A stretch of DNA of 64,000 nt from an uncultured Verrucomicrobiota bacterium (GTDB lineage: Bacteria > Verrucomicrobiota > Verrucomicrobiia > Opitutales > Opitutaceae): positions 8,031 through 72,030 of the forward strand of contig CAJXQX010000008.1 of NCBI GenBank assembly GCA_913058185.1, read 5' to 3'. The notes beneath the pieces are model-generated. The model worked only from the letters and a program-made list of their open reading frames with translations, was not told the origin of the DNA and ran no database searches. How positions within the stretch are numbered: the first letter of the stretch is position 1; each line of letters opens with the position of its first letter. The position numbers and the translations under genes were made by a program. Shown piece by piece: positions 1 through 64,000 of the stretch.

Positions 1-1231
1 GGCTAACGGGGTGCGCTTTAATAATGGATACGCGACCCATCCTGTTTGTTCTCCTTCCCGCGCAGGTTTGATGGCGGGCATGTATCAGCACCGTTTTGGA
101 TTTCAGAATAATTCCGGACCGGAGCGCTATGCCGCGGCAAACTTTGGCGTGCCCCGTCGGATTCCGCTGCTCTCGGAGAAACTCAACCAAGCTGGTTATG
201 CGACCGGGATGGTCGGCAAATGGCATATCGGATTTCGAGAAGGTCTGCGTCCGCATGAACGCGGCTTTGATTTTTCCTATGTGTTCCACAGCGGCGCGAG
301 AACCTACTATCCCGAAGCGAAGATCAAAGACCCGCTTTACCGCAATGGGGTCGCCGTCACGCAAGAGCCTGACTACTTGACCGACGCATTCGCCGAAGAA
401 TCGATCAACTTTATCAAGCAAAACCAAAACGCTCCCTTTTTCCTCTATATGGCGTTCAATGCGGTGCACACGCCGATGGAGGCAACAGACAAATACTTGA
501 ATCGCTTTCCAAACATCAAAGACAGAAAGAGAAGAGCTCTCGCCGGGATGCTGTCCGCAATGGATGACGCGGTGGGGAATGTTTTGGATACCCTGACTGA
601 GCTGAACCTCACCGAGAATACGCTGGTCATGTTTTACAGCGACAATGGTGGGATCCCGCCCCTGAACGCCTCGTTGAATCATCCCTTTCGCGGAATGAAA
701 GGGACCTTATATGAAGGCGGTATTCGCGTTCCTTTCATGTTCCAATGGCCCGGCATGGTGCCGGCGAGAAGTCTCTATGAAAAGCCCGTTATGGGATTTG
801 ACTATCATGCCACGGCCTTGGCCGCAGCCGGGGTTGTGGATGATACTTCGCCCGCACTGGACGGTGTCGACTTGCTACCTTTTCTAAAAGACGGACGCGC
901 TGGCGACCCTCACCAAGAACTCTTCTGGCGCACGGGTGGGAAATACGCCATGCGCCGGGGGGATTGGAAGCTGGTCAACGAAAGGACGGGAGGTCAGGTG
1001 CTGTTCAACCTGAAGAACGACCCTCAAGAAATCACTGACGTCTCTTCCCGAAATCGGAAAATATTCAGCGAGATGAAAGCGAGTTATAAAGACTGGAGCG
1101 GAAGCATGATGAAGCCGCAATGGAAGAGGCAGGATCAAGATAACGCCTACCCGGGTGGGGAATTAAAATCTAATCCTCAGAACAGCAGCCGCAAAAAGAA
1201 TCTGAAACGTGATATCCCAGCTACGAATTAA
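1..1231 (+). CDS. S1-family (formylglycine-dependent) sulfatase, 5' end cut by window edge
   Basis: The frame of ORF 11..1231 stays open back to base 2. The FGly motif HPVCSPSRAGLMAGMY sits at the very N-terminal edge. GKWH, YSDNGG and FRGMKGTLYEGGIRVP motifs are present. Confidence 0.9.
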   Translation, partial: ANGVRFNNGYATHPVCSPSRAGLMAGMYQHRFGFQNNSGPERYAAANFGVPRRIPLLSEKLNQAGYATGMVGKWHIGFREGLRPHERGFDFSYVFHSGARTYYPEAKIKDPLYRNGVAVTQEPDYLTDAFAEESINFIKQNQNAPFFLYMAFNAVHTPMEATDKYLNRFPNIKDRKRRALAGMLSAMDDAVGNVLDTLTELNLTENTLVMFYSDNGGIPPLNASLNHPFRGMKGTLYEGGIRVPFMFQWPGMVPARSLYEKPVMGFDYHATALAAAGVVDDTSPALDGVDLLPFLKDGRAGDPHQELFWRTGGKYAMRRGDWKLVNERTGGQVLFNLKNDPQEITDVSSRNRKIFSEMKASYKDWSGSMMKPQWKRQDQDNAYPGGELKSNPQNSSRKKNLKRDIPATN

Positions 1232-1480
1232 TTACATGCCCCTTTGCCAAAAAAGATGAAAACGGAAGTAGTGTCTCAGTAGGGGTGGCAATCTAGGTGG
1301 TAGCCGCTGGCAGCTGGAACTTTTAGACATGGTCAATTTCAGAGAGCAGGCAGTCGTCCTTTTTCGCCTCCCATTCTCAATCGATCCCCCATGAGTGCGG
1401 TGACCGTATCCCTTTAGATTCAAACAAGTAATCCCACATCGGTAACAGTAGCTTACCCAAAATACGTTACCTCCCATTTT

Positions 1481-2908
1481 ATGAAAAAAACGATTCACTC
1501 AGGAAACCGATGCGGAGTGCTGGCCGTTGTTTTGACGTTAGCATCGGTAAGCCAGGTGCTTTCGGCTGAGCCACCCTCCCTTAGACAAACTCAGGACAGG
1601 CCTAATATCGTGTTCATCCTGAGTGACGACCAAGCTTGGACCGACTATAGCTTTCTGGGTCATCCGGATATCAAGACGCCGCATTTGGACAGGCTCGCCG
1701 CAGACAGTCTCGTATTCGAACGCGGCTATGTCGCTGCTCCGCTATGCCGACCTTCCTTGGCTTCGATAGCGACGGGGCGGTATCCGTTTCAGCATGGCAT
1801 CACCGGTAATGATGTGGATGGCCGGAACAACCGGGCGGAGTTGGATCCCCCCTTGCAGGCAGCGTTTCACAAATACCCGAGCTTCATCAAGCTGCTGACT
1901 GCGAATGGCTATCTGGCTCACCAGTCGGGAAAATGGTGGGAAGGATCGTATCAAGACGGCGGTTTCACCCATGGTATGACCCATGGAGACCCGGAACGCG
2001 GTGGCCGGCATGGCGATCAGGGTTTAAAAATCGGGCGTGATGGGATGAAGCCGATTACGGATTTCATCGACGAAGCGACGGAAGCAAAGAAGCCTTTCCT
2101 TCTTTGGTATGCGCCTTTCCTTCCGCATTCACCGCACAACCCACCGGAGCGTTTGCTGGAAAAATACTCCCAGCCAGGAAGGGCGGAGGATGTGGCGAAA
2201 TATTACGCCATGTGCGAATGGTTCGATGAAACCTGCGGTGAATTGCTCGGCTATTTGGACGAGAAATCACTTACCGAGAATACGCTGGTCGTCTATATCT
2301 GCGACAACGGTTGGGCGGCTCAAAGCACAAACGCGAATGACCCAGATCAGGCACTGTGGAAGGGGTTCGCGCTCCGTTCGAAAGGTTCGCCTTACGAAAA
2401 CGGTATCCGCACCCCCATAATGGTTTCTTGGCCGGGACAAGTAGAACCGGACCGCTCCGCGCAGTTGGCTCATGCGATAGATATCTTTCCTACCATCGCC
2501 GCCGCCGCAGGCCTGGAAGCTCCTGCTAATCTAACGGGTGTAAACCTGCTCGACGAAAAGGCGCGCAAGCAGCGCACGGCCGTGTTCGGCGTGACGAACT
2601 CGATTCACAACATGTCACCAGGCAAACCCGATGAGACGTTGCAGTATCTTTGGTGTGTTGAAGGCGACTGGAAACTCATGCTTCGTTATCCGGGGGAGGA
2701 CACTACGAAGTACAAGAATGTGCACATATGGGACACGGCGCCGGTTCGGCTATATAATTTGGCGGATGCCCCCCACGGAAATACCGACCTGGCGTCCACC
2801 CATTCGGATGTCGTCGAACGACTGAAGAAGCGAATTGAGAATTGGCACCGGGTTGCAAACCGCTGGGCTAATAATGTAGCAAAAAAACTTCGTTCCTTAC
2901 CTATTTAA
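1481..2908 (+). CDS. Exported S1-family sulfatase with non-canonical C-x-P-x-L signature
   Basis: Signal peptide (MKKTIHSGNRCGVLAVVLTLASVSQVLSA), then PNIVFILSDDQAW, LCRPSLASIATGRYP, SGKWW, ICDNG and SKGSPYENGIRTP. Leu replaces the usual Arg of the FGly motif. Confidence 0.9.
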   Translation: MKKTIHSGNRCGVLAVVLTLASVSQVLSAEPPSLRQTQDRPNIVFILSDDQAWTDYSFLGHPDIKTPHLDRLAADSLVFERGYVAAPLCRPSLASIATGRYPFQHGITGNDVDGRNNRAELDPPLQAAFHKYPSFIKLLTANGYLAHQSGKWWEGSYQDGGFTHGMTHGDPERGGRHGDQGLKIGRDGMKPITDFIDEATEAKKPFLLWYAPFLPHSPHNPPERLLEKYSQPGRAEDVAKYYAMCEWFDETCGELLGYLDEKSLTENTLVVYICDNGWAAQSTNANDPDQALWKGFALRSKGSPYENGIRTPIMVSWPGQVEPDRSAQLAHAIDIFPTIAAAAGLEAPANLTGVNLLDEKARKQRTAVFGVTNSIHNMSPGKPDETLQYLWCVEGDWKLMLRYPGEDTTKYKNVHIWDTAPVRLYNLADAPHGNTDLASTHSDVVERLKKRIENWHRVANRWANNVAKKLRSLPI

Positions 2909-3177
2909 ATTTTGACCGCGTTCCTACGCGAAATCGTCCTAATAAGGACCCTGATCGAAAGCGCTCTACCCCACCCAGTCGTTCGCTTCGACCCGCTTAG
3001 AACCTATAATTAATAACCAGTGAAGATCGTCGTGCCGGAGCTCTTCATATTGTAATGACGGCGGACCGTGAGATCGGAGAATTGCTCCTCCCACTGATCG
3101 GTCGGGTTGATCGCATCCACGATCAGTTTCAGCTTCTCGATTTTTAGCGTCTCAATTTTTTAGTTTTCAAACTCCTC

Positions 3178-4614
3178 ATGCGTCCGCTCACCGTTTTTTT
3201 CGTAACCACACTCTCCTGCTTTATTGCGACCGCAGATGCCCAACGTCCCCGGGCTCATGAACAACTCTACGCTCAACTCTGTGCCAATTGTCACGGCGCC
3301 GACGGTGCAGGTGGCCAAGGCCCGTCGTTGATCGACGACGTTTGGACTCACGGTTCTGACGACAACTCGATCGCCCGCGTGATCGCTCAAGGATCGGGCG
3401 CCGGCACCATGCCCGCTTACGGCGAGGTCCTGGCCGACGACCAAATCGTTTCCCTCATCGTGCTCATGCGCGAATTGCGCAACCGTCCCCAACTCGACGC
3501 CGCCAAGGAAGCAGCCGCGGGCAACAACGGCCGCTACACCACGGACCTCGCGGACTTCACGCTCACCGAAATCTTCACGATCGACGGCATTCTGTGGGGC
3601 CTAGCTTTCCTCCCCGACGGGCGCATGATCCTCTCCGCGAAATCAGGCCGGATCATCATCACCGACGGGTCTATTTCCACTGAAATTTCCGGTGTGCCTG
3701 CCGTGCACGACGAGGGCGACATCGGCATGCACGACATCATCCTTCACCCCGACTACACCACCAACGGCTGGATCTACGTTGCCGCCGTGGTCGATGGCGA
3801 TCCCGATTCCGATGAGCGCCGCGCCATGACCGAGATCATCCGCGGTCGTATCCGCGACGGCCAATGGGTCGACGAAGAACGTATCTTCCAAGCTCGCCCC
3901 GAGCACCGCGCAGCCGGTCGCGCGCGACTCGGCTCACGCCTGCTGTTTCACGACGGGTATTTATATTTCACGATTGGAGACGGCGGCCCCGGCGAACCCT
4001 CGCAAGACCTCACCGCCCCCACCGGCAAAACCTTCCGCATTCACGACGACGGCCGCATCCCGGTCGACAACCCCTTCGTCGGCCACGAGGACCCCGACGT
4101 TTATACCGCCATCTGGACCTACGGTAACCGCAACGTGCAGGGCCTGGCCGTCCAACCCGGCACCTGGAGAATGTTTGCGACTGAACATGGCCCGCGCGGC
4201 GGAGACGAACTCAACGTCCTCACCCCTGGCACCAACTACGGTTGGCCGCTCGTCACCTTCGGCATCGACTATAATGGCCAGCCCGTGTCGGCCCTGCAAC
4301 ACCTGCCCGGCGTGCAAGACCCACTGCTACATTGGACCCCATCCATCGCCGTCTGCGACATTCACTTTTACACCGGAACTGAATTCCCCTCCTGGCAAGG
4401 AGACCTCCTCGTCACTGCCCTCGGCCAGGAACATCTCCGTCGCCTGCGCTTGGACGGCACCCGGGTAATTTCCCAGGAACTTCTCATCAGTGACATCGGC
4501 CGCGTGCGCACGATCTCCGAAGACGCCGACGGCAACATCTACCTCGTCACCAACCACCGCGGAGAATCCCCCCGCAGCCACGTCTACCGGATAGCGCGCA
4601 AGCGCACAAAATAA
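3178..4614 (+). CDS. Cytochrome c domain fused to PQQ-dependent soluble sugar (glucose/sorbosone) dehydrogenase beta-propeller
   Basis: Signal peptide. CANCHG heme-binding site with GTMPAYG Met ligand region. SGDH-type motifs follow: GLAFLPDGRM, GNRNVQGLA, EHGPRGGDELN, TNYGWP. Confidence 0.85.
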   Translation: MRPLTVFFVTTLSCFIATADAQRPRAHEQLYAQLCANCHGADGAGGQGPSLIDDVWTHGSDDNSIARVIAQGSGAGTMPAYGEVLADDQIVSLIVLMRELRNRPQLDAAKEAAAGNNGRYTTDLADFTLTEIFTIDGILWGLAFLPDGRMILSAKSGRIIITDGSISTEISGVPAVHDEGDIGMHDIILHPDYTTNGWIYVAAVVDGDPDSDERRAMTEIIRGRIRDGQWVDEERIFQARPEHRAAGRARLGSRLLFHDGYLYFTIGDGGPGEPSQDLTAPTGKTFRIHDDGRIPVDNPFVGHEDPDVYTAIWTYGNRNVQGLAVQPGTWRMFATEHGPRGGDELNVLTPGTNYGWPLVTFGIDYNGQPVSALQHLPGVQDPLLHWTPSIAVCDIHFYTGTEFPSWQGDLLVTALGQEHLRRLRLDGTRVISQELLISDIGRVRTISEDADGNIYLVTNHRGESPRSHVYRIARKRTK

Positions 4615-4961
4615 CATACGCGGTGCGAGCGAAGTAACAGGTATCTAGTCTCAAGCAGCAGGGGGCATCACAAAGGGTCGTTCCATACTAATTGATATTT
4701 TTGCACGAAATCGTTCTCATGAAGAGTCTGAACGAATACGACCCGCCCCACGCCCGCCCTCTATTCGAACAGTAAGGACTGATCCTTTTTAGCCTCCCAT
4801 ACGCCACACGTCGACGAGACTGATCAACAGCTGGCCGGCCTCATTCTCCTCGGAATACTACCTACTCAAATTAATCTTCGAGTTACGGTAGTCCTCGAGT
4901 CGGTGGCGGGGTAAAACGGAGGGGAGTGATCCTAGTGCGCCTCTCGGACGCTTACCGTTAT

Positions 4962-6575
4962 TCAATCCACCGTGGAAAACACGGATGTGGGCAGACCCGC
5001 ACTGTTGACCAGATTCGCCCCTTCCGGGTTAGAAGACCAAGCATAGCGGGCCGCAACCGGTTCGGTCACATCGGGGTGGCTAAGTATTACTTGAGCGGCA
5101 CCGACGATCTCGGCATTTGCCCAAATCCATTTCCCGTCAGCACCGGCGATTTCAAACCGCTGCAGCGCCAGTCCATCCCGGGATTGAAGGCCCACCCCCA
5201 CACTGGTGAAACGAACCGCCAGAGCCCCTGCTTCGACTTCAACGGATTCATACAGCGGACCTGAATAGATGATACCCTTCGCATCATAAACGTTTGCTAA
5301 CGCCCAGCGGGCGAGGCGCTCGCCCGGCGTCTGTTTGTCCTTAGGATGAATGTTATTCTCCTCACCGACGTCGTTGATCACCGCCATGCCGGTGTGGGCG
5401 GTGGTGGCCAGAACCCTGCGCATCCGGTCCTGCACAGCGGCCCAAGGATCCTCCATAACCGGTTCCGACGTGGGTGCCTTAAAATTGGCCAGCTGCACGT
5501 AATAAAATGGAAACTCATAGCCCCAGCGACTTCGCCAGTCCTCGATTAACGCGGACAGTAGAATATCGTAGGGAACCAGGTGCGTATGGGCATTGGATTC
5601 ACCCTGATACCAGATCACACCCCGAATGTCGTAGCCTACGAAAGGATGGACCATGGAATTAAAAAGCACGCCTGGCTGTGAGGCAGTGAGAAGCGGCCGT
5701 TGAGGCTCCTCCCGCATAGGCCGGGGTCGAGGGGTGTCGGTCGGTTGACCAGCGTCAACCCATTGTTGAAAGGCCGCATTACGTTGCTCATATACCGCCA
5801 TCGCTAGGGCGGGATCGTAATCAGCTTCCTGCCGCATAAGGGTGTCCACCAGGTGTTTCGTCACAGGGTCGGACTGAAGCACGTCACGGCTGATAAATGA
5901 CTCGATGCGTTTAGCTCCCCACGCCGAAACGATGACGCCGACGGGCACCCCCAGTTCCTGCTGAAGCTTACGGGCATAATAATACGCCACCGCGGAATAA
6001 TCACCGTCCGTTTCTGGAGAACAAATAGTCCACTGCCCTGCTATATCCCCCTGGGGAGGTTCCGCCGTTACTTCAGGGGAATGAAACATCCGAATCAAGG
6101 GATGGTGCGCGGAGGTGATCGATTCCTCAGGACGGTTAGATCTATCCAACTTCCACATCATATTCGACTGTCCGGCAGCGAACCAAACCTCCCCCACGAG
6201 GACATCCTCGATAGAGACATCATCCCCTCCCGACCGGATCACCAGAAGATGCCCGTCCGGCCCGCCGTTGCCCGACGCGATGTGCAGCGCCCAATTCCCA
6301 TCCTCTCCCGCTTTGGCCGTAGATGAAGCACCCCGAAACTGAACCGATACCTCTTGGCCGGGTGACGCATGTCCCCAGACCTTCACTGCTTTCCCCTGCT
6401 GGAGAACCATGTGGTCGCTGAAAAAATGAGGGACCGACAATTCAGCCCGTGCACTCAGAGCAGAGCTGAGGACGAGAAGGAAAAGAGCAGCAAAATATTT
6501 TTCTACGCGCCAGTTCGTTTGGTTTGTTTTCAGCATATCCATTTTCATAGGAGCTGGAAATGGGGGCGAACGCAA
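4962..6575 (-). CDS. Sialate O-acetylesterase (SASA/DUF303) family carbohydrate esterase, intact copy
   Basis: FSDHMVLQQGKAVKVWG, VGEVWFAAGQSNM (Ser nucleophile block), GVIWYQGESN, NNIHPKDKQTPGERLA. The start could instead be the internal Met at 6548. Confidence 0.85.
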   Translation of the reverse strand: MRSPPFPAPMKMDMLKTNQTNWRVEKYFAALFLLVLSSALSARAELSVPHFFSDHMVLQQGKAVKVWGHASPGQEVSVQFRGASSTAKAGEDGNWALHIASGNGGPDGHLLVIRSGGDDVSIEDVLVGEVWFAAGQSNMMWKLDRSNRPEESITSAHHPLIRMFHSPEVTAEPPQGDIAGQWTICSPETDGDYSAVAYYYARKLQQELGVPVGVIVSAWGAKRIESFISRDVLQSDPVTKHLVDTLMRQEADYDPALAMAVYEQRNAAFQQWVDAGQPTDTPRPRPMREEPQRPLLTASQPGVLFNSMVHPFVGYDIRGVIWYQGESNAHTHLVPYDILLSALIEDWRSRWGYEFPFYYVQLANFKAPTSEPVMEDPWAAVQDRMRRVLATTAHTGMAVINDVGEENNIHPKDKQTPGERLARWALANVYDAKGIIYSGPLYESVEVEAGALAVRFTSVGVGLQSRDGLALQRFEIAGADGKWIWANAEIVGAAQVILSHPDVTEPVAARYAWSSNPEGANLVNSAGLPTSVFSTVD

Positions 6576-6990
6576 AAGATTTATATCGGTCAGGAACCGA
6601 TCCGATTTCTTCCCCTTGATTTCATCGAACTGAGGATGCTGCAGCGCACACTAACGCGAAAAATCCCTCATCCTGAATATCTCTGCAATGGATATCACGG
6701 GAGTCAGAGTTCCGATAAATCCCTCCCCGTAGAAACAGACTCAAGACATCAATCGTCGAATCCTAATGCCTTTTGATCGCTCTCTAATTTCCGCCGCGCC
6801 ATGAGTGAAAAGCATCAATGAAGCGCGCCCACCTCTTACTATTTTTATTGAGCACTTTCTCGGTGCTCGAGGCCGCACCCGAGATCACCCGGCCGAGACC
6901 GCATCCCGAAGCAGAGAAAGCAATGGCGGGTTTCGATTTGGAGAGAGATTTTGCCCCCAGCTCAAATTTCATTCGCGCGAGATCGTGACA

Positions 6991-7347
6991 ATGGCGATCA
7001 ACAATCAGGTTCCAGGCATGAACGGGCTAATGTTCATGAGGTGGCGAGGTGATGATCCATACACTGAGATCACAGCATCCGTGCAGTGGTTTGAGCATCG
7101 ATCGGATCTGCTCAACTTCTACGCCGAGAGCGTCAACCGAAACGGATTCCAATTAGGTAAAATCAACGGAGCGGTTGTTTGGGAGATCGGCGAACACGGA
7201 TTCAGCTGGACGGATGCCGAACACTTTCTGGTGAGCTTAATCGGATCACCTCCTCCCCCACCGAAGATGCTCAACGCTTGGATGGCATCGGCTCCCAGCA
7301 ACGTTGCTGAGATTGAAAACGCGAAGCGTCCAAATAGCGGAAAATAA
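6991..7347 (+). CDS. Hypothetical protein (118 aa)
   Basis: ATG at 6991 lies inside track ORF 6805..7347. The upstream part of that ORF is Arg/Gly-rich and overlaps a different-frame signal-peptide mini-ORF. No recognisable motifs. Confidence 0.4.
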   Translation: MAINNQVPGMNGLMFMRWRGDDPYTEITASVQWFEHRSDLLNFYAESVNRNGFQLGKINGAVVWEIGEHGFSWTDAEHFLVSLIGSPPPPPKMLNAWMASAPSNVAEIENAKRPNSGK

Positions 7348-7468
7348 AAATTCAAGGCAAACCGAACTAGTATAGTCGCATTGATTTCATTAAACTGAAG
7401 AGGCCACTGCCCTATCCAGCCGCTGGACCGTCTTGCATTCTACCCTTGGTTGGACGTAACCACTTCAC

Positions 7469-7951
7469 ATGGACGTTGAAATCATTCAGGCCGACTACGC
7501 CGATCCGAAGCATCGCAAAGACATTCCACTGGTTCTAAGTGCGTATGCATCGGACCCCATGGGTGGCGGAGTTCCTTTGAGCGATTTCACGAAAACGAAC
7601 TTGGTGGATAAGCTGTCCGCACTTGGTCACGCGTTTACGATCTTAGCCTACGTCGATGGCGAACCCGCGGGCCTGGTGAATTGTTTGGAAGGTTTCTCCA
7701 GCTTTGCCTGCCATCCCCTCATCAACATCCATGACGTGGTGGTATTGGAGAACTTTCGGGGCCACGGATTGAGCCAAAGCATGTTGCAAAAGGTTGAGGC
7801 CATCGCCCAAGAACGGAGTTGCTGCAAAATCACGCTCGAGGTGCTCAGCAACAATACGATCGCCAAAAAAGCCTACGCCAAATTCGGATTCGCCGGCTAC
7901 GAGTTGGACCCCTCCGCCGGCCATGCCTTGTTCTGGGAAAAAGCCCTTTGA
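7469..7951 (+). CDS. GNAT family N-acetyltransferase
   Basis: 160 aa with the acetyl-CoA binding block VVVLENFRGHGLSQSML and the C-terminal AKKAYAKFGF motif. Confidence 0.85.
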   Translation: MDVEIIQADYADPKHRKDIPLVLSAYASDPMGGGVPLSDFTKTNLVDKLSALGHAFTILAYVDGEPAGLVNCLEGFSSFACHPLINIHDVVVLENFRGHGLSQSMLQKVEAIAQERSCCKITLEVLSNNTIAKKAYAKFGFAGYELDPSAGHALFWEKAL

Positions 7952-8092
7952 TCCTGCATCAAAGACACCTCAGCGTAACGAATTTATTCCACCGATTTTC
8001 AAGCAGAAGGTCGCAAAGAAAACAAAGGGCTAAGCACCGCTGATTTCACAGAAGGAAGCAGAGCGCACGGGGCCAACCTACCGATACTAAGT

Positions 8093-8179
8093 GCCGCAAA
8101 AAGGCACAAAACTCGACGAACGAGATGAGCCTTTAGGCTCACTTCAGACTCATGGAAACAGGCCTGTGCTTTTTGCGGC
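8093..8179. repeat. REP-like palindromic intergenic element, copy A
   Basis: Arms GCCGCAAAAAGGCACA (8093-8108) and TGTGCTTTTTGCGGC (8165-8179) are inverted. The central mini-palindrome is GAGCCTTTAGGCTC. Roughly 80 percent identical by eye to copy B. Confidence 0.7.
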
Positions 8180-8327
8180 CAATTCCACTGTGCCTTTTGA
8201 TTCGCAGCCCGAATGTTAAGTTTAGTCGATTCCTGAAATAACCCTATCCTACAAAATATGCCCCATATTTACACCTAATGATCGTTAATATTTGGATACG
8301 ATTTTTTCGGATACCCCTAATGAAATC

Positions 8328-8886
8328 ATGAATTGGAAACCCAGAATCGCAGTGAGGTCCGATATCTCTCAGATCGAAGAGCTGATCTCGCGTTCCTCTT
8401 TTCGAATTGCAGCGAGGCACTTATAGCCAAGCGCAAATCCAGGCGGCTCTAGGACCTGTATTCGGAGTGGACGACCAGTTGATTGAAGATGGGACCTACT
8501 TCGTCGTTGAAGATGAATCAAAGATAGTGGGATGCGTAGGATGGAGTTATCGTAAGTCACTTTTCGGAGGAAATAGTGAAAGAAACGAACCCGACCCTCT
8601 ACTTGATTTCAAAACGGATTCAGCCCGCGTGAGAGCATTTTTTGTCGACCCAGCCTATGCTCGCCAAGGAATTGGCAGCGCACTCATGATGGGATGTGAA
8701 AACGCTTTGAGGACCATGGGGTTTACTCGGGTAGAGATATCGGCGACGTTGATTGTAGAGCCACTTTATTCAAAATTCGGATACAAATTTTTCGAGCACT
8801 ATGAGATCGCTTTGAAGGGAGCTGAGTCGATGAAGGTGGTGAAAATAACCAAGGAGATTGAACAAGATCAGAATGGGGTAGGCTGA
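8328..8886 (+). pseudogene. GNAT family N-acetyltransferase interrupted by a +1 frameshift in a T4 run
   Basis: ATG 8328 opens MNWKPRIAVRSDISQIEELISRSSF, which hits TAG at 8424. The rest of the protein (ELQRGTYSQAQIQAAL...DGTYFVVE...ARQGIGSALM) continues in the next frame as track ORF 8407..8886. Removing one T from TTTT at 8399-8402 joins the two parts. Confidence 0.7.
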
Positions 8887-9176
8887 GGAATTAACCGGAC
8901 CTCTCCACTCCTCCCAGTATTCGGGTCCATCCTTCGCCATGGCTACGGCGAACACAGCCGCAACCGGCGGTTCCGAACATTAGCGAGGGACATAATAGGA
9001 CCGTCCCTTGATTCCTCACAGATTTCCTAGAACCGAACCGGCATTATTTTGTTCAAGACTCAAGCAATGCCCCCTTTTCATTCCGCCCTCGCCCAGTCCG
9101 TCTGGCCCGAGCCAGTCGGTAACTTTCAGGTTCGTTCATTTTGCACTCTGGCCGAAATGCCTTTGAGTGAACCCCG

Positions 9177-11015
9177 ATGTTAAGCCGATTCCTATATATC
9201 TTCGCCGCCCTCGCTAGCTTTACCACCGCCGCGACCACGCGCGAACCCATCCGATTCACCCTCAGTTTTCTCGACGCCGCGGCCCACTACGTCGATGTTG
9301 AAGCCCGCATTCCGACCGAGGGGAAAGACGCGCTGACCGTATTCATGTCGGTCTGGACTCCCGGTAGCTACCTCGTGCGCGAGTACGCCCGCAACATCAC
9401 GCGACTCGAGGCTTTTTCCACTCAAGGCGACTCACTGCCCATCGCGAAAACGACCAAAAATCGCTGGCAGATCGAAAGCGGTCACCAATCCCACGTCATT
9501 GTGCGCTACCGGCTCTATGGCCGTGAGATCAACGTGCGTAACAACTGGATTGAAACCGATTTCGCCATGATCAACGGGGCCCCGACCTTCATCTCCGTGG
9601 TCGATGATCATCAACGCCCCTACGTGGTCGTGGTTGATCGCCCTTCGAACTGGGCGACCACTCATTCCGCCCTGATTGCGGGCGAGCATCCCGATGAATT
9701 CACCGCCTCTGATTTTGAGACGTTAGTGGATAGCCCCATCCTCGTAGGTAATCCGGAAATCGACACCTTCGACGTGAGCGGCGTGCCCCACTCGCTGGTC
9801 ACGATCGATGGCGGCGGGGTGTGGGACAACGGCCGCGCCGCGCATCATCTGAAACTTGTCATCGAAGCCCAGCGCGACTTCTGGGGGCACCTCCCTCTCG
9901 ATCGTCCCTACACCGTTTTCAACCTCCTCACCGGATCCCGCGGCGGCCTCGAGCATCGCAATTCATTCACGATCACCGCCGATCGCTGGCTCGGTCGCAC
10001 CCACGGTGGCATCACCTCCTGGCTCTCGTTGGCCAGCCACGAGTATTTTCACACTTGGAATGGCAAACGCCTCCGTCCTGTCGAACTCGGCCCCTTCGAA
10101 TACGAACACGAAAACCACACCAAATCCCTCTGGATTGTCGAAGGCATCACCAGCTACTACCAACACGTCATCCTCACCCGCGCCGGCTTTTATACGCCCG
10201 ACCGCTATCTGGGCGCCGTCAGCGGCTCGATCGCCGGAACCCAACGCACCCCAGGCCGCCTCGTGCAGGCCTTTTCCGAATCATCCTTCGACGCTTGGAT
10301 CAAAGCCTACCGCTCCGACGAAAACTCCGTGAACACCCGGTTCAGCTACTACGGCGGTGGAGCCGTGGCCGGGTTCCTGATCGATGCTAAAATCCAAATG
10401 GTCAGCGATGGTGCCGTCTCACTCGACGATGTCATGCGCGCCGCCTACGACCGCTACAGTGGTCTCAGTGGCTACACTCAAGCCGAGTTCATAACCCTCG
10501 CAGGTGAAGTGGCGGGCCATGATCTGACCGCGTGGTTCGATGCGCTCGTAAACCAATCCGGTGAGTTCGACTACCAGCCTGCCCTCGATTGGTATGGCCT
10601 GGAATTCGAACAACCCAAACCACCCGCCATTCCAGAACCCGGCTCACCGGCCGCGTCCGACCCACCCGATCCCGCCAAAGGCTGGCTCGGTGCCGTAACC
10701 ACGGATAAAAGCGGCCGCCTCACCATTACGCAGGTGCGTTCCGACACCCCGGCAGCCGAGGCTCAACTCAGCGTCGACGACGAAATTCTGGCCGTGAACG
10801 GTCTACGCGTCAGTCAGAGTCAACTGGCCCGCCGCCTCGAACTCTATGGCGCCGAAAACACCGTTGATTTACTCATTTCCCGCCGCGATCAAATCATGAC
10901 GCTCCCTGTCACCCTCGGCCTAAAACCCGAGGCAACGTGGCGCCTCAAAATCTTGTCCGACGCTTCCGACGAACAAAAAGCCCGCGTCACCAAATGGCTG
11001 CACACCCGCCCGTAG
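9177..11015 (+). CDS. M61 family metallopeptidase with C-terminal PDZ domain
   Basis: Signal peptide, HEYFHTWNGKRLRP zinc motif, and a PDZ-like GWLGAVTTDKSGRLTITQVRSDTPAAEAQLSVDDEILAVNG. Confidence 0.85.
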   Translation: MLSRFLYIFAALASFTTAATTREPIRFTLSFLDAAAHYVDVEARIPTEGKDALTVFMSVWTPGSYLVREYARNITRLEAFSTQGDSLPIAKTTKNRWQIESGHQSHVIVRYRLYGREINVRNNWIETDFAMINGAPTFISVVDDHQRPYVVVVDRPSNWATTHSALIAGEHPDEFTASDFETLVDSPILVGNPEIDTFDVSGVPHSLVTIDGGGVWDNGRAAHHLKLVIEAQRDFWGHLPLDRPYTVFNLLTGSRGGLEHRNSFTITADRWLGRTHGGITSWLSLASHEYFHTWNGKRLRPVELGPFEYEHENHTKSLWIVEGITSYYQHVILTRAGFYTPDRYLGAVSGSIAGTQRTPGRLVQAFSESSFDAWIKAYRSDENSVNTRFSYYGGGAVAGFLIDAKIQMVSDGAVSLDDVMRAAYDRYSGLSGYTQAEFITLAGEVAGHDLTAWFDALVNQSGEFDYQPALDWYGLEFEQPKPPAIPEPGSPAASDPPDPAKGWLGAVTTDKSGRLTITQVRSDTPAAEAQLSVDDEILAVNGLRVSQSQLARRLELYGAENTVDLLISRRDQIMTLPVTLGLKPEATWRLKILSDASDEQKARVTKWLHTRP

Positions 11016-11080
11016 GGTAACGAAGACAACTAAGGGCTAGGGCGGACAGAGAAAATAGAGCCACACTACCGCTATTGATT

Positions 11081-11166
11081 GCCGCAAAAAGGCGCAAAAC
11101 CGGACCAACGCGATGAGCCTATAGGTTCACTTAAAATTCAAGATGCAGGCCTGTGCTTTTTGTGCC
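11081..11166. repeat. REP-like palindromic intergenic element, copy B
   Basis: GCCGCAAAAAGGCGCAAAAC...GAGCCTATAGGTTCAC...CTGTGCTTTTTGTGCC. Sequence is confirmed by track ORF 11079..11360. Lies between convergent genes. Confidence 0.7.
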
Positions 11167-11263
11167 TCTTGGTGAACTCGGTGTCTTCCTCCGTGCCCTC
11201 TCCGCTTCACTGCGGTCCTGTCCGCCATAGTCCCGCTCTGTGGGACGGAAGCGGAAGCCATTC

Positions 11264-12268
11264 TCAGCTAAGCTTGCTTACCGTATCGGTCCAGTTTTCC
11301 AAAACATCCGCCGGTTCGCGATCCGGGAACGTCCGGGCCACCACGGCCAGTAAATCCTGATTTTCAGGGAAAAGATCCAACAATGCGGTTCTGAGCTGAA
11401 TCGCAGGGTCATCCATTCCCGCGACCTCATCCCAGATCATATTGCCACTAATGGTTCGCGTGAGGGATTCGATAATCAACTCACCGAGCGGGCCGAATCG
11501 CTCAACCGCCAATTCGTGGATCTCACCAACCAAAAACTCTTCGTCTATTTCATGTTCCATTTCCTTGAGAACCCGCGCCATCCGATGGGCACTCCCGGTT
11601 TTCAGGAACTCAAGTAATCGGGTTTCGAAACCATCCGGGTTCGCCGCGTGAAACGCGCTCAACACTTCGGCTTGGCGCACATGGCTTTGGGAATCCTGGT
11701 AGGCGTTTACGCCCAATCCGTTCATCGAGTAATCAAACTGCACCAATCCCCCTTTGTTGCGAATCACGAGGGTGAGCGATGGATTCCCCATATGCATCAC
11801 CGTGTGAATGAATGCCTCTTCCGGCAGAATGCGCGTGATACCGCCGGGGGTGATCAAACGGAGCGCGGTGGGTTCTAACGCTCCCACTTGAATCCCGGGA
11901 ACGGGTTCATGATCTCGATGATAGGCAAACTGCGCCTCAATCGAGTATCCGGCCAGAACCTGGTAAGCCCCGTAAAACCCATGACCGTGTATCGACGTGC
12001 GACCGTGAAACCAAAAAAGGACCTCAGCATAAAATCGCGGTTCCTCGTAAACCACCAACGGAGGTTCACCGAATCCACTGTGGAAATTGACCTGCTCCGG
12101 TAAACGCTCACGCCCCAATGCCCAATCCGCCATGAATTCGATCCCGACTTCGGCGGGAACCGGAAACGCCGCCAGCACTTCGGCGGCTAGTTCGGGGAAG
12201 TTCTCTCCCAATTCGCCTTCGCCACAGCGCGCAGAAAGTTTTTTACCGATTTCTTTAAAGTAATCCAT
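11264..12268 (-). CDS. Hypothetical protein, cysteine-dioxygenase-like cupin N-domain plus helical C-domain
   Basis: Start taken at MDYFKEIG (12268). Cupin motif-1-like FWFHGRTSIHGHGFYGAYQVLAGYSIEAQF, and a second His-containing block FIHTVMHMGN. The family assignment is tentative. Confidence 0.6.
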   Translation of the reverse strand: MDYFKEIGKKLSARCGEGELGENFPELAAEVLAAFPVPAEVGIEFMADWALGRERLPEQVNFHSGFGEPPLVVYEEPRFYAEVLFWFHGRTSIHGHGFYGAYQVLAGYSIEAQFAYHRDHEPVPGIQVGALEPTALRLITPGGITRILPEEAFIHTVMHMGNPSLTLVIRNKGGLVQFDYSMNGLGVNAYQDSQSHVRQAEVLSAFHAANPDGFETRLLEFLKTGSAHRMARVLKEMEHEIDEEFLVGEIHELAVERFGPLGELIIESLTRTISGNMIWDEVAGMDDPAIQLRTALLDLFPENQDLLAVVARTFPDREPADVLENWTDTVSKLS

Positions 12269-12506
12269 AACTGGGGACCATGTTCGTTCGATTGTTCCGC
12301 GATGCAATCTCCCGAAATCTATTCTGGAGAATTTCAGAAACACGGTTTCGTTCTAATCGACACCACCAAAGGGGGGAGCTCGATCACCTTCGAATGCATC
12401 GTTCGCGTGGAGCGATTCCCGGTGCCGAGCATCGTTGAAAACCGCCCGATGGAATTAGGCTTGGTCGCTAGCAGACGTGCGCCGGAGGGGGAGTCACGCA
12501 GACTTC

Positions 12507-12770
12507 TCATCCGGACTCTTCTACGGCGTCGTCAGTCGGTTTCGGTTTTGGGGATGATTTGGCGGAGATGAAGGCGCCCTGCTGCAACACGGCTGATTTG
12601 CTCAGGCGGAGCTGGTGGGCGAGTCGATTGAGGTGGTCCATCTCTGCGGGCAATAAGGAGGTCACCCGCGCCGTTCCATCGCGATCTACCCAACTTACGG
12701 GGTTGGGCCGCTGGCGGGCGAATTTGATCAGATCACGTAAAAAATCTTGGTCGGCGGCGGGCAGATTCAT
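12507..12770 (-). CDS. Ribbon-helix-helix (CopG/MetJ-like) DNA-binding protein
   Basis: Start at MNLPAAD (12770). RVTSLLPAEMDHLNRLAHQLRLSKSAVLQQ fits a strand-helix-turn-helix RHH pattern. The track extension MGPTNGDRG is encoded by the 56-nt repeat and is probably not translated. Confidence 0.55.
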   Translation of the reverse strand: MNLPAADQDFLRDLIKFARQRPNPVSWVDRDGTARVTSLLPAEMDHLNRLAHQLRLSKSAVLQQGAFISAKSSPKPKPTDDAVEESG

Positions 12771-12826
12771 GCCCCTATCCCCGTTCGTCGGTCCCACTTA
12801 GTCAGTCTCAATCGAATCTTTCTCCC
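12771..12826. repeat. 56-nt perfect direct repeat, copy 1
   Basis: GCCCCTATCCCCGTTCGTCGGTCCCACTTAGTCAGTCTCAATCGAATCTTTCTCCC, identical to 15125-15180. Abuts the RHH gene start codon. Confidence 0.85.
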
Positions 12827-13270
12827 CCGCAAGAGAGGTCGAATACGGGGCCAGGCTCTGAGGTCTGTGATTTAGCGGCGATCAATGGCGTCAGATCTTG
12901 TCTCTTGACCATTCTGATCACGGTGCGCTCCAAGGGGTTCACCTGCTATCCTCTTGTCTGAGTGACGGACGGCACGACATAACGGTGGTCAGTATTATCC
13001 GGGCGGTAATGCCGGGAAAAAGGAACTGGCAGCTAGAGTGCCGTCGAAGGCTCTGTTGTATAATATGGCGGAAGATCCTTATGACCGTGCGCACTAGCTA
13101 ACCCATATTTTCGATTGGAATGAAACGGAGCTGAAGGAACTCGATGAACAACACGGGGAAAGATCTGTTAAAGAAGATCAACAACGCCTAAATATCACCC
13201 AAACCACTGCTCCCCTCGTCTCTAATTTCGACTATACCTCCATAGTCACCCCAATCCGAAATTCCACCCC

Positions 13271-15034
13271 ATGTCTTTCCGCCACGTTTTCCTCATTCTC
13301 CTTTCGTCAGTATTTCCTCTACTGGCCACCGCCGAACGCCCCAACGTCATCGTCATTCTCACCGACGATCAGGGCTGGGGCGATCTCAGCATCCACGGCA
13401 ATACCAACATCAGCACGCCCAACATTGATCGGCTCGCCTCCCAAGGCATGGAGTTGGAACGATTCTACGTCAGCCCCATCTGCTCCCCCACCCGAGCGGA
13501 GTTCATGACCGGCCGCTACAATCCCCGCACCGGCGTCCGCTCGGCCAGTCGAGGTGAAGAGCGCATGGACCTCGACGAAACCACCGTCTTCCAATCCTTC
13601 CAATCCGCCGGTTACAATACCGCTGCATTCGGGAAATGGCATAACGGCATGCAACCGCCCTACCACCCCAACGCCCGGGGCATTGATGAATACTACGGAT
13701 TCTGCTCCGGCCATTGGGGGCACTACTACTCTCCCATGCTCGAATACAACGGCGAGATCGTCACCGGCGAAGGTTTCATCATAGACGATTTCACCAACCG
13801 CGCCATGGACTACATCGAGGAAAAGCAGGACGAACCCTTCTTTGTTTATCTCCCCTATTGCACCCCCCACTCCCCCATGCAGGTTTCCGATGAATGGTGG
13901 ACCAAATTCGAAGACAACGACCTGTCACTTCGGGCCCGGTCTGATCAAAAAGAAAACCTCCCCCACTCCCAGGCCGCTCTCGCCATGTGCGAGAACATCG
14001 ACTGGAACGTTGGTCGCCTGATGAAGAAACTAGACGATCTCGATTTGGCCGAAAATACCATCGTGATCTACTTCTCCGACAACGGTCCCAACGGCTACCG
14101 TTGGAACGGAGACATGAAAGGCCGCAAAGGAAGTGTCGAGGAAGGCGGAGTACGTTCTCCCTTCTTCATTCGCTGGCCGGGTCAAATCGAATCAGGCTCA
14201 AAAATCGACACCATCGCCGGCGCCATCGATCTGAAATCAACCCTCACTGATCTCGCCGGTATCCAGAGCACGGGCACACTGCCGATCGACGGTGTCAGTC
14301 TGAAACCGCTGCTCCTGCAAACCGGTGAAATCTGGCCGGACCGCAATTACATCAATCACTTCAAAGGCAAAACCAGTGTGCGCAGCCAACGCTTCCGCCT
14401 GGATTTCCAAGGTGGCTTGTTCGACATGCACGCTGATCCCGGTCAGCGAACCGATGTTCGCCAAAAACATCCCGAAATTTACCAGGAACTTCGGAGTGCC
14501 CAACAGCACTTTGATCGCACCGTGGTTTCAGAGTTACCCGACACCGAAACCGACGAACGCCCCTTCCTTATTGGTCACCAGGACTTTGATTTCACGCAGG
14601 TTCCGGCCCGGGACGCCAATGCTTCCGGCGAGATTCAACGTTCCAACCGAGCGCCCAATTGCTCGTATTTCACCAATTGGGTGAACGAGGATGACACCAT
14701 CACTTGGGAAGCGGAAGTGCTCGAAGAAGGAAACTACCAAGTGCAGGTTTACTACACCTGCCCCGAAGCGGATCTCGGATCCGTTCTCGAGCTTAGTTTC
14801 GGTGAAAGCAAAATCACGAAAAAGGTGACCGTGGCCAACGATCCTCCTTTGGTCGGCCCCACCTTTGACCGCTCTGACCGCGGCTCCGAATCGTTCGTGA
14901 AAGATTTCAAACCCATGAACCTTGGGGTGATGCATCTCAAACCCGGCCAACACACGCTTACTCTAGCTGCCCTGGAGAAACCGGGCAATCAAGTCATCGA
15001 AATGCGCCTCCTCATGTTCAATCGAGTCAATTAG
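13271..15034 (+). CDS. Exported S1-family sulfatase with C-terminal beta-sandwich (CBM-like) module
   Basis: Signal peptide, PNVIVILTDDQGWGD, CSPTRAEFMTGRY, GKWH, FSDNGP and KGSVEEGGVRSP. There is an extra module of about 150 aa after residue 430 or so. Confidence 0.9.
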   Translation: MSFRHVFLILLSSVFPLLATAERPNVIVILTDDQGWGDLSIHGNTNISTPNIDRLASQGMELERFYVSPICSPTRAEFMTGRYNPRTGVRSASRGEERMDLDETTVFQSFQSAGYNTAAFGKWHNGMQPPYHPNARGIDEYYGFCSGHWGHYYSPMLEYNGEIVTGEGFIIDDFTNRAMDYIEEKQDEPFFVYLPYCTPHSPMQVSDEWWTKFEDNDLSLRARSDQKENLPHSQAALAMCENIDWNVGRLMKKLDDLDLAENTIVIYFSDNGPNGYRWNGDMKGRKGSVEEGGVRSPFFIRWPGQIESGSKIDTIAGAIDLKSTLTDLAGIQSTGTLPIDGVSLKPLLLQTGEIWPDRNYINHFKGKTSVRSQRFRLDFQGGLFDMHADPGQRTDVRQKHPEIYQELRSAQQHFDRTVVSELPDTETDERPFLIGHQDFDFTQVPARDANASGEIQRSNRAPNCSYFTNWVNEDDTITWEAEVLEEGNYQVQVYYTCPEADLGSVLELSFGESKITKKVTVANDPPLVGPTFDRSDRGSESFVKDFKPMNLGVMHLKPGQHTLTLAALEKPGNQVIEMRLLMFNRVN

Positions 15035-15124
15035 CGGTAAAGAATCGAAACGGGACATTGCTTGATTCTTAACGAAGCCCCGTGCGGATAGAGTGGCAGG
15101 GGGCGGTCAAGATTCGAACAAGAC

Positions 15125-15180
15125 GCCCCTATCCCCGTTCGTCGGTCCCACTTAGTCAGTCTCAATCGAATCTTTCTCCC
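15125..15180. repeat. 56-nt perfect direct repeat, copy 2
   Basis: Identical to 12771-12826. The right part is confirmed by track ORF 15162..15383. Confidence 0.85.
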
Positions 15181-15362
15181 ACGAGAACCGCAGGGATCAA
15201 ACGCTCGATATCGACACTCCCAACGCTTTCTTGGGCGGTAAAAGAACCCGTCCCATGACCCTGGCCTGGGGTCTTTATATGCGGGTCCCTTTTCTCTGAT
15301 CTAGATCGTTCGGCATCAGGAATTCCCCTCCCAAATGAGCTGTCGAAGACTATGGTTAAAAA

Positions 15363-15779
15363 ATGAGCGAAAATCTGAAACAAGCTAAATTATTCTTCGA
15401 CGTATGCGAAACGGGCAAAGGGTGGGCTGAGTGCGAGAAGTTCTGCCATCCCGAGGCAACATTCTCCGCGCAGTCGGGGGCACTCGCAGAAATTCATCCC
15501 CTTGAGGGATACACTGAATGGATGAAGGGGCTACTTACACCTATACCTGATGGACGTTACGAAGTGCGCTTCTTTGCCGAGGATACCGAGCGCGCGTGTG
15601 TCGCGGCCTACGCGGTGTTTCACGGAACTCAAACGGGGCCAGGTGGCCCCGTCGCTCCCACAGGCAAGACGATCTCAGCCGACTACGTATACGCGATGAC
15701 GTTCGAGAATGGGCGCATTCGTCACATGACAAAGACCTGGAACGATACGGTCAGCCTTCAGCAGCTCGGGTGGGCATGA
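15363..15779 (+). CDS. SnoaL-like (ester cyclase / NTF2-fold) protein
   Basis: 138 aa. Pattern ...TEWMKGLLTPIPDGRYEVRFFAEDTERACVAAYAVFHGTQTG...ENGRIRHM is typical of SnoaL-like polyketide-cyclase-fold proteins. Confidence 0.7.
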   Translation: MSENLKQAKLFFDVCETGKGWAECEKFCHPEATFSAQSGALAEIHPLEGYTEWMKGLLTPIPDGRYEVRFFAEDTERACVAAYAVFHGTQTGPGGPVAPTGKTISADYVYAMTFENGRIRHMTKTWNDTVSLQQLGWA

Positions 15780-15852
15780 TCCATGGGTTGTTTGCACACT
15801 TTGGAAAGCAGCTGAAAGGATCAGGGCTTACCGCCCTTGGAGCACTCAGATG

Positions 15853-16569
15853 CTACTCGATCACTTGGTAGACCGGAGGTGCTTTTGCGGGTTGGTTCCT
15901 CGCGTCCACCTCGATTTTGATGTTGTATTGGGTAGCGAGGATATCGCGCAGTCGGGCCGCATCATACAGCTCTCCTTGGAAGGCGGTCGTAGGAATCCCA
16001 TGGTGGCAACGGATCCGTATGGTCAGTTCCGGAATGGCGACGGGAACGGGTGTCGACGATGTAATCGTTCCGGAGCGGGAACCCATTCCGCCCATGCCAC
16101 CGCCGGTCGAGCCCAGTCCAATTCCACTCGAGGGCGAACCACCGATGCTCACCCCGCCCGTAGGCGAACCACCGAGGCTAATCCCTCCCGTGGGCGAGCC
16201 GCCGATCGTCGTGCCCCCGGTGGACATCCCCCCACCACCGATGGGGGAAGTCGTGGATTTCATTACCCATTTGGTCTTAACATTCGCAAAATTGTCCTCC
16301 ACCACGAAGTGGGTGAATCTATACTTCAGAGCGATCTCTGCCGCCCGCAACAGGGTCAAGTCTTGCATCCGAGCGGAGGCTTGTCCTCCGGACGTATTCG
16401 ACAGGTAGGTGATCTCAAATTGGTCATTGCCGATGGGAACCGATTTGTAGCCTCCCCGGCTCCCCACTTCGCCGTAAGGCACTCCACAACCCACAAAGGT
16501 TAATAGGAATAAGTTGGAGAGGATGAGGAAAGTAAGACGACGAACCATGGGAGGAAAGAAACGGGGCAC
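15853..16569 (-). CDS. Lipoprotein with internal Gly-rich decapeptide repeats
   Basis: Lipobox LTFVGC (Cys28). Repeats GGSPTGGISL / GGSPTGGVSI / GGSPSSGIGL are encoded by about 30-nt tandem units within 16072-16239. The N-domain resembles CC0125/CC1285-type lipoproteins (tentative). Confidence 0.7.
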   Translation of the reverse strand: MPRFFPPMVRRLTFLILSNLFLLTFVGCGVPYGEVGSRGGYKSVPIGNDQFEITYLSNTSGGQASARMQDLTLLRAAEIALKYRFTHFVVEDNFANVKTKWVMKSTTSPIGGGGMSTGGTTIGGSPTGGISLGGSPTGGVSIGGSPSSGIGLGSTGGGMGGMGSRSGTITSSTPVPVAIPELTIRIRCHHGIPTTAFQGELYDAARLRDILATQYNIKIEVDARNQPAKAPPVYQVIE

Positions 16570-16766
16570 GTTTCGACAAGGGTTGAGAGCAGAACATGAA
16601 CTCTGACACCCTCTTAGGCAAAGGGTTTCCTGCTGGGGGACAAAGGGGGCGGCACCGGTCTTTCATGCGGGGTAAATACCGGACGGAGAGAAGCCCATTC
16701 CGTCGTGATTTTTGGCAGAAATTCGCGCTACCAAAAGGCTAACCCACTACTCACTCCTCCGTTAGG

Positions 16767-16857
16767 TTTTAACCACAGATTACACAGATCCACGCCACCG
16801 GCGGATCGAAATCTATTTCTTAGAATCTGAGAATACCGGTGTAATCTGTGGTTAAAA
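16767..16857. repeat. 19-bp perfect inverted repeat (stem-loop element)
   Basis: TTTTAACCACAGATTACAC (16767-16785) is the exact reverse complement of 16839-16857, with a 53-nt spacer. Confidence 0.7.
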
Positions 16858-17027
16858 TTTTCTACTTCTCCACCGCAGATTTTTAGCCACTCCGCCCTCT
16901 GCTCCGTTTTCTTCGTTACCTCCCGTAAAAAAACTCTGCCTCATACTTTCGTGTTATTCGTGTATTTCGTGGTTACCCTCTATCCATTCATGAACGAATT
17001 CCAATTCTTCGTCCACTCGGCCCTCAA

Positions 17028-17735
17028 ATGAGCAGTCCCCTCGCACAAAAATCCACCACTCCCGTGACCCAGGAAGTCCGCCCCTTTGCCAAACCGCGCC
17101 ACGTCCTCGACCCAGCCGGCACGATCCTCGCCGTGCCCGCCGACTGGGAACTCCTCCCGCCGGGTGATGCTGCGCTGAGTCGCCGCATCAAAACCGAAGG
17201 CCCCACTTGGACCGTGATCGAAAAGAAGGGCAACAAACGCTTCTCACGCGGTATCTGGGCTCCCGCCCTTTGTATCAACGCTCTGCGCGCCGACCTCGCG
17301 CTCGAACGGGCTGATCCTAGTTACCAAAGGAAACTCGATGCGGGCCGTCAACGCCGAGCCAAAGCGGAAGTAACTTACACCGCCGAATTCCGCGCTGCGA
17401 TCCTCACCTACCTCGCGTTTCACCCCCGCTACCAACTCGCTGCCGGCGCTATGGCTGATCGTATCACAGCGCACGCCACCCCGGTCGGGAGCGGCACCGT
17501 GGCCCGCACCCAACGCATCCCCATCGAGCAACGCGCCGAAGCCGCCACCATCGCATGGATGCGTCACCAGACCACCGGCTACGACAACATGGCGATTGCC
17601 CGGATCAAAGGCCAGCGCCGCGAAGTCCGCCGCCAACTCGCCCAACGCTCCAAAGCACTCCTCACCCACTACCGCACCGGTTCGCCCATAAATCCCACCA
17701 CCTGCCCCCTCCAAATCGCGCTCACGGCGGCCTAG
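17028..17735 (+). CDS. DUF2293-like protein
   Basis: The C-terminal block AWMRHQTTGYDNMAIARIKGQRREVRRQL matches the RH-x-x-T-x-YD signature I associate with DUF2293. Confidence 0.55.
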   Translation: MSSPLAQKSTTPVTQEVRPFAKPRHVLDPAGTILAVPADWELLPPGDAALSRRIKTEGPTWTVIEKKGNKRFSRGIWAPALCINALRADLALERADPSYQRKLDAGRQRRAKAEVTYTAEFRAAILTYLAFHPRYQLAAGAMADRITAHATPVGSGTVARTQRIPIEQRAEAATIAWMRHQTTGYDNMAIARIKGQRREVRRQLAQRSKALLTHYRTGSPINPTTCPLQIALTAA

Positions 17736-17824
17736 GAATATCTGCTGCCGGCTCTTACGATTCCTGATCCGAGCCCAACATCCAATCGTCGGACTCGGGA
17801 TCAAAGGGCACTCGGTTACGAGTT

Positions 17825-18190
17825 TTAGCCCCGCCGCACTTCGAGAGGCAACACGACGCTGGATTCAACCGCAACACCATCGCGGGTCGCCGGGTCAAAT
17901 TTCCACTGGGAGACCGCTCTAACAATCTGATTAATCAGCACGGCCTCCATTGAATTAATCACTTGGACATCGTGGAGCTGGCCATCGGAATCAACTTTCA
18001 GGCGAACCTTGATGAGACGCCCAGCATGACGATCGGAAATTTCCGGAGTGACGATTTCAGTGGGTAGAGGTGGCACCAAGTTTTCGGCTTCGATGTTCGG
18101 AGGAACTGGGTTCGAGGAGGCGAGAACGGAGGTGGCGAAGAGGGCCGTGCTCAACAGAGCGATAGAGATATTTTTGATGGACTGTTTCAT
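17825..18190 (-). CDS. Exported TonB C-terminal-domain protein
   Basis: Start at MKQSIKN (18190) with a signal peptide. The C-terminus VKVRLKVDSDGQLHDVQVINS...AVSQWKFDPATRDGVAV resembles the TonB_C fold. Confidence 0.55.
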   Translation of the reverse strand: MKQSIKNISIALLSTALFATSVLASSNPVPPNIEAENLVPPLPTEIVTPEISDRHAGRLIKVRLKVDSDGQLHDVQVINSMEAVLINQIVRAVSQWKFDPATRDGVAVESSVVLPLEVRRG

Positions 18191-18569
18191 AGTAGGAAAC
18201 CGCAGAGCGGATTTTTGATTGTTTGAGTTAGAGATTGGAGAACAGCGAAAATCGCGTTTCCAAAACTCTCTTTGCATTCCCCATGCCAATCATTTTAAAT
18301 AACACTATCGATTTATAGTCATCATCTTAAGCTACAATGACGTAAACATCATTCTGGCCCAAAAACACGTATTCGAAACTCACCATACCCGATTCTGGGA
18401 CAATTTCGGGAGACAATCAGGCAGGATCGAAATAAACCGGAGACAAGGGAAACCGAGTGTCTAGGAACATGGGTTACACTTAGAAGCGCCGCGGTTTTGG
18501 CGCGACTCGGATCGATTTATCGGCCACGTATATCTGGGTTCATCCGCGGTTAAATAACCGCGGCGGAGT

Positions 18570-20012
18570 TCAGCGAATGGGCGCACCGATCCTGAAGGTG
18601 TCTTCAAGTTCCGGTGAGTAATCTGCGTTGAGCGTGGGGAGTTGAGCTCCGGTTTGATCTTTCCACGCCCTCAAATCGGCGAAGAGTTCGTCGCGTTTTT
18701 GGGGTTCAGAATCCGCGAGATTCATGGTCTCGCCGGGGTCTCGAGCTAGGTGGTAGAGCTCCACCCGATTGCCTTGATAAAATTGGAGCAATTTCCACTG
18801 CCCTTTGCGGATGGCACTGTAGGGCGTGGCACCTTCGGTGTGATAATGTGGATAGTGAAAAAAGACTGATTCGCGGCCGGTCGAATCGGCCGCTCCGGTC
18901 AGAACCGGGGTCAGGTCCGCTCCGTCAAAATTGGCATTCGCGGCGGGGGCGACTCCGGTGAGGGTCAACAGCGTCGGATAAAAGTCGGGAGAAATGGCGA
19001 GTTCGCTGGAACGCGTGCCGGCCGCGATCTGACCCGGATAACGCACGATGAGTGGCACCCGCACGCCTCCTTCGTAGGCGTCACCTTTGCCGGAGCGCAG
19101 CGGTGCATTGTGCGTAACGGTGTCCCTGCCGCGATTACCGACTAAACCGCCGTTATCCGAAGTAAAAACGACGATGGTGTTATCGGCCACCCCCAGTCGG
19201 TCGAGCGTCGCCATCACTTGGCCCACGGCGTCATCCATGTGTTCCACCATCGCGGCATAGGTCGCGCTGCGGTGGCTGGCATCGGGGAAAACCTTGGCTT
19301 CGTATTTCGCTACTTTATCGGCCGCTGCCTGCAGCGGAGTGTGCACGTTATAAAACCAGAGGTTCAGGAAGAATGGGCGATCCTGATTCTCTTCGATGAA
19401 TGCCTCAGCTTCATTCGCCAGTCGTTCGGTGAGGTATTCCCCATCCGGACCGTCATCGAGCCGCGGATTCCCATAGGGACTGAAATAACCGCGAGCGGTT
19501 TCGTTGCGCTGAGGTTGTCCCACTTTCCATCCGCCACGATTAATATCGAATCCTTGATTCTCCGGCCAATATTCTTCGGTTTCACCCAAATGCCATTTCC
19601 CCAAATGGGCCGTGCGGTAACCCGCATCGTGCAGCGCTTCGGCCAGCGTGTAGGCATCGGGAGATAAAAACTTTGTCCACTCCGGAATCGCCATCTTCCC
19701 GTGCGGTTTAAGATGACCCGTAATCCAATCCGTGATGTGCAGAGTCGCGGGGTATTTACCCGTCATGATCGATGCCCGGGTAGGTGAACAAACGGTGCAC
19801 GCCGCATAAGCGCTGGTGAATCGCATACCTTGGTCAGCCAATCGGTCGACGTGCGGGGTCTCATAAAGATCGCTCCCGTAACTACTCAAATCGGTCCAGC
19901 CCAGGTCATCCACTAGGATGAATACCACGTTCGGTTTGTCTGCCGCGTGGCCGACTCCCATCAGTCCGAGGGCAAGGGTGAAGACAATCAGGGGTTTGAG
20001 GGTAAACTTCAT
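18570..20012 (-). CDS. Exported S1-family sulfatase
   Basis: Signal peptide, PNVVFILVDDLGW, CSPTRASIMTGKY, LGKWHLG, FTSDNGG, RSGKGDAYEGGVRVP. Confidence 0.9.
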   Translation of the reverse strand: MKFTLKPLIVFTLALGLMGVGHAADKPNVVFILVDDLGWTDLSSYGSDLYETPHVDRLADQGMRFTSAYAACTVCSPTRASIMTGKYPATLHITDWITGHLKPHGKMAIPEWTKFLSPDAYTLAEALHDAGYRTAHLGKWHLGETEEYWPENQGFDINRGGWKVGQPQRNETARGYFSPYGNPRLDDGPDGEYLTERLANEAEAFIEENQDRPFFLNLWFYNVHTPLQAAADKVAKYEAKVFPDASHRSATYAAMVEHMDDAVGQVMATLDRLGVADNTIVVFTSDNGGLVGNRGRDTVTHNAPLRSGKGDAYEGGVRVPLIVRYPGQIAAGTRSSELAISPDFYPTLLTLTGVAPAANANFDGADLTPVLTGAADSTGRESVFFHYPHYHTEGATPYSAIRKGQWKLLQFYQGNRVELYHLARDPGETMNLADSEPQKRDELFADLRAWKDQTGAQLPTLNADYSPELEDTFRIGAPIR

Positions 20013-20186
20013 GCCCTGAATCAGCTTACTAAGCCGCTAAGAGTAAACGAAATCCGCCCTTTCCCTTTAGAACAAGATGAACTGGATCATAAGCGTTTCT
20101 GGTATTGTGGCGTAGTCTCACATCGCTCACATTCTCTCAGAATACTGTTCGCTTTCTCCAAGCCCTCCTCATCGGACACTTTTCCC

Positions 20187-22505
20187 ATGTTCCTGAAACA
20201 ATTCTCCCCTACCCCCGCGGTCTCTCCGACCATCGATCCAGTCAGCCCTCTAAGCCGTCGCGGCTTCATGAAGACCTCCGGCGTATTCGTCCTGGCGGTT
20301 TCACTGGTCGGCCGCATGAAAGCGCAGGACAAGGTCGCTGGCAGCGCCCTGACCGATGTCGCCGGTGGCGACGCCACGCCTTCGCTGTGGATTTCCATCG
20401 ATCCGGACGGCACGGTAAAAATCACCTGCCATCGCTCGGAAATGGGCCAACAGACCTGGACCGCTATAGGGCAGATCGTGGCGGACGAGTTGGACGCCGA
20501 TTGGAAGGACGTCAAAATTGTGCAGGCGCTCGGGCATCCGAAATACGGCGACCAAAATACCGACGGCTCCCGTTCGGTCCGTTACAATTTCCACCGACTG
20601 CGCGTGGCCGGTGCAGCCATGCGCTCCATGTTGACCAGCGCCGCCGCCCTCAAATGGGGTGTATCGGTCGACGATTGCCAAGCCGAGCTCGGTTACGTCA
20701 CCCGGACCAATTCGAGAGCTCGGTTGAGCTACGGCGAATTGGCGCAAGCCGCCGGCAGACTCGAAGTTCCAGCTGAAGCCGATGTTCAGCTCAAATCACG
20801 CGACCAATGGCGCTACATCGGCAAACCGATTCCCTCCCTCACCGTCCCGCTCATCGTGCGTGGCCAAGGCACGTTCGGCATCGACGTGGATCGGCCCAAC
20901 ATGGTCCACGCCGTGGTTGCCCGTCCGCCGCAAGTATTTGGCGAGGTCGATACCGTCGACGACAGTCAGGCGAAAGCCGTCAAGGGCGTGCTGCAGACCG
21001 TAAGACTCCCAAAACCCGTCGCTCCCGCACTGTTCCAGCCCCTAGGCGGGATTGCCGTCGTCGCGACGGATACTTGGGCGGCCATTTCCGGTCGGAAGAA
21101 ACTCGAGATCACCTGGCATAAAGGTCCCAACGCGGCCTACAACTCCGACACCTATCGGGAGCAGCTCGAAACTACCGCGCGCCAGCCCGGTAAGGTTGAG
21201 CGCAACCGCGGTGACGCCTTGGAGGCCATCGCCAACAGTGATCGCACCCTCAGTGCCGAGTATTATGTGCCTAATCTCTCGCACTCTCCCATGGAGCCCG
21301 TAGTTGCCACGGCGGAATGGAATGGCGACCAGCTTGAAGTCTGGGCCTGCGTGCAGGACCCGCAAAGCACCCGCGGCGTGTTGGCGGGATTTTTCGGGAT
21401 TTCGCCCGACAATATCAAAGTCAACGCCACCTGGCTCGGCGGCGCTTTCGGCCGCAAGTCCAAGCCCGACTTCGCCGTCGAGGCCGCGTTCATCTCCCGC
21501 GAAGTCGGCCGTCCGGTTAAAGTCACTTGGACCCGGGAAGACGATCTGCAACACGGCTACTACCACGCGGTGAGTGCCCAACGCTTCGAAGCCGCCCTCG
21601 CTAAAAACGGCGACTGCACCGCGCTGTTGAACCGCGTCGTCTATCCCTCCATCGGGTCTACCTTTGCCACTGGGGTCAATATGGCCGTCAACTGGGAGCT
21701 CGCATTGGGCGCAACCGACATTCCCTTTAATACGCCCAATCTTCGAACCGAAGTGGGCGAGGCTGAGGCGCATGTGCGCATCGGATGGCTGCGATCGGTC
21801 ACCAATATACAACATGTTTTCGCAGTGCAGAGTTTCGCCGCCGAAATGGCTCATGCCGCGGGACGAGACCCCAAGGACTACCTGCTCGAGATGATTGGAG
21901 CATCGCGGCTCATCGATCCCAAAACCGAAGGCGCCGATTACCCCAACTATGATGCTTCCTTGGTCGATTATCCTATCGACACCGGTCGTCTCTCCCACGT
22001 CGCAGAAACGGTTGCCAAAATGGCTGACTGGGGACGTAAGCTTCCAAAGGGAAACGGCCTGGGCATCGCGGTCCACCGATCATTCGTGAGTTACGTCGCC
22101 ACCGTGATCGAAGTGAAGGTCTCGCCGGACGGTTCTCTTTCCATTCCCGGTATCTGGCTTGCGGTCGATGCGGGCACCGTGGTCAACACCCGTCACGCTG
22201 TCGCCCAAATGGAAGGGGGCACGATCTTCGGCCTTTCCAACGCGCTCTACGGCGAAATCACGGCCAAGGACGGTGCTATCGAGCAGGCAAACTTCCCCGA
22301 CTGGCGGCTCCTGCGGATGTCCGAAGCACCCGAGGCATTCGAGGTCAAAATCATAGGTTCCACTGCGCGAGCCGGCGGTTTAGGCGAACCGGCCACCCCG
22401 CTTGCAGCCCCCGCCCTTGCCAATGCGATCTTTGCCGCCACCGGCAAACGCATCCGCTCTCTCCCTATTCTCGGCCCAACAGGATCCACCCTGAACCTGA
22501 GCTAA
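20187..22505 (+). CDS. Molybdopterin-binding large subunit of IorB/aldehyde-oxidase-type hydroxylase, TAT signal
   Basis: Start moved to MFLKQF (20187). Twin-arginine leader SRRGFMKTSGVFVLA. Typical xanthine dehydrogenase family blocks (GGAFGRK, WTREDD, GLGEPATP). Confidence 0.85.
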   Translation: MFLKQFSPTPAVSPTIDPVSPLSRRGFMKTSGVFVLAVSLVGRMKAQDKVAGSALTDVAGGDATPSLWISIDPDGTVKITCHRSEMGQQTWTAIGQIVADELDADWKDVKIVQALGHPKYGDQNTDGSRSVRYNFHRLRVAGAAMRSMLTSAAALKWGVSVDDCQAELGYVTRTNSRARLSYGELAQAAGRLEVPAEADVQLKSRDQWRYIGKPIPSLTVPLIVRGQGTFGIDVDRPNMVHAVVARPPQVFGEVDTVDDSQAKAVKGVLQTVRLPKPVAPALFQPLGGIAVVATDTWAAISGRKKLEITWHKGPNAAYNSDTYREQLETTARQPGKVERNRGDALEAIANSDRTLSAEYYVPNLSHSPMEPVVATAEWNGDQLEVWACVQDPQSTRGVLAGFFGISPDNIKVNATWLGGAFGRKSKPDFAVEAAFISREVGRPVKVTWTREDDLQHGYYHAVSAQRFEAALAKNGDCTALLNRVVYPSIGSTFATGVNMAVNWELALGATDIPFNTPNLRTEVGEAEAHVRIGWLRSVTNIQHVFAVQSFAAEMAHAAGRDPKDYLLEMIGASRLIDPKTEGADYPNYDASLVDYPIDTGRLSHVAETVAKMADWGRKLPKGNGLGIAVHRSFVSYVATVIEVKVSPDGSLSIPGIWLAVDAGTVVNTRHAVAQMEGGTIFGLSNALYGEITAKDGAIEQANFPDWRLLRMSEAPEAFEVKIIGSTARAGGLGEPATPLAAPALANAIFAATGKRIRSLPILGPTGSTLNLS

Positions 22506-22530
22506 TCTTTAACCGCAACTGATCACTATC

Positions 22531-22989
22531 ATGGCGACCACTCTCAAAATTAACGGAAAGAAAATCTCAGTCGATGCCGCGGAAGGAACTCCGCTCCTCT
22601 GGGTGCTCCGCGACCACCTCAAGATGACCGGCACAAAGTTTGGCTGCGGCGTCGGCCAATGCGGCGCCTGCACGGTGCATTTGGACGGCAATCCGGTGCG
22701 CTCCTGCCAACTGCCTCACGATCGACTGGGTGAGGTCGCGATCACCACGATTGAGGGCAACGAAGGCAAAGCCGCCACGGCCATTCGCGAAGCTTGGATC
22801 GCAGCCGATGTGCCCCAATGCGGCTACTGCCAATCGGGCCAGATCATGTCGGCCACCGCTTTGATCGCCCAAAACGCCAGCCCTTCAGATGAAGACATCG
22901 ATGCCGCCATGAACGGTAATCTCTGCCGCTGCGCGACCTATTTGAGCATCCGCCGCGGCATCAAAGACGCCGCCAAAAGCCTCGCCTGA
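22531..22989 (+). CDS. (2Fe-2S)-binding small subunit (IorA-like)
   Basis: GCGVGQCGACTV and CGYCQSGQIM...NLCRCATY cluster motifs. Begins 25 nt after the large subunit. Confidence 0.9.
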   Translation: MATTLKINGKKISVDAAEGTPLLWVLRDHLKMTGTKFGCGVGQCGACTVHLDGNPVRSCQLPHDRLGEVAITTIEGNEGKAATAIREAWIAADVPQCGYCQSGQIMSATALIAQNASPSDEDIDAAMNGNLCRCATYLSIRRGIKDAAKSLA

Positions 22990-23003
22990 GGCAGACTAAT
23001 CCG

Positions 23004-23121
23004 CTGCTATTTGTTGGCCACAGAAGGCACAAAAAGCACATGAGAATAAGTCTATAGGCTCACGTTTTCTCTCCAGCAGTCAGCAGGTTATTTTTGTGCC
23101 TTTTGTGGCCAATAGTAGCAG
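23004..23121. repeat. REP-like palindromic intergenic element, copy C (long arms)
   Basis: GGCCACAGAAGGCACAAAAA versus TTTTTGTGCCTTTTGTGGCC (19/20 complementary), plus an outer CTGCTA/TAGCAG pair. The core TCTATAGGCTCAC is shared with copies A and B. Confidence 0.65.
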
Positions 23122-23264
23122 ACTGACAGTTTCGTGCTTTGTTCTTCAACTGCCCCTTGCAGGGCACCCGTTTCATCACCCTTGTCGGGCGCACCTATTT
23201 CGGTGCACCATCTCCGTGCTCTCGCACTACGTTCGTGGGTAATACCAGCGGGCTGACGGCGCAT

Positions 23265-24902
23265 TTAATTCGCCTGCAGTTGGCGGTAATCCTCGGGAGT
23301 CATCCACGCTAGGTCGTCCCACCAGTCGGTGTCGTTGGACTGCACGGGGCCCGGGGTCAGTCGGCCGCGGCAGACGATTTTGGTGATTCGTTTCTGTAAG
23401 CGTTCTGCCATCTTAGCATGATCAGCGATTACGTTGGACGCTTCGGTAGGGTCCCGGCCTAGATGATAAAGTTCGGCCATACTTTTCCCGTGGGGCATCA
23501 CCAGTTTCCAGTCACCATCACGGATAGCGAACCGACCTTTGATCTCGTGATGGATTAGGGGTAAGGCGGCGCGTTGGGTCTCCGGATTTTGGAGCACATC
23601 GTAAAAACTGACACTGTCTTCCCCACCGTCCACTGGCAGCTGCACTTCGAGCATCTCGGCCAAGGTGGCCAACACATCGAGCTGACTCACCGGTTCGTCC
23701 CAGCGCCGCCCGGCCTCGGTAATCCCGGCCGGCCAACGCACGATAAACGGCACGCGATGGCCACCTTCATAGATGTCGCGCTTGCCCCCGCGAAATCCGC
23801 CAGAGCTCACGTGGTTATATTTTTCGATACGCTGCTTCCACGTCGTCTCCGGACCATTGTCGCTGGAAAAAATGATAAGGGTATCATCGGCCAAACCGGC
23901 CTCATCTAAGTAGGCTAGAATACGTCCGATGTGGTGATCGGTTTCGATCATGAATTCTCCGTAGGCGCCCGCCTCCCCTTGTCCGCGAAACTCCGGCAAA
24001 GGGATGACCGGCTTGTGGGGCGAGGTGTAGGGCAAATACAGGAAGAACGGCTCGTCACTCCCGGCGGTGTGTTGCTGCATCCACTCGATGGATTTGTCGG
24101 TGAAACGCGTGAGGCATTCACTATCAATGAAGTCCGGAGCGACCTCCATCAAATCAGATCGCAGTTCGGTTTCGTAGGGCGGGGCGATCCGATAGTCGCT
24201 GAGGGCAATTTGATTGAGTTTCTTCTTCGTAAATAACGTGGGCGGAACCTCGGCGTAGCGCCCCTCGAACCAAGCCAGCACCCCATAGTTGAGCGAGGCC
24301 GGGATGCCGTAAAAATAGTCGAAGCCTTTATCGAGCGGCATATCCATAACTGGCTGGGTCCAATCGCGGTTGTCCTGCTCTCCCGGAAAGTCCATCCCTA
24401 GATGCCACTTCCCCACCATGGCGGTGCGGTAGCCGTTGTCGCGGAGCAGCGATGCCACCGTCATGCGGCCATCCTCGATCAGGCCCTTCACTTCTGCGCC
24501 AAAGACGCCGCGCTTCAAAGTCGTGCGCCAGTTGTATCGGCCAGTGAGCAGGCCATAACGCGATGGCGTGCACACGGTGTCAGAGCTGTGACCATCCGTG
24601 AACAAAATGCCTTCGCGCGCGAGCCGATCAAGATGCGGCGTCTGGAACTTCGATTCAGGATTGAGCGCACTCATGTCGCCGAATCCTTGGTCATCCGTGT
24701 AGATCAGAATGACATTGGGCTTGGGCGTCGCGGTGGCTCCGACTGCCATCAGCAGCAGGCCCAACAAGACGAATATCGGGCGTAACGCCCGACCCACATT
24801 GCGGTTCTCGAGTGATTGAAGTTGGTCGGGCTTTCTTGTCCGCCAAAGCCTTGGCGTAGGAGGAATGCCCGACAGCGAATTGAGTATCTGTTTCATTTTC
24901 AA
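23265..24902 (-). CDS. Exported S1-family sulfatase
   Basis: Signal anchor, PNVILIYTDDQGFGD, CTPSRYGLLTGRYN, VGKWHLG, FSSDNGP, FRGGKRDIYEGGHRVP. The start codon overlaps the stop of the upstream oxidoreductase. Confidence 0.9.
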   Translation of the reverse strand: MKMKQILNSLSGIPPTPRLWRTRKPDQLQSLENRNVGRALRPIFVLLGLLLMAVGATATPKPNVILIYTDDQGFGDMSALNPESKFQTPHLDRLAREGILFTDGHSSDTVCTPSRYGLLTGRYNWRTTLKRGVFGAEVKGLIEDGRMTVASLLRDNGYRTAMVGKWHLGMDFPGEQDNRDWTQPVMDMPLDKGFDYFYGIPASLNYGVLAWFEGRYAEVPPTLFTKKKLNQIALSDYRIAPPYETELRSDLMEVAPDFIDSECLTRFTDKSIEWMQQHTAGSDEPFFLYLPYTSPHKPVIPLPEFRGQGEAGAYGEFMIETDHHIGRILAYLDEAGLADDTLIIFSSDNGPETTWKQRIEKYNHVSSGGFRGGKRDIYEGGHRVPFIVRWPAGITEAGRRWDEPVSQLDVLATLAEMLEVQLPVDGGEDSVSFYDVLQNPETQRAALPLIHHEIKGRFAIRDGDWKLVMPHGKSMAELYHLGRDPTEASNVIADHAKMAERLQKRITKIVCRGRLTPGPVQSNDTDWWDDLAWMTPEDYRQLQAN

Positions 24903-26047
24903 AGGTAACGTTTGGTCAGATCCACGGTTTTACCCGAGTCGATCGATTCGAGAATGCCTTGTAGCACCACCAAGTCACGACGACCCATCGCGCCTGGAGT
25001 GCGCAACGGAATGCCGGCAAGAATAGACTGACATATCCCGTCCATATGAGGTGCCTGCTGAGGCACTGGGGTGCAAATCATAGACTGGTCGTTGATGTAG
25101 CCTTCTTGGCCATTATAAGCATACGCCCGTTTTTTGATGCCAAATTTTCCGCGTTCCGCTACCACATGGAAACTGTTCTCCGAGCGGCTACTGCCCGCCG
25201 CCCCCTCCGAATTCATGCGATTGGGAAACTCCAACTGCCACTCATAGGTTTCTTCACATTCGGTGAACAGCTCCGGACGGGTATTGAAGCTCTGGGCCGT
25301 CACCTGAGTAGGAATTTGTCCCGCGATATAGATCTGCGCCTGCACCGCATACACGCCCAGATCGTAGAGCGCACCCGCCACCCCGAGATCCCGCTTAAAG
25401 TGCCAATGCGTTCGAATACGCTCGTCATTGGGCCGACCACTGAACTCCGCCACGCAACTCTTCAACTTTCCCAAAGCCTCCGTGCGCGCCAGCTCCCTCG
25501 CCCGCAGGTGATACGGATCGTGATGGAGGCGATAGCCAATCGCCAGAATCACGTTGTTCTGCTTCGCCGCCGCGAGCATGGCGTCGGCTTCCGCCACCGT
25601 GCTCGCCATCGGTTTCTCGCAGATCACGTGTTTGCCAGCATTGGCCGCGCGGATCGTGAACTCCGCGTGCAGTCCGTGCGGCACAACGACGTAGATCACA
25701 TCTATATCGGGGTTCTTCGCGATCTCGTCGAAGTTGTCGTAATTGTAGACGTTCTCGTCCTGGATACCGTATTTATCCTGCCACACCGGAACCTTCTCGG
25801 GGCTACCGGTAACGATGCCGCGCAACTCTGCGATCTGAGTCTTCTGCAGCGCCGGTGCGAGATGGTTGGTCGAGTAATTCCCCAGACCAACAAGAGCCAC
25901 ACCCAGACGACGTCCGGTGTAGGCCTGCTGCCCCCACAACGAGGAGCCACCCAACATCGACAGCAGACCGGCCGCCGAAAGCGTCTTTATCGCATCACGC
26001 CGAGTGAGAGAGGAAGGATCGAAAGGAAGTTGATTCGGGGTATTCAT
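24899..26047 (-). CDS. TAT-exported Gfo/Idh/MocA family oxidoreductase
   Basis: Twin-arginine leader LTRRDAIKTLSAAGLL, Rossmann block LGVALVGLGNYS, and the EKPMA motif. Confidence 0.9.
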   Translation of the reverse strand: MNTPNQLPFDPSSLTRRDAIKTLSAAGLLSMLGGSSLWGQQAYTGRRLGVALVGLGNYSTNHLAPALQKTQIAELRGIVTGSPEKVPVWQDKYGIQDENVYNYDNFDEIAKNPDIDVIYVVVPHGLHAEFTIRAANAGKHVICEKPMASTVAEADAMLAAAKQNNVILAIGYRLHHDPYHLRARELARTEALGKLKSCVAEFSGRPNDERIRTHWHFKRDLGVAGALYDLGVYAVQAQIYIAGQIPTQVTAQSFNTRPELFTECEETYEWQLEFPNRMNSEGAAGSSRSENSFHVVAERGKFGIKKRAYAYNGQEGYINDQSMICTPVPQQAPHMDGICQSILAGIPLRTPGAMGRRDLVVLQGILESIDSGKTVDLTKRYL

Positions 26048-26230
26048 GATAAATGGGGATGGGGAAACGAGGGATAATTTTTTACAGGAGGTAGCGGAAA
26101 GAGCTGAGTCGGGAGGCAGGATGAAATCTCAAAAACATTAATATAAGTATGGCGATTATTTGGCTCTGTTTCCTCCTGTGAGACCAGCAGTGCGCAAGCC
26201 CTTCGTTCTCTTTGTTTCCTTCTGTGAAAA

Positions 26231-28081
26231 TTAGCGTTTGGTGGAGACGGTTTCGGAGTAACGGAGGTCGCCGGTGCGGCCGTCGAAGAATTGGAAGATC
26301 ACCTGGGGATGTTCGTAAGCCACCCAACGTTCCTCGCCAAGTTTTAGCGGATTGTTAAACACGCTGTTGATCTGTACGACGCAGTAGTGCGGATGCATGC
26401 GTTCGGTGCGCGGAATATCGTCGAGGATGAAGGTCGACCAACGGATATCCATCTCACGTTTGTCGAACTTCCAGAGACCGCTCTTGGGGCGATCACCCTC
26501 GTCGGACAAACGGTGATTCACGGAGTTGTGCGGACCGGAACAGAATTCCCAAATCTGGTCTGTAATCTTGATCGAGTAGCTGTTGTGCAGATCACCCGTC
26601 ATCACGAAGACCGGTTTGCCAAGCTCATCCCAAAAATTGATCAGCTTCTCGCGTTCATCGACAAAGACCGTCCAGGACTCGTCCTTGTTATCAGCCATCG
26701 CGTAGCCGCCTGCCCCCCGGTGAGGCACCATGAACGGCACGGATGAAAATACGAAAAAGAAGTCCGCTTCACTGGCCGCCATCTCGCTCTTCAACCATTC
26801 GCGTTGCTCGGTGCCTAAGATACTCAGGCCCGGCTTATCCGCTTCTGTGATGTCGTGGTATTCGCGATGAGTCTTGGTGTCCAAGAGGAAGTAATCGGCA
26901 TTACCCACCGTGAACTTGCTGTAGGAACGACGCCCCACCGAGTAAGAAGCTTGTCCGGTGGACACGGCCTCCGGTGAAATGCGCACGGTGCGATCGTCAA
27001 TCACCTCCAATACTTCGTAAACCTTGGCATTCGGATCACCCTCCTCATCCACGTCGTATATCGTATCATCCACCCCCGCGGTCGCAGTGCCCCAGTGCAC
27101 GTGTAGGTTGGCGGTTTGATCCCAATCAATCTGGGTGAAATTGGCGGCATCATCACGGAGGATACCGGATCCCTTCTCGAGCTGGGCGTGCCCGAAACTC
27201 ACGTCTTGAGTGAAGTCTACGGGGTCGGCCCATCCCAGATAATCATACCAAGCGAGGGTGCCGATGTCGCGAAACACCGCGCGGCGATTACGATGCCCCG
27301 GCGTGCCGGCGCCCCAGATGTCGTTGAGCAGCTCGTGATCATCAAAGGTGAAATACGACGGCACATGCCGATGCCATTCGGCCAGGTTCTGGGCGCGAGA
27401 CATATAGATTTTGTAGTTCTCCCATACGCCGACGACGGTCGGTGCAAGCGTCACATTGGGCGGGATGTCGTCGGCTGAAATCTCAAGATCCTCAACCCAA
27501 CCACTAACGGGGTAGTCCCGGGCCTCTTCATAAAGCCAATCCCCGTTCATCACGGCAAAGAGCACATCGTCCTTCACCTCGCGCAGGAGCGTATCGTAGG
27601 CGGGCAGGCTCGGACCAATGCCGTTGGCTGGGTTCTGCGAAGCACACGAACCGACCTCGAAACGGTAGTTGAAAAGCCCTGCGGGATTATACTCAGGATT
27701 CGCATACGCTTCGGCAGCGGGTAGCGTGTGAAATGTTCCGCCCTCCCCTAACTGGCCATTAAAAGCCCAAACCCGATAGTGGTATTTTGTGCCAGAGTTC
27801 AGGGCGGTGAGCGTCGTCCAGCCCGTGTTGTCATTGGGAATCGCAGTCAGCACCGGATCGCTGATGGTCGATTTCGACCAATCTGCGGCGCCGACCTCAT
27901 CCGCCTCCACATATTCCACCACAAACGCCCCCGCATCCGACGTGCGGGCCCAAACCCGGATCGAGTCCTTCGTTACATGCCCAAGCATCGGACCATGAGT
28001 GATCGTGATGGCGAAACTCGCACACGAGATCAATGCAGACAAAACGACCAAGGTGGCCGTGCGGGGTAAGAGGCGACGCAT
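26231..28081 (-). CDS. PhoD-like metallophosphatase
   Basis: Signal peptide, PhoD N-domain ITHGPMLGHVTKDSIRVWART, metallophosphatase blocks GDWLYEE, FDDHEL, TGDLHNSY. Confidence 0.8.
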   Translation of the reverse strand: MRRLLPRTATLVVLSALISCASFAITITHGPMLGHVTKDSIRVWARTSDAGAFVVEYVEADEVGAADWSKSTISDPVLTAIPNDNTGWTTLTALNSGTKYHYRVWAFNGQLGEGGTFHTLPAAEAYANPEYNPAGLFNYRFEVGSCASQNPANGIGPSLPAYDTLLREVKDDVLFAVMNGDWLYEEARDYPVSGWVEDLEISADDIPPNVTLAPTVVGVWENYKIYMSRAQNLAEWHRHVPSYFTFDDHELLNDIWGAGTPGHRNRRAVFRDIGTLAWYDYLGWADPVDFTQDVSFGHAQLEKGSGILRDDAANFTQIDWDQTANLHVHWGTATAGVDDTIYDVDEEGDPNAKVYEVLEVIDDRTVRISPEAVSTGQASYSVGRRSYSKFTVGNADYFLLDTKTHREYHDITEADKPGLSILGTEQREWLKSEMAASEADFFFVFSSVPFMVPHRGAGGYAMADNKDESWTVFVDEREKLINFWDELGKPVFVMTGDLHNSYSIKITDQIWEFCSGPHNSVNHRLSDEGDRPKSGLWKFDKREMDIRWSTFILDDIPRTERMHPHYCVVQINSVFNNPLKLGEERWVAYEHPQVIFQFFDGRTGDLRYSETVSTKR

Positions 28082-28315
28082 GGCCCGAACTTAAGCTGAT
28101 CCGCACTCCGCCGTAAAGTTTACTCGCCCCAGAGGTTCCGGGAGGGAGGGGATTTCTACGCCTCCCATTCGGTGGCGAAACGTTCTATTGTGAACAAAAA
28201 TTCATTTTTGATTCACGTTGGGTTAATCCACTTCTGCGATACTCACCCGAAAAATCCACTAAATATCGGGCAGGGTGAATCATTGAGACAGTTGAAGCTT
28301 CTGCACTGAGTTTAG

Positions 28316-28600
28316 ACCACTCCTGCCAAACTGAATCAGCGATCACGCCTCCTTTCCCTGAAATACGCCCGGCACACCTATGGGGATCAGCAAGATCCGT
28401 TGACGGCCGAGATCTACTTGAATGGCGAACTCGCCCTCACCCTCGCCCGCAACAAATCCCCAAAAGCCCCTGTATGGGAATCGTCCAGTTGCCAAGTAAC
28501 CATCCCCGCCGACGGACGCCTCCGGTTGGAAATGTATTCCACTGCCCTTGAAGTCGGTGGCGGCGTGCTCTTCGATGATCTTAAATTGGTAAAACTTTAA
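28316..28600 (+). pseudogene. Start-less C-terminal relic of a beta-sandwich protein
   Basis: The frame is open from 28316 with no ATG. It reads ...YGDQQDPLTAEIYLNGELALTL...RLRLEMYSTALEVGGGVLFDDLKLVKL and lies in a 570-bp gap just upstream of the DUF1080 gene. Confidence 0.25.
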
Positions 28601-28654
28601 CCCAATCCGGAGTATCCCTTCGTCGCCCCTACAATCCATCATTCTTTTACTTTT

Positions 28655-29365
28655 ATGATCCGATCATCCCTCTGCCTTCTTCTCGCTGCCACCCTACTAG
28701 CCGGTTGCGCGAAAACCACCCCCAACGAAACCAACGCAGAAGCGGATTTTGTTTCCCTATTCAACGGCACGGACCTTACCGGTTGGCGCGGTTACAACGG
28801 TGGGCCGATGGACGGCATCTGGGTTGCACAGGAAGGGGGCGTGCTGCATCTCACCGGCCAAACCAAGGGCAGCCCACACGCGAACATCATCACTGAAGCG
28901 GTCTACGACGACTTTGACCTGCGCTTCGAATGGAAGGTCGAAGCCGGCACCAATTCCGGCGTGATGTTCAACGTCGGCGAAGGCCCCAAGCAACCTTACC
29001 TCACGGGGCCCGAGTATCAGGTGTTGGACAACAAAGGATTTCGCTCCGGCAAAGGACTGCCCGTCGGACCGGCAGAGCACACCGCTTCACACTACGGCAT
29101 CGAGCCAGCGGTTAGTGACGAAACCAAAGCGATCGGCGAGTGGAACGAAAGCCGCATCATGCTTCTTGGTAACAACGTGGAGTATTGGCTCAATGGCGTG
29201 ATGACCGCCTCCTACGAGATACACAGCCCGAAGTGGAAGGCACAGGTTGCAGCCGCCAAGTTCGCCAAATGGGAAGACTTCGCGACCCTCGATAAAGGCC
29301 ACATCGGCCTGCAAGATCACGGCCACCGCGTCTGGTTCCGCGATCTCAAGATCAAAGAGCTTTAA
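28655..29365 (+). CDS. DUF1080 (3-keto-disaccharide hydrolase fold) lipoprotein
   Basis: Lipobox LLAGC, FNGTDLTGWRGY, EYQVLDN, GHIGLQDHGHRVWFRDLKIKEL. Confidence 0.85.
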   Translation: MIRSSLCLLLAATLLAGCAKTTPNETNAEADFVSLFNGTDLTGWRGYNGGPMDGIWVAQEGGVLHLTGQTKGSPHANIITEAVYDDFDLRFEWKVEAGTNSGVMFNVGEGPKQPYLTGPEYQVLDNKGFRSGKGLPVGPAEHTASHYGIEPAVSDETKAIGEWNESRIMLLGNNVEYWLNGVMTASYEIHSPKWKAQVAAAKFAKWEDFATLDKGHIGLQDHGHRVWFRDLKIKEL

Positions 29366-29567
29366 GGTGCCCGGGAGGGACGACCTCTGTGCCATCCTCC
29401 CTCCGCGGACCGGACGGAGCCGGTCCCTCCCCAACTACAACGGATCGAACAGAGGGACGGACCACTCCACTGCCGGCGCGCTCGGCGAGCACGCCCTACC
29501 TGCCTAAACAGGGCGCATCCGCTGAAGAGAAGTAGGGCGAGTCTCGCCGAGACCGCCGTTCCAACAC

Positions 29568-29981
29568 TCACTCTGCTTCAATCGCCGTTTGGTAGAGTTG
29601 ATGCAGCTCGAAGGTCTGCCACGCACCGAGTTTCTGGCCGAGTTGGGCGAGTAAGTATAGGAGTCCCGCCAACACCGCCATGGAGCCGCAGATCCATAGC
29701 GCCCACGGAAATTGACCGATGAAGACTTGGGCGAATCCGTAGATGCCGGAGAAGATGCCCAAGAGTCCGGTCATGATGTAACCGTAAATAAACAAGGCCC
29801 ACACTTCGTGCTCCGGGCCATACACGCCAAGGACGTGAGTGCCGCCATCTTCGACCGTTTCCAGACTGAGTTGCAGACGGGGCGACCACCGATCTCGTTT
29901 GGATTCGGCGACATGAATCACGACCATGCCCATGGTCGATCGCACTTCACATTCTGCCGAGGTGGAAGACTCGGCAACCAA
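29568..29981 (-). CDS. Small membrane protein, unknown function
   Basis: Two clear hydrophobic helices (WALFIYGYIMTGLLGIFSGIYGF and WALWICGSMAVLAGLLYLLA). The start is uncertain. Confidence 0.5.
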   Translation of the reverse strand: MVAESSTSAECEVRSTMGMVVIHVAESKRDRWSPRLQLSLETVEDGGTHVLGVYGPEHEVWALFIYGYIMTGLLGIFSGIYGFAQVFIGQFPWALWICGSMAVLAGLLYLLAQLGQKLGAWQTFELHQLYQTAIEAE

Positions 29982-30153
29982 CCGATCTCACAGCACGTCT
30001 AGTGAGTGAGGCACGACCTCTTCGAAACGAGGTCGAACGCGAAAACTACTGGGAGGAGAATTCATGGGGAGGGGTAACTTCGGAGAACCCTAGCAACACC
30101 TCCTCCTCGCGCCAGTCTACTTTTCCCAGACTTCGGATGGGGACGTCACGGGA

Positions 30154-30225
30154 GTCGGGCGTAAAGCCCGACCCACATTCGCCATCGTTCAGCCAGTCTG
30201 ACGTGGGTCGGGCTTCACGCCCGAC
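30154..30225. repeat. Pair of GC-rich palindromic hairpins
   Basis: GTCGGGCgtaaaGCCCGAC (30154-30172) and GTCGGGCttcacGCCCGAC (30207-30225). Sequence is confirmed by track ORF 30002..30262. Located just 3' of the minus-strand sulfatase stop. Confidence 0.7.
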
Positions 30226-30230
30226 TTATC

Positions 30231-31682
30231 CTACTGCTTCCAGACTTCGGACTGAGCGGTGATGGGGACGTCCCACGGGCGCTCGGGCAGCGGACGGTAT
30301 ATGGGATCACTGTCGCGGCCGGGATAGCGGGAAAGTTGGCGAGAGAGGAATGCTTGAGCGGCCGCCGCATCGGCGTCCTTGCTACCGATGATGTTGTTTT
30401 CCTCCCAAGGATCATTCTCGAGATCGAAGAGCTTCTCGGGCGTGCGGTTCGTATCGACGTAAAGTTTGAAGCGCTCGGTGCGCAAAACGCGGTCGCGATA
30501 GACGTAAGCGTTTTCTACGCCGGAATCGGTCAGCTTGGCTTCATTGCGACCCCCCATGGCCATGATCCAATCGTGAGGTGATCGCGCGGATTCACCCAAC
30601 ATCGCGTCGGCCACCGAAATGCCATCGAGAACGAATTGCTCGGGCAGTTTGGCTCCCGCCATATCCGCGAACGTGGGCATCAGGTCAGCGATGCTGAAGA
30701 GCGCATTACTCTCGATGCCGGCCGGAACCCGACCGGGGGCGTTGACGATAAAAGGAGAATTGATGCCGGATTCGAGGGTTTTGGTTTTTCCGCCCGGAAC
30801 GCGACGACCGTTGCGGGTGCCGGTGATCTCTTCGGAAGTGCCGTTGTCGGTGGTCCAAACGATGATCGTGTCATCTCGTATCCCAAGATCATCCAGTGCT
30901 TGCACGAGCTGGCCGGTCAACTCATCGGCGTAGCGGACCATGGCCTTGTGCTGGTCCAACTGATCAGTGACATGGGGTTCCGATGGGGTGGAAACCCACG
31001 GCCAATGCGGCAGACACATGGCGAAATACATCAACATGGGCTCATCCTTATGCTTGCCCATAAAATCGATCAAAAAATCGGTGAACACTTTGTCGCCAAA
31101 CTCACCTGGGTAAGTGCGGCTACCGTCTTTGGTGTGAATGTAGGGGTCCCAGTAGCGTTCGTCGCTGGGCGGGTTGTCGCCTTCCCCACCGGTCCACATG
31201 CAATAGTCATCGAACCCCATTTCGACCATCGCTTCGGGCTGCACCCGGAAGTCGTTGACCTGCCATTTACCGGCGACGGCGGTGGCGTAACCGGCATCGT
31301 TGATCCCTTTGACCAACGATGGATTGAGCACGTAGTCATAGTGTGCACCTCCACCCCAGCGTGGCACGTCCCAGTGATTCACCCACCCATGGCGAAACGG
31401 TTTCTGACCCGTGATAAGGGTCAATCGTGTAGGAGTGCACTGCGGCATAACGTAGAAGTTATTGAACTTCACGCCCCCGGCGGCGAGCGAGTCAACCACG
31501 GGAGTTTCAATGTCCGTCGCGCCGTAAGTGCTCACCCATTCCTTGCCGAGATCATCGAGCAAAATGAACAGGATATTGGGACGGTCGTCCGTGCGTTTGG
31601 CGGTTGCCGGCACGCTCAGGAGCGCAACAGCCGAGAAAACTACGAGGAGTCGGAGGGTCAATTTCATCGGAATGGGATTCAT
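30231..31682 (-). CDS. Exported S1-family sulfatase
   Basis: Signal peptide, PNILFILLDDLG, CTPTRLTLITGQKPFRHG, AGKWQ, WTTDNG. Confidence 0.9.
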   Translation of the reverse strand: MNPIPMKLTLRLLVVFSAVALLSVPATAKRTDDRPNILFILLDDLGKEWVSTYGATDIETPVVDSLAAGGVKFNNFYVMPQCTPTRLTLITGQKPFRHGWVNHWDVPRWGGGAHYDYVLNPSLVKGINDAGYATAVAGKWQVNDFRVQPEAMVEMGFDDYCMWTGGEGDNPPSDERYWDPYIHTKDGSRTYPGEFGDKVFTDFLIDFMGKHKDEPMLMYFAMCLPHWPWVSTPSEPHVTDQLDQHKAMVRYADELTGQLVQALDDLGIRDDTIIVWTTDNGTSEEITGTRNGRRVPGGKTKTLESGINSPFIVNAPGRVPAGIESNALFSIADLMPTFADMAGAKLPEQFVLDGISVADAMLGESARSPHDWIMAMGGRNEAKLTDSGVENAYVYRDRVLRTERFKLYVDTNRTPEKLFDLENDPWEENNIIGSKDADAAAAQAFLSRQLSRYPGRDSDPIYRPLPERPWDVPITAQSEVWKQ

Positions 31683-32026
31683 GAAAATTCAGAGAAGATG
31701 CGGGTAAACGGCGCGGAGATCTACTTTGTCGCCTAGGTCGATCGGAGCATCATTGGGGTGAGTAGGGGCAAAATCAGGTAATCTGAATTATTGAACACAC
31801 CACGACCTGAACCTAGCGGCAAAATCAGTTCGGATTAAACTATTAACTCTGCATAAACAAAACACTCGACCGGAAGTAATCTGACTGGGGCAGCCTAATT
31901 CACCTCTCCCATGCCCCCCACTCCGCCGCTTAGAAACCAAATATTGCCGTGACCATGCTATCTCTTCATCACGAAGTCCTTTAGCATTAGGCGTCACCCT
32001 ACCCTAGCTCTACCCACATCCCAGAT

Positions 32027-35000
32027 ATGAAGTTTGTTTTTTCCACCTGCTTGGCTTTCCTGAGCGTTGCTGCTTTCGGTCAGACCGATGCGCCTGAATT
32101 ACCACCGGGGGTGATCACACCGATCAATCCCGAGTCGGTGCCATTTGAGCGCACGAAGGCACCCAAACGCCTATCTGTGAATTCCGATGATCACATTGCG
32201 TTGATCGGATCTGGACTCGGTTCGCGGATGAACCACTTCGGGCACTTCGAGACAGAAATCTTCCTACGTTTTGCGGCCGAAGAACTTACTATTCGGAATT
32301 TCAGCGACGAAGGGAACACCCCAGCCTTTCGCCCGCATTCCGCTCGAATGAAAGAGGAGCAATACGCCTTCCCCGGTGGCAAGGAATTGCTGCCCCCCGC
32401 ATTTCAAGTCAACTCACGCCCCAATGGTCATTTCGAGACCCCCGACCAATGGCTGACCCGATTCGGCGCCGACACCATCATCGCGTTCTTCGGTCTCAAC
32501 TCGTCCTTCGAAGGCCCGGATGGCGTGGACCGCTTCAAAAAAGAGCTGGAGGCATTTGTCCAACATACCCTCAGCCAGAAATACAACGGTGAGAATGTGC
32601 CTCAGCTCGCCCTCATCTCTCCGGCCGCTTTTCAAGATCTCTCCGCTAAATACCACACCCCCAACGGGAAAACAGAGAATGCCAATATATCGCTCTACAC
32701 GAAAGCGATGCGACAGGTCGCGAAACAAAACGGCGTGCTCTTCGTCGACATCTTTGCCGCGACCAAGAAGTGGTATCGGGACGGCAACGAATACACCGCC
32801 GACGGGGCCATTCTCACCGAAGCCGCTTACCAGAAACTCGCCCCCCATCTGGCCTCCGCCCTCTTCCCCCGATCCAAGCCCGTCAACTCCTCACGCGCTG
32901 TTGTGCATGACGCCGTGATGCAAAAGAACTGGGCTTGGCTCAATGTGTTCAAAATCCCCAACGGGGTTCACGCCTACGGACGTCGCTACAATCCCTTCGG
33001 TCCCGACAACTATCCGTTCGAACTCAAGAAAGCCCGGGAGATGGCCGCCATCCGGGATCGCCAAATTTGGGCAAAACTCGATGGAGCTCCCTTTGACCTC
33101 GCCGCCGAAGACGCCCAATCCTCCGAACTGCCTCCGGTAGAAACCAACTACCAACCCAGTGTGAAAAATGGCACGGTTGACTACCGTCCCGGCGCGATCG
33201 TCGAGACTAAGATTAAGACCGCACCCGGCTACAAAATCGAGCTCTTCGCCGACGAAAGTCTATTCCCAGATCTGGCGAACCCCAACCAAATGGCGTTCGA
33301 CAATCAGGGGCGCCTCTGGGTTTCGACCATGCCGAGCTACCCTCACTACCAAATCGGTGACCCTCTGCCCAACGACAAGCTCCTCATTTTCGAGGACACC
33401 GACAATGATGGGCAGGCCGACAAACAAATCACCTGGGCCGAGAACCTTCATATCCCGATCGGTTTCGAAATCACCCACGACGGCGTCTACGTTTCGCAAA
33501 GTGGCAGCTTGATCTTGCTCCGCGACACCGATGGCGATGACAAGGCCGACACCAAGGAGATCGTCCTCAGTGGATTCGACGATCATGACACCCATCACGC
33601 CATCTCCGCTTTCTCCGCCGACCCCTCTGGCGCGATCATGATGGGCGAAGGACTGTTCAGTCACACCAACGTCGAGACCGCCTACGGTCCCGTGCGCGGC
33701 AACAACGGCGTATTCTACCGCTACACCCCGCAGCGCAAAAAACTCATCAATTATGCTCAGGTCAAAATCCCCAACCCTTGGGGCATCTCCTTTAACGACT
33801 TCGGGCAGGATTTTTTCCTCCACACCTCCGGCACCAAGTTGTCGTGGATGATGCCCGGATCGGTTAAACCCGTCTACGGCGTGAACATCGAAGCGCCCGA
33901 TCTCATTACGTCCAACAAAGTGCGTCCCACTTCCGGCCTCGAATTTGTCTCCAGCCGACATTTCCCCGACGAGGTGCAAGGAGATATTTTGTTCAACAAT
34001 GCCATCGGATTCCTCGGAGCTAAACAGCACCAGGTGGTCGAAGACGGCACGGGGTTCACCACCGAATACCGCCACGATCTATTCGTCTCCGATGATCTTA
34101 ACTTTCGGCCGGTTGACCTGGAATTCGCGCCCGATGGTTCGCTTTATGTTGTCGATTGGCACAACGCCTTGATCGGCCACATGCAACACTCCGCCCGCGA
34201 CCCAAATAGAGATCACGTGCATGGTCGAATCTACCGCATCACCTACCCGTCCCGCCCCCTCGTGACGCCGCCCCAAGTTGCGGGAGCCTCGATCTCCGTG
34301 TTGCTCGAAAACTTGAAACTACCCGAATACCGGGCTCGCTACCGCTCACGGCGTGAACTTCGCGGTCGCGACGCCAATGAGGTCGTGCAGGCCGCAACGG
34401 CATGGGCTGCGCAACAGTCCGATGATCGTCTGAAACTCGAAGCCCTTTGGGTGACGTGGGGAGCCGACCAAATCGCTCCCTCACTCGTGCATGAACTTTT
34501 CCAATCCGACGACCATCGCATTCGCGCCGCCGTCGTCCGAGTCATTCGCTTCAACGGCCACCAACTTCGAGACCAATCAAAACTACTGATGCAAGCAGCC
34601 AAAGATCCCCACGGTCGCGTGCGACTCGAAGCCATCACAGCGGGGAGCCAACTCGATCAAAAAACCGGCGAAGCGATCCTCGCAGCCGCAGAGACAGTGG
34701 GCATTGATGAGCACATGTTCATCAGTTTTGAACATGCCAAAGCTGCCCTCGCCGGTGAATTTCTGCCTAAAGCTAATAAAGACGAACTTCAGGCTCCGGC
34801 CCACCTCGCGGGTGGAGATGCTAAACGATTCCTGCAGGGGGCTGAGATCTATGAGCGCGAAGGTCACTGCGCTACGTGTCATCAACCTGACGGCAAGGGA
34901 TTACCCGATGTTGGTTTCCCTCCTCTCGCCGGAACCAAATGGGCTCTGGGCGATCCTGATCGTCTCATCAAGTTGACGCTCAATGGCTTGTTTGGGCCAA

Positions 35001-35233
35001 TTGAGGTTCTAGGGAAAGACTACCCCGGCGTCGTGCCGATGACCCCATTTGGAGGCCTGCTCAAGGACGATGAATTGGCCGCCGTGCTCACTTACGTGCG
35101 TAACGCGTTCGGTAACAAAGCGAGCCCCATCAAACCCAATCAAATCAAGAAGGTTCGTGATTCGATCGCAGATCATCCCGGGATGTATAACCCGGCGGAG
35201 CTACTGAAAGAGCACCCTTTCACCAACAATTAA
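32027..35233 (+). CDS. PVC-type heme-binding protein (membrane-bound-dehydrogenase domain, HEAT repeats, C-terminal cytochrome c)
   Basis: 1068 aa. Signal peptide, then an N-terminal SGNH-like domain with a degenerate block I (IALIGSGLGSRM). A beta-propeller-like middle follows (NQMAFDNQGRLWVS, PWGISFN, DGSLYVVDWHN). HEAT-like repeats and CATCHQPDGKG lie near the C-terminus. Confidence 0.85.
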   Translation: MKFVFSTCLAFLSVAAFGQTDAPELPPGVITPINPESVPFERTKAPKRLSVNSDDHIALIGSGLGSRMNHFGHFETEIFLRFAAEELTIRNFSDEGNTPAFRPHSARMKEEQYAFPGGKELLPPAFQVNSRPNGHFETPDQWLTRFGADTIIAFFGLNSSFEGPDGVDRFKKELEAFVQHTLSQKYNGENVPQLALISPAAFQDLSAKYHTPNGKTENANISLYTKAMRQVAKQNGVLFVDIFAATKKWYRDGNEYTADGAILTEAAYQKLAPHLASALFPRSKPVNSSRAVVHDAVMQKNWAWLNVFKIPNGVHAYGRRYNPFGPDNYPFELKKAREMAAIRDRQIWAKLDGAPFDLAAEDAQSSELPPVETNYQPSVKNGTVDYRPGAIVETKIKTAPGYKIELFADESLFPDLANPNQMAFDNQGRLWVSTMPSYPHYQIGDPLPNDKLLIFEDTDNDGQADKQITWAENLHIPIGFEITHDGVYVSQSGSLILLRDTDGDDKADTKEIVLSGFDDHDTHHAISAFSADPSGAIMMGEGLFSHTNVETAYGPVRGNNGVFYRYTPQRKKLINYAQVKIPNPWGISFNDFGQDFFLHTSGTKLSWMMPGSVKPVYGVNIEAPDLITSNKVRPTSGLEFVSSRHFPDEVQGDILFNNAIGFLGAKQHQVVEDGTGFTTEYRHDLFVSDDLNFRPVDLEFAPDGSLYVVDWHNALIGHMQHSARDPNRDHVHGRIYRITYPSRPLVTPPQVAGASISVLLENLKLPEYRARYRSRRELRGRDANEVVQAATAWAAQQSDDRLKLEALWVTWGADQIAPSLVHELFQSDDHRIRAAVVRVIRFNGHQLRDQSKLLMQAAKDPHGRVRLEAITAGSQLDQKTGEAILAAAETVGIDEHMFISFEHAKAALAGEFLPKANKDELQAPAHLAGGDAKRFLQGAEIYEREGHCATCHQPDGKGLPDVGFPPLAGTKWALGDPDRLIKLTLNGLFGPIEVLGKDYPGVVPMTPFGGLLKDDELAAVLTYVRNAFGNKASPIKPNQIKKVRDSIADHPGMYNPAELLKEHPFTNN

Positions 35234-35302
35234 TCACCCATAATTAAACACTCTCAGACCTGTGAGGTTAGCCTCGCTGGAAATCATCAAACGTTCAGAT
35301 CC

Positions 35303-36389
35303 ATGAAATTGATTGATCGGGCTCCCCTCGTCTTGGAGGCACGTTTTCTCGCCCTCCTTGTGATGATGATGAGTGCAACAATGGCACCACTGCGCTTGGC
35401 CGCGGTGCGTCCTGCCTCTGTTTTTACGGATCATATGGTATTGCAACGCGACATGCCCGTGCCCGTCTGGGGTTGGGCCGAGCCCGGTGAAGAGGTCACC
35501 GTCACGTTCGACCAACAGTCGAAGTCGACGGTGGCAGATCAGGATGGTAAGTGGCAGATTGCCCTCGATCCGCTCAAGGGATCATCCCAACCCACCACAT
35601 TGGGAATTCGCTCGACGAACGACGATACCTTGGTGGAGCTGAATGATGTCGTCGTAGGGGAAGTCTGGATCTGTTCGGGACAATCAAACATGCAGATGGC
35701 GGCCACGGTCACTCCGGAGCTAAAGACTCTGTTCGAAGCCTCCTCCGGAATTCGTTCTTTTACCGTTCGTCGAACCGTGGCCTTTACGGAGCAGGACGAA
35801 TGCGAAGGACAATGGGCCGTAGCCCCACCCAATAGCGCCGTAGCGTTTTCATTCGCTCACTATCTGCGTCAGGACAGCGATGTGCCGGTGGGGATCATTC
35901 TTTCCGCCTGGGGGAGCTCTTCCATCGAAGCTTGGATGCCGCAAGACATGACCGAGCAGCTTCCTCACCTCGCAACCATCGTAGGCGAATTCGAGGCGGA
36001 CACGACCAAGAAAGCCCAAATTGCCCATCGGCCGACGACTGGCACTGCTAGCCACGCGTGACACCCACAATCGCAACGTCGTCGCCCAAGGCCCGACCCT
36101 ATCGAAGGTAAAAATCCGCGACAACAAACTCGTGATCCACTTCGAGCACGCGCGAGGACTCCAAACCGCCGATGGACTTACCCCGACCGCTTTCTGGTTG
36201 GCCGACGAATCCAAACAATGGCACCGGGCTGACGCCCGCATTGTGAACGAAACGGTGGAACTCACGGCGCCCGGACTCACTACGCCGCGCTACGTGCGCT
36301 ATGCTTTTGCCGGGAAACCTAAGGTGAATCTGATCAACGTGGTCGGCCTCCCCGCCTACCCGTTTCGCACTGATCGTTTTGATCCTTGA
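35303..36389 (+). pseudogene. Sialate O-acetylesterase paralog with internal deletion and frame change
   Basis: Track ORFs 35303..36061 (N-part with VGEVWICSGQSNM) and 36021..36389 (C-part with IGRRLALLA...PRYVRYAF) are in different frames. Together they have about 165 fewer residues than paralog 4962..6575. The WYQGE block and the catalytic-His block are missing. Confidence 0.75.
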
Positions 36390-36427
36390 GTCGTCACGGT
36401 TCCGAACCGTCTAGATCGCAGCCTAAG

Positions 36428-36616
36428 AAGGTAGGGACCGCCCTGTCCGCCAACGGCGAGATCGCCGAGCCGTCCGCTCGTGCCTCTCAGCAGACTGCGC
36501 AGGATCCCGGGGTCAGCGACTCCGGCTACAACAAAACCGCCTTCACCCATTTACTCCGGACGGCCCCGCCGGTCCCGTCGTCGCCAGGGTTTTGGCGGAC
36601 AAGCCGTCCCTACCTT
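36428..36616. repeat. Long-range imperfect inverted repeat between convergent genes
   Basis: AAGGTAGGGACcgcccTGTCCGCCAA (36428-36453) versus TTGGCGGACAagccGTCCCTACCTT (36592-36616). Sequence is confirmed by track ORF 36386..36664. Confidence 0.6.
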
Positions 36617-37371
36617 TTCGGTGGCAAATGCGACGCGATCACTTTCGCGACGTGGTTGGCTTGAGCGGCGATTCCTGCGGGTTTGAAGTGAACGTTGCCG
36701 GGTTGCTCATACGGCAGCGAAACCGTGCGTAGATCGGTGATCGCGATCGCAGGATGATCAGCCAAAACCGCCCGTGCGGCCGCATTGTAGCTCAATTCAC
36801 TTTCCTCGAATCGTCCATTCGATCCGGGGGGCACTTTGGTGGTGAGGGCAAAGATGAGTTTTGCTTTGGGCGCGGTCTCACGGAGGTGAGCGATAATGCC
36901 GCGTAGGTTGGCCATATACTCCTGCACCGTCGCCACCAACTGACCGTTCTCCATATCCAATTTCTCGCGATCATTGACATACTTCAGATCGTGCAGACCG
37001 ACGTTGATGTGAATCACGTCCCATTCGAAGTCCCAACGATCCTCGAGATCAACCGCGCGCATGGTCGACTCTAGCCGATCAAACTTCGCGATGAACGAGG
37101 CCGAAAATCCGCCATTGAGATGAATACGGTAGACATTGGCGCGATCCACGAGGGTCTCCCGCACTCCCTGGGTATATCCGATAGAAATGGAATCTCCGTA
37201 AATAAGAACGTTGGGCAAATCGGACTGATTCTCAACGTAGCCAAAGACCTCCCGTTCCCCCAACTTACCCGTAAGCTCAGCCCAAGCAGCTTGCGCCGTG
37301 TCCGCCTGAGCCGAGGTTGCTAAAATTACTCCCACCAGTCCGCTCGCTAAGAGTCTTGAAAAATTAGTCAT
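36610..37371 (-). CDS. Exported SGNH/GDSL hydrolase
   Basis: Signal peptide. Block I is VLIYGDSISIGY and block III-like is INVGLHD. Confidence 0.8.
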   Translation of the reverse strand: MTNFSRLLASGLVGVILATSAQADTAQAAWAELTGKLGEREVFGYVENQSDLPNVLIYGDSISIGYTQGVRETLVDRANVYRIHLNGGFSASFIAKFDRLESTMRAVDLEDRWDFEWDVIHINVGLHDLKYVNDREKLDMENGQLVATVQEYMANLRGIIAHLRETAPKAKLIFALTTKVPPGSNGRFEESELSYNAAARAVLADHPAIAITDLRTVSLPYEQPGNVHFKPAGIAAQANHVAKVIASHLPPKR

Positions 37372-37413
37372 AAGCGGAGCGAAACGAACTTCGGGGGCTG
37401 AGTCAGCCTTGAA

Positions 37414-39288
37414 CTACTCCACCAGTTCGAGCGTCACGGATTTCACAAACGCGAGGTAATCCTTCGCGATGGTAAGCGGCGCAATTTCGATGGAATGAGC
37501 CCCCGGCTCGGCGATATCGAGGGTGCCCAATTCGTGTTCTTGGAAGGTCCAAAGATTGTTGTGCCGCTCATGGGCATCGAAGGTCTGACGCTGCACCTCC
37601 AGCAAATCACCATTCCAATCAGCCGTGCCGCGGACGACACCGTTAAACGTCGCGAGATCACCGATCTTCAGGGCAAACTCACTGCCAGCCTGTAGATTCT
37701 GTGCAGAGTATTCAATCAACACCCGATATTTACCGGGAGTGCGCAGGAGAAAATTCCAGCCGATGCGATCACTGGAAGTTTTAATATCCTGTACAAAATT
37801 CCCTTTGCGGGTCGCCGTGCCGTAATTGTAGCTGGCGTTCTCGCCCTCCACCTGGGCAATGGCGGTAGAGAATTTCATACTCTCCCCCCGTGTCTGGCGG
37901 AAGGTATTATGCACTTTCGGTGCCTCCGACAGCTCCAATACGACGACCGACGAGACGGCATTCGGTGCGTGCTTGCCGACCGTGATCGACTTTCCGTCAT
38001 CGAAGCCGCGAACGGCGAGCGACTTCATTTTAGTATCCTCGAGGAGGTAAGCTTTCTTCACCCCGGACTGAAGTCCCGGCACGATCAGTTTACCATCCGT
38101 CGGCCAATCGAAGACGTGCAGATAAAGTTTACCCTTAGCCGTGGTCGACCAACCCCAGGGTAGATCCACAAAGAGAGACCGGTCGGTGCCATAGATGCTC
38201 TCACCGTTGGCCTCCATCCAAGTGCCGATGCCGGATAAGGCATCATATTCGGTTTGGGACAACTCGCCATCCGGACGCGGTCCGACATTCATCAAGAAGT
38301 TGCCGCCTTTAGCCGCGATCTCGATGAGCATGCGGGTGAGCACTTCCGGTGATTTGGCCGTGACGTGATCACCTTTATACCAAAACCCGCGTTCGTTGGT
38401 GATGGTGATATTCGACTCCCAAAAGCCGGGAAGCCCCGTGGCGGGCACCTGCTGTTCCGGCGTGTAGAAACCACCAAATTTATCGGTGCCACGGTCGTTA
38501 AAAATGAGGTCCGGCTGCAACGATTTCATCATCTCGATTAACTCGAGAACATCTTTTCGTACCACCGGATGTTCGAAGACTTTGTCTCCGGTGCCCCCGG
38601 TTGGCCAATGAATGTCATACCACAGAATATCAATCTTGCCGTAGTTCGTCAGCAGCTCCCGCACTTGGTTCTTTTGAAACTCCGCAAACCGATGCCACGA
38701 CTCCGGGTCGGAATCGATCCGGCTCTCGTCATACTCCCAATGATCACGCGCAAAATACTTCCCGTCCGGATGATGCCAATCGATGTGCGAATAATAGAGG
38801 CCAACCGCCAGCCCTTCCGCCCGAAACGCTTCAACGATCGCTTTGGTCAAATCCGCATTGGCATTGGTGTGATAAGGCACAATCGGATTAGTCGTTTTAA
38901 AATCCGAAAGCTGCGTATCGTAGTTATTCACCCCGTCGTGGTGCTTCACCACGAACACGACATACTTCATGCCCGCGGCCTTCGCGGCCTTGGCCCATTT
39001 GGTCGGATTAAATTCGGTGGGATTAAACGTCTCCCACAGGTCGAAACTCTTACTGCCCTCCTCCTTCGACTCTTCGTTGACCATCTTCCAAATGTAGCCG
39101 ACTTCCCGCTGCGCCCATGGGCCCCAGTGGATAAAGAGACCAAAACGCCAGTCATTCCACTCTTCAAGACGTTCTGGATTTACATAAAGTTCCGACTCTT
39201 CCACCGCGGCAGTCGACAATGGCATTGAGGCGACCGAAAGGGTCAGACTGGCGGAAAAAATGAAGCGAGTAACGCGAGAAAAAATCAT
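37414..39288 (-). CDS. GH29 alpha-L-fucosidase with C-terminal beta-sandwich module
   Basis: Signal peptide, FGLFIHWGPWA, YVVFVVKHHDGV, ILWYDIHWP, and an extra C-terminal module of about 155 aa. Confidence 0.9.
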   Translation of the reverse strand: MIFSRVTRFIFSASLTLSVASMPLSTAAVEESELYVNPERLEEWNDWRFGLFIHWGPWAQREVGYIWKMVNEESKEEGSKSFDLWETFNPTEFNPTKWAKAAKAAGMKYVVFVVKHHDGVNNYDTQLSDFKTTNPIVPYHTNANADLTKAIVEAFRAEGLAVGLYYSHIDWHHPDGKYFARDHWEYDESRIDSDPESWHRFAEFQKNQVRELLTNYGKIDILWYDIHWPTGGTGDKVFEHPVVRKDVLELIEMMKSLQPDLIFNDRGTDKFGGFYTPEQQVPATGLPGFWESNITITNERGFWYKGDHVTAKSPEVLTRMLIEIAAKGGNFLMNVGPRPDGELSQTEYDALSGIGTWMEANGESIYGTDRSLFVDLPWGWSTTAKGKLYLHVFDWPTDGKLIVPGLQSGVKKAYLLEDTKMKSLAVRGFDDGKSITVGKHAPNAVSSVVVLELSEAPKVHNTFRQTRGESMKFSTAIAQVEGENASYNYGTATRKGNFVQDIKTSSDRIGWNFLLRTPGKYRVLIEYSAQNLQAGSEFALKIGDLATFNGVVRGTADWNGDLLEVQRQTFDAHERHNNLWTFQEHELGTLDIAEPGAHSIEIAPLTIAKDYLAFVKSVTLELVE

Positions 39289-39469
39289 CTTAAAACATGA
39301 ATTGGAGTTGAGGTATCTGCGGAGGTCTTAAACCAAAAAACGGCGGGCCGCGCAAGCGACCTTCCCAGCCTGCTGCTTGAAGCTGGCGTTCGGGAGATTT
39401 TTATACGATCGCTGCTAAAGCTACTTCTCAATTTAGGTAAAAAATTCTATCCGAAGGAGAGAGTGAACA

Positions 39470-39510
39470 GACTAAAAGAACAAACCCCCTCCGGCATTAA
39501 CCGAAGGGGG
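39470..39510 (-). terminator. Intrinsic terminator downstream of the TonB-dependent receptor
   Basis: The minus strand reads CCCCCTTCGGttaatgCCGGAGGGGG followed by TTTGTTCTTTT, starting about 29 nt after the stop at 39539. Confidence 0.6.
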
Positions 39511-39538
39511 TTCGCTTGAACTACAAGCTACGATAGAA

Positions 39539-41866
39539 CTACAAATCTAAAGAGACTGAGAAAAGAAACGTTCTCGCTTCGTTGGTCGCCGCTCTGGAGC
39601 GGACATAGAACGTGTCCGTCGCATTATCGACGTTGATCCCGTAAGTTACGGGTTGCTCACCGATCATGGTTGGGTAGCGAGCAAACAGATTGACTTCGGT
39701 ATAACCATCTTCGGTTACAAAGCGGTTGGCGATATTACCGAACTGTTGAATCGGTCCTTCAGCATGGACTACGCCACCGCCAATCCGGAGTCCTTTCAAT
39801 GGGCCATCATCAACCGTGTAGTTGGTGAAAAGCGTGAAACGGTGAGGTGTAGCACCTTCTAAGCGAAGGCCAGTTGCGACATCACCGACAACTACTGCAT
39901 CGATCCAGCTGTAAGCTGCTACAATGTTCCAGTTTTCCGTCGGATTGTAGAATAGCTCGAGCTCGATTCCCTCACTTTCGTCACTGGTCACTGATTGGTC
40001 TGACAAAAAGGTCACAGGATTGAAGTCCCGCCGAACAACGTTATCTTTTTGAATATTAAACGCCGCGATCGACCCACTGAGTTTCCCATCGAATAGATCG
40101 GTGAATTTGAGTCCGAATTCGATGGCATCACTGGTTTGTGGCCCGATCAGTTCTCCCGTATCTGGATTTGCCCCACTTTGCGGCTCGAAAGCATCAGCTA
40201 CATTGGCAAAGAAGTTCACTTTCTCATTGATGCGATACACGCCACCGAGTTGGAAATTCGTGTCATTACCTTTGAGGGAAGCGTTGGGAATACCTCCTAG
40301 TAAGGTAGATCTTTGGGTGAAATCAATGTGACGAATACCGGCGAGGATATTGAGGCGATCTTCCATGAAGTAGATGTTATCGGTAACATAGAATGTATCG
40401 ATGTCCGTAAAGGTGCGGTCATTCTGATTATTACGTGGCGCAAATGACCTTAACTCTGACGGGCTAGGAACATCATCTTTCCAGATCTCCACCCCGTTAA
40501 GAATATCGTCTTGGTATAGAAAATGTCGGAAGACTTTTCCAGTTCTTGCGCTAATATCATCGAGGATTGCTCTTTCTCCTGCATTGCCGCCTCGCAGACG
40601 GTAACTGCCCAGACCACCTGCAACGGTTTCAGCTTTGCGGTAACCAAGGAGAAGCTGGTGCCTCACGTCTCCCGTTTGGAAACCAATGATGTCATTAAGG
40701 GTATGAACTTCGTCGCGAGTTCTACTGTTTTGCCACGTGTTATTTGAATCTGAAATTTTGTTCCCAGGATCAGCGGAGTTGGGACTGAAGGTGTTAAATT
40801 CACGGAAACTTACCGTCTGGTCCGTATCATGGATAGTGCCCTTGTATTGGATATTGTGGGTATCGCTGAACGAGTGACGAAGCCCAACCGTGAGGAAATT
40901 GTTGTCGGAATCAAATATGTTCCCAGCAGTGGAAGATACATATTCTTTAGGAATAAAAGAGTTATTGTAACGGGTGTTACTTTCATTAACTCCGTCTACG
41001 TTGTCTACTGTATCTCCATCTCCATTCAAGTCAGTGGGGGTCCTTTCAAATGACCAAGTAGCCCGCTGCGAAGGAAACCCTTTCTGTTGGTTGTCCCCAA
41101 CCATGAACGAACCTTGAGTATTCTCGGTAAAATCGTAGGTTCCCGATAGTCCAAGAAATACTGTTTCTTGGCCATCGACCCACCGCCAACCCTCGTGGTC
41201 TTTGTAATCTGCGAGGAAACGTAATCCCAATTTGTTGTTCTTCGAACGAGCCGTGTAATCCATCTTTGCGCCTATGCGTGCATTGGTGCCAGCGCTGAAT
41301 GAAACAGTTCCTCCTTCTTTTAGATTAGGTGCTTTGGTGATTACATTAATCAATCCTCCAGGATCCGATTGCCCATACAGGGTATTGGGGCCTTTGACGA
41401 CTTCGATTCTGTCGATCATTTGAGGCGGGATATACAGTCCGCCGGTTACACCATCGACCAAAAGATTCCGATTACGAAATCCGCGAATGGAAAACGAAGA
41501 TGGGCGGCTGGCACCCAAATTATTCCGGGTCGTTTGGGTGATGGAGGAATTGTAATCCAATGCCTCGGTGAAATCGCCGATCAGACTATCGTCGAGGAAT
41601 TCAGAGGTGATGACGTTGATCGACATAGGCACGTTCTTCAGAGAAGTCCGCATACCTGTGCCGGAAATGGTAACGGTCGAACCATAACCACCTTCTACTT
41701 CTTCAACGGAAAAAGGACTCAGTTCGATGACATCATCGTCCGTTCCATCCTGAGCGAACAGGGTTGAAGCGAAAGAAGCTAAAACGACCGTGAAGGTCGT
41801 GCGTATAAATCTTGCGTGGCCATTGGTGGCGACACGCGTAGCCGACGGGCTAAACAATGCTTTCAT
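39539..41866 (-). CDS. TonB-dependent outer-membrane receptor
   Basis: Signal peptide, plug region VIELSPFSVEE...KNVPMSINVIT...IEVVKGPNTLYG, and a long beta-barrel body. No SusD-like gene is adjacent. Confidence 0.9.
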   Translation of the reverse strand: MKALFSPSATRVATNGHARFIRTTFTVVLASFASTLFAQDGTDDDVIELSPFSVEEVEGGYGSTVTISGTGMRTSLKNVPMSINVITSEFLDDSLIGDFTEALDYNSSITQTTRNNLGASRPSSFSIRGFRNRNLLVDGVTGGLYIPPQMIDRIEVVKGPNTLYGQSDPGGLINVITKAPNLKEGGTVSFSAGTNARIGAKMDYTARSKNNKLGLRFLADYKDHEGWRWVDGQETVFLGLSGTYDFTENTQGSFMVGDNQQKGFPSQRATWSFERTPTDLNGDGDTVDNVDGVNESNTRYNNSFIPKEYVSSTAGNIFDSDNNFLTVGLRHSFSDTHNIQYKGTIHDTDQTVSFREFNTFSPNSADPGNKISDSNNTWQNSRTRDEVHTLNDIIGFQTGDVRHQLLLGYRKAETVAGGLGSYRLRGGNAGERAILDDISARTGKVFRHFLYQDDILNGVEIWKDDVPSPSELRSFAPRNNQNDRTFTDIDTFYVTDNIYFMEDRLNILAGIRHIDFTQRSTLLGGIPNASLKGNDTNFQLGGVYRINEKVNFFANVADAFEPQSGANPDTGELIGPQTSDAIEFGLKFTDLFDGKLSGSIAAFNIQKDNVVRRDFNPVTFLSDQSVTSDESEGIELELFYNPTENWNIVAAYSWIDAVVVGDVATGLRLEGATPHRFTLFTNYTVDDGPLKGLRIGGGVVHAEGPIQQFGNIANRFVTEDGYTEVNLFARYPTMIGEQPVTYGINVDNATDTFYVRSRAATNEARTFLFSVSLDL

Positions 41867-41969
41867 AATTTCAGATGTTTGGAGGGGCTTGGTATTAATT
41901 CGCCTTGGTAAACGAAAATAAAAGTTGATGCGATGAACCCTTAAATTACGACGCGTTCAGGGGTTAATC

Positions 41970-41985
41970 ATTTAACCGTTTAAAT
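41970..41985. promoter_or_regulatory. 16-bp near-palindrome with central CG (LacI/GalR-type operator candidate)
   Basis: ATTTAACCGTTTAAAT is 14/16 self-complementary. It is nested inside inverted repeat ACGACGCGTT (41948-41957) / AACGCGTCGT (42015-42024) in the gap upstream of the receptor gene. Confidence 0.3.
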
Positions 41986-42112
41986 CCCTATTCGAACAAA
42001 CTCCTTTTTTAGAAAACGCGTCGTTTAATTGAGAAATTAGCCGCAATAAATATGCAGATCAAACCGAGCAGTATAGGGTTAAGCACCTATATTAGATCAA
42101 AAAATCTACCGC

Positions 42113-43732
42113 TCAGATTCCTGCTACACCCCACGGTGAAAACAGCCACACGACCGCTACGATCAGAATGAGTAGTGACGTGAGTGATACACGATAAAGT
42201 CGCTTTTCTCCCGGCGTCATGATCGCCTCATTCGGCTGACTGGTGGCGCGAATTGCGGCAGCCTGGGGCACGGGATTAGCTGCGCGCAAGGACCACATCA
42301 CGACAGCGCAAACGACCGTGATTACCACGCCAATATTAAGTGAACTGCGGAAGTAATCGGGTAACGTATCCAAAATATCTAGACGGCCTAGCATCCAGAA
42401 CGCAACCACCCCCAGCACCGCACCGGTGGTAAGCGTCGCCACCGCGCCGCGACTGGTCGCCCGTTGCGAAAAAATCCCAAATACCACACAGATAAATACC
42501 GGTGGTGCGAGCAGTGACCAGATTCTAACCAGATAACCAAATACGCCCTGAAAACTCTTAATACTGGGAGCGAGTAACGTGCAGATGATCAGGATACTGA
42601 TCATCACCATTCGACCCATACGCACCTTGCGCTTTTCGGTCATCTTGGGTCGCCACTTTCCGATAAAATCGAAGACCACCATCGCCGAGGAAGCGGAGAG
42701 ACCAGCGGCCACGGTGCCTAAGATCGCCGCTAAGAGGCCCGCCATCACCAAGCCCACAAATCCAGTCGGAACGTATTCTGTGATTAAGCGGGTGTAGGCT
42801 TGATCGGGATGCGCCAAACCAGGAATCAGTTTCGCGGCGACCACACCTGGCGCAGCGATAATAAAAAGCGCGAGAACCTTCAAGAAGCCGCCAAATACGG
42901 CTCCCATTTTGGAGTGAAATAGACTTTTAGCAGATAACGCCCGCTGGACGTAGTCATGATCGGTGCAATGACCATGCACGCCCAAAATCGTGGCACCCGT
43001 GATGAGGGGCAGCCAACCAAACGCGTGGGTCCAAGGCTTGATGATTGACCACGGATTTTCTGTCGCCCCCTCCGGCAAAGCCAACACTTCCCCTATCCCA
43101 CCCGCCGCTTGGACAGACAAGACCAGCGTCAATGCGCCTCCCAGCACCAACAAAGACGCCTGCATCATATCGACCCAGAGAATCGAGCGAAGGCCACCAA
43201 GGATGGTGTAGAGACCCGCCGCCATCGCGATCACGACTACCGCAATATTGAAGTGGAAAGCAGAGGTCCAGCCCAACAAATCATTGATCACCGTCGCACC
43301 CGCATAAAGCGCCGTCACGATGTTGGCGGCCAAGATCATGACAATGTTGATGGCGGCTACAAAGAGCCGAGAACTGCTGTTATAACGACGCTCAAAAAAC
43401 TCCGGAGCCGTGCGTAGTCTCAACCCAAGATAGACTTCGACAAAAAACACGGCGAGAAAAACGAAACACATCGCCCCCACCATCTGAAACGCGCCCGCCG
43501 CGATGCCGATCGTGTAAGCCAGTCCGGCTTGCCCCACAAATTGCTGACTCGAAATATTGGCGGAAAACAACGATGCGCCTATCATCGGCCAAGATGCCGA
43601 TCTGTCCGCCAAAAATAGATCTTCACCCGACTTCACCTTGCGCCGTCCGATCCACAGACCAAACGCCACCGTGAGAACAAAATACCCGAGGACGATTACG
43701 ATATCCAGGGTGCCAATACGTAGAGTATCCAT
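42113..43732 (-). CDS. Sodium:solute symporter (SSF/SGLT family)
   Basis: 539 aa, about 13-14 hydrophobic helices, with an N-terminal region typical of SSF (GRRKVKSGEDLFLADRSASWPMIGASLFSANISSQQFVG). Confidence 0.9.
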   Translation of the reverse strand: MDTLRIGTLDIVIVLGYFVLTVAFGLWIGRRKVKSGEDLFLADRSASWPMIGASLFSANISSQQFVGQAGLAYTIGIAAGAFQMVGAMCFVFLAVFFVEVYLGLRLRTAPEFFERRYNSSSRLFVAAINIVMILAANIVTALYAGATVINDLLGWTSAFHFNIAVVVIAMAAGLYTILGGLRSILWVDMMQASLLVLGGALTLVLSVQAAGGIGEVLALPEGATENPWSIIKPWTHAFGWLPLITGATILGVHGHCTDHDYVQRALSAKSLFHSKMGAVFGGFLKVLALFIIAAPGVVAAKLIPGLAHPDQAYTRLITEYVPTGFVGLVMAGLLAAILGTVAAGLSASSAMVVFDFIGKWRPKMTEKRKVRMGRMVMISILIICTLLAPSIKSFQGVFGYLVRIWSLLAPPVFICVVFGIFSQRATSRGAVATLTTGAVLGVVAFWMLGRLDILDTLPDYFRSSLNIGVVITVVCAVVMWSLRAANPVPQAAAIRATSQPNEAIMTPGEKRLYRVSLTSLLILIVAVVWLFSPWGVAGI

Positions 43733-43734
43733 GA

Positions 43735-45111
43735 CTAGGTGGCTTGAGGTTGTTGGGTTAGATCAAGCGGCATCCAGCGATCACCGTTGCTTTGCTGCCA
43801 AGCAACGAGTCGCTCTCGGAGAGATTGGAGGCGTGATTGGTTTTCGGTATCCGCAGCGACGTCGTGCAATTCAGCGGGATCCGTCTGCAAGTCGAACAAC
43901 TCAGTGCGGCTCTCCCCATCCACCCGATATTCGATCAGTTTCCAGCGGTCGGTCTTGAGCATACGTTGGCAATCTTTGTAGACCGAAACGACTTCATCTC
44001 GCGTCGACGATGTATCCTTAAACTGCGGCACCAAACTGCGACTCTCTATCGCTGCCGGTGAATCTACGCCTGCGAGGTCGAGCAACGTGGCAAAGACGTC
44101 ATACGAGTAATTCAGTCCCGAACAATCGCGTCCCTCCGGCACGCCCGGACCAGCCATAATAAACGGCACCCTCGTGCTGTGTTCGTAAAGATTCTGCTTC
44201 CCCAGCAGCCCGTGATTACCGAGCGAAAGACCGTGGTCGCCGATGTAGACAACCACCGTGTTTTCGGCTTCACCGGATTCGTCCAAAGCCTTGAGCACGC
44301 GACCAATCTGATCGTCCTGATGCGTAATCATACCGTAGTAGCCCGCCAGATGCTCGCGAAGCGTATTCTCTTGGAGGGGCTTCGATGCCAGTCGCTCGTC
44401 GCGGATATCAAGCTCGCCATTATCGAACTTGGGCTCAGCGCAAAACGCATCCGGTAGCGGTATTTCGGCCGCTTTATACGGTTCGAGAAAAGACTCTGGG
44501 GGCGTGCGTGGGTCGTGCGGCGACGTCAGGGACAACCATGCAAAGAACGGCGCATCCGAGGATCGATCCCGCAAGTAATCAGCCATCGACTCGCAAAACA
44601 ATTCCGTCGAGAACCCAGGTTCAATTTCGGGCGTTTCACCGCGCTCAAAAGCAGCTCGGTCATCGACCAATGGCACCGCTTCATGTGCACACATTCCACC
44701 GTTAAAAATCCGGTTAGCTTGTTTAAACGACCGCAAAAATGACTCCCGATCATTATGCCACTTGCCGGTAAAAAAGGTATCGTAGCCCGACTCACCCAGC
44801 AATTCGGGCAAGGTCGATGCTTCGGGGGCTATCGTTACGATGGCTTCCTTTCCGCTCATCGGCCGGGGATCGCAGTTTGACCCGACTACTCCACGACCAG
44901 TCAGCAAACACGCCCGGGCCGGTGAACAAATCGCTGACACCATACTACCAGCATGAGTCATCTGACTAAAACGCACCCCGCGTTGAACCAGTCCGTCGAG
45001 AACTGGGGTCTTAACCACGGGATGTCCTGCCACCCCAAGCGCATCCGCCTGATGGTCATCAGTGATTACAAAAAGAAAATTGGGGCATCGTTGGGGGGCT
45101 GAAGCGCACAT
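43735..45111 (-). CDS. Leaderless (probably cytoplasmic) S1-family sulfatase
   Basis: The ATG at 45111 gives MCASAPQRCPNFLFVITDDHQ with no signal peptide. CSPARACLLTGRG, TGKWH and IGDHG are present. Its stop lies 2 nt before the symporter start. Confidence 0.85.
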   Translation of the reverse strand: MCASAPQRCPNFLFVITDDHQADALGVAGHPVVKTPVLDGLVQRGVRFSQMTHAGSMVSAICSPARACLLTGRGVVGSNCDPRPMSGKEAIVTIAPEASTLPELLGESGYDTFFTGKWHNDRESFLRSFKQANRIFNGGMCAHEAVPLVDDRAAFERGETPEIEPGFSTELFCESMADYLRDRSSDAPFFAWLSLTSPHDPRTPPESFLEPYKAAEIPLPDAFCAEPKFDNGELDIRDERLASKPLQENTLREHLAGYYGMITHQDDQIGRVLKALDESGEAENTVVVYIGDHGLSLGNHGLLGKQNLYEHSTRVPFIMAGPGVPEGRDCSGLNYSYDVFATLLDLAGVDSPAAIESRSLVPQFKDTSSTRDEVVSVYKDCQRMLKTDRWKLIEYRVDGESRTELFDLQTDPAELHDVAADTENQSRLQSLRERLVAWQQSNGDRWMPLDLTQQPQAT

Positions 45112-45283
45112 GAGGGTAATCTCGCCGAGCGGTGGCGGGGGCAGACAAAGGAGCCCAAGGGCCGACGGCAATCAACGAACAGACTGTTAAATCAGTTAAG
45201 CATCTCGAACTGAATTTACGGCGGCTCAACTGTTCAACCGGGTGGAGCGTTGCCTCACAGTTCAGAATTTGACTGCTTCAAAT

Positions 45284-46864
45284 ATGCTCCGCCCCGCTTT
45301 TCGCTTTATTCGTAATTCCATTTCTTCCTCAGTTGCCCGGGTTGTTTTTCTGCTGGGATTAAGTTTCAGCCCGCTCGCCGTCGCCGACCGTCCCAACATA
45401 TTGTGGATTATGTCCGACGATCACGCTCGCCAAGCGGTGGGCGCCTACGGAGGGCGGCTGGCGCCGCTCAACCCCACCCCGACCATCGACCGGCTCGCTC
45501 GTGAGGGCATCCGCTTCGACAACGTGTTTTGCTCGAACTCCATCTGCACGCCCAGCCGCGCCACGCTGCTGTCGGGCCAATATTCACACGTCAATGGGGT
45601 GCGCACGCTCTCCGACCCGATCGCGCCGGAGCGCGTCGTGCTGCCCCACGTGATGTCGGAACTCGGCTATCAAACCGCCATGATCGGGAAGTGGCACCTT
45701 CACGTCGAACCGACCGGCTTCGACTACTACTGCGTGCTTCCCGGCCAAGGCACCTATTTCAATCCGGAGTTCTTCGACCAAAACGCCGGCAAATGGCCCG
45801 ACAATCGCCGCCAAATGATCGGAAAAGTTCTCGGTAAAGCTGACGCCGCCCTGCACGCCGACGACGCGATTACCGATATTTCCCTCAACTGGCTGAGCGA
45901 CCGCGATACCTCCAAACCCTTTTTCCTCATGCACCACTTCAAATCACCGCATGGAAATTGGGAAAACCCCGAGAGCACCGACTTTCTCTACGAAAACACC
46001 TACATCCCCGAACCACATACGCTGCGCACCGGGCCTGTCACCGGTTCGCCTGGCACCGAAGGACTCGGCTCCTCCATCGGGAAACGAAATTTGAAGCGCA
46101 ACATCGGCATGCAAATGCGAGTTGACCAAGACATGGAGGCCGAGGCCTACGAGACCGCAGCCTACCAACGCTACCTTAAAAAATATCTCCGCTGTGTGCG
46201 CGGAGTGGACAACAACATCGCGCGCCTCATCGACCATCTCGAATCCACCGGGGAACTCGACAATACCATCATTCTTTACACCTCCGACCAAGGCCAACTC
46301 ACCGGAGAACATGATTATTACGATAAACGTTGGATGTATGAGGAATCACTCAGCATGCCATTCATCGTGCGTTACCCGCCCGCCATCAAAGCAGGCCTCA
46401 CCAGTGATGCGATGATCACCAATGTCGATTTTGCCCCCACCCTCATCGAGCTCGCGGGAGGAAAGGCCCCCGAGAGCATGCAAGGGCATAGCTTTAAGAC
46501 CATGATCCACGGCGGTGACACCCCTGACGATTGGCGCGAAGCGGTCTACTATCGTTATTGGATGCAGCTCGCCCACCACTATGTGCCGGCGCACTACGGT
46601 ATCCGCACCGCGGACTACAAATTGATTTTCTACTACGGTCTACCGCTCGATGCCACTGATGCCGTGCAGGAGAAGTCGACGCCTGGCTGGCAGTTCTTCG
46701 ACCTTCACAGCGACCCTGACGAAACCATCGACCTGTATCGTGACCCCAATTTCTCCGCGACTATCGCGTCACTCAAAGATCAGTTGCTCGCCCTCAAGGC
46801 CGAAGTTGGCGACACCGACGAAGGTTACCCCGAGTTGATGGCCGTGCGCGACCAAGTCTGGTAA
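45284..46864 (+). CDS. Exported S1-family sulfatase
   Basis: ATG at 45284, signal peptide, PNILWIMSDDH, CTPSRATLLSGQYSH, IGKWHL, YTSDQG. Confidence 0.9.
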   Translation: MLRPAFRFIRNSISSSVARVVFLLGLSFSPLAVADRPNILWIMSDDHARQAVGAYGGRLAPLNPTPTIDRLAREGIRFDNVFCSNSICTPSRATLLSGQYSHVNGVRTLSDPIAPERVVLPHVMSELGYQTAMIGKWHLHVEPTGFDYYCVLPGQGTYFNPEFFDQNAGKWPDNRRQMIGKVLGKADAALHADDAITDISLNWLSDRDTSKPFFLMHHFKSPHGNWENPESTDFLYENTYIPEPHTLRTGPVTGSPGTEGLGSSIGKRNLKRNIGMQMRVDQDMEAEAYETAAYQRYLKKYLRCVRGVDNNIARLIDHLESTGELDNTIILYTSDQGQLTGEHDYYDKRWMYEESLSMPFIVRYPPAIKAGLTSDAMITNVDFAPTLIELAGGKAPESMQGHSFKTMIHGGDTPDDWREAVYYRYWMQLAHHYVPAHYGIRTADYKLIFYYGLPLDATDAVQEKSTPGWQFFDLHSDPDETIDLYRDPNFSATIASLKDQLLALKAEVGDTDEGYPELMAVRDQVW

Positions 46865-46880
46865 AGGTCGATCAGTAAAC

Positions 46881-47357
46881 TCAGCGGACCGGGATGGATA
46901 GCGGCTCGGGATTAAGCAACATGATCCCGATTGCGATGGCGTAAACCGTCAGGCCGACGAACACCCCTGCACTTCCTAAGCGGTAGGCACGGGTTTTGTT
47001 ATTTCGGCTGGTCAATACCTGCACCAGCATCTGCTCCAGATCGACTTTCAGGCAACGGCTGACCACCCACTCCACTTTCAGCACCCGTAGGAAAACGGAA
47101 AGACAAGAGGCCAGGATAATAACCAAACCCGAAATGATGCTCACCTGCGCGATCACGTTAGTCCCGGCGATCAATCGACCCGAAAATCCCGTTGTGGTGA
47201 CCGCCACCGCCGCAAAGCCGATGACCACCTGCGCCCGCATGTGGATCGCGTTGAGCTGACGTTCGACCAGCGCCAACGCGGCGGGTCCGTCATTCCCAAA
47301 AAATCGTTTCAATCCGGAAGCCTCTTCCTCAATCGTGCATTTAATCGGCTCTGCCAT
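46881..47357 (-). CDS. Small three-helix membrane protein, unknown function
   Basis: Start at MAEPIK (47357). Three hydrophobic segments separated by charged loops. Confidence 0.45.
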   Translation of the reverse strand: MAEPIKCTIEEEASGLKRFFGNDGPAALALVERQLNAIHMRAQVVIGFAAVAVTTTGFSGRLIAGTNVIAQVSIISGLVIILASCLSVFLRVLKVEWVVSRCLKVDLEQMLVQVLTSRNNKTRAYRLGSAGVFVGLTVYAIAIGIMLLNPEPLSIPVR

Positions 47358-47454
47358 ATGAATAGATGTGCCGCAAACCACCCTTTCCGTCAATCGCCGC
47401 AGAAGACCTGATCAATATTGCGCCACAGGTTCGACCGCACTTACTGGCAAGATC

Positions 47455-48075
47455 GTGTCACCACACTTCGATCAACTTTTTGCCCGCTACCCTAGCCTCC
47501 TGCCTTGCCAGACCGACATTGAGGCAGCGTTTCGAATCCTGAAAACCAGTTTCGCCGACGGTGGCCAACTCCTCCTCGCGGGCAATGGTGGGAGTGCCGC
47601 CGATGCCGATCACATCGCCGGTGAGCTGCTCAAAGGGTTTGTGCGGCCCCGACTCGTCGACCTCCCCGACGACGGCACCCTGGATCCAGCCCTGCAAAAG
47701 CTCCAGGGCGGTTTGCCCGCCATCCCTCTCACGGGATTCCCGGCCCTCCGCACCGCCGTGGCCAACGACACGTCTCCCGATCTCGAATTTGCCCAGCTCG
47801 TCTGGGCGCTGGGCCGGCCGGGTGATGTGGTTCTCGGCATCTCGTGCTCCGGCAACGCTCGCAACGTCCTGCTCGCGCTCCAAGCGGCACGCCTACGGGG
47901 CCTGAAGACCATGCTACTCACCGGCGCCACTCCCGGAAAATGCAGCCCGCATGCCGATATCTGTATTCGAGCACCCGATACGGAGACCTTTCGAATTCAA
48001 GAGCTGCATCTCCCCATCTATCACGCGCTATGCCTCGCCCTTGAGGATCACTTTTTCAGTTCCGAGGCGGAATGA
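47455..48075 (+). CDS. SIS-domain sugar-phosphate isomerase (GmhA/DiaA-like)
   Basis: GTG at 47455 gives about 206 aa. LLLAGNGGSAADADHIAGEL and GISCSGNARNV motifs are present. Confidence 0.8.
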   Translation: MSPHFDQLFARYPSLLPCQTDIEAAFRILKTSFADGGQLLLAGNGGSAADADHIAGELLKGFVRPRLVDLPDDGTLDPALQKLQGGLPAIPLTGFPALRTAVANDTSPDLEFAQLVWALGRPGDVVLGISCSGNARNVLLALQAARLRGLKTMLLTGATPGKCSPHADICIRAPDTETFRIQELHLPIYHALCLALEDHFFSSEAE

Positions 48076-48180
48076 AATTTCAGTCAAATATCGCGTAAAT
48101 AATTCGCACAAGAATTGTCAGACGGCACATCGCGCGTCTAAGAAAAACTCCCCTTCTCCACTTTCCTCTCCCCTCTATTT

Positions 48181-49068
48181 ATGAAAGACAAAAAAATCGG
48201 ACTCGTTGGCCTCGGCCGCATGGGCGGCAACATGGCACGTTGCCTCAGTGACAAAGGCTACAATGTAGCCGCTGTTTACGACCTCAATAGCGAGGTGGCC
48301 GCCTCCCTCGCCACCGAAGTGAAAGCCACCGCCTGCGCTAATCTCGCCGCGGTTACCGCTGCCTCCGAAATCGTTCTCACTATTGTGACCAATGACGCCG
48401 CGATGGAATCCATCTTCTTCGGCGAAGACAACCTGCTCAAGGGTGCCGAAGGTCGCGTATTCATCAACTGCGCCACCCTGACCCCGGCCATCCACGGCCG
48501 CGTCGGCGCTGCTGCGACCGATGCTGGCGCCTCAAGTTTGGAGGCCTGCATGGCCTCCAGTATACCCCAGGCCCGCAACGGCGAACTTTTCCTCATGGTC
48601 GGCGGCGACGAAACTGTTTTCGAAAGCACCAAGCCGCTGCTCGACGATCTCAGCGAAGCCCTCCACTTCGTCGGCCCAGCTGGCAAAGCCTCCGAGGTCA
48701 AAGCGCTGGTAAACATGGTCATGAATATCAACACCGCTGCCCTCGCCGAAGGATTAGGCCTCGGCAAAGCCCTCGGACTTGATCTCGAGATGTTGCTTAA
48801 AATCCTCGGCCAAACCGGTGCCCGTTCCCGGGTTCTCGAAACCGATGGCGAAGATATGGTGGCCCGCGATCACGAGTGTTATTTCTCCGCCGAACATGCC
48901 GCCAAAGATTCCGGCATCGCTTTGAAACTCGCCGAAGCCCAAGGCATTCCCACGCCTCTCGCCCAAGCCACCTTCGATCAATACACGAAGATGACTGCCA
49001 TGGGACTCGGTGAACTGGACAAATCCGGCGTCGCTGAACTGACTTTCAAAGGCCGCGCCTTGAGCTAA
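48181..49068 (+). CDS. NAD(P)-dependent beta-hydroxyacid dehydrogenase (3-hydroxyisobutyrate dehydrogenase family)
   Basis: IGLVGLGRMGGNMA dinucleotide fold and a KDSGIAL-type catalytic region. Confidence 0.85.
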   Translation: MKDKKIGLVGLGRMGGNMARCLSDKGYNVAAVYDLNSEVAASLATEVKATACANLAAVTAASEIVLTIVTNDAAMESIFFGEDNLLKGAEGRVFINCATLTPAIHGRVGAAATDAGASSLEACMASSIPQARNGELFLMVGGDETVFESTKPLLDDLSEALHFVGPAGKASEVKALVNMVMNINTAALAEGLGLGKALGLDLEMLLKILGQTGARSRVLETDGEDMVARDHECYFSAEHAAKDSGIALKLAEAQGIPTPLAQATFDQYTKMTAMGLGELDKSGVAELTFKGRALS

Positions 49069-49189
49069 AGGGCTCAGGTCGAGCATAAAGTCAGACCCAC
49101 CGGTGGCTTACGTATGGAGACCATGGATCAGGCGCTATCCTCAATCCTCCTTCTCGTTACTCCCCCCCAGAAAACACGACTTTCAGGGG

Positions 49190-49474
49190 ATGAAACTCTC
49201 GGACTGGATGCGGCGATTTTTTCGCCCAGGGAACCGAGATGCCGCTAACGAGGCATTGGTCACCTTGCTACTCGCTGCGCGAGAAGACGAGAATCTCAGA
49301 AAGAAGATATCGAGCCTGATTCGTTTGCCCGATGTTCAGCGAGATTCACTGGTCATATCTGCGGTCGATGAAATGAAACTTAAGGGCGAGCCACCGGAAA
49401 TCTGTGGTGCCTTTGCCATCCTCGCGACTTCCGACGGGGCAGCCGCAGCCCAAAAGGCTCTCAATCTAGTCTGA
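49190..49474 (+). CDS. Hypothetical small protein
   Basis: ATG at 49190 is preceded by AGGGGA. 94 aa, no recognisable motif. Confidence 0.4.
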   Translation: MKLSDWMRRFFRPGNRDAANEALVTLLLAAREDENLRKKISSLIRLPDVQRDSLVISAVDEMKLKGEPPEICGAFAILATSDGAAAAQKALNLV

Positions 49475-49589
49475 CGCTCGAGGAGTCGGCCAACATAGCC
49501 CATTACCGAGAAAAAACTGCCCAGGATCGGCGGCCTCCGTTCTTGTGCTACGCCGGTGCTTCGCCGCATAACTGAGGTTGCGCCCACCC

Positions 49590-50603
49590 ATGTCTGATCC
49601 CGTCTCCGCCATTGCCGTCTCCAACCTGGTAAAAAACTACGCCGGGGTGACGGCTGTCAGTAACATCAGTTTTAACGTCGCCCAGGGTGAAATCCTCGGA
49701 TTTCTCGGCCCCAATGGCGCCGGAAAGTCCACCACCATGCGAATTCTCACGGGTTTTCTGCCGGCGACATCCGGGCAAGTCGAAATCTGTGGTCATTCCG
49801 TCGCGACCGAATCCGCCGCTGTGAAACGCCTCATCGGTTACATGCCGGAGAACAATCCCCTGCCCGAGGATATGCGGGTTTCGGAATACCTCTACTACCG
49901 CGGCCGCCTCAAGGAGATGACCCGCAAGCAGCTCGGCCCTCGGATCGATGAGTTGTTGGAGTTGTGCGACCTCAAACGCGTGCGTCACCGCATCATCGGC
50001 AAACTCTCCAAGGGATTCCGCCAACGGATCGGAATCGCCGAGGCTATCCTGGCCGAACCACCCGTGATCATCATGGACGAGCCCACCATCGGGCTCGATC
50101 CTCACCAAATTCTCATCGTCCGGGATCTTATCTCCCGTTTGCGCGGTCGTATGACTGTGATCATTTCCTCCCATATTCTGCCTGAGATCGAGATGACCTG
50201 CGACCGCGTGCTGATCATCAACCAAGGTCGGGTCGTCGCAGCGGGCGAACCAGCCGCCCTCAAACGCGAACTCCTAGGCCGCGCGCGCTACGAAGTGGAT
50301 ATCGTCGCCGAGAGTGCCGATGTCGCGGGCCTGATCGCCACGATCGACCCTTCGCTCGAGATCACCAGCGAAACGATGCCCGATGCGGAAGGGTTCCGCA
50401 CCATCGAGTTGAGCACCGATGAAGATTCGGATTTCAGCGAAACGCTTCTGCGTCACTTCGCCGCCGATGATCGGTGCCGCCTACGTGGTCTGAGTCGCGC
50501 CAGTCCTACCCTCGAAGACGTGTTCCTCGCCGCCACCAAGCGGAGCTGGGATGTCGTGGATCGAGCTGGCGCCAAATCTGAAATCGTAAATCCGAAATCG
50601 TAA
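49590..50603 (+). CDS. ABC transporter ATP-binding protein (ABC-2/GldA-like)
   Basis: Walker A GPNGAGKSTT, signature LSKGFRQR, Walker B VIIMDEP, and a C-terminal extension of about 100 aa. Confidence 0.9.
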   Translation: MSDPVSAIAVSNLVKNYAGVTAVSNISFNVAQGEILGFLGPNGAGKSTTMRILTGFLPATSGQVEICGHSVATESAAVKRLIGYMPENNPLPEDMRVSEYLYYRGRLKEMTRKQLGPRIDELLELCDLKRVRHRIIGKLSKGFRQRIGIAEAILAEPPVIIMDEPTIGLDPHQILIVRDLISRLRGRMTVIISSHILPEIEMTCDRVLIINQGRVVAAGEPAALKRELLGRARYEVDIVAESADVAGLIATIDPSLEITSETMPDAEGFRTIELSTDEDSDFSETLLRHFAADDRCRLRGLSRASPTLEDVFLAATKRSWDVVDRAGAKSEIVNPKS

Positions 50604-50609
50604 ATCCCG

Positions 50610-51371
50610 ATGCGCCATTTTCTGACCATTCTCGGCCACGAGGTCCGCATGTTGCTGGTGAGCCCCAGCACCTACATTGCAGCCGTAACGTTTCTCGCCT
50701 TCATGGGGTTTATCTTCGCGGGTATTTTGGCGGAATTTTCCTCCACGCCGCAGCAGAACTCACCCGCCGTGGCATTCTTCGAACTCTTTTGGGTGCCCGT
50801 CATCTTCATCGTGCCTCTTCTCACCATGAAAAGCATCTCCGAAGAGCGCCGGCTCGGCACCTTGGAGACCCTACTCACCACCCCCATTTCCACCGGCGAA
50901 GTGGTGCTGGGTAAATACGGCGCGGCTTACTTACTCTATCTGTCTTTGTGGGCGTCCACCGCCGGATTGTTCTACATCCTACATCGATTCACCCAGGACT
51001 CCTTCCTGCTCGATCTCGGGCCACTCATCGGCGGCTATCTGTTCATCGCTGTATCGGGCCTGCTATTTGTCGCGCTGGGGATCTTCGCGAGCTCACTTTC
51101 CCGCAACCAAGCCGTCGCAGGAATCTTCGGCGTCGTCATGCTTTTCGGCCTCATCATTGGCACCCAACTTCTGGCCGGACTGGCCACCCTCAACCTCGAG
51201 TCTTTCGCTACCCTTAAATCAAGTGTCGAATATGCCCAAGTATTTCAGCACCTCGATGATTTCAGTCGCGGAATCGTTGATACGCGACAACTGCTGTTCT
51301 ACGTGAGCGGAGCGAGCCTTACCCTAATTTTGAGCGTCCTCGGTTTAGAGGCCAAGTTGTTGCACAGCTGA
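50610..51371 (+). CDS. ABC-2 type permease (GldF-like)
   Basis: 253 aa, six hydrophobic helices, SEERRLGTLETLLTTP motif. Confidence 0.85.
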   Translation: MRHFLTILGHEVRMLLVSPSTYIAAVTFLAFMGFIFAGILAEFSSTPQQNSPAVAFFELFWVPVIFIVPLLTMKSISEERRLGTLETLLTTPISTGEVVLGKYGAAYLLYLSLWASTAGLFYILHRFTQDSFLLDLGPLIGGYLFIAVSGLLFVALGIFASSLSRNQAVAGIFGVVMLFGLIIGTQLLAGLATLNLESFATLKSSVEYAQVFQHLDDFSRGIVDTRQLLFYVSGASLTLILSVLGLEAKLLHS

Positions 51372-51373
51372 TC

Positions 51374-52867
51374 ATGGCTATTCGACATTCCTTCGCTTTC
51401 GCTCGCTGGACGAGGACCCTTAATCTGGTCCTGCAAGCCTTCCTTTTACTGACGTTCTTTGGTGGCCTCAATTATCTGGCGCTCAACTACGGCTGGCGCT
51501 GGGACCTCACGAACCACCGACGCCACACGCTTTCGGAAGAGACCCAGGCTTACCTCCGATCGCTGGAGCAACCGGTGAAGCTGATCATCACGACCAACCT
51601 CAATACGAGTGACCCTGATGCCAATCAGGCCTTTCGCGACATCCGTGGCCTGCTGGACGAATACGCCACCGCCACCAAGGGTAAAAAAACTGCCGGCAAA
51701 ATCCTCGTCGAAAACCTCGACGTTTATCGCAACCAACTCCGAGCCGAGGCACTCGGGATCGACGACACCAATATCGTCGTAGCGATCTGTAACGACCGCA
51801 CCACGGTCATCCCATGGGCCGACTTCTATGAAACCCGTAAACGCGTAGCAGTCGCATTCAAGGGCGAACAGGTCGTCACCTCGGCCATTCTCAGTGTTTC
51901 AAACCCACAACGACCCAAGATCTATTTCCTCGCGGGTCACGGAGAAATGCGACCGACCGACGTCAATGCAGCTCGGGGACTTTCCGTGTTTGCCGACGAA
52001 TTGCGCCAACGAAACCTACAGGTCGAATCGATCGATCTTACGATGCAAAAGGAGGTCCCGCAAGATGCCGATCTCTTAGTTATAGCGGCCCCCCAAGGCC
52101 GCTTCGACCCCTTCGAAGTCGAGTTGCTTCGGCGCTACTTAAGCGAAAGCGCGGGACGCATCTTGGTTATGCTCCCACCCGCCATTAATCACGGGCTCGA
52201 CGATCTACTCTACGATTGGGGCCTCGTCGCCGATGATGTGGTGGTGCTCGAACCCGACCCAGCCCATGTCACCGAGGCCGCCGAGTTGCGCATCAGCGCC
52301 TTCGCCCCCCATCCTATCACGCAATCCCTCATCGATAACCAATTGGCCGGCTACCTTGGGCTCACCCGGGTGGTGCGTCCCGACCCGGGACGCCCCTTGG
52401 ATAATGCGCTACGCATCGATGTGCTCGCCGCGACCTCGGAAACCGCTTGGGGCGAACGCGACTACCGTGCCACCAGCGCGAGCTATAACCCCGGGATCGA
52501 CTTGCAAGGGCTCGCCGGTTTCGAACCGCTCGGTCGCCTGGGTGTCGCAGTCGCCTCAGAACGGGTTACGCCACCGAAGGATCTTCCTTTCAGCGTGCGC
52601 GGTGGCCGCATCGTCTTATTCGGCAATGCTGATTTCGCCGCCAACGCTCGTATCGTCGCTCCCGGCAACCTCACCCTCGCACTCAACGCCATCGAGTGGT
52701 GCGTCGATCGCGATGTGCAGATCAACACCGTACCTCGTCCTATCGAGCGCTACCAAATCAACCTGAGCAAAGCTGACCTCGCAAAGTTACGCATTAGCCT
52801 GCTCGTCATCCTTCCGGGACTCGCTGCTTTGTTTGGCACCGTCGTTTATTGGACCCGACGCTCCTAG
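51374..52867 (+). CDS. GldG-like ABC transporter auxiliary protein
   Basis: N- and C-terminal TM helices. The WDLTNHRRHTLSEETQAYLRSL opening is typical of the ABC_transp_aux family. Confidence 0.8.
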   Translation: MAIRHSFAFARWTRTLNLVLQAFLLLTFFGGLNYLALNYGWRWDLTNHRRHTLSEETQAYLRSLEQPVKLIITTNLNTSDPDANQAFRDIRGLLDEYATATKGKKTAGKILVENLDVYRNQLRAEALGIDDTNIVVAICNDRTTVIPWADFYETRKRVAVAFKGEQVVTSAILSVSNPQRPKIYFLAGHGEMRPTDVNAARGLSVFADELRQRNLQVESIDLTMQKEVPQDADLLVIAAPQGRFDPFEVELLRRYLSESAGRILVMLPPAINHGLDDLLYDWGLVADDVVVLEPDPAHVTEAAELRISAFAPHPITQSLIDNQLAGYLGLTRVVRPDPGRPLDNALRIDVLAATSETAWGERDYRATSASYNPGIDLQGLAGFEPLGRLGVAVASERVTPPKDLPFSVRGGRIVLFGNADFAANARIVAPGNLTLALNAIEWCVDRDVQINTVPRPIERYQINLSKADLAKLRISLLVILPGLAALFGTVVYWTRRS

Positions 52868-52895
52868 TCCCACCGCCGCACCAAACCCTTCCGTC

Positions 52896-54902
52896 ATGCG
52901 CACTAAGATTACGCTCTTCCTCCTGCTCCTCAACGTCGTGCTGTTCTTCTTCATCTTTGGCGTGGAGAGAAAGTGGCGGACCGAAATACTCATTGATGAA
53001 GCCAAGTCCCGAGTCCTCGGACCTGAGGCGGCCAATATTCAGACCTTAAAGATTTCCGGCGACAGTCTTGCCGAGTCGGTCCAATTGGAGCGGAACGGTG
53101 ACAGTTGGCGCATCACTTCCCCCTACGAATGGCCCGCTAATCCCCACGCCGTAAGCCGCATTGTCAACGAGCTGCAATTCCTCGAGCACTACACCAGTTT
53201 CGCGGTGGATAATCTCAGTGCCACCGACCTCTCACTCGTCGACTACGGTTTGGATAACCCCAAGCTGACCGTGAGTTTCCGCTCCGGTAGCGGCGAAAAC
53301 GCCATCGAAACTTCTCTGGCGATCGGCGATACCACCAAGATCGGTCAACGGCTTTACGTGCTTTCCCCCGATAGCACCCGCGTGCACGTCGTGCCAGACA
53401 CCCTCGCCAACAGTCTTTCCCTCGACCTCGAACAACTTCGCACCAACGCCTGCTTCACCATCCCCGTTTTCGAAGTCCGTTCTTTGAATCTCCAAAATGA
53501 CGGTCCGGCCAACGTGCGGGTGCGCTTGCGTCGCCAAAACAACCAATGGCAATTCGAGTCCCCCGTCGTCACTCGCGCTTCCAAGAGCCGCACCGAATCC
53601 ACTCTCAGTGACATCGCCACCCTCCGAACATCAGACTTTCTCGGAGCCCCCTCGGAACAACCCGACCTCCTCACCACCTCGGGAACCAACACGCCCAGTC
53701 TGCGCATCACCCTCGAAGGTAACAATCGGCGCGAGTCCCTCTTACTCGGTAATGAAATCGATCCGCCGACCGCGATCAACCCCGACGACCCAAACTCCGA
53801 GCCTGTCGATCGGAAGTTTTATGCCCAAATGGAGGGCCGCGACGCCATCTTCACCGTCGTATTGCCTCAACGGCTTGCCACCAATCTGCGTAGCGCGCAA
53901 AGCGAGCTTCGCGAAAAAACCATTCTGGATCTCGAGGATCGCCGGATCGATGCAATCACCTTGGCCGACGATCTTGGCCAAGAGATAACGATCCAAAAAC
54001 TGGATACCAACGACAGCAAAGCCACCGGCGTGATCAGTTCGTGGCAGGTCGTCGCCCGGGGGGCCGACGGGACTCTCCGGACAGATCCCGCCGATGCCGA
54101 CGTGGTGGAACAAGAATTACTACGCACCCTTCGATTGCTGCGGTCCGAATCATTTGAACGAGATGTGCCGACCGATGCGGAGTTGGAGGACTGGGGCTTG
54201 AAGCGTCCCCGTCGCACCATCACCCTTTCTTTCCAGCCCGCCTTGGGCTCCACCACCGCCCCCGACCGCATCACCCTGCTCATCGGCACGGATCAAACTG
54301 GCGACGATGCCTACGCCAAAACAGGCCTCGAAACGTTCGTTTACGGCATCGACGAGGTGTTCTTGCGCAACACGCCACTCGACCCTCTGCACTACCGAGA
54401 ACGCTTAGTGAGAGAACTTCCGGCCGGCGCTCGGATCACGGGCATCGAATTGCAAGATCTCAGCGCCAATGCGACTGACTTCGCCCACCAGCTGGTCGAA
54501 GAAGAAACGTGGGAGAGCGTAATCGCCACGCATCCCCCGGCTCAACAAGCGTCGCTTACCGCGCTGCTCGCCTCCCTCCGCACCCTACAATCTCAACGGA
54601 TCGTGGCCGACGAATTCCGCGATACCGTGCGGGTCAACGGTCAGACATTGCCTTGGCGCTATCGGATGAACTTGAACCTCTCCCTCAGTGGTGACGGTGG
54701 CGAACAGGAGGAAGTGTTTACTCTATTCCTCGCCGACCGAGACGGCGGCGATCGTCAACTGGTGGGAGCGCCTGGTCTGAGTCTCATTTTCGAAGCGAAT
54801 CACGAATTGATCGATGCGGTTTGGAACCTGACTTATGGGAATCGGGACCCCGGATCCATCGAACTGACAACGCCGCCTGATTTGCCCGAGACCGACGCTT
54901 GA
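52896..54902 (+). CDS. DUF4340-like membrane-anchored protein
   Basis: ATG at 52896, an N-terminal TM helix, and repeated beta-rich modules. It occupies the conserved position after a GldG-like gene. Confidence 0.65.
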   Translation: MRTKITLFLLLLNVVLFFFIFGVERKWRTEILIDEAKSRVLGPEAANIQTLKISGDSLAESVQLERNGDSWRITSPYEWPANPHAVSRIVNELQFLEHYTSFAVDNLSATDLSLVDYGLDNPKLTVSFRSGSGENAIETSLAIGDTTKIGQRLYVLSPDSTRVHVVPDTLANSLSLDLEQLRTNACFTIPVFEVRSLNLQNDGPANVRVRLRRQNNQWQFESPVVTRASKSRTESTLSDIATLRTSDFLGAPSEQPDLLTTSGTNTPSLRITLEGNNRRESLLLGNEIDPPTAINPDDPNSEPVDRKFYAQMEGRDAIFTVVLPQRLATNLRSAQSELREKTILDLEDRRIDAITLADDLGQEITIQKLDTNDSKATGVISSWQVVARGADGTLRTDPADADVVEQELLRTLRLLRSESFERDVPTDAELEDWGLKRPRRTITLSFQPALGSTTAPDRITLLIGTDQTGDDAYAKTGLETFVYGIDEVFLRNTPLDPLHYRERLVRELPAGARITGIELQDLSANATDFAHQLVEEETWESVIATHPPAQQASLTALLASLRTLQSQRIVADEFRDTVRVNGQTLPWRYRMNLNLSLSGDGGEQEEVFTLFLADRDGGDRQLVGAPGLSLIFEANHELIDAVWNLTYGNRDPGSIELTTPPDLPETDA

Positions 54903-54949
54903 ATTCTCCACCTTAACCTTCCGCCTTCCCGACCCGAACTCTACCGATC

Positions 54950-57811
54950 ATGCCTGTTCCCCGCTGGTTGAACGCCTGTTGGCAAAGCACCCACTTTTTT
55001 GGGCGTTGTATGTTCGGGCTCATCCGGTGGATTTCGTGGATCTTGTTAGTCGTGCTCGCTGGACTTCAGGTTTTCATCCTCACCAAACATGAATTGGATG
55101 TTCCGCAATTCGTGCTGCGAGAAATCGAGAGTCGCTTGGGCCAGGCCGGCCTCCATGCCAAGTTCGGTCAATTCACATTTGATCCCACGGGGTGTCTACT
55201 CGTGCGCGACCTGCAGGTGAGCCTGCTCTCTTCAGATACGACCGTCTTACGCGCAAAGTCGATCGCCATGCAGGTCAATCCAGTCGCATTGTGGTTTCGC
55301 GAAATCGATCCTAGCGAAATTCGGATTTCGGGGGTCGACCTCCTCATCCCCGCGGCAATCTCACCCACTGGTCAGGCCGAGCCTATGGTAGCTGGTATCG
55401 ATGCCCGTATTCGCCAAGGGGACTCCCCCCGCCTATTGCGGCTCGAAAATCTAACCGCCCAGGTGGGACCTGTCGCAGTGAGCGCATTCGGAGACTGCCT
55501 GCTTCCTGCCCGATCATCTGGACCTGCCGCCCCTTTTGACCAGTTTCTCGAGTCCTTCTCGAAAAACTATCTCAAGAAATGCCGCCTCATCAGCGAAACT
55601 CTCGCCAAATTACCCCAGATGGCGGGGGCCAAGTTAGAGTTGAGCCTGACTCCGCATCCCCGTTTTGGAGTCGCTACCGCGGTGCGAGCCAGCGTTGAGA
55701 CATTGGAGCTTCAAATCACCACCGATCCAAAATCCCGTCTTCGGGTGCAGGACGCGATCGCCTTTGCCGACCTCTTTCCGGGCGGAGGAAATCGCATCGA
55801 ACAGCTGTCACTGGAGGCTCGCGTGATCGATTGGCCCTCGCACGTGAGTGCGGGAAATTTGCAGGCAAATCTCACCGCCGCGTTTGAGCCCGAATCCCTC
55901 AACTTCAGCCCCCAAGACCTGACGTTAATCGCCGATCACATCATCGTGGCCGGGGTGAAAGTAGAGGGAGTCTCAGTCCAATCCACTCTCGCCGGAATTC
56001 CCGTGATTCAATCAACCGGCGTGGCTCAAATCGGCGGAGGCGTCTGGAGTTTCGCGACAGACTTAGATCTAACCGTCGGTGCGGGCCGCGTGTCACTCGA
56101 GGGAGAAGTCGGCGCCGGAACCCTCGATATCTTGGCCGACAAAATTGGATTCGATGTGCCATCGATCTTAAGTTGGCCCGAAAGGCCCTTCCTCCAAACT
56201 GAACTCATGCTCGGTCCCGGCGGGCGTCCGCTATCGGCCGAAGCGGACTTCTCAACCGGTCCGGTTACCGCCCGGTGGGTGCCGCTGGACGCGACAGCGG
56301 CTCACGTAACTTGGCAAAACGATCATCTTCGCGCCGATCAAATTCTGCTTCGACGCGGGGAAAGCGCGGCCTTTGGTAGTTATTATATGAATACGGATGA
56401 TCTTGATTTCCGTTTTCTCCTCAACGGCCAGCTTTTGCCCAACGACATCAGCGGTTGGTTTCGGGACTGGTGGCCGAAGCTATTTGCGATGTTCGAATTC
56501 CCCAGCGCACCACCTCGCGCCAACGTGGAAGTAAGTGGGCGATGGAAAAAGCCGCTCGATACGGTCATTTTCATTTCTGCTGATGCCGACGATGCGGTGG
56601 TGAAAGACATCGCGATGCAGCGGATGCGCACCCGGCTATTCGTGCGACCGGGTTGGGTTGACGTGCTAAACTTTATCTCGGAACGCGAACCCGGCACCGT
56701 GCAGGGAAGCTTCGCTCGCCAATGGCGCCTGCCTGACAGCCGACGCTGGACGCGGTTGGAAATTCACGCCGCTGGTAGCAGTGATCTCTCCCCGGTGCCA
56801 AAACTCTTGAGCCGCAACGGAGCTGCCATCATCGAACCGTTCGATTTCACCAATCCAATAGAGATGCGGCTGGACGGTGAAATCACGCGCAGCGACTGGG
56901 ATCAACCGGCGCAAGAAGACTTTGTATTGATCGGCAAATCAGAAGGCAATTGGCGGTTTAAAAAAATTCCGCTAGAAGACGTCGAATTCCAAGTAACTCG
57001 CCGCAACGAAAAGATTGAGGTCAATGACTTCACCACGGGGTTTGCCGGGGGTAAACTACAGGGGAAAGTTGAGCTTACGGGCGCAACCGGCGAAACCAAG
57101 CACCTCGCGTTTGATGTCAATCTGGAGGACGCATCGCTCGGTCACACGATACAAGACGTAGCCCAGTGGACGGCATCACGTCGGGGGGAAACCGCGGCAG
57201 ATTCCACGAAATTCGAAACTCAATTGGCCGCAGGGAAACTCGCCATGGCTCTTTCTGCTGAAGGTCCCGCCGATGATCCATTTGCTCTTATCGGCGCCGG
57301 GAGTGCAGCGGTCACGCACCCTTATCTGGCCAACGTTAATCTACTCGGCGTGCTCTCGGGTCTGTTAGAACGAACGGTTTTAAATTTCTCTACCCTCCAG
57401 CTCAGCCACGCAAACGCGGACTTCACGCTGAATGGTCCCGAGGTCACTTTCCCCGATATAAAGATCTCGGGAGAACGGGGCGCACTCGACGCTAACGGGA
57501 TTTATTCTCTCGATACTAAGGCTCTTAATTTTAATGCCCGGGTGCGTCCATTTGATGGTGGCGAGGGACTGCTCGATGCGGTATTTACCCCATTTTCATC
57601 CGCATTGGGGGTTAAATTAGGCGGAGTTCTGAGCAAACCCAATTGGACCTTCGTCTATGGACCGACCAATATACTGCGAAATCTTACTGGAGAAAATAAT
57701 CGCCCTAAACCCTCTCCTTCGACGCCAGAATCACCTTCTTCAAACGGCCAACCGTCCGCCCCAATTCTCGAGCCGAATCCAGAGGTGTTGGTTCCCGAAG
57801 GTCAAAATTGA
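54950..57811 (+). CDS. Large membrane-anchored protein, AsmA/TamB-like (tentative)
   Basis: N-terminal TM helix. The C-terminal segment GERGALDANGIYSLDTKALNFNARV...GVKLGGVLSKPNWTF resembles the AsmA_2 end. Pro/Ser-rich tail. Confidence 0.5.
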   Translation: MPVPRWLNACWQSTHFFGRCMFGLIRWISWILLVVLAGLQVFILTKHELDVPQFVLREIESRLGQAGLHAKFGQFTFDPTGCLLVRDLQVSLLSSDTTVLRAKSIAMQVNPVALWFREIDPSEIRISGVDLLIPAAISPTGQAEPMVAGIDARIRQGDSPRLLRLENLTAQVGPVAVSAFGDCLLPARSSGPAAPFDQFLESFSKNYLKKCRLISETLAKLPQMAGAKLELSLTPHPRFGVATAVRASVETLELQITTDPKSRLRVQDAIAFADLFPGGGNRIEQLSLEARVIDWPSHVSAGNLQANLTAAFEPESLNFSPQDLTLIADHIIVAGVKVEGVSVQSTLAGIPVIQSTGVAQIGGGVWSFATDLDLTVGAGRVSLEGEVGAGTLDILADKIGFDVPSILSWPERPFLQTELMLGPGGRPLSAEADFSTGPVTARWVPLDATAAHVTWQNDHLRADQILLRRGESAAFGSYYMNTDDLDFRFLLNGQLLPNDISGWFRDWWPKLFAMFEFPSAPPRANVEVSGRWKKPLDTVIFISADADDAVVKDIAMQRMRTRLFVRPGWVDVLNFISEREPGTVQGSFARQWRLPDSRRWTRLEIHAAGSSDLSPVPKLLSRNGAAIIEPFDFTNPIEMRLDGEITRSDWDQPAQEDFVLIGKSEGNWRFKKIPLEDVEFQVTRRNEKIEVNDFTTGFAGGKLQGKVELTGATGETKHLAFDVNLEDASLGHTIQDVAQWTASRRGETAADSTKFETQLAAGKLAMALSAEGPADDPFALIGAGSAAVTHPYLANVNLLGVLSGLLERTVLNFSTLQLSHANADFTLNGPEVTFPDIKISGERGALDANGIYSLDTKALNFNARVRPFDGGEGLLDAVFTPFSSALGVKLGGVLSKPNWTFVYGPTNILRNLTGENNRPKPSPSTPESPSSNGQPSAPILEPNPEVLVPEGQN

Positions 57812-58079
57812 GACAATTCGTCCCATATCAAAGGTGATTGCCTCCCACTAAAACTCTGTTTCATATGAGGTATTAACCCTAATTAACGCTAAGAAAAGTC
57901 CATTCGCAATCGACTGGCCAAAACGAGTTTGTCTCGCCTTGGCTACCTCGTTGGTGCTTGCGACTCTGGTGCCATTATTTGGTTGTTTGACCAGTAGTTT
58001 ACATCTGATTTCTCTAGGGGCTGAATCCGAGCCTATTCGGGCCAATACGGTGATTGGTGCGCTTCTTTAGGGCTCAGTT

Positions 58080-61007
58080 TTGATCGGAGTGGAGTTAGGG
58101 TTCCGGCGATTTGCGCTCTTGGCCATTTTCCCTACGGCAATCGGCGCGGTTACGTTGTTGCAGGATGCCACCGGCAGCGACTTCGGGCTCGACGAGCTGT
58201 TGTTCAATTACTTCCCGCTCACCGCTGGGGCGAACGACGGGCGCATGTCTCCCCCCGTTTCGGTAGCCCTCCTGCTCTCGAGTCTTCTCGTCATGAGTTT
58301 GGCGAGACCTCGAGTCGGCAAACGGCAAACGCTCGTTTTGGCACTCGTTGCCTCGATCGTCCTCTCGATGGGTGCGGCCAATTTGCTGGGCTACACGCTC
58401 GATCTGACTCTAGCCTACCGTTGGGGCTATTTGCACGATACTTCACCGCTCGCCGCCATCGCGGTCGCCTTGATGGGCATTGCTTTGCTCGCGCAACCTT
58501 GGCGAGAACACAACCTCACCGGCGCGGGGGCACCGAGTTGGTTGCCTCTTCCAGTCGTGGTGGGTTCCGCGACCATGACCCTCATCCTTTACATGGGCCT
58601 GGGGGACCAAGAACTGGTCCGATTACGGGATGCCACCAATCGAAGTGCCGTGAGTCTAGCACGAGAAGTGGAAGATTTGATGACGGCTCAGACCAACCAA
58701 TTTGGCTATTTCGCGCGGGAATGGTCCCATGAAGAAAAGACGGCCGTGCTCAGAGGAATCGAAGCGGAATCATTCTTGCGCACCAATGGTGGAGGTCGAG
58801 CCGGCCAATCGCTCTCCCTGGTTTCTCTGCTGCCCGAGCTAAAAACCCGGGAAGTCTACCCGGCCGCAGGCAACGAACACCTCGCGAGCTTCGAACACAG
58901 CTCCAACCCCACCCGCGTCGCCGCCGTGCACCGCTCCCTTTCCACCTCTAGCGCTCCCGTCATTACGGGCACCCTCGATTTGGAACTCTATGGGCCCGGC
59001 TACGCGATCTACGTGCCGATGAAGCGCGACAATCAACTTTGGGGCTTTCTCGTCGCTTCCCGGACCGACAATTTGGTGATGATCTCCACCCCTGATGGCA
59101 AAGTTGACTGGGTGAATGAGAGTTTCACACGCGTGATGGAATTCGATCTGGACGAAATCTACGGCAAGACACCCGACACATTCCTCCTCGGCCCGGAATC
59201 GCGTAAACGTGATGTCGTTCGCATCAAAGCGGCTATGGCTCGAGGCCAAGGTGTGACTTCAGACATCGTCAATTACTCCAAATCTGGCCGGAAGTATCAC
59301 CTGCATTTGGAGATTCAACCGATCTACGGCGAGAACGGCGAAATCGAAACTTATATTGCGATCTTGGCCGACATCACGACCCGTGTCGCCACCGAGCACG
59401 CCCTACGTCTGGCCAAGACCGAGGCCGACCATGCCTCTCGCTCGAAGTCCGAGTTCCTGGCTTCCATGTCGCACGAAATCCGCACCCCGATGAACGGCGT
59501 GATTGGCATGACCAGCCTGTTGATGGATACCGCGCTGGATCCGAAACAACGGGATTTCGTCAATACCATCCGCACGTCGGGCGAAGCGCTGCTCACCATC
59601 ATCAACGATATTCTCGATTTTTCGAAGATCGAATCGGGCAAGATGCACCTAGAGCAACTTCCGTTCGATTTGCCCAACTGTGTCGAAGAAGCCTTGGAAC
59701 TATTCTCGATGCAGGCTTCGACCAAGAACCTCGATTTGGCCTACCTCATCGCGGAAGACGTTCCTCCGTGGATCATCGGCGATGTAACGCGCCTCCGTCA
59801 GATTCTCGTGAACTTGGTCAACAACGCCATCAAGTTCACCCTCAGGGGCAGCATCACCATCACCGTTCGCAAGAAACAACGTCCGCACTCGGGTAAAACC
59901 GACGAAAGTTACCAACTCGAGTTTACCATCGCCGATTCTGGCATCGGTATTCCGAAAGATCGCATCTCGCGACTCTTCAAAGCCTTTAGTCAGGTCGACT
60001 CCTCAACCACGCGTAAATACAGCGGAACTGGACTGGGACTCGCGATCTGTCATCGCCTCACCGAAATCATGGGAGGATCGATTCATGCCGAAAGCATGGA
60101 AGGCGAAGGCACTCAGTTCATCTTCGATATTTCGACATCTGCGGCCCACGCACTCAACGCGGACCCTGCTCCTTCATTGCCCAAAATGATCGCCGAGGCC
60201 CCTGTGCTGGTGGTCGAAGACAACGCGATTGGTCGTCAACACCTGCAAGAGTTCTTCCAAAATTGGCGAACCAAAGCGAACACTGCGAGCAGGGTAAACG
60301 AAACCGCTCAACTGCTGCAATCGGGCCGCGTGCATGGATTGGTCCTACTCGATCAAGAGGTGATCAGCCAACCCGGTGGCGAAGAACTCCTCAAAGTAGT
60401 CGAAGAGAAGAAAATTCCGACCCTCGTTCTACTTTCACCCGGCCCTGAAGGGGCTCATATCAGGCTGAACCCGCCGAAGATTATTTCGATCAATAAACCA
60501 GTGAGAACCAACACTCTCATTCGACGGGTGCAGTCCCTCCTCGATGCCACCCCGGTGAATGTCGCGGTGAAACCGGTAGCTACGGCAAAATTAGCCGAAG
60601 AGTTCCCTCTCACCGTGCTCCTCGTAAAGGACAATCTGGTAAACCAAAAGGTGGCCGCCCGATTCCTTGATCGACTGGGTTACGAATCCGATATCGCCAA
60701 CAACGGCCTCGAAGGATTCAACGCGGTTCAAAATAAAAAATACGATCTGGTTCTGATGGACTTACAGATGCCCGAAATGGACGGTTTCACCTCTTCACGG
60801 GAAATTCGCCAAAAAATCCCCGCCGAAGAACAGCCCAAAATCATCGCTCTCACCGCCAACGCCCTGCAAGGCGACCGTGAGCTTTGCCTCGAGGCAGGGA
60901 TGGACGATTACATCACCAAACCCGTGAAAATCCACGAGCTCCGGGAAGTGATCCGCCGTCAATTTGCGGCAGTTCCCGGCAGAGAAGTCCCCACGGCTGA
61001 AGCTTAA
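58080..61007 (+). CDS. Hybrid sensor histidine kinase / response regulator (N-terminus interrupted, see findings)
   Basis: Membrane sensor repeats, then a PAS-like region. H-box SHEIRTPMNG, G2 box GTGLGLAICH. A degenerate receiver is followed by the canonical receiver DLVLMDLQMPEMDG. Confidence 0.85.
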   Translation: MIGVELGFRRFALLAIFPTAIGAVTLLQDATGSDFGLDELLFNYFPLTAGANDGRMSPPVSVALLLSSLLVMSLARPRVGKRQTLVLALVASIVLSMGAANLLGYTLDLTLAYRWGYLHDTSPLAAIAVALMGIALLAQPWREHNLTGAGAPSWLPLPVVVGSATMTLILYMGLGDQELVRLRDATNRSAVSLAREVEDLMTAQTNQFGYFAREWSHEEKTAVLRGIEAESFLRTNGGGRAGQSLSLVSLLPELKTREVYPAAGNEHLASFEHSSNPTRVAAVHRSLSTSSAPVITGTLDLELYGPGYAIYVPMKRDNQLWGFLVASRTDNLVMISTPDGKVDWVNESFTRVMEFDLDEIYGKTPDTFLLGPESRKRDVVRIKAAMARGQGVTSDIVNYSKSGRKYHLHLEIQPIYGENGEIETYIAILADITTRVATEHALRLAKTEADHASRSKSEFLASMSHEIRTPMNGVIGMTSLLMDTALDPKQRDFVNTIRTSGEALLTIINDILDFSKIESGKMHLEQLPFDLPNCVEEALELFSMQASTKNLDLAYLIAEDVPPWIIGDVTRLRQILVNLVNNAIKFTLRGSITITVRKKQRPHSGKTDESYQLEFTIADSGIGIPKDRISRLFKAFSQVDSSTTRKYSGTGLGLAICHRLTEIMGGSIHAESMEGEGTQFIFDISTSAAHALNADPAPSLPKMIAEAPVLVVEDNAIGRQHLQEFFQNWRTKANTASRVNETAQLLQSGRVHGLVLLDQEVISQPGGEELLKVVEEKKIPTLVLLSPGPEGAHIRLNPPKIISINKPVRTNTLIRRVQSLLDATPVNVAVKPVATAKLAEEFPLTVLLVKDNLVNQKVAARFLDRLGYESDIANNGLEGFNAVQNKKYDLVLMDLQMPEMDGFTSSREIRQKIPAEEQPKIIALTANALQGDRELCLEAGMDDYITKPVKIHELREVIRRQFAAVPGREVPTAEA

Positions 61008-61136
61008 GTGACCGCGCTCCGGCGCCTCAGCACAAGTTCCAGTCTACAGTTCGACTGTTTAACGTACAGTAGAGCTCGCTTTCTATTAATTCTGAAACCT
61101 GGTTTCCCTGTGACCTTTTAACCCCTCTATATCACC

Positions 61137-62255
61137 ATGCGTCGCAATTCGAACACCCCGTCCCTCGGCCGCATCGCAGAACAAGCTGGCGTATCACGTG
61201 CCGCTGTCTCAATGTCGCTGCGTAACCACCCCAGAATACCCAGCTCCACTCGCGAACGTATTCAGAAAATCGCCAAAGAGTTGGGTTGGAAGCCCAACCC
61301 ACTTCTAGCGGAGGCCATGAGCGCCATTCGCGCGGGCCAGCCTCCCGTTGATCGTGTAACGCTCGCTTGGATAACCACCGGCCCTCGCCGGGATGATTGG
61401 CAGTCCAGCAATTTCGATGTGCGTTGTCACGCGGGTGCAGTAGAACGGGCGGAAAACGCGGGTTACCGGCTCGAGACATTTTGGATGGGCGATGCCAACA
61501 ACAACCCCGATCGCCTGGGTGACATTCTCTACAACCGGGGCATCGTCGGTGTCCTAGTCGCCCCCTTGCGCGAACCTGACAACCTTCCGATGCAGTGGGA
61601 ACGCTTCGCGGCAGCTACGGTTGCGCACACGTTGATTTCGCCGCGACTACACTCCGCCAACGACAACCACGCGGCTGGCATGCGGGTCTGTGTCGCTCGA
61701 CTACACGCCTGTAATCGTCGACGCGTCGGCTTGGCTCTCTCGGCGAAACTTGATCACCGGGTAGCTGATCTTTGGTCCGCCGGGTATCTGCTTGAGACCT
61801 TCGAAGAAGGCCTGGCTGATCCCAAATTACTCCATCGCCCCGAGGAAGAAGTAGATGAGGCAAACTTCATCCGCTGGGTCAAAAAAGCCAAACCCGATGC
61901 CATCATCGGCACCAAGTGCCAAATTCCTGAGTGGTTGGAACAGGCCGGCTACAATGTGCCCAAAGACATCGCCTACGCCGGCCTCGATCTGAACTCCTCC
62001 AATGGCGAAACCGCCGGCATTTTCCAAGATGCTCGAGCCATTGGGGCAAGCGCGATCGATATGATTGCCGGTCAGCTACTCCGCCACGAACGCGGTATTC
62101 CAGAAAAACCCAAGACCAGCATCATCGACGGCCATTGGATCCAAGGCGCCACCATGCCCAAGAAAGTCCATAACCAAGACCTCATCGATCGAGCCGAACG
62201 CCTTCTTTATAATTCAGGCGACCCCGAATCCACCCGCCCCGTCGTCTACGATTGA
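61137..62255 (+). CDS. LacI family transcriptional regulator
   Basis: N-terminal HTH LGRIAEQAGVSRAAVSMSLRNHP plus a periplasmic-binding-protein-like effector domain. Confidence 0.9.
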   Translation: MRRNSNTPSLGRIAEQAGVSRAAVSMSLRNHPRIPSSTRERIQKIAKELGWKPNPLLAEAMSAIRAGQPPVDRVTLAWITTGPRRDDWQSSNFDVRCHAGAVERAENAGYRLETFWMGDANNNPDRLGDILYNRGIVGVLVAPLREPDNLPMQWERFAAATVAHTLISPRLHSANDNHAAGMRVCVARLHACNRRRVGLALSAKLDHRVADLWSAGYLLETFEEGLADPKLLHRPEEEVDEANFIRWVKKAKPDAIIGTKCQIPEWLEQAGYNVPKDIAYAGLDLNSSNGETAGIFQDARAIGASAIDMIAGQLLRHERGIPEKPKTSIIDGHWIQGATMPKKVHNQDLIDRAERLLYNSGDPESTRPVVYD

Positions 62256-63412
62256 GCCGAAGAATCCGCGAGATTTTCCCGCTCCGTCGGATCTTTCTCT
62301 AGGTCAAATTCCAACCACGGGGAATCATCTGCCAAATGGATGACTTTACGATCCGCCGAGCGCCAGCCCGACCAAATTCGATCTGCTTGATCCGGTAGTT
62401 TCACCACCGAAGGCATGGAAATCGGCGCTTGTTCTCGGTTACAAACCCACGCGCGACCCGCGCTCCAGTTGCGAGTCATTGCAGGTAGATCAAGCAAGGA
62501 AACGGACGCCGGGTTAATCGATCCTGTTTCTGCGCCTGGCGCTCCAGCTACGATAAATGGCACCCGAACACTTTCTTCGTAAGGCCACCCTTTGCGGAAC
62601 CGACCGTGCGAACCATGCATGTCTCCATGCACCGAGGTTACGATTACCACGACATCTTCCGGTAGCTCGGACACGAGTCGCGCGATAGCACGATCCGTCG
62701 CGGCGATATGTCGATAGTAACCGACAAGATCCTGCCGGGCGCGGACCGTCGCCGAGTCAGGCACATTCTCCCGGAGTAGAATAGAGGACATTTCCAATTC
62801 TTCGATACCTACGGGTGTTGCTGCGTTATAAGGAGGATGCGGGGCCTCAAGATCTATTACCGCAAACCACGATTGATCCTGCTCGTGAATCCACGCCGCG
62901 GTTCGATCCACCAACACATCACTTTGATATCCGGTAATCTGCACGGGCTCGGCCAGCCGCGTGCCATGCAACCACGGATCATTGAGTAGAAAGCCGCTCT
63001 CAAACCCCTCCCAAAACTCGAATCCCCCTCGATCAGCCTCGGGCACAATCTGCCGCGCATGAACTTCTCCAACCAACGGGGCTTTCGGGTCACGACGACT
63101 CAAATGCCACTTCCCAAAATGCGCGGTCCGGTGACCAGCCTCTTTCATCTCGTGCGCAATCGTGCGTGCGGAACGGGGTAGTGGATCGAAGTAATCACGC
63201 ACACCGTTCTCGGGTGACGGCACACCCGTAAGCATGGCAGCCCGGGCAAATGGACCGAAGGGATGCGGAGTGGTGGCTTGACTATAACTCACCCCGCGAG
63301 CCGCCAATTCCACCAGACCAGGCGTGTGAACATTCGGATCATCACCGCCACTCCAAGCCTGTCCCCGCCACTGGGTGGCTACTACCCATAGAACCGATCG
63401 ACGAGGTTTCAT
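62246..63412 (-). CDS. Sulfatase-fold protein lacking catalytic residues (pseudo-sulfatase), leaderless
   Basis: Clear S1 scaffold (HFGKWHL, PYEESVRVPFIV, DLEKDPTE). However, DD is replaced by VVATQW, the C-x-P-x-R motif reads FGPFAR-AAMLTG, and SDHG reads SVHG. Confidence 0.8.
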   Translation of the reverse strand: MKPRRSVLWVVATQWRGQAWSGGDDPNVHTPGLVELAARGVSYSQATTPHPFGPFARAAMLTGVPSPENGVRDYFDPLPRSARTIAHEMKEAGHRTAHFGKWHLSRRDPKAPLVGEVHARQIVPEADRGGFEFWEGFESGFLLNDPWLHGTRLAEPVQITGYQSDVLVDRTAAWIHEQDQSWFAVIDLEAPHPPYNAATPVGIEELEMSSILLRENVPDSATVRARQDLVGYYRHIAATDRAIARLVSELPEDVVVIVTSVHGDMHGSHGRFRKGWPYEESVRVPFIVAGAPGAETGSINPASVSLLDLPAMTRNWSAGRAWVCNREQAPISMPSVVKLPDQADRIWSGWRSADRKVIHLADDSPWLEFDLEKDPTERENLADSSAQS

Positions 63413-63540
63413 ATCGGTCCACGTTGTCCCGCCATCGTAAGCGCAGGCCAGACATTCAATTTGGGCGAAATTCCACTACTCATAGAGAAGTAGACTATCG
63501 GGTTGCGGACTGCCCGACGCAAACTCACCTTTCCCGACTC

Positions 63541-64000
63541 ATGGTTCTGCCCATAGTTCAATTTAACGATCCCGTATTGCGCCAAAAGGGAGCCCCAGTC
63601 ACTGACTTCGACTCCGATCTCGCCCAGCTCGCCGACAACATGGTCGATACCATGCACGAGGCGCTGGGTATCGGTCTGGCTGCCCAGCAAGTTGGTCGCG
63701 CCATAAAATTTTGCGTGATCGACCTCTCGCAAGCTCCCCGTGAGTTCGATTGGCAACTCGACGGCATGTCCACCCCACTCGATCTCATCATGCCGATGGC
63801 TATGGCTAACCCGACGGTTGAGTTCCCGGCTGGCGAAGACACCGTTTACGAAGAAGGATGCCTGTCATTTCCTGGCATCAACGGTGATGTCGTCCGCCCC
63901 GACCAGATTCGGGTCAGTTTTCAGGATGTGAGCGGCACGGCCCACACCATGACGTGCAACGGTCTCTTGGGACGTTGTATCCAACATGAAGTCGATCACC
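63541..64000 (+). CDS. def: Peptide deformylase, 3' end cut by window edge
   Basis: Not in the ORF track because there is no stop in the window. My translation from ATG 63541 is MVLPIVQFNDPVLRQKG...GIGLAAQQVG...EEGCLSFPG...IQHEVDH, which carries all three deformylase motifs. Confidence 0.9.
   Translation, partial: MVLPIVQFNDPVLRQKGAPVTDFDSDLAQLADNMVDTMHEALGIGLAAQQVGRAIKFCVIDLSQAPREFDWQLDGMSTPLDLIMPMAMANPTVEFPAGEDTVYEEGCLSFPGINGDVVRPDQIRVSFQDVSGTAHTMTCNGLLGRCIQHEVDH

Follow-up and report, generated by a model that had tools for sequence, protein, structure and literature searches.

How did a single exported sulfatase gene come to be bracketed by two identical direct repeats, and is the enclosed DNA a mobile cassette? 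Within the analyzed stretch of 64 kb (64,000 nt, in the following termed the window), an exact match search located a 56-nt sequence exactly twice and in the same orientation (copy 1 and copy 2, Table 1). A third copy was not found in the window with up to three mismatches allowed, and none of 100 shuffles yielded a match; the 56/56 identity of the two copies is far beyond chance. Upon ungapped extension the repeat grows to 59 nt with one mismatch (58/59), copy 1 then reaching position 12829 and copy 2 position 15183. Between the copies lie the 444-nt region upstream of the sulfatase, its ORF, 90 nt downstream of it and nothing else. The preliminary description of perfect repeats in the same orientation, enclosing only the sulfatase and ~440 bp of upstream DNA, thus holds.

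Table 1. Features of the repeat locus in window coordinates.
Feature	Position	Strand	Remark
334-aa partner gene	11264..12268	-	directly downstream of the small gene
Small conserved gene, RHH-like	12507..12770	-	87 aa; without Pfam family; preceded by the repeat as its leader
Copy 1	12771..12826	-	5' leader native to the small gene, from -56 to -1
R1 spacer	12827..13270	+	copy 1 to sulfatase ATG
Exported S1-family sulfatase	13271..15034	+	587 aa; PF00884, E=1.5e-56
L2 spacer	15035..15124	+	90 nt; sulfatase stop to copy 2
Copy 2	15125..15180	-	gene-less ectopic duplicate of the leader
R2 spacer	15181..15362	+	copy 2 to SnoaL-like gene
SnoaL-like ester cyclase gene	15363..15779	+	Pfam assignment
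Lipoprotein-like gene	15853..16548	-	231 aa; NCBIfam CC0125-like lipoprotein, below cutoff

The sulfatase segment and the copy number of the repeat

The translated sulfatase has a signal-like segment at its N-terminus and contains the formylglycine motif CSPTR, corresponding to the C-x-P-x-R signature of the S1 family. Its composition is native (GC3 z=0.39, ordinary codon usage), and so is that of the neighboring SnoaL-like gene. Neither a viral nor a plasmid match was obtained, and a foreign origin of the block was rejected in view of its ordinary GC3 and codon usage and the missing plasmid match. In the sister lineage, the sulfatase ortholog (P0018, 88%) resides in another context, away from the small gene, and the DNA of the two loci is homologous only within the sulfatase coding sequence; the divergence from this ortholog is the same as that of the neighboring genes. 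Homologs of the SnoaL-like gene (75-80% identity) are found in several phyla with unrelated neighbors; the setting of this gene in relatives was not informative. The window contains at least nine sulfatases, and the 56-mer flanks none of the others. A split sulfatase on contig L016 was considered as a pseudogene and rejected, the split being a scaffold gap of Ns.

The arrangement is fixed in the species. All 18 conspecific contigs, assembled from several samples under different naming styles (k119_, NODE_, scaffolds) and including two NCBI MAGs, share the gene order, and 17 of them carry both perfect copies; the remaining one, the SPAdes contig L007, ends at window position 15179 inside copy 2. 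Strains within this population are >99.5% identical (diversity ~0.1-0.5%), and no presence/absence polymorphism of the sulfatase segment was detected among the 18 contigs.

Each genome carries the 56-mer twice, and the repeat is not dispersed. In the assembly graphs of X2, X3, X13, and X14 its de Bruijn node is entered by exactly two flanks and left by exactly two, copy 2 possessing an entry and an exit of its own. The depth of this node is 1.3-3 times that of its flanks (mean ~1.8 over seven runs), and the unitig graphs of many runs display both repeat contexts at equal depth. Species-representative genomes contained no exact match to the 56-mer and none to a degenerate core of 40 nt or a core of 24 nt. 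The 24-nt core was likewise absent from viral contigs, and its five matches in metagenome contigs all fall on the same two kinds of locus. A common dispersed repeat, which the preliminary description had named as one of the outcomes that would overturn its reading, is not what the window, graphs, representative genomes, and metagenomes show.

Few irregularities were observed in the metagenome graphs. X5 and X6 hint at a deficit of the inner segment, but only at 3-6x depth. A variant unitig in X3 diverges 4 nt into copy 2; it is a single unitig of read length from one run and not extendable. A gap at 15181-15436 in X34 was rejected as a real variant and is most likely a coverage dropout.

Copy 1 and the conserved two-gene module

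Copy 1 is the native leader of the small gene, because orthologs in other lineages have one homologous block immediately ahead of their ATG. The A of the minus-strand start codon is located at 12770, immediately next to the end of copy 1 at 12771, and a Shine-Dalgarno-like GGGGA is found inside copy 1, 7 nt before the ATG. The initial assignment of copy 1 as a 5' leader abutting the ATG of an RHH gene was confirmed by this position and by the block before the ortholog ATGs. Within five other lineages (L131, L125-L128, L099-L102, L111, and L103), the leader block is single-copy and ~60-95% identical, with 94.5% over 55 nt in L131, 92% over 50 nt in L125, 90% over 50 nt in L099, ~75% in L111, and ~60% in L103; a second leader copy was present in none of the relatives examined. 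Since the leader differs at 3-5 positions among orthologs, perfect identity is not needed for leader function. The repeat spans the DNA from the ATG of the small gene out to about where conservation across species fades, and it represents the 5' untranslated leader of this gene, with a ribosome-binding site and a putative operator.

The 87-aa protein encoded behind this leader has 15 homologs of 62-88% identity. Its AlphaFold model (pLDDT 71.5) contains a strand (residues 34-37) followed by two helices (41-54 and 58-66), i.e., the strand-helix-helix topology of RHH proteins within residues 34-66, and superposes locally on CopG (1ea4) with 0.5-0.6 A over 29 columns. CopG is also the top PDB match, which is non-significant (E=0.7; Foldseek probability 0.38, E=4), and comparison with Pfam and NCBIfam gave no match even at E<=10, so that the RHH-like topology is not backed by significance at the level of sequence or profile. 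RHH proteins (CopG/Arc/MetJ-type repressors) usually bind their own upstream DNA. Neither segregating sites among the conspecific population nor RNA coverage by metatranscriptome unitigs were seen for the small gene.

In every relative for which the DNA downstream of the small gene is sequenced (L099-L102, L111, L125-L128, and L131), the gene for the 334-aa protein adjoins it. The two genes form a two-gene module in marine Opitutaceae-like Verrucomicrobiota. The 334-aa protein has no match in Pfam, NCBIfam, or PADLOC and matches a cupin-type thiol dioxygenase weakly (E=0.39).

Origin of the second copy

Copy 2 is located 90 nt past the sulfatase stop codon and 182 nt ahead of the ATG of the SnoaL-like gene. 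As originally reported, it lacks a gene of its own, an ORF with homologs being absent behind it on its strand. The weak similarity to the first codons of the RHH gene, also reported at the outset, is marginal. Past copy 2 the minus strand reads GAATCTTGACCGCCCCC in comparison to GAATCTGCCCGCCGCC in the small gene. The two agree at 14/17 positions if one gap is allowed (p ~0.016, computed for flanks of 40 nt and uncorrected for the six flank tests), and an insertion of 7-8 nt, through which the ATG is lost, sets them off against each other. Similarity was absent from the other flank of the two copies.

Comparison of the gene order with L131, the closest relative found, depicts the change at this locus. 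There, the 231-aa gene is followed by 177 nt, the leader, the small gene, and the 334-aa gene, with neither the sulfatase nor the SnoaL-like gene between the 231-aa gene and the leader. The correspondence of both loci is documented by the match of L131 positions 21-234 to window positions 16071-15852 (77.7% DNA identity) and by the 231-aa protein (69% identical over 64 aa, E=1e-25). In the window species, a 3.0-kb block of two opposite-strand genes, SnoaL-like and sulfatase, separates the 231-aa gene from the leader, and copy 2 sits between these two genes. A single leader without adjoining sulfatase is found in L131, L099, L125, and L111. The lineages other than L131 each possess a different gene upstream of the leader; therefore, no outgroup polarises L131 versus the window. 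The state proposed initially as a check, one copy and no sulfatase beside it, occurs in these four distant relatives; within the species, an empty site was seen in none of the 18 contigs.

The non-coding flanks are too diverged to align across relatives. BLAST homology to L131 reaches 14 nt beyond the leader into R1, and R1 shows a weak collinear similarity to the upstream DNA of L099 (p ~0.05). Significant non-coding similarity to L099, L125, L111, and L131, sought in order to rank the two junctions by age, was not obtained, with one reverse-complement control scoring higher, and R2 has no significant similarity to the upstream DNA of the relatives.

We hold with moderate confidence that copy 2 is a junction duplication, dating from the entry of the sulfatase segment beside the leader, and by now a fixed scar rather than part of a mobile cassette. 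A break-repair, template-switch, or single-crossover event would have placed the 2.3-kb sulfatase segment next to the leader and, in doing so, duplicated 56-59 bp at the junction. This event would postdate the separation from the nearest known lineages but predate the common ancestor of the present population, leaving a presumably passive pair of short direct repeats without a recombinase of its own. Zero to one difference in 59 nt is the expectation for a neutral duplicate somewhat older than the population with its diversity of ~0.1-0.5%. That the repeat reflects a single duplication event and not a repeat family is supported. We infer the direction of change (insertion here versus loss in L131), the mechanism of duplication, and the neutrality of copy 2. 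Regarding the initial proposal that the sulfatase was inserted by duplication or recombination, the relatives with a single leader and no adjoining sulfatase fit insertion, while mobility of a cassette is unsupported.

Beside the inferred direction of change, further points run against this reading. The repeat runs from -56 to exactly -1 of the small gene, ends that would not be expected from a random duplication at a junction. Should the marginal similarity of the flanks be real, a longer and older duplication would follow, and gene conversion or selection would be needed to account for its perfect core. Furthermore, 56 bp is far longer than the target duplication of any standard transposition footprint.

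Copy 2 could instead be functional and maintained, which we regard as unlikely, either as a second operator or decoy for the RHH-like protein or as an antisense element in the sulfatase 3' UTR. In the antisense variant this UTR would be able to pair perfectly over 56 nt with the leader and its ribosome-binding site, and transcription of the sulfatase would thereby be coupled to the regulator's translation. The extent of the repeat, from the ATG to the fading of conservation, is consistent with such a role, as are the RHH-like fold and the usual binding of such proteins to their own upstream DNA. The stretch from the sulfatase stop to copy 2 is free of terminator-like sites; past the sulfatase, hairpins of this kind first appear at 15257-15299 in R2. 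A 158-nt metatranscriptome unitig (15064-15221) covers copy 2 with both flanks. This unitig, however, is unstranded, has a depth of 2 and may stem from DNA carry-over, and the small gene itself is not covered by RNA. Both copies are free of segregating sites in comparison to ~2 per 100 nt in other spacers, a difference that is non-significant with ~2 sites expected. A real similarity of the flanks would imply that the core was kept while the flanks decayed. On the other hand, the second copy exists in no relative, so that conservation of copy 2 cannot be shown, and the leader tolerates the 3-5 differences between orthologs described above. The further-reaching notion that copy 2 is a working part, by read-through antisense or as second operator, and that the duplication tied the sulfatase, as a newcomer, to its neighbor's control circuit, appears improbable to us.

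Structure and promoter predictions were examined for the same region. The repeat has no Rfam family at E<=1; the 56-mer alone folds worse than its shuffles (z=+1.14), and longer constructs in either orientation range from z -0.7 to +0.4. The last 16 nt of L2 are partly complementary to 15159-15174 in copy 2, forming a marginal hairpin (p ~0.045-0.075). A sigma-70-like promoter was found neither in nor beside either copy; R1 holds a perfect TATAAT at 13059-13064 on the + strand.

It is improbable, too, that copy 2 is the remnant of a partial second small gene, consisting of leader and first codons, whose start codon and coding part decayed or were deleted while gene conversion from copy 1 kept its leader identical. 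The 14/17 matches behind copy 2 and the insertion that abolished the ATG would suit this history. However, the similarity is short and marginal after several tests, with nothing on the other flank. Only 90 nt separate copy 2 from the sulfatase stop, and no further gene trace is left; a conversion tract ending exactly at -1 would be an extra assumption.

Very improbable, in turn, is a mobilisable sulfatase cassette that has the 56-mers as attL/attR-like ends and is served by a site-specific recombinase encoded elsewhere, although one gene missing from this place in relatives is indeed bracketed by direct repeats. Neither the large ORFs of the 64-kb window, all of which were scanned with Pfam, nor the Pfam marks on the conspecific contigs revealed a recombinase, integrase, or transposase, which upholds the early remark of a window free of recombinases at the Pfam level. 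The identical direct repeats resemble attL/attR sites, but a nearby integrase is missing. No inverted repeat pairs the ends of 12827-15124, and the 56-mer contains no internal inverted repeat; it neither folds into an attC-like hairpin nor is accompanied by an integron integrase. Transposition would have called for a transposase and terminal inverted repeats, both absent, and for a duplication shorter than the 56-59 bp seen here. The repeat is the leader of another gene, exists only twice per genome, and displays neither presence/absence polymorphism nor a viral or plasmid match. A junction of circle or tandem type (15065-15124, the 56-mer, then 12827 onward) is contained in contig L124, but this contig is chimeric, and low-coverage graphs such as that of X34 show that such a junction can arise as an artefact. 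L124 was rejected as evidence for a circle or tandem, with unrelated sequence after ~14005 and a Nextera adapter at its end. The metagenomes show no consistent loss of the inner segment in unitig depth. Based on these data, the earlier proposals of attL/attR-like ends and of a segment poised for excision are both unsupported. The same applies to the idea that the locus shows how sulfatase paralogs spread, given a repeat that occurs twice per genome, flanks no other sulfatase, and belongs to the small gene; the locus does not account for the expansion of sulfatase families.

An assembly artefact, such as a collapsed or duplicated overlap of k-mer length, is effectively refuted: 56 nt does equal the largest default k of SPAdes for short reads (55) plus one and the SPAdes contig L007 stops within copy 2, but the same structure recurs in 17 contigs from different samples including two NCBI MAGs, the k119_ names suggest an assembly k >56, both contexts have equal depth in the graphs of many runs, and one 158-nt unitig holds copy 2 with both flanks.

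Comparison with known repeat systems

Returning to the proposed junction duplication, the locus offers a clean and datable case of gene-order change in a sulfatase-rich marine Verrucomicrobium: a native gene would have moved beside a small gene of regulator-like type, with the whole leader of the latter perfectly copied at the junction. It also illustrates that striking perfect repeats around a gene need not signal a mobile cassette. As with attL/attR of integrative elements and genomic islets, direct repeats bracket a segment that relatives lack at this place; unlike in those elements, the repeat is the functional leader of a neighboring gene, the cargo is a single ordinary gene, and no integrase, tRNA or other usual target, or polymorphism is found here. 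Target-site duplications of transposable elements measure ~2-15 bp. They share with our locus a short host sequence doubled on both sides of inserted DNA but differ by length (56-59 bp here) and by the terminal inverted repeats and transposase missing here.

The minimal homology for efficient recombination in E. coli is reportedly ~25-50 bp. Like substrates of RecA-dependent recombination or replication slippage, the 56-bp repeats at a distance of 2.3 kb are long enough for low-frequency recombination (loss or tandem duplication of the sulfatase), and the pair may support rare homologous deletion or tandem amplification of this gene. In contrast to repeats known to recombine, no recombinant was reliably observed here, with the sole candidate junction residing in the chimeric contig.

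Regulatory RNAs embedded in 3' UTRs, e.g., CpxQ and SroC, act through short imperfect seed pairing and are experimentally defined. If the sulfatase transcript reaches 15257-15299, its UTR would resemble them as a perfect complement of leader and ribosome-binding site; in contrast to CpxQ and SroC, the evidence that transcription passes copy 2 is a single unstranded unitig with a depth of 2.

A further parallel is given by putative mobile promoters, which are described as non-coding upstream stretches of at least 50 nt with at least 80% identity that are reused without paralogous coding sequence, both members lying at -150 to -50 of unrelated genes (Matus-Garcia, Nijveen and van Passel, NAR 2012; PMC3575422). 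Some of these pairs are 100% identical, and their mechanism is left unexplained there. Our locus agrees with this description in its 56/56 identity and in the adjacent coding sequence not being duplicated, and differs from it in that the block is a leader from -56 to -1 and that copy 2 is gene-less and faces the 3' end of the sulfatase. The locus can serve as a test case for how upstream or leader segments are copied identically where no mobile element is known, and for whether such copied segments become co-opted for regulation. Within the leader itself, short tandem motifs (GATTC GATTG, GACT GACT, and GACC GACG) were spotted by eye only.

Anatomy and copy number of the repeat

The window contains exactly two copies of the 56-mer GCCCCTATCCCCGTTCGTCGGTCCCACTTAGTCAGTCTCAATCGAATCTTTCTCCC, identical, in the same orientation, and placed as first described (table); no third copy was found in the window at up to three mismatches, nor any in 100 shuffles. 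With ungapped extension, the repeat reaches 59 nt with one mismatch. As already noted from the sequence, the copies enclose solely the sulfatase and its upstream region, i.e., a 444-nt spacer, the single ORF, and 90 nt. Sequence and ORFs also confirmed that copy 1 abuts the small gene, stopping one base short of its minus-strand ATG at 12770, and a gene with homologs was not found behind copy 2, in agreement with its description as gene-less.

Features of the repeat locus and of the wider window
Feature	Position	Strand	Remarks
334-aa gene	11264-12268	-	
Small gene	12507-12770	-	87 aa
Copy 1 of the 56-mer	12771-12826		
Sulfatase gene	13271-15034	+	PF00884, E=1.5e-56; signal-like N-terminus; CSPTR motif
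Copy 2 of the 56-mer	15125-15180		
Terminator-like hairpins	15257-15299	+	nearest ones 3' of the sulfatase, past copy 2
SnoaL-like gene	15363-15779	+	"ester cyclase"
Lipoprotein-like gene	15853-16548	-	231 aa
94-nt repeat pair	8059-8152, 11047-11140		right copy between M61 stop and 334-aa gene stop
Shared sulfatase 30-mer	14101-14130		
Shared sulfatase 21-mer	14745-14765		
Hairpin element	23014-23112		29-nt hairpin at 23014/23084
Palindromic element	30153-30226		GTCGGGCGTAAAGCCCGACCCAC and inverted partner; related copy at 24776-24800
TonB-dependent receptor gene	39539-41866		GC 0.476, GC3 0.487, z = -3.0

The 18 conspecific contigs retrieved by exact-protein look-ups represent many marine samples and several styles of assembly, two NCBI MAGs among them. 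They match the window at 99.5-99.99% identity across 6-22 kb with identical gene order; 17 carry two perfect 56-mers, and the remaining one (L007) stops at window position 15179 within copy 2. Since the structure recurs across all these contigs, the repeat is not an assembly artefact. A 158-nt unitig from one metatranscriptome run (15064-15221), spanning copy 2 and both flanks, provides independent confirmation of this junction.

In Logan unitigs (k=31), which break at the 56-mer, its node showed exactly two entry flanks (small-gene side and sulfatase 3' side) and exactly two exit flanks (sulfatase upstream side and SnoaL side) in the metagenome runs X2, X3, X13, and X14. The depth of the 56-nt unitig was 1.3-3x that of its flanks, on average about 1.8 in seven runs. 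Flanks and depth thus fit a genome with two copies rather than a dispersed family. In X1, X3, X4, X7, X10, and X11, the inner segment was about as deep as its flanks, a deficit being hinted at only in the very shallow X5 and X6, and the empty site sought within the species was absent from the 18 conspecific contigs. Among 19 conspecific sequences, neither the small gene nor either copy contains segregating sites, compared with about 2 per 100 nt in other spacers; for the copies this is non-significant, because only about two sites are expected in 112 nt.

When the leader core was searched metagenome-wide, five contigs matched. Four represent sister-lineage loci, each with one leader; the other, the public metagenome contig L124 (OJEF01013277.1), leads from 15065-15124 through the 56-mer to 12827 onward, the form expected of an excised circle or a tandem duplication. 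It follows the window to about 14005; from there on, its sulfatase-like sequence is unrelated, and the Nextera adapter CTGTCTCTTATACACATCT forms its end. We gave it little weight as recombinant evidence because it is chimeric and adapter-ended, and because the low-coverage graph of run X34, with both entry flanks present and only one exit flank covered, shows how such a path can arise artefactually. X34, a brine metagenome with a more divergent strain, yielded no contigs for 15181-15436 (256 nt) even at 80% likeness, and its 56-mer runs unbranched into the sulfatase upstream flank; at 3-7x depth, loss of coverage is the most likely cause of this gap, though it may also reflect a different structure in that strain. 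In X3 only, a 151-nt unitig (15061-15128, depth 6) tracks the sulfatase 3' flank with 3 mismatches and leaves the window sequence 4 nt into copy 2 (TATCGATCGTTCGGGTAGTC...), which could be a chimeric read or derive from a rare strain lacking copy 2.

The small gene, its leader, and gene order in relatives

The small-gene family is narrow, with homologs at 62-88% identity. In every relative lineage compared by DNA, a block homologous to the 56-mer is found once, immediately before the small-gene ATG (94.5% identity over 55 nt in L131, 92% over 50 in L125-L127, 90% over 50 in L099-L102 and L128, about 75% in L111, about 60% in L103). The block equals the gene's coding sequence in conservation and has GGGGA 7 nt ahead of the ATG. 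These features identify the 56-mer as the 5' leader of the small gene itself, and copy 1 as the original; no counterpart of copy 2 was found in any relative examined. BLAST homology to L131 extends 14 nt beyond the leader into the copy 1 flank; with upstream DNA of L099, this flank shows weak collinearity (p about 0.05) and the copy 2 flank none. Copy 1 is thus native towards the gene and probably also at its other end. Longer spacer comparisons with relatives gave nothing significant, one control scoring higher.

The small protein has no match in Pfam or NCBIfam. Its AlphaFold model, of moderate confidence (pLDDT 71.5), predicts strand-helix-helix at residues 34-66, and CopG is both its top PDB sequence match (E=0.7) and the highest-probability local structure match (0.5-0.6 A over 29 columns, non-significant). 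Of the initial RHH label, the topology thus fits with CopG as best match, but since these matches are non-significant, no family is assigned, and the model is moderate, it is plausible rather than established.

The 334-aa gene comes next after the small gene in the window, L099-L102, L111, L125-L128, and L131, while the upstream neighbor differs in each lineage: an esterase and an IS110-family transposase in L099, an ECF sigma/anti-sigma pair in L125, a TraY-like gene in L111, and an ortholog of the window's 231-aa lipoprotein-like gene in L131. The latter is the closest lineage found (334-aa protein N-terminus 95%, small protein 86% identical). There, only 177 nt separate the end of the 231-aa gene from the leader; in the window, 231-aa gene and small gene are 3.0 kb apart, the block reading 73 nt, SnoaL-like gene (other strand), 182 nt, copy 2, 90 nt, sulfatase (other strand), 444 nt, and copy 1. 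Judged by this spacing, L131 is empty-site-like for both the sulfatase and the SnoaL-like gene, offering the single-copy state without adjoining sulfatase that was to be sought in relatives.

A sulfatase ortholog (88% identical) in a sister lineage sampled with L099 is placed after glycosyltransferase genes, with DNA homology limited to coding sequence (window 13331-15035), and by GC3 and codon usage neither the sulfatase nor the SnoaL-like gene stands out in the window. The ortholog's location, the restricted homology, and the composition mark the sulfatase as a native gene with changed neighbors and not as a recent foreign cassette.

Small gene and 334-aa gene form a conserved pair in a differing neighborhood in almost every lineage; L112-L117 carry the 334-aa gene with no small gene within 10 kb. 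The 334-aa protein (80-83% identity across Opitutaceae genera) belongs to no family, its sole weak match being a cupin-type thiol dioxygenase (E=0.39). Homologs of the SnoaL-like protein at 72-80% identity have unrelated neighbors and, where labelled, come from Verrucomicrobiota, Gammaproteobacteria, Gemmatimonadetes, and other groups, a scatter suggesting frequent horizontal transfer. In the sister-lineage contigs L119-L121, a tandem array of ~70-nt units (GTAGGGGCGAGGCTTGCCCACGCCCGCCCTGCCCCAC...) lies about 100-450 nt past the sulfatase stop, and each of the three contigs ends within it.

Origin of the repeat and competing readings

The evidence best supports a single duplication at the junction, in which a 2.3-kb sulfatase segment would have come to adjoin the small gene's leader, with 56-59 bp of leader copied at its far end. 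Candidate routes are staggered-break repair, template switching, or a single crossover with a leader-bearing circular intermediate. The event would have followed divergence from the nearest known lineages (DNA identity about 82-84%) and preceded the common ancestor of the sampled population; as pairwise diversity there is about 0.1-0.5%, 0-1 difference in 59 nt is the neutral expectation for that interval. The pair is now a passive substrate for recombination and most probably an ordinary rearrangement scar, though of unusually tidy anatomy.

Other readings are kept alive by the exact end of the repeat at the small gene's position -1 and by possible decay of a flank around an identical core. 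The reported weak similarity to the first RHH codons after copy 2 is visible (14/17 matches, one gap) but marginal (p about 0.016 for 40-nt flanks, uncorrected), and a multiple alignment places a 7-8-nt insertion at the expected ATG; the opposite flanks show no similarity to each other. If this likeness is real, the core was kept identical while the flank decayed. Both points would suit a functional copy 2 acting as operator, decoy, or 3'-UTR antisense, which we regard as unlikely. RNA folds of the 56-mer alone or in longer constructs, in either orientation, were no better than shuffles (z -0.7 to +1.1), Rfam gave no match at E<=1, and no sigma-70-like promoter was found in or beside the copies. 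In four metatranscriptomes, sulfatase coverage was low and patchy and small-gene coverage zero; the 158-nt unitig across copy 2 allows, but does not prove, a sulfatase transcript reading through it, and such an RNA would include the exact complement of the small-gene leader. A decayed partial gene copy with identity kept by conversion seems less probable still.

A true att-type cassette, as in the proposed attL/attR-like ends, is highly improbable: no presence/absence polymorphism was seen among the 18 conspecific contigs, and the absence of a recombinase from the window holds at Pfam level, as for integrases and transposases. Integrative elements thereby fail on the missing recombinase, transposon footprints on length and on lacking inverted repeats (none pairs the segment ends) and transposase, integron cassettes on the absent attC fold, and dispersed repeats on the count of two copies; viral contigs and plasmids gave no match. 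An assembly artefact is practically precluded by both perfect copies in 17/18 conspecific contigs of several assembly styles.

The closest described phenomenon is the reuse of upstream regions as "putative mobile promoters" (PMC3575422). The identical non-coding block of at least 50 nt without coding sequence is alike; in contrast, both copies should there precede genes, which copy 2 does not. Nor does the repeat show how sulfatase paralogs spread, as had been proposed, because no other sulfatase in the window is so flanked and the repeat belongs to the neighboring gene.

The 16 nt abutting copy 2 (15109-15124) are 13/16 complementary to 15159-15174 inside it, or 15/16 with G-U pairs on minus-strand RNA by hand count, barely exceeding shuffled flanks (p 0.045-0.075). 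The small gene's first codons carry a 6-nt version of the same complementarity.

Organism and wider window

Relatives of the local proteins are Verrucomicrobiota, mostly Opitutaceae or Opitutales by label, and the metagenome runs with the sequence are from marine, seawater, estuary, and brine sources. As a region of glycan degradation, the window has at least nine sulfatases, a fucosidase, a TonB-dependent receptor (its gene a composition outlier), a sodium:solute symporter, and esterases. The sulfatase's exact 30-mer and 21-mer are shared, at nearly equal spacing (611 vs 614 nt), with an outside-window contig of equal depth in many metagenomes, suggestive of a sulfatase paralog elsewhere in this genome whose short stretches of identity may be due to gene conversion. 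The 94-nt direct repeat pair, 77% identical and with small hairpins such as GCCGCAAAAAGGC in each copy, brackets about 3 kb with a second GNAT acetyltransferase gene and an M61 peptidase gene; related loci yielded no counterpart. The short palindromic intergenic elements at 30153, 24776, and 23014 look like REP-like or terminator elements.

What the first reader, a model, noticed from the sequence alone, without database searches (positions are those of the whole stretch)
62246..63412. Sulfatase homolog stripped of nucleophile and metal ligands, converging on a LacI regulator
The other eight sulfatase genes in the window keep the canonical residues, apart from the Arg-to-Leu change in 1481-2908. 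This 388-aa paralog keeps the fold-defining blocks (HFGKWHL, EESVRVPFIV, C-terminal DLEKDPTE) but has lost the catalytic set. The N-terminal metal-binding DD is VVATQW. The C/S-x-P-x-R formylglycine motif is FGPFAR (no Cys or Ser) while the downstream AAMLTG is retained. The SDHG metal block is SVHG. It also has no signal peptide. The reading frame is intact over its full length, which argues for a retained non-catalytic role such as a ligand-binding or sensor pseudoenzyme, rather than simple decay. Its 3' end overlaps the 3' end of the LacI-family regulator gene by 10 nt (62246-62255), so the two may be functionally linked.
Basis: partly seen in the sequence, partly recalled or inferred. Interest (0 to 1): 0.7.

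Follow-up and report, generated by a model that had tools for sequence, protein, structure and literature searches.

The report
Conserved catalytically dead sulfatase-fold protein
This gene encodes a cytoplasmic protein with a sulfatase fold that has lost its reactive residue and three of its four metal-holding residues, yet has been kept under strong selection across a whole order of bacteria (Opitutales), so it has a non-sulfatase job that is still unknown and that does not depend on the neighbouring LacI regulator.

Summary
ORF 62246-63412(-) is an intact 388-aa S1-sulfatase-fold protein (Pfam PF00884 E 5e-27; AlphaFold pTM 0.87; Foldseek TM 0.77-0.80 to solved sulfatases) with no room for a signal peptide.

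Catalytic positions:
- **Lost:** the first metal Asp is Thr13, the formylglycine Cys/Ser is Gly53, the signature Pro is Phe55, and the second metal Asp is Val261.
- **Kept:** the cationic sulfate-pocket residues Arg57, Lys101, His192, Lys274, plus His262.

This is not decay.
- At least 460 stretches in the species-representative genome collection encode a relative. The 80 best are all Opitutaceae/Opitutales/Verrucomicrobia records.
- The frame is intact in 86 of 86 loci.
- dN/dS is 0.07-0.23 for close pairs.
- The substitutions are fixed (Thr13 85/85, Gly53 84/85).
- All nucleophile-less sequences form one clade (99/100 bootstraps), sister to catalytic cytoplasmic sulfatases.

The LacI link is weak. 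A convergent LacI gene is adjacent in only 9 of 80 loci, and no LacI-operator-like site lies upstream of the gene.

My inference is that the protein binds a sulfated or other anionic metabolite without hydrolysing it. Its function is untested.

I rate it a new non-catalytic variant of a known fold, of moderate interest.

The parts
62246..63412 (-). 388-aa cytoplasmic S1-sulfatase-fold protein without nucleophile or metal carboxylates (pseudo-sulfatase)
   Evidence: ORF; PF00884 E 4.9e-27; AlphaFold pLDDT 80, pTM 0.87; Foldseek matches to PDB sulfatases 6s21, 6j66 and 2qzu with TMq 0.77-0.80
63374..63376 (-). Thr13 codon, at the position of the first metal-ligand Asp (EfAS D20, PAS D13)
   Evidence: Alignments; Thr in 85/85 orthologs; Asp in 114/114 catalytic relatives; D20N abolishes EfAS activity (PMC12421950)
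63242..63256 (-). G53-P-F-A-R57, the degenerate C/S-x-P-x-R signature: the nucleophile is Gly, the Pro is Phe, the Arg is kept
   Evidence: Gly 84/85, Phe 82/85, Arg 85/85; C61A abolishes EfAS activity
63101..63121 (-). HFGKWHL block with Lys101 (PAS K113, sulfate binding; invariant) and His103 (PAS H115, acts on the formylglycine hydrate; relaxed to Gly or Gln in some members)
   Evidence: Lys 85/85, His 79/85 with 6 Gly; Gln or Gly in P0122, P0123, P0125, P0127, P0128. PAS residue roles are from established knowledge and the SulfAtlas paper figure legend
62837..62839 (-). His192 (PAS H211, sulfate/leaving-group contact), invariant
62627..62632 (-). Val261-His262, replacing the D-H metal-ligand pair (EfAS D311-H312)
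   Evidence: alignment (TSVHG against ISDHG/TSDHG); Val 80/85, Ala 4, Met 1; His 85/85; D311N abolishes EfAS activity
62591..62593 (-). Lys274 (PAS K375 / EfAS K324, partner of Gln14), invariant. It lies in a model segment with pLDDT below 50.
61137..62255 (+). Convergent LacI-family regulator gene. Its last 10 nt (62246-62255) overlap the 3' end of the sulfatase-like gene. It is a lineage-specific neighbour.
   Evidence: PF00356 + PF13377; adjacent in 9/80 loci
61054..61070 (+). ACTGTTTAACGTACAGT inverted repeat upstream of LacI, a probable autoregulatory operator. It is not found near the sulfatase-like gene.
   Evidence: Unique in the window; core TTAAC[GA]T recurs upstream of LacI orthologs
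63541..64000 (+). Divergent peptide deformylase gene (cut by the window end). This is a conserved core-genome neighbour. The two membrane-protein genes X and Y that separate def from the sulfatase-like gene in most relatives are missing here.
   Evidence: PF01327 E 7e-42; synteny table
58080..61007 (+). Hybrid histidine kinase (CHASE/PAS/HisKA/HATPase/2xREC), the more widely conserved convergent neighbour
   Evidence: Pfam; within 2.5 kb downstream in 37/69 loci

Best explanation
The gene encodes a cytoplasmic protein with the full S1 (formylglycine-dependent) sulfatase fold that can no longer perform sulfatase chemistry. It has no Cys/Ser to be converted to formylglycine, and the FGE/anSME recognition Pro is gone. 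Three of the four metal ligands of its ancestral D-Q...C...D-H type site are replaced by Thr, Gly and Val. The loss happened once, in an ancestor within Opitutales, and the product has since been kept as a single conserved gene under strong purifying selection. Those steps are shown. The next steps are inferred. Every cationic residue that contacts the sulfate group in active sulfatases (Arg57, Lys101, His192, Lys274, plus His262 and the Gln14-Lys274 pair) stayed invariant. The one residue whose only known role is to act on the formylglycine hydrate (His103) has been allowed to drift. I therefore think the old active site now works as a metal-free, strongly positive anion pocket. It would bind a sulfated or similarly anionic small metabolite without hydrolysing it, most plausibly a sulfated sugar of the kind its catalytic cytoplasmic sisters desulfate. 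What the bound state is used for (sensing, sequestration or delivery to a partner) is unknown. The function does not depend on the LacI neighbour. The confidence given (0.5) is for the whole statement including the inferred binding role; the shown part (conserved, selected, unable to do formylglycine chemistry) I hold at about 0.95.
For: Fold: PF00884 E 4.9e-27; model pTM 0.87; Foldseek E 1e-22 and TMq 0.77-0.80 to sulfatases. Loss of catalytic residues: alignments, and the contrast with 114 catalytic relatives. In the related enzyme EfAS, D20N, C61A and D311N each abolish activity (PMC12421950), and by the alignment these are T13, G53 and V261 here. Selection: the frame is intact in 86/86 loci. 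dN/dS is 0.07-0.23 in close pairs, with a median of 0.22 over 1971 pairs. Orthologs are 55-71% identical, similar to the deformylase neighbour. Fixation: T13 85/85, G53 84/85, R57/K101/H192/H262/K274 85/85, H103 79/85. The same holds in 120 database homologs. Seven of the 10 canonical active-site positions are invariant against 68 of 378 others, Fisher p = 6e-4. A derived subclade swaps R57 to K and K101 to R, conserving charge. Single origin: all degenerate sequences are monophyletic in 99/100 NJ bootstraps, sister to catalytic P0129. Ancestral substrate type: the catalytic relative P0139 lacks a signal peptide and sits beside a sugar ABC importer, a ROK protein and a sugar-isomerase-like gene. 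Breadth: 460 stretches in the species-representative genomes; the best 80 are all Opitutaceae/Opitutales/Verrucomicrobia records, and one member comes from a Puniceicoccaceae MAG.
Against: No ligand has been identified and no binding was tested. The conserved cationic residues could instead be kept for fold stability, or for a new catalytic chemistry. The model is of low confidence (pLDDT below 50) in three highly conserved loops (114-118, 138-146, 264-277), one of which carries Lys274, so the pocket geometry rests on sequence alignment and not on coordinates. The gene sits in a core-genome region next to def, two unknown membrane proteins, a histidine kinase and a Gld-like ABC cluster, not in a sugar-utilisation locus. 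That position does not point to sugar metabolism. The family is present in freshwater, soil, insect-gut and marine members alike, so a niche-specific sulfated glycan is unlikely to be the ligand.
Confidence: 0.5

Rival explanations
1. Neofunctionalised enzyme. The pocket has been rebuilt for a metal-independent reaction on an anionic substrate. One possibility is that the invariant Thr13 hydroxyl (Ser in the derived subclade), or a His, acts as nucleophile, with Lys/Arg/His stabilising the transition state.
For: The former active-site blocks are the most conserved parts of the protein. Position 13 is restricted to the hydroxyl residues Thr or Ser across both degenerate subclades. The alkaline-phosphatase superfamily is known for catalytic promiscuity (PMC12421950, abstract seen).
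Against: Thr13 is not at the superfamily's nucleophile position, which is Gly53 here. All known superfamily enzymes need metal ions, and three of four ligands are gone. The general base Asp (V261) is missing, and position 261 tolerates V/A/M/T/N. His103 drifts to Gly or Gln.
Confidence: 0.22
2. Structural or protein-interaction role. The protein is the soluble partner of the conserved membrane pair X (polytopic) and Y (TM + coiled coil), or of another protein, and the old pocket residues are kept only as a buried charge network.
For: X and Y lie upstream on the same strand in 31/58 loci, and Y is directly adjacent in 12/77. In the 45%-identical member L088 the three genes are packed with gaps of 53 and 2 nt. 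Family-specific loops (WEGFESGFLLNDPWLHG, SMPSVV..LP.Q.DR.W.GWRS) are highly conserved.
Against: X and Y are absent from this window and from L006 and L007. In many genomes 1-4 kb of unrelated genes separate Y from the gene. The synteny may be no more than conserved core-genome order. X and Y match no known family.
Confidence: 0.2
3. One reading: the pseudoenzyme works together with, or is regulated by, the convergent LacI-family repressor.
For: The 10-nt 3' overlap in the window. Tight 3' packing is also seen in L001 (10 nt by the called genes), L006 and L041. Adjacency is kept in nine loci of one subclade.
Against: LacI is absent next to the gene in 71 of 80 loci, so the protein functions without it. 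There is no operator-like copy upstream of the gene. Convergent orientation gives no co-transcription. LacI proteins sense effectors directly.
Confidence: 0.05
4. Plain pseudogenisation of a sulfatase gene, or alternatively a still-active formylglycine sulfatase that has been misaligned.
For: None beyond the missing catalytic residues. A Pfam score of 95 bits is lower than the 138-220 bits of the window's other sulfatases.
Against: Intact frame in 86/86 loci, dN/dS about 0.1-0.2, and substitutions fixed for the whole clade. Three independent alignments agree, and there is no Cys or Ser anywhere in residues 45-60.
Confidence: 0.02

Closest known systems
S1 formylglycine-dependent sulfatases of the D-Q / D-H-ligand type: cytoplasmic arylsulfatase-like enzymes such as Enterococcus faecium EfAS (PDB 9koq), Bacteroides fragilis YidJ (2qzu), and the related phosphonate monoester hydrolases
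   Same: Same two-subdomain alpha/beta fold. Same Gln after the first ligand, paired with the pocket Lys. Same His as fourth ligand. Same G-K-W-H, P-H and R-K-G-x-P-x-E-S blocks. No signal peptide.
   Different: No Cys/Ser nucleophile (Gly53). No signature Pro (Phe55). Both metal Asp residues are replaced (Thr13, Val261). It is about 70-80 residues shorter, with trimmed loops and no C-terminal helix. The canonical mechanism is therefore impossible.
Putatively inactive S1 sequences noted in the SulfAtlas paper (Arg55 to Ile/Leu in Lentisphaerae and Planctomycetes; PMC5066984)
   Same: Sulfatase-fold proteins from the Planctomycetes-Verrucomicrobia-Lentisphaerae group with a broken catalytic signature. 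The window itself carries one such gene, at 1481-2908.
   Different: Those sequences keep the Cys nucleophile and metal ligands and lose only the Arg. This family keeps the Arg and loses the nucleophile and the metal site. All 4058 sequences used to define S1 have Cys or Ser, so this family falls outside that definition.
Pseudoenzymes in general (for example chitinase-like lectins and pseudokinases). This comparison is from my own knowledge, not tested here.
   Same: A homolog of an enzyme family that has lost key catalytic residues but keeps its substrate-binding residues and is maintained by purifying selection.
   Different: No binding partner or ligand is known here. I found no paper describing a bacterial pseudo-sulfatase.

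Membership tests
S1 formylglycine-dependent sulfatase (SulfAtlas S1 / Pfam PF00884) | Alkaline-phosphatase-like alpha/beta fold with a C-terminal subdomain | tested here: met
   PF00884 95.5 bits against a cutoff of 25; Foldseek TMq 0.77-0.80, E 1e-22
S1 formylglycine-dependent sulfatase (SulfAtlas S1 / Pfam PF00884) | C/S-x-P/A-x-R signature with a Cys or Ser that is converted to formylglycine | tested here: not met
   The sequence is G53-P-F-A-R57. Gly is present in 84/85 orthologs. All 4058 S1 reference sequences have Cys or Ser (PMC5066984).
S1 formylglycine-dependent sulfatase (SulfAtlas S1 / Pfam PF00884) | Divalent-metal site: two Asp plus Asn/His plus formylglycine | tested here: not met
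   Thr13 and Val261 replace the two Asp residues; only His262 remains.
S1 formylglycine-dependent sulfatase (SulfAtlas S1 / Pfam PF00884) | Sulfate-binding Lys / His / Lys and second signature G-Y-x-[TSCV]-x3-G-K-..-W-H | tested here: met
   K101, H192 and K274 are invariant. The family consensus G-Y-x-T-A-F-F-G-K-W-H-L fits. The window protein has His94 in place of the Tyr.
S1 formylglycine-dependent sulfatase (SulfAtlas S1 / Pfam PF00884) | Sulfate-ester hydrolase activity | not testable with these tools
   This needs an enzyme assay. Single substitutions at the equivalent positions abolish activity in EfAS.
Pseudoenzyme (conserved non-catalytic homolog of an enzyme) | Key catalytic residues missing in a whole clade, not in a single sequence | tested here: met
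   85 orthologs and 120 database homologs; monophyletic in 99/100 bootstraps
Pseudoenzyme (conserved non-catalytic homolog of an enzyme) | Maintained by purifying selection | tested here: met
   dN/dS 0.07-0.23; 86/86 intact frames
Pseudoenzyme (conserved non-catalytic homolog of an enzyme) | Demonstrated lack of any catalytic activity | not testable with these tools
   Requires biochemistry. A new chemistry is not excluded.
Alkaline-phosphatase-superfamily enzymes with a Ser/Thr nucleophile (NPP, LtaS, EptA type) | Ser/Thr at the structural nucleophile position plus a metal site | tested here: not met
   The nucleophile position is Gly53 and the metal carboxylates are absent. There is only a weak sub-threshold PF01663 hit.
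   Adjacent in 9/80 loci. The LacI-upstream palindrome has no second copy in the window.

The most novel reading that the evidence does not exclude
This would be the first bacterial 'pseudo-sulfatase' family. It is an order-wide, single-origin, metal-free sulfatase fold that has turned its active site into a receptor for a sulfated or other anionic cytoplasmic metabolite. It may act as the soluble sensing subunit of a conserved, uncharacterised Opitutales membrane module: the polytopic protein X plus the coiled-coil protein Y, found next to a hybrid histidine kinase and a Gld-like ABC system.
Probability: 0.3. Interest if true: 0.7.

Novelty: new variant of a known kind. Interest (0 to 1): 0.5.

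Why it matters
Sulfatase counts are widely used to judge how well Verrucomicrobiota and Planctomycetota can degrade sulfated glycans. This family is annotated 'sulfatase' or 'arylsulfatase A-like enzyme' in public records, yet it cannot be a formylglycine sulfatase, so it inflates those counts. It also gives a clean natural experiment. One ancient loss of nucleophile and metal was followed by long-term retention of the sulfate-contacting residues. This could show how a hydrolase pocket is re-used as a binding site, and it might yield a natural, non-hydrolysing binder for a sulfated metabolite. Cultured hosts exist for genetics: Synoicihabitans lomoniglobus, Actomonas aquatica and Rariglobus hedericola.

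Tried and rejected
1. **LacI operator shared with the sulfatase-like gene.** The 61054-61070 palindrome and its 13-nt core were searched in the window with 2-3 mismatches. Only the site upstream of LacI was found.
2. **Promoter/terminator scan of 60900-63700.** Nothing above shuffled expectation.
3. **Identity of upstream genes X and Y.** Pfam, NCBIfam, PADLOC and PDB sequence searches gave only coiled-coil noise.
4. **Defence-system membership of the gene.** No PADLOC hit.
5. **Literature on pseudo-sulfatases, or on Opitutaceae sulfatases lacking CxPxR.** Nothing relevant.
6. **Recent paralogy with the window's eight sulfatases.** Rejected; identity is 26% at most.
7. **Alternative register putting a Cys/Ser at the nucleophile.** Rejected; residues 45-60 contain no Cys or Ser in the window protein. 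A few orthologs have Ser only at signature position 4.
8. **Inspecting pocket geometry in the AlphaFold model.** Coordinates are not exposed to the scripting tool, so residue roles rest on alignments.
9. **First NJ bootstrap script.** It timed out and was rerun with numpy distances.
Full report
**What is in the sequence.**
- ORF 62246..63412 on the minus strand is an intact ATG-to-TAG frame of 388 codons, and no longer in-frame start exists.
- It matches Pfam Sulfatase PF00884 over nearly the whole profile (positions 3-292 of 301, E 4.9e-27, 95.5 bits).
- NCBIfam gives only far-sub-threshold hits to arylsulfatase and choline-sulfatase models.
- An AlphaFold2 model built on 20 homologs has mean pLDDT 80 and pTM 0.87.
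- Foldseek against the PDB returns only S1 sulfatases and phosphonate monoester hydrolases: 6s21, 6j66 and 2qzu at TMq 0.77-0.80, E about 1e-22.
- The first beta-strand starts at residue 7, so there is no signal peptide and the protein should be cytoplasmic.
- The 10-nt overlap with the convergent LacI-family ORF 61137..62255 (PF00356 + PF13377) is real.
- The window carries eight other PF00884 genes with canonical C-x-P-x-R signatures. The exception is 1481-2908, which reads C-R-P-S-L.

**Catalytic columns.** Three independent alignments agree:
- phmmer against B. fragilis YidJ (2qzu);
- phmmer against Enterococcus faecium arylsulfatase EfAS (9koq);
- hmmalign of 150 cluster representatives to the family profile.

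| Query residue | Aligns with | In 114 catalytic-type relatives |
|---|---|---|
| Thr13 | first metal-ligand Asp | D (114/114) |
| Gly53 | Cys/Ser nucleophile | C or S (114/114) |
| Phe55 | signature Pro | P or A (114/114) |
| Val261 | second metal-ligand Asp | D (111/114; 3 gaps) |
| Gln14, Arg57, Lys101, His103, His192, His262, Lys274 | same residue retained | same residue |

In EfAS the metal is held by exactly D20, C61/formylglycine, D311 and H312. Q21 pairs with K324. The mutants D20N, C61A and D311N each lose all activity (PMC12421950). Counting along the alignment, with a chain offset of 4, these positions are T13, G53, V261, H262, Q14 and K274 here.

The protein therefore carries three substitutions, each at a position where a single mutation abolishes EfAS activity, and it has lost three of its four metal ligands.

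**Not decay: a conserved family.**
- A protein search found more than 120 homologs of 370-410 aa at 59-71% identity. All named ones are Opitutaceae: Synoicihabitans, Rariglobus, Actomonas, Opitutus.
- A scan of species-representative genomes found 460 encoding stretches. The best 80 are all Opitutaceae/Opitutales/Verrucomicrobia records from freshwater, groundwater, soil, insect-gut and marine sources.
- An identical protein occurs in marine (Tara) assemblies of an Opitutaceae MAG, and one divergent member comes from a Puniceicoccaceae MAG.
- The reading frame is intact through to a stop codon in all 86 loci.
- Nei-Gojobori dN/dS is 0.07-0.23 for the closest pairs. Examples are dS 0.125 with omega 0.14, and dS 0.21 with omega 0.08. 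The median is 0.22 over 1971 pairs with dS below 1.5.
- Across 85 orthologs: Thr13 85/85, Gln14 85/85, Gly53 84/85, Phe55 82/85, Arg57/Lys101/His192/His262/Lys274 85/85, Val261 80/85 (otherwise Ala or Met), His103 79/85 (otherwise Gly).
- Seven of the ten canonical active-site positions are invariant against 68 of the other 378 (Fisher p = 6e-4).
- In the library of 50%-identity representatives the family collapses to a handful of clusters (P0121-P0126).
- A derived variant (P0127, P0128) reads S-Q-W-R / H-P-[FW]-P-T-Q-S-K / N-H-G-D.
- Canonical enzymes begin at P0129, which reads T-D-Q-W-R / H-P-L-C-V-P-F-R / S-D-H-G-D.
- In a neighbour-joining tree all nucleophile-less sequences form one clade in 99 of 100 bootstraps, sister to P0129. 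Catalysis was therefore lost once and long ago.

**Surroundings and the LacI question.** Oriented with the gene on the plus strand, the common layout in Opitutaceae runs in this order:
- def(-);
- X(+), about 560 aa, a polytopic membrane protein;
- Y(+), about 470 aa, with an N-terminal TM segment and a coiled coil;
- the sulfatase-like gene(+);
- LacI(-), in some loci only;
- a hybrid histidine kinase(-);
- a 950-aa protein of unknown function(-);
- DUF4340, a GldG-like protein, an ABC-2 permease and an ABC ATPase.

Neighbour counts:

| Neighbour | Loci |
|---|---|
| Convergent LacI adjacent | 9 of 80 (one subclade that includes the window) |
| Histidine kinase within 2.5 kb | 37 of 69 |
| X/Y in the upstream flank | 31 of 58 |
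| Y directly adjacent | 12 of 77 |

- Rariglobus hedericola has a nuo operon downstream, and an Opitutus MAG has a Ser/Thr kinase.
- In the window, X and Y are missing and def abuts the gene.
- An inverted repeat, ACTGTTTAACGTACAGT (61054-61070), lies upstream of LacI. Its core recurs upstream of LacI orthologs. It has no second copy in the window, including the 63413-63540 promoter region of the sulfatase-like gene.
- The 3' overlap is therefore tight packing in one lineage and not evidence of a functional pair.
- X and Y match nothing in Pfam, NCBIfam, PADLOC or the PDB beyond coiled-coil noise.
- The 45%-identical member P0121 keeps X-Y-gene packed with gaps of 53 and 2 nt. This is the best, though still weak, hint of a functional partner.

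**How it most likely works.** Shown:
- the canonical mechanism is impossible, because there is no nucleophile, no FGE/anSME recognition motif, no metal carboxylates and no Asp base;
- the protein is cytoplasmic;
- the gene is under strong purifying selection, and the former active-site blocks are its most conserved parts.

Inferred:
- The retained residues are exactly those that contact the sulfate in active enzymes. In P. aeruginosa AtsA (PAS) numbering these are K113, H211, K375 and R55. The roles come from established knowledge and the SulfAtlas paper.
- The derived subclade conserves their charge (R57 to K, K101 to R).
- His103 (PAS H115) is the one position allowed to drift to Gly or Gln. 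Its only known role is to deprotonate the formylglycine hydrate.
- Removing two carboxylates and the cation leaves a strongly positive pocket lined by Trp15, Phe52 and Phe55.
- A catalytic relative, P0139, lacks a signal peptide and sits beside a sugar ABC importer, a ROK protein and a sugar-isomerase-like gene. The ancestral substrate was therefore probably a small imported sulfated sugar.
- I therefore favour a metal-free anion-binding protein that binds but does not hydrolyse a sulfated or similar metabolite (about 0.5).

Rivals are:
- a rebuilt enzyme with new chemistry (about 0.2);
- a structural or partner-binding role, possibly with X/Y (about 0.2);
- a LacI-linked role (about 0.05);
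- pseudogenisation or misalignment (about 0.02).

Caveats:
- The model has pLDDT below 50 in three very conserved loops, including the one that carries Lys274.
- I could not inspect coordinates.
- The core-genome context does not point to sugar metabolism.

**Comparison with what is known.** The protein has the fold and second signature of S1 sulfatases, but it fails two defining features that were tested here: the nucleophile and the metal site. All 4058 sequences used to define S1 carry Cys or Ser (PMC5066984), so this is a sulfatase-fold protein and not an S1 sulfatase. The only 'possibly inactive' S1 sequences noted in that paper lose Arg55 but keep the nucleophile. The window has one such gene at 1481-2908. 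Full-text searches found no paper describing a pseudo-sulfatase, or this Opitutales family. Public records name it 'sulfatase', 'sulfatase-like hydrolase/transferase' or 'arylsulfatase A-like enzyme'.

**Verdict.**
- This is a new non-catalytic variant of a well-known fold. It is widespread and ancient within one bacterial order, and its function is unknown.
- Interest is moderate (0.5). It is a clean and testable case of a pseudoenzyme in a family where none seems to have been described, and it corrects sulfatase counts in Verrucomicrobiota. No mechanism is established yet.

Noticed in passing
window 1481-2908 (+): Secreted PF00884 sulfatase whose signature is C-R-P-S-L (Arg to Leu). The SulfAtlas paper reported the same change for nine Lentisphaerae/Planctomycetes sequences and called them possibly inactive.
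   Followed up: partly
L001 4800-6530 (X) and 6544-7968 (Y); L088 143-3357; absent from the window: Two co-directional genes with no match in Pfam, NCBIfam, PADLOC or PDB: X is a polytopic membrane protein and Y has an N-terminal TM segment plus a long coiled coil. They sit between def and the sulfatase-like gene in about half of the Opitutaceae loci, and are tightly packed with it in a 45%-identical member.
   Followed up: partly
window 61054-61070: Inverted repeat ACTGTTTAACGTACAGT, 67 nt upstream of the LacI start codon. It is unique in the window. The core TTAAC[GA]T recurs upstream of LacI orthologs in L001, L004, L006, L015 and L031. It is probably an autoregulatory operator.
   Followed up: partly
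window 42113-45171 (-): A canonical sulfatase (43735-45171, CSPAR signature) with no obvious signal peptide lies directly upstream of a sodium:solute symporter gene (42113-43732). This suggests cytoplasmic desulfation of an imported sulfated sugar.
   Followed up: no
window 49578-57811 (+): ABC ATPase, ABC-2 permease, GldG-like ABC_transp_aux/DUF7088, DUF4340 and a 953-aa protein with no family match. The same five genes converge on the sulfatase-like gene in the distant locus L088, so the block is anciently syntenic.
   Followed up: partly
P0127, P0128 (L086 8001-9155): A derived subclade of the dead-sulfatase family with different replacements (Ser13, Pro53, Lys57, Asn261). In L086 it lies 7 nt downstream of an AP_endonuc_2 (sugar-isomerase-like) gene and upstream of pseudopilin-like genes.
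   Followed up: partly
L087 2160-4537: In a Puniceicoccaceae MAG the family member (P0125) overlaps the 3' end of a co-directional GFO/IDH/MocA oxidoreductase gene by 22 nt. This operon-like link is not seen in Opitutaceae.
   Followed up: no
L004, about 60-160 nt upstream of the LacI start (Actomonas aquatica): A run of imperfect 7-nt tandem repeats (ATCCCG[CGT]) fills the LacI upstream region.
   Followed up: no
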